Shown one piece after another: positions 1-64,000 of a stretch of DNA of 64,000 nucleotides (position 1 is the first letter of the stretch; each line of letters opens with the position of its first letter). The stretch is from positions 41,317-105,316 of the forward strand of contig NIVC01001529.1 of assembly GCA_002269645.1 (NCBI GenBank). Direction: 5' to 3'. Source of the stretch: Macrostomum lignano (Eukaryota). The notes under the pieces were generated by a model. The model saw only the letters and a program-made list of their open reading frames with translations. It had not been told where the DNA came from and searched no databases. The position numbers and the translations under genes are program-made.

Positions 1-234
1 CCTAGTCGTAAAAAGTTTAATCTTCTGCAAGAAACAGAGCATAGCAGTCAGTAGACCCTCTGACTATTGTTTCTTTGTGCCGTTAAAATAATGCTGCTTC
101 CTCTTCAATTATTAATCAATGACGTACTCAATTACATAGATTCACAAATTTAATGCTTCGATCTAAATGTACTATTAAAGCCTTATACTTGCCAATTTTC
201 TCTAGATATACCATTATACTCTTACGCTCCTACT

Positions 235-645
235 CAAATCTGGCTCTACTCTCACCTTTTCATGGCTCTACTCTCACCTCCCCTTCTCTCTACTCTCACC
301 TTCCTCTTCTCTCTACTCTCACCTTCCCTCTCTCTACTCTCACCTTCCACTGGCTCTACTCTCACCTCCCCTCTCTCTACTCTCGCCACCCCCTCTCTAC
401 TCTCACCTTTCACTCTCTCTACTATCATTTTCCTCTGGCTCACTCTCATCCCCTTCTCTCTGCTCTCCCTCCCCTCTCCTAATCTCACCTTCCTCTTCTT
501 CTACTCTACCTTCCCCTTCTCTCTGCTCTCACCTTCCCTTCTTTCTACTCTCACCTCCTTTTCTCTCTACTCTCACCTCCTTTCTCTCTACTCTACCTTT
601 CCCTGACTCTGCCTCTCACTTCCCCTATCTACCCCTCACTTCAGT
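235..645. repeat. CT-rich degenerate tandem repeat (ctctctactctcacctt-like) in the Rac intron
   Basis: Recurring ctactctcacc motif; explains the spurious ORFs 153..606. Confidence 0.9.
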
Positions 646-682
646 CACGCCACCGGCAACCAAAACTCCACTGCACTCTCAC

Positions 683-859
683 CAGCGGTATCCCACAGGC
701 ACAGGTTGACAGACTTCTGCTGCACCATGACATTGGCGCTGTAGGTGTCGAACACGGTGGGAATGTACTCGTCCGGGAACTGGTTGGTGGCGTACGAGAT
801 CAGCAGGCAGGTCTTGCCCACCGCTCCGTCGCCGACAACCACGCACTGATGGACTGCAT
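683..859 (-). CDS. RAC1: Rac-family Rho GTPase, first coding exon (rest of gene lies left of the window); 1-nt deletion after codon 4
   Basis: ATG at 859 reads MQSI; adding one A (ATC AAG TGC) gives [60 protein letters not shown], with P-loop, switch I and Rac-type SANVMV/LWDTAG. Donor GTGAGA at 682. Family assignment is firm; exact orthologue is not. Confidence 0.85.
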
Positions 860-1168
860 GATCGCGGATGAAACCCTGTTGGCCGTCAGTGGTTTAATAA
901 TAAAGCTCGATCTGCAGATAGGTTGAAGCAGCGAGGGGCTTTATTTTTCGCAAATTGCCTAACTGGCGAAATCAGGACCAATTCTCCCGGCTTGGCAACG
1001 GACGCCTCAATTCGCCAATCGAAAAGACCGCTTCATCATTGGCTGCAACCGTTTTTGTCAACTAATTCTTGCGCTGAGCGGTTTTTTCAAATTTAAACTA
1101 CTTTTAGTAGAGTGCATTGGTTTCAAAATTATAATTTGAGGCGCTTCCTATGAAATTCAAATCATACC

Positions 1169-1279
1169 CAATATGGCATCCTGTCACTCAATATGGCATC
1201 CTGTCACTCAATATGGCATCCTGTCACTCAATATGGCACCCTGTCACTCAATATGGCATCCTGTCACTCAATATGCCAC
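1169..1279. repeat. 20-bp tandem repeat caatatggcatcctgtcact, about 5 copies
   Basis: Period of 20 seen directly. Confidence 0.9.
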
Positions 1280-1345
1280 GTTCGTATTCTTTTCAAAATT
1301 AGTCATGACACTAACACAATCACCGTTCTTCATTCCCATCACAGA

Positions 1346-1631
1346 TACTAGAATAACTAATATGGGCCACTCCGCACATTTGCGTGTAAGCTACTTTCAG
1401 TTCAGTAGTAAGTTAAATAGAAGCATTTTAATGTATTTTAAAAGCAAAGGCTCATTTTATTGGCTCTTACCCCCTAGCTTTAAACCCTTCAACCGCGTTT
1501 TTCCACACTACCCCGACCTGCCCTCATTTTTATTGCCTTTCTCGGAATTCCAGCCTAAAGCTGCATGTACATTTCAGTGGACTGGCTGATGTACATTATT
1601 GCTGAACCAATTAGCAAGCTGTTTACGCCTG
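1346..1631 (+). repeat. Dispersed ~285-bp repeat, copy 1 (copy 2 at 44603..44881)
   Basis: Colinear similarity from tactagaataacta through gtttacgcctg in both copies. Confidence 0.85.
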
Positions 1632-2794
1632 AGCTACACGTAGTTATTTTAAAATTTGTGATTCCTACTGATGGTATAGCTGAACTGAAAGATGTGCTTT
1701 GATTTCTTCAACTCTGACCTGCATACAGTACAAGCGTAAGGCCGCTATTTCCGATACAAGGTATGAAATGTGTTGGCAAAAATGCCTTCATTCAGGCCTG
1801 GCGATGACCGATCGCTGCAGACTTTCCTAATCAATAAAAAGGCCAGGTGTGCAGGCTCGTCTCTGGAAATAGGCTACCACAAACTCTAAAATGCAGGCAG
1901 TGAGGCACGTTGGCAAAATTTGTAGCCCCCCCCCCGGAAGAAAGAAGCTACGCGGTGAGTGTTAAGCTAAATCAACTTCTATCTATTTGAGAGGCAGTTG
2001 TTGGCATGAACACTGCTTCATGGGTTAATAAAAAGCTATTTATAGTACAGCTTTGCCTATATTTGTCTTTGACAGTAAATATGCATTCATTTGTCACCCA
2101 ATCCGACATGAATAAATGGTGGGAAAATCTTGACAGAAATTCTTTCAAGGTCAAGAAAATAGAAACGATTTGCTTCAACAATGTTTTCTCGCAAGTCAAG
2201 AATATCTTTAAAAGGCATGAGCAAATTTCTCTCGATTTCCAAGACTTTCTAGCAAGAATTTTTAAGCAAAAGTGCGATTTTTATTCACTTAATTCATTTT
2301 CTATTATCATTAAAACACAAAAAATTCTCATTTTCTTGCAAGAAAAAACTTTCTCTTTTTCTTCATGCCGCCCAGCTTTGCAACTCTTTCGCACCGAAGA
2401 GAATGGCAAATAGTGGTGAGGGGAGACAGTCTCAGAGAGCTAATAGGCTGTAGTAGCTTAGGCGAGAAAGTGTGCTACTCTCCCCGAGCGGATGCCAAAC
2501 AATTGAGCATATTTACCCTGGCAATTTAAATAATAACTCGTAGACAACGTGCCTGCAAGCAGTGCTTGCAAGTTGCAACCCAGATTTGTAGACCCACGTG
2601 CTGGCTGAGAACAGTTTGAGTTTCATTTAGTTCAAATCGGACAGCTCTACGAGTATATATAATTGGAGGAGAAGACTTCGCTGCAGGGTCGCTCAGCCGC
2701 TGAGTTACCAACTGCACAAGTGGTCAAATCAAATCGATAGCTCACATTGTTGTTAAAGAGCTCACTTGCTGTCAAAGAGCTCAAGGCACTCGCC

Positions 2795-4868
2795 ATGCGA
2801 TCGGCCTCCGGGACTTCGAGAACCAATCTGAGCAGTCTCTTGATCCGTTTAAATTCCTCCTTATTGGCCTATCGGTTGTGGCACTTCCACTTGTCCGCCC
2901 TGCTGTTCTCCTTAGTGCTGCTCTCCTGCGCTGTCATGATGCTGATTAAGAGTCAAATTCGCATTGATGATGGGCACAGCAGTTTCATTGCTCTGCAACA
3001 GGAGGTGAGGCTGTCGCTGATGGAGAGACGCGAAATCTCAACGCATTTTTCGCTCCAACTGCATTTTGGCAGCTCTGCAAGGGACGTCGCTCCACCTGTG
3101 GTGAAGAAAATTCACTTCATGTACAAGAGCTTTCAGGTTGACGCGCACTTCAAGTCACTGCTCTCTTCTTGGAGGTAAGTTTACTCTATTTAGCTAGTGT
3201 AATCGAGTCACTGTAACTGTAAGATCTAGAGGAACAATGTGATGCTTTCCACCTGAAACAATACCACCACCACCACCACCACCACCACACCACCACCACC
3301 ACCACCACCACCACCACACCACACCACCACCACCACCACCACCACCACCACCACCACCCACCACCACCACCCCCACCACCACCACCACCACCACCACCAA
3401 CAACAACACAACAACAACAAACAACAACAACAACAACTACAACAAATACACCACTCGCCGGCCACGAGTGGCCAAAACGGGGGAGGTGTCAGAACGCACA
3501 CCTTTGGGCCGCAATTCTCAAAAAAGTCAGCAAATTGAGGCGATTCAATCTGGCTGGTTAAGTTATTCTGTCGGAGAGTCGCTACCGCGAGCCCTGTTAC
3601 ATGACCTGCTGTTATGAACGGCGGAGGGCCGGCGAAGACGAGGCCAAGGACGAACGACGCGCTACCCGAGCTGCTCCTGAGGGATGCGAGAGCCCCCTTT
3701 CTGACTCGGATTGTGGAAGCCAAGACAACACCTCAAGCTAATGCATGCTTCAGCAATCACCAGAGCAGTGCGGTCATTGTTTAGCCTAAGATATACAAGT
3801 AGAATCCTTGGCTGACACGACAGATTTTTTATCTAGTTTGTCACACATGACTTTAAATAATTGTCAAAAAGCTTACCATGCTTCACAGCCTTAGAATTAC
3901 AAACACAGCTAAAAATAAAAAGCATACTCTCGTGCTGCAATTTGAACTTCATGCACCCATGCGCCATACAGAAAGGTGTACCCGGACTACCAAATGTATT
4001 TCTGGACGGACGTAGAGATCGACCTGCTGATCAGTAGCCGCTACCCAGCCTGGCAGGACATGTACTACCGACAGCTGTCCAACTACATGGAGCGATCGGA
4101 CGCCGCCAGAGCCTTCGTGCTGCACGCCATGGGTGGCTGGTACGCCGACCTCGACACCGGCTGCCTAAGCCGGGCGGACCAGGCCGCCAAACACGCTTTG
4201 ATCTTGCCGCTGGAGCCCTACCTGCACGCGCTGAACCACTTCCACATGCGCCGGTTGGTGAGCAACGCCATCATGTACAGCGCTCCGCAGCATCCGTTCT
4301 GGATGTTCTACCTGCACCGGCTGCGACAAACTCTGGCCGGCAAGAAGCCGAGACGGAGCACCTTGCTTGCCGTCGTGATGACGGGACCGGTGCCGCTCAC
4401 GGAGGCCGCGCTCATGTTTCAGCAGGTAATCACAAATTGCTCAGGTGTGTTTTAGGTTTAACCTTGAGACAGTGATACCGCTTTCTTTGCTCACCTCTTG
4501 TGCATCCGCAGGCGCATCAAGATGAAGGCTGTCCCGGACCTTGGTGTCCGCACCTGCCCCCGCCAGTGCAGTTCCTACCGTTTTACGACAACAGCACGTT
4601 GGAGTTGAGAGCCCGCTTCCGCTTCCTGTGCACCCGAAGCCCGTTGGAACGGCTGTTCGACAGCGTCGAGTTCGAGGACGAGTGTCGCCGCTTTGAGCAG
4701 CACGGCTTCGCCAACCCGCCGCTGGACCCAGCCGAGTCGCACGCCTATCACGTGTTCGCGCACCTTAACGAGAGGAAGAACGACAGCGGCGTGAAGGCAG
4801 ACGTGAGGAAGTGGAGGCTGCAACTGCTGCACGGGAGGCGCCTCGTTGCTGAACTTAACATACTGTAA
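2795..4868 (+). CDS. Glycosyltransferase family 32 (DXD, OCH1/SUR1-like), type II membrane protein, 3 exons, ~396 aa
   Basis: Exons 2795..3174, 3972..4425, 4512..4868 with GT/AG sites and matching phases (2,0). N-terminal hydrophobic helix LSALLFSLVLLSCAVMMLI, KKIHFMYK..SSWRKVYPDYQMYFWTD, ERSDAARAFVLHAMGGWYADLD (DXD), VSNAIMYS..HPFW, TGP, and C-terminal HAYHVFAH. Confidence 0.85.
3263..3445. repeat. (CAC)n/(CAA)n microsatellite in GT32 intron 1
   Basis: Seen directly. Confidence 0.95.
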
Positions 4869-5892
4869 AGTGACAGATGTTTAAGAGCAGTGGTTGCGGC
4901 TAGTGCACGCGTACTCGTGCTTTCTTTGTCTTTGAGACAACAAAATTCTATTTACTACCTGCAAAACAGAAACAGATTCGGGAATTTGGCTCTCGCCCAA
5001 ATGTTCTCTGGTTGGTTCGAATGCCACTCGGCGCACCTCAGGAGAGCCAACCCTCAGGACAACGTGTTTCAACTACCTGACGATGAGAAAGTCACAGCCC
5101 GCAGCCCACCCCGAGCAAACAAACCGTTTAATTGTCTCGGAGCAACATTTGCTTCCTATAGTAAAATACACCTTGATTAGCCCAATGTATGTCAAATAAA
5201 TGACGTCTTCCATTGCAAATGCATGAGCCTACAAACCCTAAATACAATAAGAGACTATTAATCATAGTTATTTTGTATACTTTTTAATGCGGATCTGTCT
5301 AGGACCTCTAGATGTTCTTCTTCTTCTAGAAGTCATAACTTCTAGTGGTCTTTGATGAGACTATGAGTATGAGACTCAGGCGATTCATGAATCGTTTTAG
5401 GTATAAAAGGATTATCTTGACAGATTAAGCGGACGAAAATGCAGTGCAAATTATATTAAATTTACTCGCTGTTTGAAAGTTCAGGTTTCGAGCTAAATTA
5501 AACTTTTAGAAACTGGCTTTCAGACCGGACGTTCGCTGCCAGTTCATATTGCCATAAATGCGATAAAAAATCACACATTTCAAGCAAACGCACATCATTC
5601 AAAGCAGCAATGCAGGTTGGCACGGTCCAAACCAGCCTCAGCATCTGCGCTTGAAATCCTGCGGTTGAATTGAAACGCACTAATGGCTACCAATGGCTAG
5701 CTATGGATCGAAGTACACCCCTGCATGCACAACTGACAGGCTAGTTGTTAGAATCATGTCTATCCATGTTTACGCAGAATCCAGCCTAACATACAGTTTC
5801 GTGTGCCAATTCTTCCAACATAAACGTTTTGCCACTCGCAGCGAAGCCAAAGCAGCATTGGTTTCGCAGAGCTGCCCAACAGGCTGCCAAAA

Positions 5893-8800
5893 ATGTTCGG
5901 CGACTTCGGCGACTCCGACTTCGCAGATTTGCCTCCACCGCCGCCTGAGTTCGCCGACGAGTCGCCGAGCAGCCGCCTGCGCAGCCTACGGGCGGCTCAA
6001 CTTTCCGTCCGTCTTCGACAACTTCTGGCGATTTTCGCGGCAGCTTAGTTGAGGATAGGAAGTTCCTTGACGACTACTTCTGCAACCTGACGCGCACTGA
6101 AGCCCTGGAGGCTCTGGAGGCGGTTCAAATGGTATTTTTGGCGAGGACTTCTGGGTTTTACGAGCTAAAATGCCAAGTATAATCGCGTCTGCAAAATTCT
6201 AAGGCTGGTTTTACTATCATTAAAGTTATTCAGCATATTTATAGTTATTCATTTGAGCCCATTCCTAAAGAAACCAGAAGCAAAGCCGGACAATGTTCTT
6301 GTAAATGTTACAGGCCCCCAAAAGTTTGTTATATGGATTTGCAATGAGGGCAGAGCTGACCTTTTAAATCGGTTGAGCCGTTTTTTTTGAAATCCATCAA
6401 ATACCAACCATATGCATACAGATAACTCATTTTTAGTATATAGGACTAGCAATCTACGAGTAGTGCACCCCCCTTTGGGGCGGCCAATAAGCAGGGGACG
6501 AAATAGTAAAATGACCCAGTGACCGATTGACAGATCATTCGAGTCTCTCATACGAGTATGTATCTTACTACGTGTCAGATTGCAGTTGGTTTCTGCAATC
6601 AGATAAATCCCGGACATGTTTATCGATGCTAGGAACCGGTGGACAACTGTACTCCCAGTCGGTGGGCTCAGTCTTTCAAGTCCCCCGGTGAAAAAAAACA
6701 TTGCAGGAAGGCGCCTACATTGTTCGGCCGGGAAGCGGCAGTCCCTACTGCATCTCATTCCTGCACGGCGGCGAGACGAAGCACGTGAAAATTCAGCGCA
6801 GCAGCAATGCTCAGTTTTTCTTAGGTGAAGCTAAAATTGAAATGGTGAGTGTCTTCAGCACGATGTTCTGAGTAATTTGGCTATTCCATCTTGAGTCTAT
6901 ATAGGAATATTTTCGTGCCATCCATTTTTAGCTGTTCGACTCTATGTCTCAGCTGATGGACTACCTGACTAAGAATGTCATCCAAGGTGTCAACGGAGTT
7001 GTGTTTCGATTGATTATCAACGCCAAGCCCTACTCGCAAAGGCAAGTGTACAGTTGATGGATAGTGAACAGAAACTCAGCTTATAAGAATTCATTGCATA
7101 GGCACTGCTTATCCATATGATGTGCCAATTGTCAATCGCACGGAATCCGATGTCGGGAATCCGACATAGATCCTAAATACCCGCACAGACATCCTGACGG
7201 TGACTGTTTCAGGTAAAAATAGCTAAAAGCCATACATGGTAAGAGATTCCTTTGTAGCCTGCAGTCAAATCCCGTCGTCCCAGCCGAGCCCTACTGCAGT
7301 GTCAACACTGGAGATTACTGACTCAATTAACTTAACTACTCAATAAATTTCAGCCTCGGAGTACACAGATCGCAGCCGTCTCCCGGCATTGGCAATTCTC
7401 ACCTGCCGTACTCTCAGCATCATCAGTCGCCGCCAGCGCGGGTACCGACAGCTCCCGAAGTCAGCAACGGTGGCGGTAGGCCGCCCATGCCACGGCGAAA
7501 CTCCTCGTTTGCTTCTTCGTTCGGCGGTGGCGGCGGCGGCACCGAGTTCACCAGCGCGACTCTGCCGGGACAGCCGGAGCAGTTGGGCGACAGTTTCAGC
7601 GCAGGAACCGGCCAGTCGCCGGAAAAGCAGCCGGAGGCGCCGCGGCTCCGGCCACTGGTTCAACAGCGCTACTATGGCGACGTGCGACGCGATGAAGCCG
7701 AAGCCCACCTGATGAACACTCGGATTGTGAGCGATGGTTTTATAAAACTGCTTACCGACATCGTGGAAAGAAATCTAGAGAGTGAGACTAGAGACTGAGG
7801 AGAGACTAGGACAGAAGAGACTAGAGATGAGAGACTAGAGAGAGAATAGATATAGACTAGAGAGAGAGACTAAAGAGAGACTAGAGAGACTAGAGAGAGA
7901 CCACAGAGACTAGAGAGAGACTAGAGAGAGACTAGAGAGGCCAGAGAGATACTAGAGAGAGACTAGATAGAGACTAGAGAGAGACTAGAGAGACTAGAGA
8001 GAGAGGCCAGAGAGAGACTAGAGAGAGACTAGAGAGAGACTAGAGAGAGACTAGAGAGAGAGGCCAGAGAGAGACTAGAGAGAGACTAGAGAGGCCAGAG
8101 AGATACTAGAGAGAGACTAGATAGAGACTAGAGAGAGACTAGAGAGACTAGAGAGAGGCCAGAGAGAGACTAGAGAGAGACTAGAGAGAGACTAGAGAGA
8201 GACTAGAGAGAGACTAGAGAGAGACTAGAGAGAGACTAGAGAGAGACTAGAGAGACTAGAGAGAGGCCAGAGAGAGACTAGAGAGAGACTAGAGAGAGAC
8301 TAGAGAGAGGCCAGAGAGAGACTAGAGAGACTAGAGAGAGTCCAGAGAGAGACTAGAGAGACTAGAGAGAGGCCAGATAGAGACTAGAGAGAGACTAGAG
8401 AGAGGCCAGAGAGAGACTAGAGAGAGGCTAGAGAGAGACTAGAGAGAGACTAGAGAGAGGCCAGAGAGAGACTAGAGAAAGGCCAGAGAGAGACTAGAGA
8501 GAGGCTAGAGAGAGACTAGAGAGAGACTAGAGAGAGGCCAGAGAGAGACTAGAGAAAGGCCAGAGAGAGACTAGAGAGAGGCCAGAGAGAGACTAGAGAG
8601 AGACTAGAGAGAGGCCAAAGAGAGACTAGAGAGAGGCTAGAGAGAGACTAGAGAGAGACTAGAGAAAGGCCAGAGAGAGACTAGAGAGAGGCCAGAGAGA
8701 GACTAGAGAAAGGCCAGAGAGAGACTAGAGAAAGGCCAGAGAGAGACTAGAGAGAGGCCAGAGAGAGACTAGAGAGAGACTAGAGAGAGGCCAAAGAGAG

Positions 8801-9757
8801 ACTAGAGAGAGGCTAGAGAGAGACTAGAGAGAGACTAGAGAAAGGCCAGAGAGAGACTAGAGAGAGGCCAGAGAGAGACTAGAGAAAGGCCAGAGAGAGA
8901 CTAGAGAGAGGCCAGAGAGAGACTTGAGAAAGGCCAGAGAGAGACTAGAGAGAGGCCAGTTAGCACTAGAGGGAGAACCAGTAGAAAACACTAGAATTGT
9001 GGGCGTTAGTTACTATCGAAAAGCACCTTACTGGCGACACGTATACAGCATCCTGATTAGACATTACACTGTTTCATCGTGCAGAAAGAGCTTCTAATTT
9101 ATTACTCTGAAATAATTAGTCTCAGAATTTTCCAAACGTGTTTACTATCGATAAGACTTTTATCGACTTGCTTGCACTTTTTCCTACTTGCACAGGAGGG
9201 CCAGTTCCTGGTGCGGCCCAGCAAGGCCTCAGCCTACTGCCTGTCCGTGTTTCACAGGGGCCGAGTTGTTCACCTGAAGATTGTGTGCGTTTCCAATCGC
9301 TTCGTGTTGGAGCAGCTGCTTAACGATGGCCAGGTGAGAATTGAGTGATTTTTAGCGCGATTTCTGTTTGTATTTTCTTCTGCACATGCGGAACCGAGAG
9401 GCAGTGAACTCAGTGAACTCACTCACTTCGCGTGTTCGCTGCATGTTCATTGGCACCTGAGTCAGTCAGCAACGCCTTCAGTCCTCTAGTGTCTTCACTT
9501 CAAGTTTATGATTTAAGCCAGTACCCGTATCGGTACCCGTATCGGTACCCGTATCGGTACCCGTATCGGTACCCGTATCGGTACCCGTATCGGTACCTGT
9601 ATCGGTACACGTTTCATTCTCTTTCGCATCGACCACAACTGCAAACGCATTGCAGACGTATGCCAATGTGCCCGATCTGATTGACTCCTTGGCCCTGAGC
9701 CAGCGAACTCTCACTCTGATGAACGGGGACTCCATCGTGCTCAGAATGATGGACTGA
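5893..9757 (+). CDS. Tandem SH2-domain protein with no catalytic domain, 6 exons, ~366 aa; one 1-nt deletion in exon 1
   Basis: Exons 5893..6131, 6707..6844, 6932..7041 (GC donor GCAAGT), 7354..7726, 9196..9333, 9656..9757; phases are consistent once 1 nt is restored near 5965. SH2-1: YFCNLTRTEAL/EGAYIVRPG..PYCIS..KHVKI/LFDSMSQLMDY. SH2-2: YYGDVRRDEAE/EGQFLVRPS..AYCLSV..VHLKI/TYANVPDLID, then a stop. Confidence 0.8.
7790..8960. repeat. GA-rich minisatellite (gagactagaga / gaggccaga units) in SH2-gene intron 4
   Basis: Seen directly. Confidence 0.95.
9521..9608. repeat. 12-bp tandem repeat gtacccgtatcg in SH2-gene intron 5
   Basis: About 7 copies, seen directly. Confidence 0.9.
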
Positions 9758-10438
9758 ACTCAGCCGATGATGCCCTGCAAAATCACCGACAACACGAGAA
9801 AACTTGTCTATTCAAAGCATAAGAATTTTAAGGAAACTTTACTCCAGACACTGAAAAGTTAACTTCACCACTTTTGCAAGTCTGCCTTCACCGATTCGTG
9901 TTTGAAACTGGGATTCAATTTTCCTCAAAAGTTTGGTCAGTCGGTGAAAGCGACCTGTCAAAAGTTTGAACTTAATTGATCTTTCGTGTAACATTTGGCC
10001 CCGTTTTTCTATGCTGACAGTAAATAATATGCTGCATGCACCGTTGATGCCACTTCAGTAGTATGAATGGTGAAATGTCAACTAAAAATTCATTCATTTT
10101 ATGAGACACTAGCTGATGTTACTCGCTTGGGATAATGCCTGTTTGATTAACTGCCTGTACATGTACATGTGAATCGTTAAAGAGAATCTAAGTCGAGATC
10201 TGACTTCGCGAAACAAATGCCAAATTGATTTCAGTTTTATTTCATCTGCAGTTGTTCTGAAGCATCGGAAAACGCTTTGCAAATATAATAAATTTAAACT
10301 CTGCAAAAAACGATTCGAGTTTTACGCTGAATTGGGTTCCGTAACCAAAGAATGTGGTACCAGTGTCAGGCAATCTGGGAATAAAATTAGTCGACTCAAT
10401 CAGACCCATCATCAGTTGCATTAGAAGTTGAAGCAAGC

Positions 10439-11641
10439 TCAAAGCAGTGAGCAGCAGCATTGCTGCGGATAGTCCGGAAAGTACACCCTCCGGTCCAGGC
10501 CATAGACAAAGAACTTGCCGCCCTGGTCCTCGAACTTCCAGTCCACTTCGGTGACAGGGGTGGCGAGCACCGTGTGTCGCATGGCCAGGATGCGACCCTC
10601 CTTGCTGTACTTCGCCGACATGGCGGGCAGCAACTCCTTGGAGAACTGGACGATGCACTGCTCGGGAAACTCGTTCAGCGGAGTCAAAACCTCGCCCTCG
10701 TCGCGGTACATCTCCTGACCTTTAACCTCTGACACCAGCTTGTCGGGCAGGGCGGTCTCCTCGTGGATCTTGTCCTCCTGGTGGGCCTCCCACTTGAAGT
10801 GATTTCGCACGCACCATTTGAGCTTCTTCTGCCCGGAGCAGGTCTTGCACTTGTACTTTCCCGAGCCGTGGCATCGGCCGCACGCGCTCTGGCCGCTGCC
10901 GCCGCAGGACCAGCACGGCACCTCGCCCTCGGGGCCGGCGACTAAGCCTCCACCATTGCAGCCGGAGCAGGGAAAGTGCGCCTGTCCCTTGCAGTCGCGG
11001 CAGCGGACCTGGCCCTTGCCCTTGCAGTACCAGCACTTGCGCACTGAGGCCGTGTGCGGCACCTCCGCTTTGCGCTTCTCCTCCTTCCACTGCTGCTTCG
11101 GCAGCATCTCCATGTCCCAGGGCATGGGCGCAGCTCCGGCCGCCGGCGGGTCCAGCTTGTCGCCCTTCTTGTAGCCCTGGCTGATCCACTTCACCTTGCG
11201 CACCTCGACGAACATCTCGCATCGGTAGATGAACGCGTTGGTGAGCTTCAAGTTGCTGATTGACATCCCCTCGGCGGCGCTGGAGCGCCAGCAGGCCTGC
11301 GAGTTGACGAACTTCAGCAGCGCTGCCCGCACCTCCGGTTCGTCCATTTTGCCGACGTCTTTGGGCAAATCAATCGGCGTCGCCTTAGCCTCCTTGGTGA
11401 CCGAGGCGGCCGGAGGCGGCAGGAAGCGGGTCTTCTTGCGCTCCTCGCCCTTCTTTCTGTAAGCTGGCGGCCCGATGATGCTCTCGTAGGCGGGCACCTT
11501 CTCGGCGCGGTACTTGTGGTCCTTGCCCTTGGCCGCCTTCTTGTTCATCTTCTTCTGCTCGTCTGAGCTGGACGACGCCAGCGAGGTCTCCGACGAGGAA
11601 TAGTCAGTGTCAATTTCTAAAACGCCGATCTTGAAGCCCAT
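10439..11641 (-). CDS. SSUH2: SSUH2 homolog (DnaJ-like CxxCxGxG zinc-finger repeats), single exon, ~400 aa
   Basis: Likely ATG at 11641 (MGFKIG). Motifs EVRAALLKFVNSQACW, VPHTASVRKCWYCKGKG, repeated CxxCxGxG, and FFVYGLDRRVYFPDYPQQCCCSLL match the SSUH2 family pattern; C-terminal CaaX-like CSLL. Confidence 0.85.
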   Translation of the reverse strand: MGFKIGVLEIDTDYSSSETSLASSSSDEQKKMNKKAAKGKDHKYRAEKVPAYESIIGPPAYRKKGEERKKTRFLPPPAASVTKEAKATPIDLPKDVGKMDEPEVRAALLKFVNSQACWRSSAAEGMSISNLKLTNAFIYRCEMFVEVRKVKWISQGYKKGDKLDPPAAGAAPMPWDMEMLPKQQWKEEKRKAEVPHTASVRKCWYCKGKGQVRCRDCKGQAHFPCSGCNGGGLVAGPEGEVPCWSCGGSGQSACGRCHGSGKYKCKTCSGQKKLKWCVRNHFKWEAHQEDKIHEETALPDKLVSEVKGQEMYRDEGEVLTPLNEFPEQCIVQFSKELLPAMSAKYSKEGRILAMRHTVLATPVTEVDWKFEDQGGKFFVYGLDRRVYFPDYPQQCCCSLL

Positions 11642-12457
11642 TGTGCTGCTTCGCGGTCGCTGGTGAGTTTGATTTGCCGATGCAAATGCGATGCGATGCC
11701 TAGTCTTATTTATATTGATGAAGCCACCGTCACCATGGCAGCAGCCACAGCGGGGGCAGAGATGGAGGTGGAGGCAGATAAGGCAGAGTGAGCAGTCTGA
11801 GAGTGAGCAGTCTGAATCAGAAAAGAATCTTACCGATGCGGCCTGCACAATGAAAGCTTTATCGTGCAGAGTAAACTTTGTTGCTATGGCGACGCCAACG
11901 CTCACTCTGCGAGATGCGCCTCCTTCTCTCCTCTCTCCCCTACACGCATGGTAAATATAGCAGAATACCTCTCTGCGGCTCTGCATTACCAAAGGCAGAC
12001 AAGATAAAGAGAAACATTTGGTTTCTTTTCGAGCGGCTGCAGTGTGCTCAAGTCTTTGAGACATGACAAACTAATCTTGCTTCGCTGTGATATTTTCATT
12101 CACTTGCGTCAATTAGGTTTCCCTAGCGCCTCTTCTATAATGAAGCTGCTGTGTCAACTGTTGGGAACTATTTGCAATTGCTATGGAACCCTGCGTTGCT
12201 AATGTCAACAAATTAGTCTGCCAGGCATTGCCGACAGGCAGCTGAGATGCTGGAATCCTAGTCTATTCAATTTTAAATTGTTCATTTGAGATTAGGCAGC
12301 ACACAATGGTTTATGCACTCTTCACGGACAAAGGGCGGAAATCCCCTCGGCCAGGTACGCCTGATTTAAGATATCTGGACTAGGAATAGAGATCTGAGTG
12401 TACGCTCCACTCCCAATCAGAGCTCTGTGACCGTTCCCTGATCTTAGCACGCCTCCC

Positions 12458-14029
12458 TCAGGGGCTCCTGATGCTACCAGTATTGCATGCGATGCCCACA
12501 GCCTTAATCTCTTCATTCACCTTCATGAGCGGCTTGCTCTGTAAAAATGGTAAATAATTTACCCCGCAGAGATGCTCGCCAGCTGTGCTCTGAGAGGCTG
12601 AAATAAAATCCCTGCTTTTCAGGTTGCTCTCTGTGCGTTTCCTTGAAAAGTGAACTAATCCTCTGGCTATGTATTCTCAATAAAATTCGATTCCCCAGAG
12701 CGTGTTCTCAGGGATGAAAGCTTTTTGAATAGCTCAACAATAATTAGCTATATGCCTCATTTCACTGCTTGCTTTGGGTAATATTTTATCCTGTCATGCT
12801 ACTGAAACACCGATAATGAATACTGTAGGACCTGCTAAAAGCTGAGCGGTTATGAGTGATTTGGTCTTATTACCAATATACTACTTACTGAGTAGCTTAA
12901 AACTCCCTCATTTGTCTCGAGATAATAACGTCACTTCTCAATTCAACACAATACTTAATATAACTGATCAACTGACTCACTGACTCAGTGTAGCGGTGTA
13001 TGTACAGTGTAGCGGTGTATGTACAGTGTAGCGGTGTATGTACAGTGTAGCGGTGTATGTACAGTGTAGCGGTGTATGTACAGTGTAGCGGTGTATGTAC
13101 AGTGTAGCGGTGTATGTACAGTGTAGCGGTGTATGTACAGTGTAGCGGTGTATGTACAGTGCAGCGGTGTATGTACAGTGTAGCAGTGTATGTACAGTGT
13201 AGCGGTGTATGTACAGTGTAGCGGTGTATGTACAGTGTAGCGGTGTATGTACAGTGTAGCGCTGTATGTAGTTTGTTGGTCCTAGTGTCATAAAAATATT
13301 TAATGATTGACATCTCGAGATTTTTTCAGTCAAAATATTATTTTGATAAAATACTATATTTTCAAATGGTTATGTAAAAGGAGCTTTATGTATCCTTTAT
13401 GTAAAAGGATTTCATTTACTAAATCATTCCTACTTTTGAAATTTTATCTCCATTGTCAAAATATGGAAAGAAGAAGACAAATTTTCATCACTTAGGCAAT
13501 CTCATAATAGGCCTTAGCGAGGTAGAAAGGTCACGAGCTTACCGCGACCCGACAATTCCGACGGCTCATCGGGGCCCTCCGGCAGCTCCGCGGCAACTCC
13601 GGCAGCTCCGGCAACTCCGGCAACTCCGGCAGCGGGCTCAGCGGCACCCGAAGCCGTTGAGGCGGTGGAGCTTCCTTCGATTCGAAATCTTTGGTGGAAG
13701 CGGCGGCGGCGGCCGTCGCAGTTGCCTCGGCTCGTCGTTCTCGGGCTGCTGGCGCTGCCGTTGCCACCTCCTTCCGTGGCTGGACGCCGCGAGCGAGTAA
13801 CCAGTCGTCGACCGCGGGTGTGACCGTCAGGAGCTCCGCCCAGTCGACCAGCAGGTCAGCCATTCGCTGGTGGCAGAGCTGCTTCTCCCGCTTGGCCCTG
13901 CTTTGAATGTCGGCAATCAGCAGGTCCTTGGAGCGCTGCAGACTGCGATTTCTGGCGAGCATCTTCGCCAAGGTGCTGGCGGTTGTGCGGGCTGCCTGAT
14001 CTGCGTCCAGCCTCTTTATCAGTGAGAGC
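12458..14029 (-). CDS. Unassigned gene fragment: helical/coiled-coil exon ~13543..14029 and possible terminal exon 12458..12538
   Basis: GC-rich open frame LIKRLDADQAARTTASTLAKMLARNRSLQRSKDLL..VDDWLLARG ends at donor GCG|GTAAGC (13542). Phase-0 acceptor ttttacag at 12539 gives SKPLMKVNEEIKAVGIACNTGSIRSP*. No family recognised and 5' end not found. Confidence 0.35.
12986..13270. repeat. 19-bp minisatellite gtgtagcggtgtatgtaca
   Basis: About 15 copies, seen directly. Confidence 0.95.
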
Positions 14030-15091
14030 CTGCTCGGGTTTTTACGACCTCAAAGCTTGAGAAAAGAAGATGACAAAAGGTGTGAAAACACTGAAACTTA
14101 TATAGCCATTTTTCCTGCGTTTATTACTCCGCACAATGTGCCCCCTCCCCTCTCTGCCCCATTCGTAATTTTACACAACGGAGTCGTAAAAACCCGTAGA
14201 GAGCCGAAATCTCACTTGGCCCATTGGAGCACTAATCGCAGTGTTGAGGTTTTGTGAAGAGCTATTTCCAATAAGAAATGATAGAGTGCATCTGCACATG
14301 CAGCTTATTGAGCGCAAGCTGCATGTCTAAGCTTTGTGGGAGAGCAGCTTCTTTAGTTTAACCTTCCCCATCCCTCTCCCTAATCCGGCCACGTCCCTCA
14401 CTCCGTGTGACAGGCAGCTAAAATGAGACACGTTGAGTGCCTGCCCGCCACTCTGTCCAAAAAGATTCCAAATAAAGAAAGGCGATCTCAACAAAAGCAA
14501 AAAGGGAAAACACGACGACTGCATGCGAGCGCTACGCACTGGAATGGGGAAGGACTGCTGTGGGACCCCGCCAAAACTTGGTGAAGATGAGGCTGACCGC
14601 ACCGCTGAGTTCTAGGCATGACCTAAGATGTCCACCAGCTCGCGTGTATTTACACGACTGTGGTGTCTTATGGCAGAATTAGCGACAAGTAGCTAGAGCA
14701 AGGAGGCATGGAGCGTTCAGTGAGCGATTACCTACCTGTCTGTCTACAGTTCATTGGCTAGTCTACCTGCCCCTCCCATGCAGTTCCATTTCGAGAGCTC
14801 AGGGGGCAGAATCTGTCTAATTGGAGCAAGGCTGCGGGTGGAGAGAATGTGGAGCATGCAGCTCATTTTCGGGGCTCACAGGGGGATCGGAGCCGAGATG
14901 CCCGGTCAAATGAAAAGCCGTCAGCCCGGCTGGGGCACGCAGGCTGTCGATTTTTTGTTCTTCTGCTTCCGTAATGGAAGCCGTTTGGCGCTAATTATCT
15001 TCCAAAAGGTAGTCACCATTGGGACAGTCACAATTAGCCATCGTTCTTTAAAGTTGCTCGCGCAGGAGCAACCGTTGAGCTGAGCATCCGC

Positions 15092-23378
<8,287 letters not shown>

Positions 23379-23754
23379 TTGCTTCTTTGGGCGTCCGGAG
23401 ATGGATCAAGGAAATTTTAACTATTGCTGGATGATTAAATATCATAAATATGTTTGTTTTATGCATCGTTTGTGTTTTTTGTCTTGCAAAAATATCTAAA
23501 ATCTGTTTTATGTTGTTGAAAGAAAAAGTTCAATTATCGCATGACTTTAGCGACCCGGCTCCTCAAGAACTGAAGTCGAATAAAAATAAAAGAAATTAGA
23601 AATATTTAACTATTGTACAAAATTGAGGAGAGTAAAGTTTCGCTTGCAAAATATTTATTGAGAAGTTGACGAGAGGGTGTTGATTGAAAGGTGTCGATGC
23701 TGACACATTCTACTGGTAAGAGGTTTGTTAGCAAAAGGTCAGAATATGAAGAAG

Positions 23755-23940
23755 TCAGTGGTTAGACGTCAGTATAAGAAGACGTCAGTAGAAAGACGTC
23801 AGTAGAGGGACGTCAGTAGGAAGACGTCATTAGGAATACGTCAGTAGAAAGACGTCAGTAGAAAGACGTTAGTAGGAAGACGTCAGTAGGAATTGACGTC
23901 AGTAGGAAGATGTCAGTAGGAGAAGACATCTCAGTAGGAG
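23755..23940. repeat. Degenerate ~14-15-bp repeat with gacgtcagtag core
   Basis: Seen directly, downstream of the Amt stop. Confidence 0.8.
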
Positions 23941-24769
23941 TAGGTATCCATGTTGAGAAGACGTGGATAGGAAGCCAGGTTGTTGGGTTCTAATAAATAA
24001 TGACCAAGCGGTTGCTTTTGCGAAATGTATTCAACAAATCTCAGTAAGGCAGTTATATTTAATCAAAAACACTTTTCTCTTGAGAAGTAGAAAGCATAAA
24101 AAGTGAAGCTTAAGAATGACTTGACATGAAAAAAATATTTCAACTTCCAACCAGCAGAGATTTTGTGCATGGCGATACTGTTAGGATTTGGGCAAACAAG
24201 TAAAAAATAATTAACTATATATTAAAGTATCTCGATTTCGCAAACAAATTTGATGATGGTAAAGTACATGATTGATACAAAAAGTTAAAAAAAGTATCAC
24301 AAATGGGAAATACATGCTTTCGACACGTTAACTCGAACAACTGATCGTGGATTGGATCGTCAAAGGTTCGGAAATTCGCTTACATGTAATTGTATGGGCG
24401 ACAGGGGCAGACAGAACAGTAACCAATTCTGGAATAAACAGCAGTGCGAGATGAACTGACCTCAATAGTTGGAACATTCCTGAATTTCGCGACATTGATG
24501 ACTGAAAACGTCGAACAAAACAGATCCCAATGAGCCTAATTGATTAGTTATTATGGTCTAATTTTCGTTTCAAACTTTGCTATTTTCTTTGTCAATCTTT
24601 GTTAATTTACCAAAGTAATAGCTTTAAAGTGATCTTTAAAAGTATAAAGAAGGTAAGAAATCGCTAATATTGTGCTTAAACCCACGAAAATAGCCTACAT
24701 CATTGAGGCTTTTCGAAACGACATCGAAATTTTAAATAGATTCCCATAAGATCTGAAGCGTTTAATTTG

Positions 24770-25245
24770 AGCATCAGCGGTCTTTGTACCGAGCTCAGTC
24801 AGAACCTTCTGCTGCGCCGATGCCCCGGTCGATGCTTGTCGGCCGCTCTTTACCGCCGCTGCCACCGCTACCGCCACCGCCGCCTGCGGTGCCGTACTTC
24901 GGCACGTTGATAACCAACCCGCGCTCCTGGCTGGCGGCTCCCCAGCCGGCCGCCGGTCCAACAGCGCCCGAAGGGGAGGCCGCGCCGAAGCCCGCGCCGC
25001 CGCCTCCGCCTCGTTCGGCCAGCAGCCGCAGGTCAGCGGGCTCTCGAATCGGTCGAGGCCGCTGCTGCCCGCCGTGCTGGCCCGCATGGCCGAGGACGTC
25101 AAAATCGCGCAGGTCAGCGCCACGTCGCAGAGAGGCCGCCGTGGTCGGAAGTGGCCACCAGGTGCAGCTGTGGTGCAGCCGCTTCGCCAGGCGGACCTCG
25201 GCAGCCGGCCAGCCGAGATGGCGGCGACCTGACGATGTTGAGGAG
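24770..25245. other. GC-rich exon-like block, product and strand unresolved
   Basis: Sharp GC island with long open frames on both strands; no family motif I can confirm. Confidence 0.3.
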
Positions 25246-25250
25246 CAATC

Positions 25251-25972
25251 TGTCTCAGTGTGTGTCTTAGCGTATTAGTGTCCGTCTTAGTGTCTTTTTT
25301 AGTGTCCATCTTAGTGTCTTAGTGTCCGTCTTAGTGTCTGTCTTATTGTCTGTCTTAGTGTCCGTCTTAGTGTCTCTCTTAGTGTCTGTCTTAGTTTCCG
25401 TCTTAGTGTCTGTCTTAGTGTCTGTCTCAGTGTCTTAGTGGCCGTCTTAGTGTCCGTATTAGTGTCTATCTTAGTGTCTCTTATTGTCTGTCTTAGTGTC
25501 TTNNNNNNNNNNNNNNNNNNNNNNNNNNNNNNNNNNNNNNNNNNNNNNNNNNNNNNNNNNNNNNNNNNNNNNNNNNNNNNNNNNNNNNNNNNNNNNNNNN
25601 NNNNNNNNNNNNNNNNNNNNNNNNNNNNNNNNNNNNNNNNNNNNNNNNNNNNNNNNNNNNNNNNNNNNNNNNNNNNNNNNNNNNNNNNNNNNNNNNNNNN
25701 NNNNNNNNNNNNNNNNNNNNNNNNNNNNNNNNNNNNNNNNNNNNNNNNNNNNNNNNNNNNNNNNNNNNNNNNNNNNNNNNNNNNNNNNNNNNNNNNNNNN
25801 NNNNNNNNNNNNNNNNNNNNNNNNNNNNNNNNNNNNNNNNNNNNNNNNNNNNNNNNNNNNNNNNNNNNNNNNNNNNNNNNNNNNNNNNNNNNNNNNNNNN
25901 NNNNNNNNNNNNNNNNNNNNNNNNNNNNNNNNNNNNNNNNNNNNNNNNNNNNNNNNNNNNNNNNNNNNNNNN
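25251..25972. repeat. ~12-bp tgtcttag-type array (25251..25502) running into an assembly gap of Ns (25503..25972)
   Basis: Seen directly. Confidence 0.95.
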
Positions 25973-26382
25973 GTATCAATCTCATCGATCTTCTCTTGCT
26001 TATGGAGACCTCAATCAAAAGAAAATCCATTGTTGAACTTCAGATCCAAAAACCACAGATTCATTGACCCAACTCAACAAAGACAAATCAAACTATTTTA
26101 TTTTCATACTGCTCTGTTTACTGTTGTGGCAAAGCTCACACGGAATGGGAATGGTTCTTATCTGGCTATGCACTGCAATATCAGGAGTTTTCCAGACTAA
26201 GAGCTGTTTTTGTCTTCCCCGGAGCGGCCTGTCTAGCATATTTCCTCCTTTCCTCCAGTGCTCTCAACTGGGCGGGGGGGATGCGCTTTCACAAGACCTA
26301 TAAATTGCCAGTGTTGGCCATTGTAAATAAAAGTACTTCAGTGTTAAGTGTCTTTGTCTCGGTAGAAATGTTAAGTGTTGCG

Positions 26383-26740
26383 GGGGCCGTAGCCCAGCGC
26401 GTAGCGCAGCTGCTCTGGTGTGCCGCGACCCAGGCTCGATTCCAAGTGCAGTCACATTAATTTGGGGCTGGATTGGAATCTTGGCTTGGCCTCTGCTTGT
26501 GCAATTAACGGCCTGAGAGCCAACCCCCAAGGCACAGTGAAGTGTACATGCCTAACGATAAAAATAAAGTTAGGGCCGCTGTACACTCCTGTGTGAGTGT
26601 GTGCCTGCGTAACGTATCCGCGCGCTTGTATGCCTGCTCAGGGGAGTCGGCGGAATGGGCAGTAAGGCCTCTCGCCGGGTTGTGTGCCTTTGTCGCTTAA
26701 GTGCGCCGGGGTGCACACAACCCCCCTGCCTCTAAAAAAA
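26383..26740 (+). mobile_element. tRNA-headed SINE, copy 2 (full length, A tail, target-site duplication)
   Basis: A/B-box-like head and A7 tail; 14-bp TSD with one mismatch: aaatgttaagtgtt (26366..26379) and aaatgttaactgtt (26738..26751). Confidence 0.9.
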
Positions 26741-27367
26741 TGTTAACTGTTAAAACCTCTATTGTTGTACAGTTTAGGTGTCATGAACCCCCTTATCACA
26801 TGAGCTCGCGAACTGGCCGTACTTTGTTATATCCGTAAAAACGGTACAAATTAAAATTTAGTACCTTTTAGCTACGGCACGAAGACTCCCCACGGCTAAA
26901 CCGTGGCCAGCACGTGGAATTTAATTGGAATTCCTGTGGACACGGCCGCCATTTTTATCATCTACTTCAGCTATCTAGTAGAACAACCGTCAGAACTACT
27001 CAAATTCGAAAGGGAACTTCGAAAATGTAAGCTCACATGCAGCTAAAAACGAGAAAAATCAAGAAGAAATTTAATAATAATTTCCGTCGCTTTCTAAGAA
27101 AGGTATGTCGCGTCGTTTAATTAAGAGTTCAACTGAGCAGCACGATGATTTGGTATTGTAAATAAACGATGTCTCAGTCTCGATATATTAATCATAAACG
27201 ATGCTAACACAAACGAAGCTCAATATATAATTATTAACGCATTGGGGTGGCGGGGCGCACGGGGTACGAAATCGGGGTGGTGGGTACACTGGATGTACAG
27301 TCAATATTTCAATAGTCAATCAGCTAGTCACTTAGTCATAAGTACAGCGGTAGAATCCAGCGCTGCC

Positions 27368-30309
27368 TCATCTCCCCCCTTCGAAACGGATAGGGGGTAC
27401 GCCTCGAGTTGACCGAGCTGGGTAGCGACGTACTGCTGTTTGACTTGGGCCTTGTTCGGATTCGGTGGGCGGGTCCCGACTGAGTTCGCCAGGCGGGTCC
27501 TGACCGAGTTCGCCAGGCGGGTCCTGACCGAGTTCGCCAGGCGGGTCCTGACCGAGTTCGCCAGGCGGGTCCTGACCGAGTTCGCCAGGCGGGTCCTGAC
27601 GAGTTCGCCAGGTGGGTCCTGACCGAGTTCGCCAGGCGGGTCCTGACCGAGGCCGCAGGGCGGATCCTGACCAAGCTCGATAGGTAGGCTCCGGCCGAAT
27701 CGGTTTGGCTGGACCTGGTCTTCTACAACGCGTCTCAGCTGATCCGCATGCGCCAGGGCGATGCGACCGCCTTGACGAGCGATTAGGGCGGTGTTGGTTC
27801 CCTTCTGCACGACGAACTCAGCTCGCTCCTGACGCTGCTGATCACCAGGCGTGTACCACAGGCTCGCTCCGATTGGTGTGCGCATGGTTATCGGGTTGCG
27901 TAATTGTCGACCCATGAGCTGTGACGGGCTCTGCTGGCGCCCAGCATGCGGCACACACCTGTAGTTTAGGAGTACCCTGGACAGGAACGACTCGTAGCTT
28001 TCGGACTGGTCCCACGCCGCAGATGCTCTCTTGATAGACTGGACCATCCGCTCGGCCAAGCCGTTAGACTGAGGGTGTCGCGGGTGAGTCTTGATGGCGC
28101 GGCAGCCGATTCTTTCCAGCCAGGCGATCAGATTGGCGTCGTGGAACTCGGCGGCGTTGTCGCTGACCAGCACATGAGGCACGCCGTTCCTAGCAAAGAC
28201 TGTCTGCAACACCCGCTTGACTGTCGCCGCGTCCCTGTTTTGCACTCGTACAGCCTCGGGCCAGCCGGACATAGCGTCAACTAGAATGAGCAGGAGTCCG
28301 ACCCTCGGCACACACGCATGATCCATGTGGACCCTGTGCCACGGCTTTTCCTCGTCGGGCCACCTGTGGACACTCTCCAGACCACTCGGGCGCAGTCTTG
28401 AGCAGGTCGGGCAACCTCGAACGTAGGCCTCGACGTCGCTGCAATAGCCGGGCCACCAGGCTGAGTTCTGTAGGCGAGCGCGCGTTGAGCCAGATCCCTG
28501 ATGCGTATCGTGCACAATTCCAAGAACGCCTTGTCGGAGGACAGCCGGGATGACTGGGCGATCACCGTAGCAGAGAACTCCGTCGTCGGTCGTGAGGGCG
28601 TGTCGGATGGCCTTGAAAGGTCGTTCGGCTGGCGAGCAGTTTGACCATCTGTTGACAGCAACGCGTTTCATGACATCAAGCAGCAGTCGGTCCCTTTGGG
28701 TCTCTGATTTCAGCTCCTGCCACGGGATCACAGCCTCGCCAGTCCAGTGAATGATGCTTTCCGGCCGCTCTGTCAGCTCGGTGTCGCTGTCACCTTCAAA
28801 ATCCAGCCGCGAAAGTGCATCTACTTGCGGAATCGATTCGCCTTTAGTGTAGACGATGTCATAGTCAAAGGCCATCAGTTTGATTGCCCATCGGAGAAGT
28901 CTCGCATTGGCAACCTTCGGCAGCTGGCGCCTCGACCCGAAGATGAATTCCAGCGGGCGATGATCCGTTCTGAGTGTGAAGCGCGACCCTAATAGGAACT
29001 GTTTCGCACGCTCCATAGCCCAAACGATCGCCAGCGCCTCTCTCTCGATGTTTGAATACCCTGCTTCTGCACTGCTCAGTTTCCGGCTGAAGTACATGAT
29101 CGGGTGGTTGCCCTGCGAGAGGATCGCTCCGATGGCTTTCTCGCTAGCATCGGTAGTGAGCGTGGTCTCTTTGTGCTTGTCATACGGCTTGATTACAGGC
29201 TCGCTGCAGAGCAGATCCTTGATTCGCGTGAAGGCAGCTTCCTGGGCTGGGCCCCAGACGAACTCAACGTTTCGGCCCCGGAGTTGATTGAGCGGTTCTA
29301 TGACGTCAGAGTAATTCTTAATAAACCTCCCGAAGAAGTTGGAAAGTCCTAGAAACGATTCGAGCTGCTTTCTGTCCTTCGGCGAGTTCACTGAGCGAAT
29401 TTTTCCGACCAGATTGGGGTCCGGGGTGATCCCGCTCGCGCTGATGCTGTAGCCGAGGAATCTGACCTCCGTTGCGCTTAGATTGGACTTTTCTAGGTTG
29501 ATCGTCATTCCAGCAGTTCGCATCGTCTGGAGAACGTGCTGCACTTTGCTCCTTAATTCGGCGTTGGACTTCGCTCCCAGGAGGACGTCATCCTGGTAGA
29601 CAATCTTGTTGCTGACATCCTGTAGGATTGTTTCCATGGCTTTCTGGAAAATGGCCGATGCAGATTTCAGCCCGGGAACCAGCCTTTTGTAGCGGAAGAG
29701 ACCCAAAGGTGTCGCGATTGTCGTCACCTCTCGGCTATCTTCATCGAGTTCGATTTGCAGGTAAGCATCAGAGAGATCCAGTTTAGCAAAGTGCGACATG
29801 CCTGCTATCTCAGAAAAAATCGTCTCCATTTCCGGGATCGGGTAGGTGTCATTGCATATCTGGTGATTGACACCAGCTTTAAAATCGGCACAGACACGAA
29901 CCTTTCCATTTGGCTTGAGCACGTTGACAATAGGCGATGCCCACTGGCTGCCTCCGGGAGGGACCGCCTCAATGATACCCTCGGATTCCATTCTTTGCAG
30001 CTCGCGCACCACCAAGTCTCTGAGGTGTAGCGGCACGGACCGGGCAGCACAATAGAACGCTTTGGCTCCTTCCACCAGTCTAATCTTAGCTTTGAACCCT
30101 TTGAGGCATCCGAGCTGTTGGACCGCGTTGATGGTGACCGCGTCTTCTTGGAGCTTTATGTTGTCCATGCCAAGCAGACCGTGCTTCTTCTCCGCGGCGG
30201 TGACAACCAGGCAATCGTGACGAATTTCGAGTTGGTCTCGAGTGACGCAGTGAATTCCCCGAGGCAGGCGATGCTGGAGCCGTCGAACTGCCGGAGAATT
30301 CTCCTGCAC
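27368..30309 (-). CDS. pol: Retrotransposon Pol (protease C-terminus, RT, RNase H, integrase); last segment in the -1 frame
   Basis: WASPIV, YQDD, TDAS, HHCC (HDTHQG..CPTC), DDE (HMDH, SDN, GLAER). After a 1-nt loss near 27600 the natural frame ends VRRYPARSTRGVPPIRFEGGR* at 27368. Confidence 0.93.
27475..27655. repeat. 24-bp tandem repeat (GQDPPGEL) within the integrase C-terminal tail
   Basis: ggtcctgaccgagttcgccaggcg, about 7 copies, one unit short by 1 nt. Confidence 0.9.
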
Positions 30310-31259
30310 TTGCGTAGGGTGGGCCGGCCCAGCTGGCGCCAGAGGTTCTGCGGAATCAGGCTGATCTCAGCTCCGGTGTTGACTTGCATTGAGATACCCT
30401 GGCCGTTGATTTTGATGGTCTTGAAGAGGCCCGTTTTAGCTCTGTTGGGGCTAAGAGTATACACGTCTGCTTCTTCTGCATCGACTGCGATTTCCTGATG
30501 GACAGCTCGTGATCTGCAGACAGCCGCAAAGTGATTTCTTTTTTGGCACTTGGAGCATTTTTTGCCGTAGGCTGGGCAGTTGCCCCTCAGGTGATTGGCG
30601 CCGCAGAACCCACATTTGATTGACGGCTGCGGCTTTGCAGGTGAGGAGACTCCCCTTTGTTGACCAGCGAAGGCGATGTCAGCAGGAGCCGGCGTGTTGT
30701 AGTCACGGATCTGCTCAAGCTGCTGCAAATTCTGCAAAATCCTGTCGAGTGGCGTTTCTCCATCTTCGTTTTGTAGGCGCTCCAAGATTCTTTTTTTGTG
30801 CTCTGAGGAGTTGAGGCCGTCAATTAATCGCATGGTAATCATGTCGTCCTCCTTTGTCTGCTTGCTGCCCAGCTTTTCAAACTCGCAGTGTGACGTAGCA
30901 GCCCTCAGCCTCCGGTAGTAGGCTATGACGGTCTCACCCGATTCCTGCTTCAAGCTGAGGAACCTGGTGCGTTCGGCAATTACAAGTGACTTTTTCGGCC
31001 GGATCGTCTCGTCAACTAGCTTTTTGATGTCATCGAATTTCATCTCATCCAGTTTTTTTGGTGCTGCCATTAGGGATAGCGTGCGAATTGCCTGAAGGCC
31101 GGCCTTAGATAAAAATAGGTCAGTTTTGTCCCGAGCCTCATCCGAGTCTGTTAGCTTTTTGATGCGCGCTGTGGCTGAGAGTCGCTGCATCCATGCTTCG
31201 GCCATGTCGGCGTCGTCCAAATTGAGTTCATGACTAAGCCTTTCTGCTTGCGACGCCAT
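30156..31259 (-). CDS. gag: Retrotransposon Gag with two CCHC knuckles, plus N-terminal part of the aspartic protease
   Basis: CGFCGANHLRGNC and CSKCQKRNHFAAVC; the protease motif reads VNTGA instead of VDTGA. Confidence 0.9.
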   Translation of the reverse strand: MASQAERLSHELNLDDADMAEAWMQRLSATARIKKLTDSDEARDKTDLFLSKAGLQAIRTLSLMAAPKKLDEMKFDDIKKLVDETIRPKKSLVIAERTRFLSLKQESGETVIAYYRRLRAATSHCEFEKLGSKQTKEDDMITMRLIDGLNSSEHKKRILERLQNEDGETPLDRILQNLQQLEQIRDYNTPAPADIAFAGQQRGVSSPAKPQPSIKCGFCGANHLRGNCPAYGKKCSKCQKRNHFAAVCRSRAVHQEIAVDAEEADVYTLSPNRAKTGLFKTIKINGQGISMQVNTGAEISLIPQNLWRQLGRPTLRKCRRILRQFDGSSIACLGEFTASLETNSKFVTIAWLSPPRRRSTVCLAWTT

Positions 31260-31874
31260 TGTCGCGTCGTTTAATTAAGAGTTCAACTGAGCAACACGAT
31301 GATTTGGTATTGTAAATAAACGATGTCTCAGTCTCGATATATTAATCATAAACGATGCTAACACAAACGAAGCTCAATATATAATTATTAACGCATTGGG
31401 GTGGCGGGGCGCACGGGGTACGAAATCGGGGTGGTGGGTACACTGGATGTACAGTCAATATTTCAATAGTCAATCAGCTAGTCACTTAGTCATAAGTACA
31501 GCGGTAGAATCCAGCGCTGCCTCAGGTAAGTTGCTCAATTTCTTGGTTAAATGCAGTAGCTAATTTACAAAGACCGAGTTTGGAATCATGATTAGAAAAT
31601 ATATTTACTGTGCCTATATGTAGCTATAATGCTGGTGCAAAGACCATTACTGGGAATTAGAAGTAAGACATTTCAAAGTTAAATTAGCTACTCAATAAAA
31701 TGCATTGAACATAGCTAAAATTATTAGATAAATATAGCCAAAAATGTGACAAACATGAATTATTATAATTATACACTGCAATAATGTTGCTAAAATGAGT
31801 CAGAATAAGCTTGATTTTGATTATTGCATTTGCATTTTTTAGGAATTATGAGCCTTCAAATATTTTCTAGTAGC

Positions 31875-32300
31875 CATGAGGTTCTCATAGAATTAGGGGT
31901 CATGAGGTGCTCATAGGAATAAGGATTGTCATGAGGTGCTCATAGGAATAAGGATTGTCATGAGGTGCTCATAGAATTAGGGGTCATGAGGTGCTCATAT
32001 TATTAGGGGTCATGAGGTGTTCATATTTTTAGGGGTCATGAGTGCTCATACGAATAAGGATTGTCATGAGGTGCTCATAGAATTAGGGGTCATGAGGTGC
32101 TCAGAATTAGAGATTGTCCTAAGGTGCTCATATTATTAGGGGTCATGTGGTGTTCATATTTTTAGGGTCATGAGTGCTCATATGACTATTGGGATTGTCA
32201 TGAGGTACTCATAGGATTAATTGGGGCTGTCTTAAGGTCCTCATAGGATTAAAGAGGTTGTAATGAGGTACTCATGGGATCAGGGGATTGTCATGAGATG
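31875..32300. repeat. Degenerate ~28-bp repeat with gtcatgaggtgctcata core
   Basis: Seen directly. Confidence 0.8.
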
Positions 32301-32426
32301 CTCATAGGAGGAGACTGAGCCATCAAAGTGTTCCATAAGCATGTGTTCCACCCCTTCAAATCGTATTGAAGCTCAGATCTCCCAACCCATACCTCAACCT
32401 CAGAACTGAGACCTGAGACCTCTGAA

Positions 32427-34414
32427 ATGCCCGAGAATCGGCCACCAGCACCGCCTGACTGCAACCTGCTGCCGCGGCCGCGGGGACGCCTCAGCTTCCT
32501 GTCCGAGGAGCAGCTGAAGAAGTTGCAGCAGCTGTACAAAGCCTCCGGCCTTCGGATGCGGACGTTCATCGTCTACTGTCTCATCCTCATCATGGCCAGC
32601 TCAGTCTCCCGGGAGAATCTCAGCTTGGACACTCGCCTGAGCTCATTTAGCAGCAGCCAGCTGGACGCGGCCACCCGGCAACGCTTGGCTCTTGAAGGAT
32701 TTCACAGCGACGGGGCTGGTGGCGCTCGCTGCTTCCACTGCGGCGCCAAGCGGCACTCGAACCAAGGACGACATGAGGATGCAGTTAATTGCACTCTGCA
32801 GAGGCTGCTGCGGCTTCTCAACCTATCAGAGCCAGCAGGTTTGGCCTCATTTATGCTCGAGCATTCCGAGCTCAGCAGATCCGCAGAGTTCCTCAGAAGG
32901 CTGAGAGAAGTTCTCAGACACCCCACTGTCGCCTTCGCCGAGTCTTTCGGCTACACTCCGGACGACTTGGCACTGGCTCTGATCGGGCACGGGTACGTCA
33001 CATTCGCTGGAAGCAGGCAGCGGCAGAGGGACATCAGCCAGCTTCGGGCGGGAGATCTAATCAGCCTGGCTCAGCAGCAGGAGGCTCCGCACGGCGATGC
33101 GAACACGCTGCCCTGGAGAATCACCGGGTTGCTGACTGCGGTCAGTCAGGGCCAGCGGCAGCAGGTCAAGGACAACACGCCCCAGCCGGTGGAGACCCGA
33201 CGAGATCCAATTGGCCCGTCGGCGGTACAGCAGCGAGAGACTCGGTGAGGTTCCAAAGATAAAGCCGGGGTCCAAGCGAGGGAGAGAGAGGGAAAGAGCT
33301 TGCAAACATGATGGCTAGCCAATCACAAGCTTCCGCTGGGCGACGGGGATGGAATGGGTTGGAAGAGCAGTTATATACAATAGCAGAGATAGAATACACA
33401 GCAGCAGAGATAGAATACACAGCAGCAGAGATAGAATACACTGCAGCAGAGATAGAATACACAGCAGCAGAGAAAGAATACACAGCAGCAGAGATAGAAT
33501 ACACTGCAGCAGAGATAGAATACACAGCAGCAGAGATAGAATACACAGCAGCAGAGATAGAATACACAGCAGCAGAGATAGAATACACAGCAGCAGAGAT
33601 AGAATACACAGCAGCAGAGATAGAATACACAGCAGCAGAGATAGAATACACAGCAGCAGAGATAGAATACACAGCAGCAGAGATAGAATACACAGCAGCA
33701 GAGATAGAATACACAGCAGCAGAGATAGAATACACAGCAGCAGAGATAGAATACACAGCAGCAGAGATAGAATACACTGCAGCAGAGATAGAATACACAG
33801 CAGCAGAGATAGAATACACAGCAGCAGAGATAGAATACACAGCAGCAGAGATAGAATACACAGCAGCAGAGATAGAATACACAGCAGCAGAGATAGAATA
33901 CACAGCAGCAGAGATAGAATACACTGCAGCAGAGATAGAATACACAGCAGCAGAGATAGAATACACAGCAGCAGAGATAGAATACACAGCAGCAGAGATA
34001 GAATACACAGCAGCAGAGATAGAATACACAGCAGCAGAGATAGAATACACAGCAGCAGAGATAGAATACACTGCAGCAGAGATATAATACACAGCATCAA
34101 ATAGTGGCAACCACTGAGTCAAATCCACCCACAGCGACCCGAAGCCGCCGCCACAGCCTCAGCGGCAGTCCCAGCCGGCAGCTCAGCCAAGGTCAGTCTC
34201 TGCCAGAGTGGAGGACAGGCCAGGCCAGCAGCCAGTGGAGGCTCCTGCGGATTCCAACAGCCCGATGTGCATTCTGTGCCAACAGCGTTGGAGGAATCGA
34301 GTATTGCTACCTTGCACTCATCTCGTGGCCTGCAATGTCTGCTTGCAGAACAGGACGAGCTGTCCCAGCTGTGGCGAATCTATCTTGGCCGCCATGAACG
34401 GCCTAATCTCCTAG
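32427..34414 (+). CDS. Divergent IAP-like protein (degenerate BIR, UBA-like segment, C3HC4 RING), 2 coding exons, ~365 aa
   Basis: Exons 32427..33244 and 34135..34414 (phase 2, GTGAGG / cccacag). BIR-like LALEGFHSDGAGGARCFHC..H..C; UBA-like HPTVAFAESFGY; IAP-type RING CILC..LLPCTHLVACNVC..CPSC at the C-terminus. Confidence 0.75.
33380..34095. repeat. 21-bp minisatellite gcagcagagatagaatacaca in the IAP-like intron
   Basis: About 33 copies, lying between donor 33245 and acceptor 34134. Confidence 0.95.
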
Positions 34415-34464
34415 ATATTGAACTTCAATTTGGCTTGTCTCAATTTACTATTGACTTACTTGAG

Positions 34465-35539
34465 TCAGCTGCAGGGTGCAGGATGCAGCGAGGAGGCGTT
34501 GCCGCCCAATTTGCTAACCCCTGGCGACCACGGGCAGCTATAGTGCTGCGGTGTCGCGCAGGGAGTTCCAGTGGTGCCGGTGTCCTCAACGCGGCCCCTC
34601 TCCGGAGAGTCCAGGACGTGGATGGTCGCTCGCCCGGTAGCCCTTAGGTAGCGGACGAGCTGGCAGAGATTCTCGGGCCTGAAAACGTCTGAAGGGCCTG
34701 AAGAGGTCCCGGTTTTTAAACCGAGATGGGTGAGCCTGTCCTGAGTAAAGGCGGGGCATTCACAGATGAAGTGCTCCGCATTCTCGACACCGGAGAGACA
34801 GAAGGGGCATTCCTCACTACAGATTTGTCCCTGACGGTAACGATGGCTGGCAAAACAGCCATGACACGAGAGAGCCATGGTCACCGCCCTGATGTCCCTG
34901 CGGTTGAGTCCAAGCAGGGCCTGTGCAAGGCTGAGGAAGGACAGGGGACGCCGCGCGGGATTGCCGGCAGTCGGGGGCATTAACTCACCTTTCCCTGTGC
35001 ATTGAAGCCACCCACTGGTTGATCCGAGTATTGACAACGGCGGTGGGGTGGGGCTACGGGCAGGGGACCGGCCAACTCGTTGCCAGGGTGGCCCGAGTTC
35101 CCGGCGATCCACCTTAGGGACACCTTGTTGTAGGCGCCTAAGCGGTTGAGCTGCCCGATGCAGTCGAGGACTGTACGCGAGCAGGTGGTGGTGCACTCAA
35201 GGGCGTGGATCGCCACTTGACTGTCCGAGTGGAGGATAATTTCCTTCCCCAGATGCGCTGCAGATTGTACATCTCCGTGGCACAGGAGCTGATGGCGAGA
35301 ACTTCGTTCTGGAAGACGGTGGAGCAGGTGCCGGTGTGCTGGGAGAAGGTCGCCACAGTTCTCCCTCCAGACACGATGCAGTAGCCGTAGCCAGAGGCGG
35401 AGTTGATTTGGGACCCGTCAGTGAAGCAGTGGATTTCACGGGATTTCCTGTTGTCCCTTGCTTCATGACGTGGTGGAATGCTGGTTTTGAATTTGAGCCG
35501 AGGGCAGAGCGTGGACGGGATTCCGTCCGAGAGGGTCAT
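34465..35539 (-). mobile_element. 5'-truncated, frameshifted non-LTR retrotransposon fragment with RNase H and a C-terminal Cys/His motif (LOA/R1/I-type architecture)
   Basis: Split across three frames: CFTDGSQ..TVFQNEV; AIHAL..LRWIAGNSGHPGNELA; LLGLNRRDIRAVTMALSCHG..CPFC..ENAEHFICECPAF. Confidence 0.85.
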
Positions 35540-35749
35540 TAGGCCTCCCGTTGCTTTTGTTAATTAGTTTCTAGCATGTACTTAATTTTTTTAATTTTAC
35601 ATCATTCTGCTTTGTAAATTATCATAAAACACAATAAAGCACTTGTTATACTAATAGAAGTTCAACAACACAGAGAGTGTTTCTATTTACAGATTTTGCC
35701 ACTGGTCTTTCAGTTTTATTATATTGGCCGGGTTTTGTAACACGCGTAC

Positions 35750-37055
35750 ATGTGTTGGACTGGTCAGTGTCCTACTGGTCTGCTCTTTGATTGTGTCCTA
35801 ATGGACTGGTCTGTGTCCTGTTGGACTGGTCTGTGTCCTGTTGGACTGGTCAGTGTCCTACTGGTCTGCTCTTTGATTGTGTCCTAATGGACTGGTCTGT
35901 GTCCTGTTGGACTGGTCTGTGTCCTGTTGGACTGGTCTGTGTCCTACTGGTCTGCTCTTTGATTGTGTCCTAATGGACTGATCTGTGTCCTGTTGGACTG
36001 ATCTGTGTCCTGTTGGACTGGTCTGTGTCCTGTTGGACTGATCTGTGTCCTGTTGGACTGGTCTGTGTCCTGTTGGACTGGTCTGTGTCCTGTTGGACTG
36101 GTCTGTGTCCTGTTGGACTGGTCTGTGTCCTGTTGGACTGATCTGTGTCCTGTTGGACTGATCTGTGTCCTGTTGGACTGATCTGTGTCCTGTTGGACTG
36201 GTCTGTGTCCTGTTGGACTGGTCTGTGTCCTACTGGTCTGCTCTTTGATTGTGTCCTAATGGACTGATCTGTGTCCTGTTGGACTGATCTGTGTCCTGTT
36301 GGACTGGTCTGTGTCCTGTTGGACTGATCTGTGTCCTGTTGGACTGGTCTGTGTCCTGTTGGACTGATCTGTGTCCTGTTGGACTGATCTGTGTCCTGTT
36401 GGACTGGTCTGTGTCCTAATGGACTGATCTGTGTCCTGTTGGACTGATCTGTGTCCTGTTGGACTGGTCTGTGTCCTGTTGGACTGATCTGTGTCCTGTT
36501 GGACTGGTCTGTGTCCTGTTGGACTGATCTGTGTCCTGTTGGACTGGTCTGTGTACTGTTGGACTGGTCTGTGTCCTAATGGACTGATCTGTGTCCTGTT
36601 GGACTGATCTGTGTCCTGTTGGACTGGTCTGTGTCCTGTTGGACTGATCTGTGTCCTGTTGGACTGGTCTGTGTCCTGTTGGACTGATCTGTGTCCTGTT
36701 GGACTGATCTGTGTCCTGTTGGACTGGTCTGTGTCCTGTTGGACTGATCTGTGTCCTGTTGGACTGGTCTGTGTCCTGTTGGACTGGTCTGTGTCCTGTT
36801 GGACTGGTCTGTGTCCTGTTGGACTGGTCTGTGTCCTGTTGGACTGGTCTGTGTCCTGTTGGACTGATCTGTGTCCTGTTGGACTGGTCTGTGTCCTGTT
36901 GGACTGATCTGTGTCCTGTTGGACTGATCTGTGTCCTGTTGGACTGGTCTGTGTCCTGTTGGACTGGTCTGTGTCCTGTTGGACTGGTCTGTGTCCTACT
37001 GGTCTGCTCTTTGATTGTGTCCTAATGGACTGGTCTGTCCTAATGGACTGGTCTG
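35750..37055. repeat. 20-bp minisatellite ggactggtctgtgtcctgtt with interspersed variant units
   Basis: Seen directly; the variant block ctactggtctgctctttgattgtgtcctaat recurs. Confidence 0.95.
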
Positions 37056-37489
37056 CGCCCTGCCTATTGTCAGCAGGCCGCATCCGCATGTCTGCACTAA
37101 ACATTGAAGTCAAGTCGCAAACAACAACCAGATTTGTTAGATTTGCCAAACCAAGAAGATTTACAACGAAAAGAATTTTTCTTGATTTTTCATTATATTT
37201 ATTCTTTTAACACAGACATGCAGGTCAACGCAGACGTTAATAAGTCAATGAAAGATAAAGACAAGAGATTAAATAATAATGTGACAAAATTATGAAACAG
37301 AAATAATGTTAGAAAGCACCCAAAATTCCATGCGAGAATGTACTTTATGCTTGACATTGAAGCAGATTTAATGTCAATATTCTGAGTGAGGAATTACATG
37401 TAAGCACGAAGCTTCGAGCCAGCAGGATAAAATTCATTACTGTCAGTAGCTTGTAACGGAACTGCAAACTACAGATCAAGTTTGAGGAC

Positions 37490-38920
37490 AATTCTCGGGG
37501 TAGTTTAGGGGCGATTCTTGGGGGTAGTTTAGGGGCGATTTTTGGGGGTAGTTTAGGGGCGATTCTTGGGGGTAGTTTAGGGGCGATTCTCGGGGGTAGT
37601 TTAGGGGCGATTCTCGGGGGTAGTTTAGGGGCGATTCTTGGGGGTAGTTTAGGGGCGATTCTCGGGGGTAGTTTAGGGGCGATTCTCGGGGTAGTTTAGG
37701 GGCGATTCTCGGGGTAGTTTAGGGGCGATTCTCGGGGTAGTTTAGGGGCGATTCTTGGGGTAGTTTAGGGGCGATTCTTGGGGTTAGTTTAGGGGCGATT
37801 CTTGGGGGTAGTTTATGGGCGATTCTTGGGGGTAGTTTAGGGGCGATTCTCGGGGGTAGTTTAGGGGCGATTCTCGGGGTAGTTTAGGGGCGATTCTTGG
37901 GGGTAGTTTAGGGGCGATTTTTGGGGGTAGTTTAGGGGCGATTCTTGGGGGTAGTTTAGGGGCGATTCTCGGGGTAGTTTAGGGGCGATTCTCGGGGTAG
38001 TTTAGGGGCGATTCTTGGGGGTAGTTTAGGGGCGATTCTCGGGGGTAGTTTAGGGGCGATTCTCGGGGTAGTTTAGGGGCGATTCTCGGGGGTAGTTTAG
38101 GGGCGATTCTCGGGGTAGTTTAGGGGCGATTCTTGGGGGTAGTTTAGGGGCGATTCTTGGGGTTAGTTTAGGGGCGATTCTTGGGGGTAGTTTATGGGCG
38201 ATTCTTGGGGGTAGTTTAGGGGCGATTCTCGGGGTAGTTTAGGGGCGATTCTCGGGGTAGTTTAGGGGCGATTCTCGGGGTAGTTTAGGGGCGATTCTTG
38301 GGGTAGTTTAGGGGCGATTCTTGGGGGTAGTTTAGGGGCGATTCTCGGGGGTAGTTTAGGGGCGATTCTTGGGGTAGTTTAGGGGCGATTCTCGGGGGTA
38401 GTTTAGGGGCGATTCTCGGGGTAGTTTAGGGGCGATTCTTGGGGGTAGTTTAGGGGCGATTCTTGGGGTTAGTTTAGGGGCGATTCTTGGGGGTAGTTTA
38501 TGGGCGATTCTTGGGGGTAGTTTAGGGGCGATTCTCGGGGGTAGTTTATGGGCGATTCTCGGGGTAGTTTAGGGGCGATTCTCGGGGTAGTTTAGGGGCG
38601 ATTCTTGGGGGTAGTTTAGGGGCGATTCTCGGGGGTAGTTTAGGGGCGATTCTCGGGGTAGTTTAGGGGCGATTCTTGGGGGTAGTTTAGGGGCGATTCT
38701 TGGGGGTAGTTTAGGGGCGATTTTTGGGGTTAGTTTAGGGGCGATTTTTGAGGGTAGTTTAGAGGCGATTCTCGGGGTAGTTTAGGGGGGATTCTTGGGG
38801 GTACTTTATGGGCGATTCTTGGGGGTACTTTATGGGCGATTCTTGGGGTAGTTTATGGGCGATTCTTGGGGGTACTTTATGGGCGATTCTCGGGGGTAGT
38901 TTAGGGGCGATTCTTGGGGC
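37490..38920. repeat. ~23-bp G-rich minisatellite gggggtagtttaggggcgattct
   Basis: About 60 copies, seen directly. Confidence 0.95.
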
Positions 38921-39149
38921 GACAATCAATGCTCTACTCTCAGAAACTTTCAAGTTAGCATCCAGAAGCAAGAAATAAAAAATAGAAGGCTTACAACAGA
39001 CTTCAGAATAACTGACAAGGTAGCAGACTGTGCCAGTTAACAAACTGACTTAATAACTTGAAAGAAACACTTCAGCGTTTTAAAAACTGAGAAAATACTC
39101 ATAGTCAATAATAGAGTTTTTTATTGCCGATGGGCGATTCAAGGTGAAC

Positions 39150-41289
39150 CTACATCAGCTGCTGATGATGCTGTTGCTGCTGCTGTTGTTGTTGCTGCGG
39201 ATGCTGGTAGGAGGATGAAGGCAGCGTCAGACGCTGAATAGTGATGGGAGCGTTAATCAATTGCGGCTGCTGCATTGGCTGGCCAGAGTGACTGCTGATG
39301 ATTCTCTGGAATGTGGGCGAGTTGAGATAGATGAGATATACGATCCAGTGGATCAGGATGCCTAGGTAATTAGGCCACTGGATACCCAAATAATAGGGGC
39401 AACTGACACCCAGATACTCAGGAGACCTGACACCCAGATACTCAGGAGACCTGACACCCAAATACTCAGGAGACCTGACACCCAGATACTCAGGAGACCT
39501 GACACCCGGATACTCAGGAGACCTGACACCCAGATACTCAGGAGACCTGAAACCCAAATACTCAGGAGACCTGACACACAGATACTCAGGAGACCTGACA
39601 CCCAGATACTCAGGAGACCGGTCAACCAGACATTCTGGGTGTCTGAGTAGAAGCAGTAGCCCGGACAGCCAGATACTCAGGAGGCCGGACACCCAGGTTC
39701 TCAGGAGACCGGACACCCAGATAGAGACCGGACAACCAGGTGCTCAGGAGACCTGACACCCAGATACTCAGGAGACCTGACACCCAGATACTCAGGAGAC
39801 CTGAAACCCAAATACTCAGGAGACCTGACACCCGGATACTCAGAAGACCTGACACCCGGATACTCAGGAGACCTGAAACCCAAATACTCAGGAGACCTGA
39901 CACCCAAATACTCAGGAGACCTGAAACCCAAATACTCAGGAGACCTGACACCCGGATACTCAGGAGACCTGACACCCAGATACTCAGGAGACCGGACACC
40001 CAGATACTCAGGAAACCGGACACCCAGATACTCAGTAGACCGGACACCCAGATACTCAAGACACCTCACCCCGGACGGTGCTCACCATGCTGCCAGGAGC
40101 AGCGGGCTGGAAGCTGGCAGGATCCATAATGCGGCTGATCTTGGCAGGCGGCGGGCCAGCGGTGGCTACAGGGTTGATGACCATCGTCTGAGGGCGAGAA
40201 GGTTCGGGAGGGTCGGGCTGTTTACAATGCGACGCTCTAGTTGTCTGGTTGACATTGGAGAGTCACCAATTATTGCCAAGCCAATTACCAAGATTAACAT
40301 TCATAAATTAGACAAAAAACTGAATAGAAAAACGAAATTAAAAAAATTATAGCTGAACCGATAAAAAAGGACGCTTTGGAGTACGTACAAGTAGATAAGA
40401 TGACAATTATTTTGAACACTGAGTAGAAGCAGCACATCTCGCCTTAAAATTTTGAAGAGAAATGTGGCATACTAGACATTCGAAATTTCATTTTCGGTGG
40501 TCACGTGACCCGCTGGATGACGCTCTCTTTGTCAATGATTGTAGCTATCTAGATAACTAGTAAAGCTCTTACATTCCAGCGGCCCAGGCTCGATTCCCAG
40601 TGCAGTCACATTAATCTGGCCGGGGCTGAATTGGAATCTCGGCTTGGCTCTGCTCGTGCAATTAACGACCTTGAGGGCCAACCCCCAAGGCACAGTGAAG
40701 TGTACATGCCTAACGATAAATAAAGTTAGGGCCGCTGTACACTCCTGTGTGAGTGTGTGCCTGTGAGTATGACTGCGTACGTATCCTTGCGCTTGTGTGC
40801 CTGCTCAGGGGAGTCGGCGGAATGGGCAGTAATGCCTCTCGCAGGTTGTGTGACAATGTCGCCTAAAGTGCGTTAGGGTGCACACAACCTCCAACTTTAA
40901 CTAAAAAGGCCACTCAGCAAATTTATAAGACGCTGCCCAATGTCTAGAAGGTGTGGCACTGAAATTAATTGAAACGGAAAAGTACCATCAACACCAACTA
41001 TAATTGATGCAGTGCATAATTAAAGAGAAAGAGCCTTATTAATATAAATTCAGCTCATATCGATAAGATCGACGCACCAAGACACAGATTCATGAATTAA
41101 CTGATTAAACAAAGACAACCGATCCAACACCAAAACAGTATTTTCAAAATTAGGTGAGCCAAATTAATTTAAGATCTCAATTTAAGGTCTCAAAGCGTGG
41201 CTCTGTACTCAATGTCTTCGTATCTGTTTATCTGTGTCTCATAGTCTTTTTGCTGTCTGTCTGTCTGTCTGTCTGTCTTTCTGTCTGTG

Positions 41290-41354
<65 letters not shown>

Positions 41355-41377
41355 TTCTGTCTGTCTGTCTGTCTGTG

Positions 41378-41454
<77 letters not shown>

Positions 41455-41457
41455 TAG

Positions 41458-41490
<33 letters not shown>

Positions 41491-41493
41491 TAG

Positions 41494-41554
<61 letters not shown>

Positions 41555-41565
41555 TTCTGTCTGTG

Positions 41566-41624
<59 letters not shown>

Positions 41625-41635
41625 GTGTCTGTCTT

Positions 41636-41712
<77 letters not shown>

Positions 41713-44700
41713 GTGTCTGTCTGTCTTTCTGTCTGTCTGTGTGTCTGTCTGTCTCGCCTATCCAGGTTACCTTAGCAGCGTGGGGTTGATGAGGCAAAGG
41801 CGGATGCGGCAGCTGAGGCTGCTGGTAATAGCCATAGCGGCTATTGAAATCGCAGCCAGTTCCATAGCCCGGAGGCCCGGCAGCAGCAGGAAAGGCATTT
41901 CGCTGCTGATAATACTGCTGCTGCTGCTGCTGATAGCTCTGTGGCTATTATAGAATTATTTTTCATAGGATAATTAAGACATTAAATAATTTCATTGAAG
42001 GAGAAAAAATTGATTAACTACATATAGTAAAATAGATCTATTGACGCACTACTTTAACACGACATAGCATGGAACACCAAAAGTACGACATACGTTCTTT
42101 TTAAAAAATAAACAAATATAAAATAATGAGTCTAGGTAAGCGATTTGCTAAGATTTTATCAACTAAAGCTAAGCACTAATTGCAACGAGAATGTTTCACA
42201 TTTTCTGAATTGTCATCACGCAGCGGATATGGCTAATACTCGTACGTGTTTGCAATCATATAAATACGAGTAATTATGGGTAGATTACTGAACTAAGACA
42301 CCAATACTTAATCACTGAAGGGATTGCTAATCTGTGCTCCTAATTTCTGAATGGATTGCTAATCCGTGCTCCTAATTGCATAATGGATTGCTAATCTGTG
42401 CTTCTGATTGCATAATGGATTGCTAATCTGTGCTCCTAATTGCATAATGGATTGCTAATCTGCGCTCCTAATTGCATAATGGATTGCTAATCTGTGCTCC
42501 TAATTGCATAATGGATTGCTAATCTGTGCTCCTAATTGCATAATGGATTGCTAATCAGTGCTCCTAATTTCTGAATGGATTGCTAATCTGTGCTCCTGAT
42601 TGCATAATGGATTGCTAATCTGTGCTCCTAATTGCATAATGGATTGCTAATCTGTGCTCCTGATTGCATAATGGATTGCTAATCTGTGCTCCTAATTGCA
42701 TAATGGATTGCTAATCTGCGCTCCTAATTGCATAATGGATTGCTAATCTGTGCTCCTAATTGCATAATGGATTGCTAATCTGTGCTCCTAATTGCATAAT
42801 GGATTGCTAATCTGTGCTCCTAATTGCATAATGGATTGCTAATCTGTGCTCCTAATTGCATAATGGATTGCTAATTTTGGCTCCGAAACTTCAAACTAAT
42901 TAAGTGAATCTCAGCAGCTATAAAAAGCGAATATCAAATTTGAGTAAAACTCTATCTCTGCTACTTATATGCAAGCAGTAGTAAACAGAGGTCAAGAAGA
43001 GGACTGATTCAAAGCCCAACTCACAGCAGACTGCATCGGGCGCATGGTGTACACCGAGGTTGTTGCTACGCCGGCAGGGAATTTACCCGCCGGCTGGGAC
43101 ACAATCTGGTGCCTGTACTGCGGCTGCTGATGGTGCTGATGGTGCGGGTTGGAAGGATGAGACGGAGGCATGTACACCATGACGTGCGGCTGAGTCTGCG
43201 GCTGCGGCGGCTGCGCCCTGACTACAGGCGGCTGCTGCAGCTGCGGCGCCGGCTGTCTCTGCTGAAACCGAGTCCGCATGTCGCGCAAGAACTCATCCTG
43301 ATCGGCCGGGATGGAGGCCACAATGCTTCCTAGCTGGGCGTCGTAGCGCGCCACCAGGCAGCGCGCCAGCTGGGTGGCGCCGGGCGCTCCGGCCGGCCGA
43401 GAGGTCTTTAAATCGCAGAAAATCAGAGCCATCTGCAGTGGGGAGGGGTTGGTGGTGCAGGGTGCTGAGGGCGAGTGATGCAGAGCGATAACAGGTGGCA
43501 TAGATCGGTGCCGACAGCAAGCAATCAGTTTGGATTAGCAGTTATTTTTTGGATTAGCGGTAGCGTTGAACTCAGATGTACGACTTGGATCTCTTATCCT
43601 CCATCTACCATCTCTTAACCGCTATCTACCATCTCTTAACCGCTATCTACCATCAGTTGCCCTCCATCTACCATCTCTTACTCTCTATCTACCATCTCTT
43701 ACCCTCTATCTACCATCTCTTATACCCTCCATCTACCATCTCTTACCCTCTATCTACCATATCTTATACCCTCCATCTACCATCTCTTATACCCTCCATC
43801 TACCATCTCTTACCTCCATCTACCATCATTTGCCCTCCATCTACAATCTCTTACCCTCCATCTACCATCTCTTACCCTCCATCTACCATCTCTTACCCTC
43901 CATCTACCATCTCTTACCCTCTATCTACCATCTCTTACCCTCCATCTACCATCATTTGCCCTCCATCTACCATCATTTGATCTCAGTCTATTATCTCTTA
44001 CCCTCTATCTACCATCATTTGCCCTCCATCTACCATCATTTGATCTCAGTCTACCATCTCTTACCCCTCCATCTACCATCTCTTATACCCTCCATCTACC
44101 ATCTCTTATACCCTCCATCTACCATCATTTGCCCTCTATCTACCATCTCTTATCATTTGTCTACTTTTCCTAACATTATGATGTACGTCAATAGAACACA
44201 AAAATAACTCAAATAATTATGGGATGCTGTCACACCGAAAGTACGGACAGAGTTATAAAATATAAAATCCAACTCCTTCATTTCAACATCACTAAGCAAG
44301 GTGACGTTATAAATTTATAACCCAGAGCCAACCATGACAGATTCGAATACGGCAAGATAAACAGGGAAAAAATTACAACGGAATTGGCCTCATAATCAAG
44401 TTCCTAAAATATAGCTCAGTGCTCCCTATCAGCACATCACCAAATTAGAATTATGGAACGCTAAATTAATTCGCAACAACCGCACACAACACTAATCAAA
44501 TCAAAGACTACTTAAAGTAGCAGTAAACCGAGCTGTTTACGCAAAAAATACACTACACGCACTCATGCACACGCTCACAAAGGGTGCACAGCGGCCCTTG
44601 ACTACTAGAATAACTAGATGAGCCACTCAGCACATTTGCGTGTAAGCTACTTTCAGTTCAGTAGTAAGTTAAACTGAAGCATTTTAATGTATTTTTAAAG

Positions 44701-47700
44701 CCAAGGCTCATTTTATTGGCTCTTACCGCCTCCAACCGCGCCTTTCCACACTACCCCCCTCCCGCCCCGCCCCAATTTTTATTGCCTTTCTCGGAATTCC
44801 AGCCTAAAGCTGCCATGTACATTTCAGTGGACTGGCTAATGTACATTATTACTGAACCAATTAGCAAGTTGTTTACGCCTGCAAGCTTTGGGCTTCTAAA
44901 CTTATCAAAGTCATTTCAGCCGCCTTTATTCTCATAAAATAGCTTATGTATTCTTCTTTGCTACTGAACTGAAAGTAGAAAGCTGTTTTTCTAATGATAG
45001 ACGCCTGAGTGGCCCATCCAGTTATTTTAGCATCTGTGCATATATCTTAGCCAGGTAGTGTATTTTTCGAGCAAAGCCAGCCTTAAAAATCTTTTAAGAA
45101 CTGAAGCGTTTAAGAAAGTAGCCTTCAATTTGAAGGAGGGGGCATTGCTAGACAATAAAGCAGATTTGGCTATTTGCCAGCATGTACAGCGCCATCCTTG
45201 AGCGGAGCGCAGGCGGCTGGCACAGCCGGAGCCGAGCGCAAGCCCATCTCGGGCGTGTAGAACTGCAGCCTCCAGTACTCGGGCTGGTAGAACCGGTCCA
45301 GGCTGGACCAGCCGCACCACCGGCTGGCGCCGGGAACTGCCGGTGGCGTTGCAGACTGCACCGCCGGCTCAAAGCAGTCTTGGCAGCAGCAAGCGGCTGC
45401 TTCTGCTGCACCGCAGGGCCGCACATAACCTACGCGACGGCGGTCGTGACCGGTTCTCTGTCGCGACTTACTCGCAGAGGCGGCAGAGAGCTCGGAATAC
45501 AGCGGCTGGGGCAGCGACTGCGGCAGTGAAATACAAGTTTTGCCGGCCCCCCATATATAGGGATTGCATTTCAGTAAGTGCTACTGTATTGGGTACTAGG
45601 AAATTCAACTGAAAACATGTAATCTATTTTTAATGAAATTTAACATGAACTTTATGAAAAGCAAAGTTTTTTATTCGCACAAGCTAGATAAGTATGTGAC
45701 AAGTGAATGAAAATAATTTTGTACTGATTAGACCTGCAATCCACTCATTCATCCACTGATTAGACCTGCAATCCACTCATTCATCCACTGATTAGACCTG
45801 CAATCCACTCATTCATCCACTGACTAGATTAGCAATCCACTCATTCAGCTACTGACTAGATTAGCAATCCACTCATTCAGCTACTGACTAGATTAGCAAT
45901 CCACTCATTCAGCTACTGACTAGATTAGCAATCCACTCATTCAGCTACTGACTAGATTAGCAATCCACTCATTCAGCTACTGACTAGATTAGCAATCCAC
46001 TCATTCATCCACTGACTAGATTAGCAATCCAGTACCATCAGTAATCCGGGATTCAGAGACGGCAGAAGCAACTAAAACCCCCTCATTCACACCTGAGCGG
46101 AGTTGCTGCTGGCAGACTCGAACAGCCGCAATAGTGGCGACATCTCTGCATTGGCGGCTGGCCGCACCAGCAGGCGGTCTTTGCCGACGCCCTGGGGCAG
46201 CCGCTCGATGGTCTGGGCGATCTCCGGCTTCAACAGGGCGCAGGTGGCGCACGGCAGCGGCTGGTCGAAGCAGCTGAAGCTCCAGTCGGCAGACCAGGGC
46301 CCGAGCTGCACGAACTGCACATTGGTTGCCGGGCAGAGGTTCGGCTTGCTGAACTGCAGCCGGCCGCTCCACAGGAGCCGACCGGTGGTGACATCGGCGG
46401 GGGCGGCAGCGGCGGATGACGGCACCGGCTGCGGCGCTGAGGAGTCAGGTGCAGCCTGCGCTCCAGTCTGCTGCGACTGGCATTTCAGTATGTGAATGCT
46501 CAGTTAGCTTTAACATACGGCATAGCAACTACTCAGCTGCAGAAATACACAGGATGGGCATTGCGACTCCCCTCAGTGCCAGCACTGTGCAAGCTGTGCC
46601 TGGCCACTCCGTTACCAATGAGCCACCATTTACCTAGTGAGGCACCATATACCCAATTAACTACTCTATAACAAAACAAGATACTATTGACGTAATTAGA
46701 CTATCTAAATTTTTCATAATTAGCTACCATCTGCTCTACATAAGTAGCTACTATCTACTCTATAATTAGCTACAATCTACTCTACATAATTAGCAACCAT
46801 CTGCTCTACATAATTAGCAACCATCTGCTCTACATAATTAGCAACCATCTGCTCTACATAATTAGCAACCATCTGCTCTACATAATTAGCAACCATCTGC
46901 TCTACATAATTAGCAACCATCTGCTCTACATAATTAGCAACCATCTGCTCTACATAATTAGCAACCATCTGCTCTACATAATTAGCAACCATCTGCTCTA
47001 CATAATTAGCAACCATCTGCTCTACATAATTAGCAACCATCTGCTCTACATAATTAGCAACCATCTGCTCTACATAATTAGCAACCATCTGCTCTACATA
47101 ATTAGCAACCATCTGCTCTACATAATTAGCAACCATCTGCTCTACATAATTAGCAACCATCTGCTCTACATAATTAGCAACCATCTGCTCTACATAATTA
47201 GCAACCATCTGCTCTACATAATTAGCAACCATCTGCTCTACATAATTAGCAACCATCTGCTCTACATAATTAGCAACCATCTGCTACCATCCATAATTAG
47301 CTACCACCCAGACACGCACCAGAGTCGGCAGCAATCAATGCGGCGGCCCTGAACTCACCTGCACCTGCGCTGGGGCAGCTGCCTGCTGCGGCGGCAGCGG
47401 CGGTGACAGCCGGATGCACTCTGGCACCAGCACCAACTCCCACTTGGGATGCGGTGAAATGCCCGAATCGCCAAGATCCTCCTTCCCATTGACCAGGCCG
47501 AACAGCTCAGTCAGCTGGTCGTTTCGCCTTGGCGACAGAATTGTGAGAGAGGTCAGGGGTTCGAGCACCGATCTCAACTGGTCCATGTTGTCCTCGAAGC
47601 GCGAATGGACAATCAGCAGGAGGTGGCGCTCGGCGGCACTACCGGAGCAGCTGCTGCTGATGAGGCCCGACAGCAGGCGGCCCAGGTGACCAACTGGGAC

Positions 47701-48148
47701 CTGGGAGCGGAGAATCAAAGAAAATGTTTCAATTGGTGTAACTGATGTCCAAAGCACCAAGGCAACAAGGCAAAGCAAATCACCGAGGTCAAAGAAGGTC
47801 ACTCACCCGCTCGGACCTGGCCGGATCCGGGTAGCGCATAAATGTGACCTCGGACAGAAGGCGCAACAGGGCCTCATCGCTGTGCAACGGCTGCTCCTGG
47901 GCAGTCAGCTGGCCGAAGTCTCGGCCGTCAGGGTCTCGATTGAATGTCACAGCCCTGTAGGAGACGGCGGCCTCTGGCCCGGCCAGGCCACGCAGGCAGA
48001 CCAGGAAGGGCCGGATGTAGGCGGGCAGGGCGTGTCTCATGTACAGCGTGCCCGGGTTGAACACGCGGACATCTTCAACGGCCACCAGACAGTCCACTGG
48101 TCGCTTGGTCGCGGCTGCTCCATTCCCAGTCCGACTGGGAGTTGGCAT
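39150..48148 (-). CDS. MED25: Divergent Mediator subunit MED25-like protein (VWA, ACID/PTOV, Q/P-rich tail), 7 exons, ~640 aa
   Basis: Exons 47807..48148, 47359..47700, 46093..~46476, 43025..43432, 41771..41938, 40086..40217, 39150..39305, all phase 0 GT-AG. VWA-like VDCLVAVED / YRAVTFN / RHLLLIVHS / [16 protein letters not shown]; ACID-like LLWSGRLQF and [29 protein letters not shown]. Assignment rests on remembered motif similarity; an HMM search is needed. Confidence 0.7.
39405..40060. repeat. 24-bp minisatellite gatactcaggagacctgacaccca in MED25-like intron 6
   Basis: Seen directly. Confidence 0.95.
40576..40892 (+). mobile_element. SINE copy 3 (5'-truncated)
   Basis: Starts at ccagcggcccaggctcgattcc and is colinear with copy 2 to gggtgcacacaacc. 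Confidence 0.85.
41252..41755. repeat. (TCTG)n microsatellite abutting MED25-like exon 5
   Basis: Seen directly. Confidence 0.95.
42320..42875. repeat. 32-bp minisatellite atggattgctaatctgtgctcctaattgcata
   Basis: Period of 32 seen directly. Confidence 0.95.
43590..44160. repeat. CT-rich ~20-bp degenerate repeat (ccctccatctaccatctctta)
   Basis: Seen directly. Confidence 0.9.
44603..44881 (+). repeat. Dispersed ~280-bp repeat, copy 2 (copy 1 at 1346..1631)
   Basis: See copy 1. Confidence 0.85.
45170..45520 (-). other. Exon-like block nested in MED25-like intron 3 (possible alternative terminal exon or relic)
   Basis: Phase-0 acceptor tttcactgccgcag, then open frame [32 protein letters not shown]; no family recognised. 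Confidence 0.3.
45725..46030. repeat. 32-bp minisatellite actgactagattagcaatccactcattcagct
   Basis: Period of 32 seen directly. Confidence 0.9.
46720..47300. repeat. 24-bp minisatellite ctacataattagcaaccatctgct in MED25-like intron 2
   Basis: About 21 near-identical copies. Confidence 0.95.
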
Positions 48149-48369
48149 TGTAGGGACTACAAATTAGTTGGTTTGTTGCCTGCACAAAAATGCAGTCCAG
48201 CAATCGATTCCGCTAGGGGAATCGGATTACTCAGTTGAGCGGCTCAAGCGTTGGCGAACTGGCCTTGGTGAGGCGGAAACATAAAGTGGAAAAGAATTGT
48301 AATCTACTACTCGAATTGGTCAGGCATTCTGCATTTTGAAGCTGCTCTTAAATGCGGATAGGTTAAGCA

Positions 48370-50260
48370 GAGTGGAGAGGTGTCATAGACAGTGCATGGT
48401 GGGGAGGTGCCATAGACAGTGCATGGTGGGGAGGTGCCATAGACAGTGCATGGTGGGGAGGTGTCATAGACAGTGCATGGTGGGGAGGTGTCATAGACAG
48501 TGCATGGTGGGGAGGTGTCATAGACAGTGCATGGTGGGGAGGTGTCATAGACAGTGCATGGTGGGGAGGTGTCATAGACAGTGCATGGTGGGGAGGTGTC
48601 ATAGACAGTGCATGGTGGGGAGGTGTCATAGACAGTGCATGGTGGGGAGATGTCATAGACAGTGCATGGTGGGGAGATGTCATAGACAGTGCATGGTGGG
48701 GAGGTGTCATAGACAGTGCATGGTGGAGAGGTGTCATAGACAGTGCATGGTGGGGAGGTGTCATAGACAGTGCATGGTGGAGAGGTGTCATAGACAGTGC
48801 ATGGTGGGGAGGTGTCATAGACAGTGCATGGTGGGGAGATGTCATAGACAGTGCATGGTGGGGAGGTGTCATAGACAGTGCATGGTGGGGAGGTGTCATA
48901 GACAGTGCATGGTGGGGAGGTGTCATAGACAGTGCATGGTGGAGAGGTGTCATAGACAGTGCATGGTGGGGAGGTGTCATAGACAGTGCATGGTGGGGAG
49001 GTGTCATAGACAGTGCATGGTGGGGAGATGTCATAGACAGTGCATGGTGGGGAGGTGTCATAGACAGTGCATGGTGGGGAGGTGTCATAGACAGTGCATG
49101 GTGGGGAGGTGTCATAGACAGTGCATGGTGGGGAGGTGTCATAGACAGTGCATGGTGGGGAGGTGTCATAGACAGTGCATGGTGGGGAGATGTCATAGAC
49201 AGTGCATGGTGGGGAGGTGTCATAGACAGTGCATGGTGGGGAGGTGTCATAGACAGTGCATGGTGGGGAGGTGTCATAGACAGTGCATGGTGGGGAGGTG
49301 TCATAGACAGTGCATGGTGGGGAGGTGTCATAGACAGTGCATGGTGGGGAGATGTCATAGACAGTGCATGGTGGGGAGATGTCATAGACAGTGCATGGTG
49401 GGGAGGTGTCATAGACAGTGCATGGTGGAGAGGTGTCATAGACAGTGCATGGTGGGGAGGTGTCATAGACAGTGCATGGTGGAGAGGTGTCATAGACAGT
49501 GCATGGTAGGGAGGTGTCATAGACAGTGCATGGTGGGGAGATGTCATAGACAGTGCATGGTGGGGAGGTGTCATAGACAGTGCATGGTGGGGAGGTGTCA
49601 TAGACAGTGCATGGTGGGGAGGTGTCATAGACAGTGCATGGTGGAGAGGTGTCATAGACAGTGCATGGTGGGGAGGTGTCATAGACAGTGCATGGTGGGG
49701 AGGTGTCATAGACAGTGCATGGTGGGGAGATGTCATAGACAGTGCATGGTGGGGAGGTGTCATAGACAGTGCATGGTGGGGAGGTGTCATAGACAGTGCA
49801 TGGTGGGGAGGTGTCATAGACAGTGCATGGTGGGGAGATGTCATAGACAGTGCATGGTGGGGAGATGTCATAGACAGTGCATGGTGGGGAGATGGGTGGG
49901 GAGATGCCATAGACAGTGCATAGTGGGGTGATGGGTCGAGAGATGCCATAGACAGTGCATGGTGGGGAGATGCCTTAGTGCATGGTGGGTTGATGGTGGG
50001 GAGGTGCCATAGGCAGTGCATGGTGAAGTGATGGGTGGGGAGGTGCCATAGACAGTGCATGGTGGGGAGATGCCATAGACAGTGCATAGTGGGGTGATGG
50101 GTCGAGAGATGCCATAGACAGTGCATGGTGGGGAGATGCCTTAGTGCATGGTGGGGTGATGGGTGGGGAGGTGCCATAGACAGTGCATGGTGAAGTGATG
50201 GGTGGGGAGGTGCCATAGACAGTGCATGGTGGGGTGATGGGTGGCGAGGTGCCATAGACA
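48370..50260. repeat. 27-bp G-rich minisatellite atagacagtgcatggtggggaggtgtc between GOLGA7 and the MED25-like start
   Basis: About 58 homogeneous copies, then a degenerate flank. Confidence 0.97.
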
Positions 50261-50726
50261 GTACATGGTTGGGTAATGGGTTGGGAGATACATTGCGAGA
50301 TACTAATTTGTTTGGCAAAGATAAAATAAAAAATTAACACAGTCAGAGCGCCAGCTAATTGCAATACAAGATGACAAGCAAAAATGAAATGCTCCACTCG
50401 TGCGAGACCAAGCGCGCCATGTCATAACTGCTGCTGCAATCAATAAGTTTATTTGTAGACTGACAAGATATTGCGTAAAATGTATATACCAACTAGCTAC
50501 TCATAATAGTAGTAAAAGCTGCGTGTGTGTGAGTTTAAATTAAGATTTGACGCAAGTAAAGCTATACATGATTTAATTAGTACTGTGCTGTAGTAAAATT
50601 GCACTGCAATAACTGCCATAAGCACCAGCCTTTAATAACTGTGGCCCCTGCCTTAAGCAAACGCATCTCTGCTAGAGTTGAAAAAATAAAACGACAGTAG
50701 ATAATAGGCCAGACTAGACTAGCTCG

Positions 50727-51762
50727 CTAACTCAGTAGCACAACTTCAATAACGCGAAGGCCCCGCTCGCTGGGGTCAATCATCATCAGCCTGCGGGGCA
50801 TGAACACCGTCCGGTTGTACTCCTCGATCAGCTTGCGCACCTCCTTCAGGCTCTGGAAGCAGAGTTTCAACGCGATCAGATTTGGATGCCAGTTTTTTAT
50901 AGTTTCAGTTAGGAATTGGAGCTGGGGTTGGCTGGGTCAAATGTACATTCAATCGGATAGGAATTGGAGCTGGGGTTGGCTGGGTCAAATGTACATTCAA
51001 TCGGATAGGAATTGGAGCTGGGGTTGGCTGGGTCAAATGTACATTCAATCGGATAGGAATTGGAGCTGGGGTTGGCTGGGTCAAATGTACATTCAATCGG
51101 ATAGGAATTGGAGCTGGGGTTGGCTGGGTCAAATGTACATTCAATCGGATAGGAATTGGAGCTGGGGTTGGCTGGGTCAAATGTACATTCAATCGGATAG
51201 GAATTGGAGCTGGGGTTGGCTGGGTCAAATGTACATTCAATCGGATAGGAATTGGAGCTGGGGTTGGCTGGGTCAAATGTACATTCAATCGGATAGGAAT
51301 TGGAGCTGGGGTTGGCTGGGTTAAATGTACATTCAGTCTGAGTGGAAGTTCGGACTAGGCCTAGCGGCCAGAGGATACACTTAAAGCAGAGAAAGATTTG
51401 GCTATATGTACACTAGCACTGCCCTAATGTACACTCAGTCGGACAGGAAAGTCTGGGTATGCCAGACCCCTCCGACTGTGCTTACTCACCCTCTCAAAGT
51501 GCGTGTCCATGCACATGTATATAAGGTAGCCAGTCAGGCAGGCGAAGCAGCTCTCGGCGTAGACTCCAACAGAGCCATTCTCGGCGCCGGCAAGGATCTG
51601 GTTGATATTAACAATGGCCGCCTCGAATAGGTCCTCGGGCATGCGGTCCTGCAACTGCGGCGGCATGGCGGTGGAGTAGCGCAGTCCGAGGCCTTGACTG
51701 TAGTCCCGCTGTATGTACACCTTCCGGCTGTGGCCTACCTGGGCGGCGGGCCGCGATCCCAT
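50727..51762 (-). CDS. GOLGA7: Golgin subfamily A member 7 / Erf4 (DHHC palmitoyltransferase accessory subunit), 2 exons, ~132 aa
   Basis: Exons 51490..51762 and 50727..50852 (phase 0). KVYIQRDYS, ESCFACLTGY..CMDTHFE and DPSERGLRVIE match the GOLGA7 pattern. Confidence 0.92.
50910..51330. repeat. 48-bp minisatellite in the GOLGA7 intron
   Basis: aggaattggagctggggttggctgggtcaaatgtacattcaatcggat, about 8.5 copies. Confidence 0.95.
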
Positions 51763-51869
51763 TATTAATAATAGGTTGCGGCGAAACAGGCGGCTTCTGA
51801 GGATGCGAGACTACTACATGCAGTAGACGGGTTTTGAAAAATAAGTATTAATGATTAGTTGATAAAATA

Positions 51870-52265
51870 CGGAATGCTGATGTAAAAGCATGAGATGACA
51901 TAGAACCCGGATGCAAAAAGCATGAGATGACATAGAACCCGGATGTAGGAGGATGAGATGACATAGAACCCGGATGCAAAAAGCATGAGATAACATAAAA
52001 CCCGGATGTAGGAGCATATCATAGAACCCGGATGTAAAATAATGACATAGAACCCGGATGTAAAATAATGACATAGAACCCGGATGTAAAAGCATGGCAT
52101 AGAACCCGGATGCAAGAGCATAAAATGACTTTAGAACCCGTTTGTAAAAGTATCAGATGACTCAAAACCCGGATGTAAAAGCATGAAAAAGAAACCGGAT
52201 GTAAAAAGATGACTTAAAACCCGGATGTCAAATCATGAGATGACTTAGAACCCGGATGTAAAATT
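51870..52265. repeat. Degenerate ~28-33-bp repeat with agaacccggatgtaaaa core
   Basis: Seen directly. Confidence 0.85.
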
Positions 52266-53272
52266 ACGATATTGGATAAGTAAAACCTGCTTTGAGTATA
52301 GGATGAGTCGCGGGAAGAACTCATATAGTAAGTATAAACTAAGCTTAAAAATCAACAGAAAAAATACAGAACAAACGATTCAATTCCGATTTGCTGACTT
52401 AGAATTTTTTAATTTACTAACGGAGACGCCAAATTTGTATTTTAAGAAATCAAAAGAGTAAGTTAACAAACAAAATTTCAAGTCAATTTGACACTGGAGT
52501 GCAACTGAAGGCAGAAACCGGTTGAATATAGTCACGAGTAATTTCATCGCCAAATTTTTAATGACTTGACAATGCAGAAAAATTTGCTTAGAAAATTTTT
52601 GAAAATAAACTTTGCTGCCACCACAGAACAGGTGTTAAAAAGTCCTAGTCTACTAGAAGTAGCGTATTCATTTTTAGCAACCTGGATTGATCTAAAGAAT
52701 AAATTAAATGAAATTAAAGAAACTTAAATAAAAAGGCAACCACATCTTGAATACTAGTTGCACATGAGTAGCATGCACGGCGCATGCCCGAACATTGCTT
52801 TTTTATTCGTGAGCAAGCCAATCTTGCTTTCAGCAAGCCAGAAAGGACAAATTAAGTCAATTGCGTAGAAGCTGTCATGAAATCTAGACTGACATTCCAG
52901 AAGATTAGGCTACTAGTCCATTACGAGATAAATCTGAAGTTTGAAATTAAAAAGAAAAAATAATCAAATTAACTGTCTTCTGAAAAGACGGCATCCATTC
53001 GGATATGGAGTTCTCAGCAAGGACTACTCAAGTGAGTGTTTTTTCGGCGAAAACCAACCTCATAAACATTTTCTAAGAAACGTGGTTTCCCGTCCTTCTA
53101 CTTGAGTAGTCCTTGGTTCTCATAACCATCTCTACATAAGATAAGCATCTAGATATTCTTAACTCTGTGCATAGATAAGGAGGAATTCCTATCTCTGCAT
53201 TATCTAGACACCTAGACTATCAAACTCTAAACCAACTCTCACGTGAGACTAGCCTCACAATCTCCCACGACA

Positions 53273-56200
53273 CTAATCGCTACTCGAAGGCAGCTCCAGG
53301 CACACGGCGATGCCCATGCCGCCGCCGATGCAGGCGGCTGCGCAGCCCCGCCTGGCTGACAGGCGGCGCATCTGGTGCGCCAGGGTGACCAGGATGCGCG
53401 CGCCTGAGCAGCCGATGGGGTGGCCCAGGGCGATCGCGCCGCCGCAGACGTTAAGCCTGGCCCGGTCCAAATCCAGCTCGCTGCACACGGCCACGGCCTG
53501 GGCGGCGAAGGCTTCGTTCAGCTCGAACAGGTCGACGTCCTTCGTGGACCAGCCGGCTCGGCTCAGCGCCTTTCGAATCGCCGGCACAGGGCCCATGCCC
53601 ATGTAGTCCGGCTCCACGCCCGCCTGGCGAAGGTGCGGGAGGGGATTTGTCATGTGATTATCCCCATGCTCATGCTTGGGCGCAACCTTGGGATTCACTC
53701 GGCCGTTTCTATTGGCAACACACACATGTAAGTCGCTATTGGACGGAATAGTAGTCACGTGACTGCTCTCAGCCAATAGCGACTTACATGTGTGTGTTGC
53801 CAATAGAAACGGCCGGGTGATTCCCAAAGTTGCGCATGTATGCCCATGCTAGACTGCTCACCTGTCCGTAAGACACCACCCTGGCCATGATCCCATAATT
53901 ATCCCCATACCAGACTGCTCACCTGTCCGTAAGACACCACCCTGGCAATGATCCCATAATTATCCCCATACCAGACTGCTCACCTGTCCGTAAGACACCA
54001 CCCTGGCCATGATCGGCAGGCCCCGTTTCGCAGCCTCCTCCGCCGAGGCGAGCAGCAGGGCGGCGGCCCCGTCGTTGATGCCAGACGAGTTGCCAGCGGT
54101 GACGGTGGCCTCGGCGTCCTTCTGGAAGCTGGGCTTCAACGACTTCAATCCTTCCACGGTGGTGCCGTGGCGCGGGAATTCGTCTTGACGGAGCAGCGGC
54201 TCCTGCTGATCGGAGCCGACGGCGGAGGCGGCCGCGGGCAGCAGCTCCTCCTTGAACAGGTCGGAGCGCTGAGCCTTTTCGGCTTTGTTCTGCGATAGAC
54301 AGGCGAAATTGTCCTGCGCGGGTCAGGGGGGGGGGGTTGGTGTGCAGCTAGTGAGTTATCAATCAAAACTTGATGGAGATGTTCGTATTGATTGGCATAG
54401 ACAAATGATAAAAAAACTCTTAACTCAGGATTGGAGGCAGGTGTGGCATAGGATGAAGGATGCAGGATGAGGCAGGTGTGGCATAGGATCAAGGATGCGG
54501 GATGAGGCAGGTGTGGCATAGGATCAAGGATGCGGGATGAGACAGGTGTGGCATAGGATCAAGAATGCAGGATGAGACAGGTGGGGGATAGGATCAAGGA
54601 TGCGGGATGAGACAGGTGTGGCATAGGATCAAGGATGCGGGATGAGACAGGTGGGGGATAGGATCAAGGATGCGGGATGAGGCAGGTGTGGCATAGGATC
54701 AAGGATGCGGGATGAGACAGGTGTGGCATAGGATCAAGGATGCAGGATGAGACAGGTGGGGGATAGGATCAAGGATCCAGGATGAGACAGGTGGGGGATA
54801 GGATCAAGGATCCAGGATGAGACAGGTGGGGGATAGGATCAAGGATCCAGGATGAGACAGGTGGGGGATAGGATCAAGGATCCAGGATGAGACAGGTGGG
54901 GGATAGGATCAAGTATCCAGGATGAGACAGGTGGGGGATAGGATCAAGGATCCAGGATGAGACAGGTGGGGGATAGGATCAAGGATCCAGGATGAGACAG
55001 GTGGGGGATAGGATCAAGGATCCAGGATGAGACAGGTGGGGGATAAGATCAAGGATCCAGGATGAGACAGGTGGGGGATAGGATCAAGGATCCAGGATGA
55101 GACAGGTGGGGATAGGATCAAGTATCCAGGATGAGACAGGTGGGGATAGGATCAAGGATCCAGGATGAGACAGGTGGGGGATAGGATCAAGGATCCAGGA
55201 TGAGACAGGTGGGGGATAGGATCAAGGATCCAGGATGAGACAGGTGGGGGATAGGATCAAGGATCCAGGATGAGACAGGTGGGGATAGGATCAAGGATCC
55301 AGGATGAGACAGGTGGGGCATAGGATCAAGGATCCAGGATGAGACAGGTGGGGATAGGATCAAGTATCCAGGATGAGACAGGTGGGGGATAGGATCAAGG
55401 ATCCAGGATGAGACAGGTGGGGGATAGGATCAAGTATCCAGGATGAGACAGGTGGGGGATAGGATCAAGGATCCAGGATGAGACAGGTGGGGCATAGGAT
55501 CAAGGATCCAGGATGAGACAGGTGGGGGATAGGATCAAGGATCCAGGATGAGACAGGTGGGGGATAGGATCAAGGATCCAGGATGAGACAGGTGGGGATA
55601 GGATCAAGTATCCAGGATGAGACAGGTGGGGGATAGGATCAAGGATCCAGGATGAGACAGGTGGGGGATAGGATCAAGGATCCAGGATGAGACAGGTGGG
55701 GGATAGGATCAAGGATCCAGGATGAGACAGGTGGGGCATAGGATCAAGGATCCAGGATGAGACAGGTGGGGGATAGGATCAAGGATCCAGGATGAGACAG
55801 GTGGGGGATAGGATCAAGGATCCAGGATGAGACAGGTGGGGATAGGATCAAGGATCCAGGATGAGACAGGTGGGGGATAGGATCAAGGATCCAGGATGAG
55901 ACAGGTGGGGATAGGATCAAGGATCCAGGATGAGACAGGTGGGGCATAGGATCAAGGATCCAGGATGAGACAGGTGGGGGATAGGATCAAGGATCCAGGA
56001 TGAGACAGGTGGGGGATAGGATCAAGGATCCAGGATGAGACAGGTGGGGGATAGGATCAAGTATCCAGGATGAGACAGGTGGGGGATAGGATCAAGGATC
56101 CAGGATGAGACAGGTGGGGCATAGGGTCAAGGATCCAGGATGAGACAGGTGGGGGATAGGATCAAGGATCCAGGATGAGACAGGTGGGGCATAGGATCAA

Positions 56201-57473
56201 GGATCCAGGATGAGACAGGTGGGGCATAGGATCAAGTATCCAGGATGAGACAGGTGGGGGATAGGATCAAGGATCCAGGATGAGACAGGTGGGGCATAGG
56301 ATCAAGGATCCAGGATGAGACAGGTGGGGGATAGGATCAGTCATTCAGGACAGGATACCACCCGAGCTAGGAGTGGCATGGGATCAAGGATGTGGCATTG
56401 GGATCAGTACATAATTAGCAAAAGTCTACCTGGTCCTGCCGGCTCACTCCGTATCGCCGGGCCACATTCTCGGCCGTGACGCCCATGTGCTTGGAGCTGA
56501 ATGCGTCAGTCAAGCCGTCGCACATAAGCGAATCCTGAGCAGTCCGATCGCCGAATTTCACGGGCCTACGCATGTGCAACAGGTGAGGCGCCAAGCTCAT
56601 GGACTCCTGGCCGCCGGCTACAACCAGATCGGAGGAGCCGCACTGGATGGCCTGGCAGGCGGTCACAACGGCGCGCAGGCTCGAGCCGCACAGCATGTTG
56701 ACCAGGTGGGCTGGCACCTGTAAGCGGGACAGTTTTTTGCTGACCAACTCAGAACTGGACGGAATTCAAGTCCAGATGCTAATTATCGAGCTCCATGGCA
56801 TAATGGTTATATGGGACGATGCAGAATCGGCAGGTGTGCGGCACCAGCTGCAGAGGGGGCAGGTGTGCGGCACCAGCTGCAGAGGGGGCAGGTGTGCGGC
56901 ACCAGCTGCAGAGGGGGCAGGTGTGCGGCACCAGCTGCAGAGGGGGCAGGTGTGCGGCACCAGCTGCAGAGGGGCGGAGCATCAGCAGACTAGACTAGAG
57001 ATCTCTGTAAGCGAAAAAAACCTACATCTACATGTAGTTGCATTTCATATACCCCATCTTAGAGGTCCTTGACCTTGGTAGCGCGCCTCTATTACTGCTG
57101 CAAAAATCATGCCAAGTGTTGTTTCCTCAAGTTCAATTCCTCGATGCAGCAAGCCATCGTGGGTTAAAAACTGAAAAAGTGAGTCTGTTACCTCAACAGG
57201 TATTCCAGCCAGCTTGGCAGCCTGCCTCGCCGGGTTCTGCCCGGCCCCAGAGGTGAGCACCTGGCCCAGCACCACCTCGTCAACGTCGGCCGGCGACAGG
57301 TCGTTGGCCCGGCGCAGGACCTCTCGGATGCACTGGGCGCCAAGGACGTGGGCAGGCACTTCGGCCAGCGCGCCCATAAACTTTCCAACTGGAGTTCGAA
57401 CCGCGCTAACGAGCACCACCTGGCGGACGGCGTCGGGCGCGCCGCCGGTTTTGCAGGTGACGGCTTCCGACAT
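53273..57473 (-). CDS. ACAT2: Acetyl-CoA acetyltransferase (thiolase, cytosolic ACAT2-like), 4 exons, ~416 aa
   Basis: Exons 57192..57473, 56430..56717, 53984..54313, 53273..53623, all phase 0. Motifs [22 protein letters not shown] (catalytic Cys), [32 protein letters not shown]. Orthology to ACAT2 is inferred. Confidence 0.93.
53671..53842. mobile_element. 172-bp foldback MITE with 8-bp TSD (hAT-type length) in thiolase intron 3
   Basis: TSD cccatgct at 53663..53670 and 53843..53850; near-perfect ~63-bp arms at 53680..53742 and 53773..53836. Confidence 0.85.
53851..54013. repeat. 61-bp tandem triplication of the thiolase exon 3 / intron 3 junction
   Basis: Three copies of TACGGACAG|GTGAGCAGTCT with GT at 53983, 53922 and 53861. 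Confidence 0.93.
54430..56340. repeat. 34-35-bp minisatellite ggatgagacaggtgggggataggatcaaggatcca filling thiolase intron 2
   Basis: About 55 copies, seen directly. Confidence 0.97.
56828..56975. repeat. 30-bp tandem repeat ggcaggtgtgcggcaccagctgcagagggg in thiolase intron 1
   Basis: About 5 copies. Confidence 0.9.
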
Positions 57474-58999
57474 TATCAAATTATAATCGTTTTTAGCATG
57501 AAGATTTTTTGAGTAGTTAAACAAATTTAGAAAGAAATATTCGATGCTTGCCTACTTCAATAAGTAGCTCGGTCAATACCAAATAAAGAACTAATAAAAT
57601 ATTCTCCTTATCTCGCATTTATATCTGATTGGCTATTTACCAATTTTATCGCGAATTCAGTGGTCCACTAATTATCGCCCGATTAATAGTTCATTGCATA
57701 TATCATCAACTAACTGCGCCATCACATCTCTGGGATAGCTCAATTATAAACTAATTTTTTAAGTAACTATTGTAAGTTGGCTAATTGACTGATAAAACAA
57801 TAGAGACTTGTATGCTGATTCAAAGTTTGTGTCTTTATACTACTTACTTAATCGTACTAGTAAAAGTAGCATAGAAACAACTTAAGTGACGGTGTAACGA
57901 TATTAAAAAAAGCAAATATTTTTCCTTTATTGTCCTTTTCAACTATTAAACAATGACAGGGATTAAAAGATTAACGGTCAAGATTACTAGCTAGTGCAAA
58001 TAAAGCAATAAAATAATTATTAAAATAAAGCCAAAACGGCTGGCCTGGATAATACGATGGAGCTGTGCTGCACGCGATTGGACACATACTACTGGCAGTA
58101 GGAGTTCAAAGGTTCACTGGATAAAGCCGATACACAACGACAACAAAATGCGTGTATTTCAATTATTACCAACAGCCGAGAGATACTTCTTAAAATGAAT
58201 CAAAATGAATTTTAATAATACTACATTTATAGAAAATTATCCGGTTAACAAGTTTTTATTTTTAAAACGAAAACTTTTTTTAGTAAAAAAATAGGTTGAC
58301 ACAAAAATCTTAGTAAATTTCTGAGCAGATTGCAATATTCATGACTTTGATGACCATAGCATCAATGAAATGTGCATAGCAAAGGGGAATGTTTAATTAT
58401 ATAGACGAAAGCATCGGATTTATATAACAGGTTTGTAAATTGTAAAAAACATGGCTTTTATATAACAGTTTAATGGCATTAATTACATTGGTGTGCTGGC
58501 AGGTTGGGAGATAATAGATATAATTAGTTAATAAATACAAATATTCTACAATAATCAACATTGAAACATCCGACATTTGATTCACAGGTTACAACACAAA
58601 TTAATATATGATTTAAAAATCGCACTTTTTAAGTATATCCGAATGTTTAAACAAGGATAGAAGATTCTTAGAAAATCCGCTATACCAGATTCATGGAAAC
58701 ACACCAGAATTTCTAAGAACCATCTAACTGATTTCTAGAAGCTCCAATTGAGGAAACCCCGGAAACAACAAATTAATCTTAAAAGAACGATTCAAGTTTA
58801 AGAAACTAACCATGTCTTAGAGACAATCAAAGATATTAGAATAATTATTAGATACTTCACTTTTGTAATAAAAAATCAATTGAGGTCTGAAAATTGCAGG
58901 AAAAATTAAAAACCACAAATCCACTGCGTGCATAGCGAGCAAGAGAGAAAAGGGGTCGCGCCCGAGCCCCCAGCCAGGTCGAAAAACAGCTTGGTTTTC

Positions 59000-59295
59000 C
59001 TCTGCCCTCCTTACTGCTCTCTCATTGGCTGAGCCAGATTGGGCCTGCGCCCCATACTGAGTTTCGTCCATGTGACTTTGACCTCTCTCCTTACTGCTCT
59101 CTCATTGGCTGAGCCAGATTGGGCCTGCGCCCCAGGAGTTTCGTCCATCTGACTTTGACCTCTCTCCTTACTGATCTCTCATTGGCTGAGCCAGATTGGG
59201 CCTGAGCCCCAGACTGAGTTTCGTCCATCTGACTTTGACCTCTCTCCTTACTGCTCTCTCATTGGCTGAGCTAGATTGGGCCTGCCCCCCAGAAT
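59000..59295. repeat. ~80-bp tandem repeat, 4 copies, each with two ATTGG motifs
   Basis: ttactg anchors at 59011, 59091, 59168 and 59248. Confidence 0.9.
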
Positions 59296-59893
59296 GAATT
59301 TCGTCCGTCTTGCGTTCACTTGCGTACAATTGAGTTAAATGCTTGTTGTTTATTCTTAACCCCATATATACTCCTGAGGCCGCAAACCCCAAGAAAGGAA
59401 CGGAAAGTTTAGCTGCCACATTAAATATAAGTTATAATGCGCAGACAAACTACTCAAAAAAGAGTAGACGGTCTTCTTTTTGAAAACTTTAATAATCAAG
59501 CTCATAGTCAAGATAATCAAGCAAGGCCATTCCTGTCTGCAAAAAGTTCAGTCCATTCCTAGGAACCCCCTGATTTTATGAAAAGAAACGACCAACAAGT
59601 TCTAATAAATTTTGAATCTTGATTAGTCGCTTTGTCGAAAACTCTCAAGCAATTTCTGGAAAAGATACCTGCCCTTTGGAAGGCAACTGAACCCTTGACC
59701 TCCGCTAGATGGCTCCACAGTTGCAGCTCAGCAAAGTTAAGCAATAAATCCTAATTCCATAGGGCAGCTACCCACTCTGTCTCGAGGTGCCTGCTTTGAA
59801 AAGTCTTGAATTTCCCTTAGTAATAATTAGTTGTTTAGAGTAATAAATGAATTACTCAGTCTCAGTTCAGCCGCAAAGCTCCAACTCAATAGC

Positions 59894-61592
59894 TCAGCGG
59901 TCCCCACCCAGGCCGAGGATAATAAGGAAAATGAACACCACATCCATGTACAGCTGCAGAGCTCCGAAAACGTACTCCTCCTCGGACAGGTTGTATTTAC
60001 GACCGCCGATAACTCTCTGCGTGTCGAAGATGAGAAACAGAGTGAGCAGCAGGGCCACCAGGCCGCCGTAGACGCAGTCCAGGATGCGCAGTTTAAGGTA
60101 GTCGCCCGGTTGGCCTCGGTAGGCAGCGAAGGTGATGCCGCAGGCCAGGCCAAACAGCAGCACGACAAGGCAGAGGCCGAACAGCAGCCCGGAGCACAGC
60201 GTGAAGTCGATGCGGGTCTGCACGGCGAACAGCGTCACGCCCACGCAGACCAGAACGGTGACGCCCAGGCAGATTAGCACCTGCCAGGTGTGAATTGATT
60301 GCAGATCTTGATTGACTCATAGGTTCTGTTGCGTACTTTTGGGTCAAGTTTTGGTACCGGCTTTGGGTTCGGGTTCTGTGTTCGGGTTACGGTGCTCTGG
60401 TTGGGTTCAAGGTTCCATGTATTGTGTTCGAGTTGTGTTCTGGGTGTTCGGCTTAGGTTCTAGGTGTTCGGGTTGGGTTCCATGTATGGTGTTCGGGTTG
60501 GGTTCAATGTATGGTGTTCGGGTTGGGTTCAATGTATGGTGTTCAGGTTGGGTTCAATGTATGGTGTTACGGTTGTGTTCCATGTATGGTGTTAGGGTTG
60601 GGTTCAATGTATGGTGTTACGGTTGTGTTCCATGTATGGTGTTAGGGTTGGGTTCAATGTATGGTGTTACGGTTGTGTTCCATGTATGGTGTTAGGGTTG
60701 GGTTCAATGTATGGTGTTCGGGTTGGGTTCGTGTAGAATGTTTGGGTTGGGTTCCGTGTGTCCGGGTTGGGTTCTGTGTAGAATGTTTGGGTTGGGTTCC
60801 GGGTGATAAGGTTTGATTTAGAATTTGAAGCATGACTTTCGATTTGGGTACCTTCTGCGACCTAAGAAATTAAGCAGGATTAGAAAGAAAAAAGTGAATA
60901 CATGTAGGTTTTGATCGCGTACTTGTACAGTCGTCACTATTGCTAATTTCCTAAGGAAGATTATAAAGAAAAATCATCCATCCTGAAAGCCAGGTATTTA
61001 GGTATCTATGAGCCACAGAATTTCAGCAATCCCCCCATAAGCCTTAAATCTTAGCAACCCCCCCCCCCGCGAGACTGAGCCACGATTCCAGTCCGAATTG
61101 CAACACGCACCGAATTGGTGCTGTACTGAGCGGCAATCACGGCAGCCACAAAGGTGAGAGCCACGGTGAACACAGTCAGAGCCACCATATTCCATGGATA
61201 TTTGCGCCTAAGCGACATCATGCAGACCAGCATGATGTACACAACGATGAACACAGCGTAGGCAATGTAGGCAATCCACCTGTGGTCACGAGCAAATTGA
61301 CGCAAAGCCGGCACCAGACTAACTAGCAGCACTATGCCAAAGGTGAAGGCTAACTGGGCGCTCAGGATCAGGTAGACTTTGCGGATGAAGCCTCGTCTAA
61401 TAGATTTGTCATTGAAGCGAAGCCACGCCGTCCTGATGCTGCTCAGGCTGAGACTGCTGGCCAGTTGCTGGTGGCATGACAACAGCCACCTGATCACCCG
61501 TATGCATGGCCTGCTGCGTAGGAGGGCGGAGGCGCTGGATAAGGAGCAGAGTTTGCAGGCTGCTGCTGCTTTGGATCGGGATTGTAAGACAT
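59894..61592 (-). CDS. TMBIM / Bax-inhibitor-1 family, lifeguard (GRINA/FAIM2)-like, 2 exons, ~288 aa; two 1-nt insertions in exon 1
   Basis: Exons 61111..61592 and 59894..60280. After removing 2 nt: MSYNPDPK..PPPSYEQAM..SFNDKSIRRGFIRKVYLIL..RRKYPWN..QTRIDFT..IFDTQ..EEYVFGALQLYMD; both pH-sensor Asp positions are present. Confidence 0.88.
60375..60800. repeat. Degenerate gggttgggttcaatgtatggtgtt repeat in the TMBIM intron
   Basis: Seen directly. Confidence 0.85.
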
Positions 61593-62798
61593 TCTTGCTG
61601 ATCTTTGATTAGCAAAGGAGCTTCAGCACATGCAAAAACAAGATAAAAAAGTGTCATGGGTAAGACAGCATGCCTAGTAAAAAACAGTAAAGCTATTATT
61701 GCAAATGCAGCATGAAAAACAGCCCTGTTGCCAACTTGGTCTAAAAATAGAAGTGGGTTATCAGAGTGGCAGTTTTGCTGTGAAATCCTCCCTTCCAGTA
61801 TGATACAAAATACTAACAATATATAAAATATTGATAGAGAATTCATTCCAGCATATATTGACCCCAAATCCCTAGTTTAAACATGTATTCATTTTTTGGT
61901 ATAAATGATATAATTGCCTATTAGAAAGTAGGCCCTTTTTGCAATCAGCCAATTGCTATACCTTTAGATAGACCCTTTTTATTTATTACATTAATTTCAG
62001 AATCTTAAAAAAATTAGGTCGTCCCCAATCATAGTCTTGCCTAATTTAAAAATTTGATCCTATCTTATATAACCTTTCAGCTTCATATAAAATATGAAGC
62101 ATTCATACTTCTATAATTTAGGATTCTAAGAATAATTAAACTTTTTTTATAGTCAAGATCATGTCTTATATAAAAGAATATATTTTAAGTATAAAAACTA
62201 TTTTAACACAATGAAACAATAGAAGTAAAAAAACAAAAAAAGCTAGATTTAAGTTAAAAATTAAATATTCTTCTTAAAATTTAAATCAGATTCATTTGTA
62301 TTCTAGTAAAAAATAAATAATGCCAATAGTAATGTTTTATTGTTAGGGCCTCTATATACATTATATATATATTTATTTATATATAATATACCATTAGATC
62401 TATAGACAGAGATAGGTTTAGGCACTCATTATGCACATGATACTATGTAAATATTGCCATGTTATCTGCCTAGTTAATTATTGTTATTTATAAAGTAAGC
62501 AGTGTTAGGCACCAATAATAAAAATCTTTAACTTCTATTAATGCCAAAAGCATTAGTATTAAAACAAAAAATCTTAATTTATTAACTCTTGATTTTGTTA
62601 AGTTAACAAAGTTAACTGGTAATTATAAATAAGCATTAATCCATATAAGTTAGGGGCCTAACACAAAAAATATAGGAAGTATAATTATATATTTTAAAAA
62701 GCTAAACTAAATAGCAAATAATCAAATATATACTATATATTAGCTAGAGCAAATCTATAGATATTTAAAAATTGTACACAACTAGGCTACCATACTGA

Positions 62799-63150
62799 GG
62801 GGCCTAGCCCAGCAGTAGCACAGCTGCTCTAGTGTGCCAACAACCCAGGCCAATTCACATTAATTTGGAGCTGAATTGGAATCTCAGATTGGCTCTGCTT
62901 ATGCAATTAATGGCCTTGAGAGCCAACCCCCAAGGCGCAGTGAAGTGTACATGCCTAACGATAATATAAAGTTAGGGCCACTATAGACTCCTGTGTAAGT
63001 ATGTGTCTGTGTACATATCCATGTGCTTGTATGCCTACTCAGGGAAGTCGGCGCTAAGTGGAATGGGCAATAATGCCTCTTGCCAGTTGTGTTCCTATGT
63101 CGCTTAAAGTGCGCCAGGGTACACAACCCCCCCCTGCCTCTAATAAAAAA
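62799..63150 (+). mobile_element. SINE copy 4 (full length, heavily C>T/G>A mutated), 12-bp TSD
   Basis: TSD aggctaccatac at 62784..62795 and 63150..63161; colinear with copy 2. Confidence 0.88.
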
Positions 63151-64000
63151 GGCTACCATACAATTCATTGGCAAAGACTTTTGGATACTAGAAAACTTTG
63201 AAAATTGAAAATTCTATCTTTCTGTTTTTTATGCCTTGGGTATATAGTTAGCAGTCTCAGCCCTGAGCCTCAGCATGAAGATAATTACATAACATTTTAA
63301 GATTTTAATTGACTGCAAGAAACTACAAATTACCATAGATAAGGGTTTTCTAGTTCTTCTAGAAATCTAAAAGGCAGGCAGGCTAGCTAATAACAATTAC
63401 AATTATTGTACAATAACCAGCTAGCTAGGCCTAGTTATCTGATAATAAAGTCTATCTAGAAAAGGCCTTTTCATATTGCTTGTTCTTGTTTTAGAACAGA
63501 TCCAATTTGTAAAGTATAATTTATGTGTCTCCTAAAATAGATGGACGTGTGCTATGAATACTAAAGTTGTAATTATTGAATGGCAACAGCCAAGAAGAAA
63601 GTGAAATTGTGCAAAGTGGGGCTATTAAGGCAGTAAAACATTCAACAAAGTTAAATAGGTTTACTGTTTTTTGGAAGATCCTAACCGCTTCTGATTCTGG
63701 CAATGTGAAAAGCCACCCAAGGTTGCGCCGCGCAGTGTTATAAATTTAATGTCGGAACTACAAATACAATTTCAATTTCGCGCGATTGCTATTTCTGTAG
63801 AAGTTATCGAAAATTAAAAAATCCGGCAGCCGACAAAAAAAAGATAAAAAATTAAACCTAAGTTAAAAACTGCAGTCAAGGCGAGACATCCTTGACCTTA
63901 AGTCGAACAGTTCAAATAAATATAGCATATTAGTGCTGGATTTCAGTTTTAGAAACTTGTAAGTTGGAGACATATAATAGAGGTCGCGGATTCGATTTTC

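Follow-up and report, generated by a model that had tools for sequence, protein, structure and literature searches.

When a retrotransposon lies within what reads as a perfect 5' splice site, is that splice site the end of a real exon, or is the match a matter of where the element happened to land? The question is raised by a stretch of 64,000 nucleotides of the Macrostomum lignano contig NIVC01001529.1, which we refer to as the window and in which a young antisense element appears to have integrated into AAAG|GTAAGT, a perfect 5' splice-site consensus, 5' of a gene with a BIR-like and a RING region. The preliminary description of this DNA took position 27102 to be the end of a non-coding first exon of that gene and proposed that the element could be spliced out with little effect on the host.

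The element occupies 27106–31524 on the minus strand and is a complete LTR retrotransposon copy of Ty3/mdg4 (gypsy) type, 4,419 bp long, as judged from its LTR pair and domain order, in agreement with the earlier claim of an element of about 4.4 kb antisense to the downstream reading frame. Its LTRs are direct repeats of 265 nt each that start with TGT and end with CA; in the orientation of the element, the 5' LTR lies at 31260–31524 and the 3' LTR at 27106–27370, both on the minus strand. They match at 264 of 265 positions, and the single mismatch corrects the statement that they are fully identical. A PBS-like sequence, TGGCGTCGCAAGCAG (31244–31258, minus strand), begins 1 nt past the 5' LTR and overlaps the gag start codon, and its 13-nt core is kept at the equivalent position in five related M. 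lignano families. The 3' LTR is adjoined by a polypurine tract, GAAGGGGGGAGA (27371–27382, minus strand), with an analogous tract in a relative (L003). The gag-pol reading frame (27328–31259, minus strand) encodes two CX2CX4HX4C knuckles, protease, reverse transcriptase, RNase H and integrase, the pol domains following the order PF13975, PF00078, PF17917/17919, PF17921 and PF00665 with the integrase last. The integrase region is separated from the polypurine tract by a 24-bp tandem array of 8.9 copies (27468–27679), which is also present in the second copy of the family described below, and the 3' end of gag-pol runs on through this array into the LTR. The frame has no internal stops and one frameshift, which leaves this copy without intact coding capacity, although an assembly error may explain the frameshift; in the second copy and in most relatives gag-pol is one continuous open reading frame. 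The protein of the element shares 99% identity with one annotated in M. lignano.

With TG...CA LTRs, a target-site duplication (TSD) of 4–6 bp, a PBS, a polypurine tract and this order of pol domains all found together, we identify the element as a young copy belonging to a compact M. lignano LTR retrotransposon of Ty3/mdg4 type. The same TG...CA LTRs, PBS, polypurine tract, TSD and protease–reverse transcriptase–RNase H–integrase order are shared by the catalogued Ty3/mdg4 families of this species, and the intact relatives have a single gag-pol frame and, like the window element, a compact size of 4.4 kb. The catalogue comprises 137 families, mostly of the Mag clade (78 of 137; PMC12801592), and the window element may belong to Mag on the strength of this published proportion. 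By eye, we noticed no canonical heat-shock element in its LTR.

Joining 27105 to 31529, i.e., removing the element with one copy of the TSD, yields ...CTTTCTAAGAAAG|GTAAGTTGCTC and restores AAAG|GTAAGT, so the empty site was indeed a perfect match to a donor, as had been proposed. Compared with MAG|GTRAGT, the site scores 9/9 before insertion, whereas after insertion the left junction, AAG|GTATGT, scores 8/9 and the right junction, CAG|GTAAGT, 9/9; donor-like sequence is thus present on both sides. All LTR elements read TG...CA on either strand, and with such termini and a target containing GGTA the junction "donors" arise automatically: when GGTA is duplicated, the left junction would have to read G|GTATG and the right one CAG|GTA. 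The donor at both junctions is therefore a geometric by-product. Copies of GGTA are found at 27102–27105 and 31525–31528, as in the 4-bp TSD first described, but a 5-bp TSD fits equally well, with AGGTA at 27101–27105 (plus strand) and at 31524–31528, where the A at 31524 is shared with the LTR end, and TSDs of 5 bp are found in five of five related insertions. One point is new relative to the preliminary description. The right junction (31524–31531, plus strand), made up of the terminal A of the LTR, the GGTA duplication and AGT, reads CCTCAG|GTAAGT and is an acceptor-plus-donor composite in which CAG|GTAAGT is exact and the pyrimidine tract is weak (8/14). Splicing from the GT at 27103 to the AG ending at 31525 would excise exactly the element and one TSD, 4,423 nt in total.

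A second copy of the family, 98.96% identical, is present in M. lignano contig NIVC01000032.1 (locus L001, 9736–14155), and no further copies were found in the approximately 170 kb examined. This second copy has the TSD CTATT and interrupts a long host open reading frame, and its junctions, CTATT|TG and CA|CTATT, offer no GT/AG. The TSDs of this copy and of related elements are CTATT, GGATT, CAGGT, AAAAA and TCTAC; three other loci were uninformative, either because a tandem array runs off the locus (L004), because the 5' LTR is truncated and has no TSD (L008) or for want of an LTR pair (L009). These TSDs speak against an integrase specific for GGTA, one of the two explanations originally offered, and the interrupted host frame is at odds with the other, that only insertions into donors survive. 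One related family (L005) has inserted into CAG|GTAAAC with the TSD CAGGT, and there the donor-like motif lies antisense to the sole annotated host gene, which indicates that elements of the lineage can hit sequence that resembles a donor yet does not serve that gene as one.

How surprising the match is depends on how often such motifs occur. In the window, AGGTAAGT is seen 2 times against 1.68 expected, MAGGTRAGT 3 times against 2.23 and GCCGCCATTTT with at most one mismatch once against 0.91; no donor or YY1-like motif is above chance in the window. The YY1-like motif noted at 26945 is present (GCCGCCATTTT, 26945–26955) but at chance frequency, and we rejected it as evidence of a promoter. 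From these rates, the a priori chance that an insertion point coincides with a donor 9-mer is roughly 1e-5 to 1e-4 per insertion, for a coincidence that was spotted after the fact. A rough estimate from the 9-mer rates of the window, published intron counts (PMC5730564) and generic metazoan donor frequencies suggests, on the other hand, that 40–55% of perfect 9-mers in the gene-dense M. lignano genome could be real donors.

The gene downstream (32427–34414, plus strand) consists of a coding exon at 32427–33244, a putative 890-nt intron at 33245–34134 (GTGAGG...CACAG) that holds an array of 34 copies of a 21-bp unit, and an intact RING exon at 34135–34414. In the conceptual 365-aa product the C-terminal RING domain passes the Pfam threshold (PF13920, E=3.1e-9, 36.9 bits against a cut-off of 27), while for a BIR domain there is no Pfam match even at E up to 10. 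The BIR-like region, which has a shortened spacing of zinc ligands, gives weak matches only to BIR structures in the PDB (E 0.2–0.7, aa 68–111), and three conserved cysteines are common to this gene and its paralogs, whose own BIR matches are also weak. The family was found by a full HMMER scan and is a species-specific BIR-like/RING family; a word-index homology search with the downstream reading frame gave no match, nor did exact look-ups of this frame and of the pol frame. The earlier label "IAP-like" is thus plausible from the sequence insofar as it denotes a diverged BIR-like/RING family, but a BIR domain proper was not recovered. The gene is absent from the annotation, which carries no weight because GenBank models overlapping repeats were removed (PMC5730564).

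The element integrated antisense about 0.9 kb (pre-insertion) 5' of the start codon of this gene. The candidate untranslated first exon, 26940–27102 on the plus strand, contains the YY1-like motif and two upstream ATGs, the second of which begins a frame of 22 codons whose end would lie 2 codons beyond the best acceptor; it shows no similarity to the region 5' of the paralog P0122. The best acceptor candidate, CCTCAACCTCAG| (32392–32403, plus strand), lies 23 nt before the ATG, has 10 pyrimidines in 14 positions (CCTCAACCTCAG|A at 32403), was 878 nt from the 9-mer before the insertion and could equally serve SL trans-splicing. SL trans-splicing affects 38.8% of the genes in M. lignano (PMC5730564), so the presence of an acceptor ahead of the ATG need not mean that a cis-spliced exon lies further upstream. 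The surrounding sequence includes a SINE-like repeat with a tRNA-like head and an A-rich tail (26380–26741, plus strand), 360 bp 5' of the insertion site, and tandem arrays with units of 26 to 31 bp (31875–32309) between the insertion site and the ATG. The region just 5' of the insertion contains CACGTG and several short palindromes. We rejected the idea that the donor belongs to an SL RNA gene or to some other known RNA (zero Rfam matches in the window and no tRNA by ARAGORN), and also that of a MITE or other repeat spanning the flanks: the flanks share no inverted repeats, and no copies of them turned up elsewhere in the window or across about 100 kb from other M. lignano loci. The ammonium-transporter exon, used as a query for the same or a homeologous locus with an empty site, gave no match.

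On balance we consider it somewhat more likely than not that the 9-mer does not serve as an exon end, and that the element landed, by chance or by target bias, in the outron or 5' flank of a gene with its start, or its trans-splice site, near the ATG. The chance-level frequency of the motifs, the antisense precedent at L005, the CTATT copy within a reading frame, the prevalence of trans-splicing and the two upstream ATGs all argue for this reading. Against it stand the perfect 9/9 consensus on the strand of the gene, a decent acceptor 878 nt away just before the ATG, a distance near the mean intron of the species, and the rough estimate above for the share of perfect 9-mers that are real donors.

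That the BIR-like/RING gene has a short untranslated first exon ending at 27102, with the element inside intron 1, is a serious possibility to which we give somewhat less than an even chance. Intron 1 would then have grown from 878 nt to 5,301 nt, and it could be removed either in one step, which would join the rebuilt donor (AAG|GTATGT) with the acceptor at 32403, or in two, where the unit from GT (27103) to AG (31525) would be excised first and AAAG|GTAAGT regenerated. The consensus, perfect before and 8/9 after the insertion, is consistent with such use, as are the gene on the same strand with its acceptor candidate 23 nt 5' of the ATG, the fit of the intron to the mean of 1.1 kb (PMC5730564), a gene that appears intact, its BIR-like exon open and its RING exon undamaged, and the CACGTG and palindromes just upstream. 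However, the same motifs occur about as often as expected by chance, there are two upstream ATGs in the candidate exon, trans-splicing is common in the species and the right junction has a weak polypyrimidine tract. The host-sense strand has an AATAAA 59 nt into the would-be intron and two more in the element, together with five further donor-like sites scoring 8/9 and a dozen acceptor-like sites, and with these signals the suggestion that the element could be nearly invisible to the host is not supported.

Splicing as a proposed route of tolerance has a known counterpart in the retrotransposon 412 inserted antisense in the first exon of Drosophila vermilion, which splicing removes from the pre-mRNA (Fridell, Pret and Searles 1990, as cited in PMC4691828), and an upstream consensus 5' splice site is described as protecting transcripts of this kind (PMC4691828). 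In both cases the LTR retrotransposon lies in antisense orientation close to the 5' end of the host transcript. In vermilion, however, splicing is documented, uses cryptic sites in the LTR and is imprecise, whereas the sites in the window are a predicted rebuilt donor and a composite that would act precisely. The composite, CCTCAG|GTAAGT, resembles the recursive splice sites or ratchet points of long Drosophila introns, in which an acceptor and a donor are juxtaposed (PMC8605326), and splicing there would likewise regenerate the 5' splice site of the upstream exon; it differs in that its tract is weak (8/14), it was made by an insertion and is not conserved, and it is predicted from sequence. 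The nesting of a GT...AG unit at the donor of an outer intron, with consecutive excisions needed, is also the topology of fungal stwintrons, in which an internal intron interrupts the donor of the outer one (PMC12403724); there, however, a small intron lies between +1 and +2, whereas here the hypothetical unit is a 4.4-kb retrotransposon that separates position -1 of the exon from position +1 of the intron. To our knowledge, M. lignano is not known to use recursive splicing.

Less likely still is a bias of the integrase of this lineage towards AGGTA(A)-like targets, by which donor-like sites would be enriched among insertions whether used or not; we regard it as unlikely, and it is compatible with 27102 being used as a donor or not. 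Of the six insertions that were mapped, two have a TSD overlapping AGGTAA, namely the one in the window (AGGTA|AGT) and L005 (CAGGT|AAAC), and in a third (L007) AGGTAAAC lies 3 nt beyond the TSD. With a background of 1.2e-4 per position per strand, the probability of at least two of the five non-ascertained 55-nt sites containing AGGTAA is 0.0014, and that of at least one of five TSDs overlapping it is about 0.012 by our estimate, a weak hint. The test is nevertheless a post hoc one in which n=5 and the windows were flexible; the window, L005 and L007 elements represent different families, at 43–53% pol identity to the family of the window element; the sole other copy of the same family has CTATT, and GGATT, AAAAA and TCTAC share nothing with AGGTA; and the orientation of the motif relative to the element is opposite in the window and L005.

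The combination of both ideas is improbable. It would have the lineage prefer AG|GTA(A), with the TG...CA termini and the TSD recreating a donor at one junction and an acceptor-plus-donor composite at the opposite one; recursive or twin-intron splicing would then cut an element out of a genuine 5' splice site with precision, treating it as a nested GT...AG unit, and the insertion would be nearly silent and introner-like. Introners are transposons that create introns, with the TSD supplying one splice site (PMC9860276, PMC12130899), and the window element shares with them duplicated target bases that would act as splice-site bases at its edge. Introners, however, are short, high-copy and mostly DNA elements that form introns in many genes, whereas the sole other copy of this family lies within a reading frame and has no GT/AG at its junctions. 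An assembly artefact, in which the element or its junctions were mis-joined and no real insertion exists, is scarcely credible: the window does have an N gap ending at 25973 and its copy differs from L001 by three single-base indels, the error type typical of long-read assemblies, but the LTR ends are clean, the duplication matches at both junctions and the flanks join into continuous unique sequence.

At present, judged from its sequence, the locus is best described as an ordinary young insertion beside a lineage-specific RING gene, together with a striking sequence coincidence. The hinted AGGTA bias, were it to hold genome-wide, would give a Ty3/mdg4 lineage an unusual integration specificity. 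Should the 9-mer be a used donor, the locus would be a clean natural case of a retrotransposon entering a splice site without destroying it, in which the insertion itself makes a site resembling a ratchet point, and it would be relevant to how mobile DNA builds up in introns and is tolerated there, as well as to the origin of new recursive splice sites.

The arrangement at the insertion point was confirmed as the preliminary description had given it. A 265-nt direct repeat (27106-27370 and 31260-31524), both copies of which start with TGT and end with CA, bounds the 4,419-bp minus-strand element; GGTA is found on both outer sides of this LTR pair (27102-27105 and 31525-31528), and the empty site reconstructed by joining 27105 to 31529 reads ...CTTTCTAAGAAAG|GTAAGTTGCTC, a restored donor consensus. 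At the left junction the sequence is AAG|GTATGT, at the right junction CAG|GTAAGT, and the YY1-like GCCGCCATTTT is found at 26945. The LTRs are not fully identical and agree at 264 of 265 positions. Counting the A at 31524 both as LTR end and as target would make the duplication 5 bp long (AGGTA). LTR elements carry TG...CA on either strand, so an insertion with GGTA in its duplicated target necessarily has, in either orientation, a left junction G|GTATG and a right junction CAG|GTA. The donors at both junctions are a by-product and do not speak for function.

The coding region of the element (27328-31259, minus strand, from translation and domain hits) contains protease, reverse transcriptase, RNase H, integrase zinc-binding and integrase core domains in that order, which is the Ty3/mdg4 (gypsy) arrangement, and two CX2CX4HX4C knuckles are visible in its translation. 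The PBS-like TGGCGTCGCAAGCAG, which begins 1 nt past the 5' LTR, overlaps the ATG of gag. The polypurine tract GAAGGGGGGAGA adjoins the 3' LTR, and the space between this tract and the integrase region holds a 24-bp array (8.9 copies). The 13-nt PBS core TGGCGTCGCAAGC overlaps the gag start codon in the window (31246-31258, minus strand) and at five loci with same-family or related elements (L001 10002, L003 3002, L004 2520, L005 3502 and L006 3502), and it is identical among families whose pol proteins are just 51-68% identical to that of the window. The top protein match of the element is a Macrostomum lignano protein (99% identity), with many more M. lignano relatives below it. The family has a second copy at L001 9736-14155 (GCA_002269645.1), which shares 98.96% identity with the one in the window, the differences being 43 substitutions and three 1-nt indels. 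The gag-pol ORF is continuous in the L001 copy and in most relatives; the reading frame of the window copy is broken once by a frameshift and contains 0 internal stops. Single-base indels are a common error in long-read assemblies, and for this reason we regard the frameshift as provisional. At L004, a 2.5-kb block of a related element (1-2518) recurs 4,275 bp downstream (4275-6793; 99.8% identity), a tandem arrangement suggestive of an internal-LTR-internal-LTR array with a common LTR. The window element is another copy of an already known kind of element; the catalogue of M. lignano LTR elements lists 1,928 copies and 137 families, most of which fall in the Mag clade of Ty3/mdg4 (PMC12801592).

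The interpretation offered in the preliminary description is partly supported: it holds with respect to the antisense LTR element and to the identity of the downstream gene, if "IAP-like" is taken as resemblance, but the integrase preference as stated is unsupported. In element orientation, the window duplication is TACC(T), i.e., (A)GGTA on the plus strand, and the five comparators, all 5 bp, are CTATT (L001, same family), GGATT (L003), CAGGT (L005), AAAAA (L006) and TCTAC (L007). A strict preference for GGTA is unsupported, as is the alternative that only insertions into donors survive; the CTATT of the L001 copy lies within a long host ORF. That ORF (MSRRSSS..., then an SQE-repeat region; 9300-9735 and 14161-14500) is split by the element in the same orientation, and the copy looks like a gene-disrupting insertion. 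Related elements lie antisense inside the span of annotated host genes at L005 3236-7574, L007 3202-7665 and L009 3501-7403 (an SH3-domain gene and genes coding for 1,273 aa and 302 aa), and the 100% identical LTR pairs at L005 and L007 indicate very recent insertions. The duplication at L005 overlaps AGGTAA, and AGGTAAAC lies 3 nt past that at L007. Given that AGGTAA was measured at a background rate of 1.2e-4 for each position and strand, the probability of at least two such sites in five is 0.0014, and that of at least one overlap with the duplication in five we estimate at ~0.012, both post hoc figures from five sites in different families. An AGGTAA-like target bias is a lead rather than a result.

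Several other features of the window were noted. Other M. lignano contigs carry its tandem and SINE-like repeats with 72-96% identity, which, together with the protein matches of the element, assigns the window to M. lignano or a very close relative. The SINE-like repeat (~360 bp), whose tail is A-rich and whose head resembles a tRNA (GGGGCCGTAGCCCAGCG...GGCTCGATTCC), has four copies in the window (21136-21426, 26380-26741, 40579-40892 and 62799-63148; about 80-86% identity), none of which ARAGORN called a tRNA, and is also present at L002 16795-17009. A short-period satellite at 41223-41754 is shared with L002 (771-1046 and 4869-5515; 92-97% identity) and has a more diverged relative at 25249-25501. 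An ammonium-transporter exon (20901-21122, plus strand; PF00909, E=2e-19), for which a near-identical protein was absent from the searched collection, follows a GC-rich tandem array of 1.5 kb (about 19.3-20.9 kb), several frames of which are open on either strand. A 541-aa ORF (10439-12064, minus strand), whose repeat region is cysteine-rich and of CxxCxGxG type, gave no significant match in Pfam and may be a real host gene. A run of N from about 25500 to 25973, an assembly gap that ends ~1.1 kb 5' of the candidate exon, implies a scaffolded assembly.

The 273-codon ORF at 32427 gave no match in Pfam or in a word-indexed homology search. A full HMMER scan placed it in a family wholly of M. lignano proteins, including P0122, P0128, P0127 and P0123, and also matched it to multi-BIR proteins; P0122 and P0128 combine a weak BIR-like region with a RING at the C terminus. 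By tblastn, the BIR-like part lies at 32490-33197 and the RING at 34253-34411, separated by a phase-compatible putative intron GTGAGG...CACAG (33245-34134) that contains a 21-bp unit repeated 34 times (33382-34096, 98% identity). Removal of this intron gives a conceptual product of 365 aa with a RING above the Pfam threshold (PF13920, E=3.1e-9). "IAP-like" is thus apt as resemblance, given the RING and the BIR-like family, but not as BIR membership: Pfam detected no BIR in the 365-aa product, and three of the zinc ligands align with the paralogs at shortened spacing. The closest paralog, P0122 (L002 8001-9014), has a single-exon CDS that is uninterrupted at the corresponding place, so the intron may be a recent gain or insertion. 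Directly 3' of the stop codon, minus-strand ORFs at 34465-35539 show a faint match (E=0.9) to the zinc-binding region of reverse transcriptases and may represent a decayed non-LTR element cutting into the 3' flank. Absence of the gene from protein databases is no sign of silence, since the M. lignano annotation was cleared of GenBank models that overlap repeats (PMC5730564).

Whether 27102 is the used donor of a first exon is a matter of slightly adverse odds. In its favor are a 9/9 donor consensus on the RING gene's own strand and a reasonable acceptor, CCTCAACCTCAG|, 23 nt 5' of the ATG and 878 nt from this consensus before insertion, a spacing to be set beside the species mean intron of 1.1 kb (PMC5730564). 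Against it, or neutral, are the chance frequency of perfect donors in this repeat-rich window (AGGTAAGT, 2 observed vs 1.68 expected; MAGGTRAGT, 3 vs 2.23), two upstream ATGs in the candidate exon and the single-exon CDS of the closest paralog. The YY1-like motif is uninformative, since the 11-mer with at most one mismatch occurs at chance frequency (1 vs 0.91 expected). Moreover, 38.8% of M. lignano genes are SL trans-spliced (PMC5730564), and the acceptor before the ATG may consequently be a trans-splice site. A rough Bayesian estimate from window motif rates, the number of introns reported in PMC5730564 and generic values for donor frequency in metazoans gives such a 9-mer in this position about an even chance of being a real donor. 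We lower this slightly because the L005 element sits in CAG|GTAAAC antisense to its only annotated host gene, i.e., the lineage can land on donor-like sequence other than that gene's donor.

Splice-site use at the insertion point is thus a tentative candidate, a little short of even. The right junction, CCTCAG|GTAAGT, juxtaposes an acceptor and a donor, a point absent from the preliminary description, and GT(27103)...AG(31525) delimits exactly the element plus its duplication (4,423 nt), whose excision would regenerate AAAG|GTAAGT. The expectation that the element would be nearly invisible to the host was optimistic, considering that its host-sense strand carries AATAAA at 27161, 29320 and 31315, five further 8/9 donor-like sites and roughly twelve sites that resemble acceptors. 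Analogies for the putative two-step reading are ratchet points, stwintrons and introners: Drosophila ratchet points (PMC8605326) have the same juxtaposed form, although the polypyrimidine tract here is weak (8/14); the other same-family copy, at L001, falls outside the definition of introners; and the hypothetical nested removal of element and duplication would resemble recursive splicing or a stwintron (PMC12403724). The closest functional precedent, as cited in PMC4691828, is 412 in the first exon of Drosophila vermilion, which lies antisense and is spliced out.
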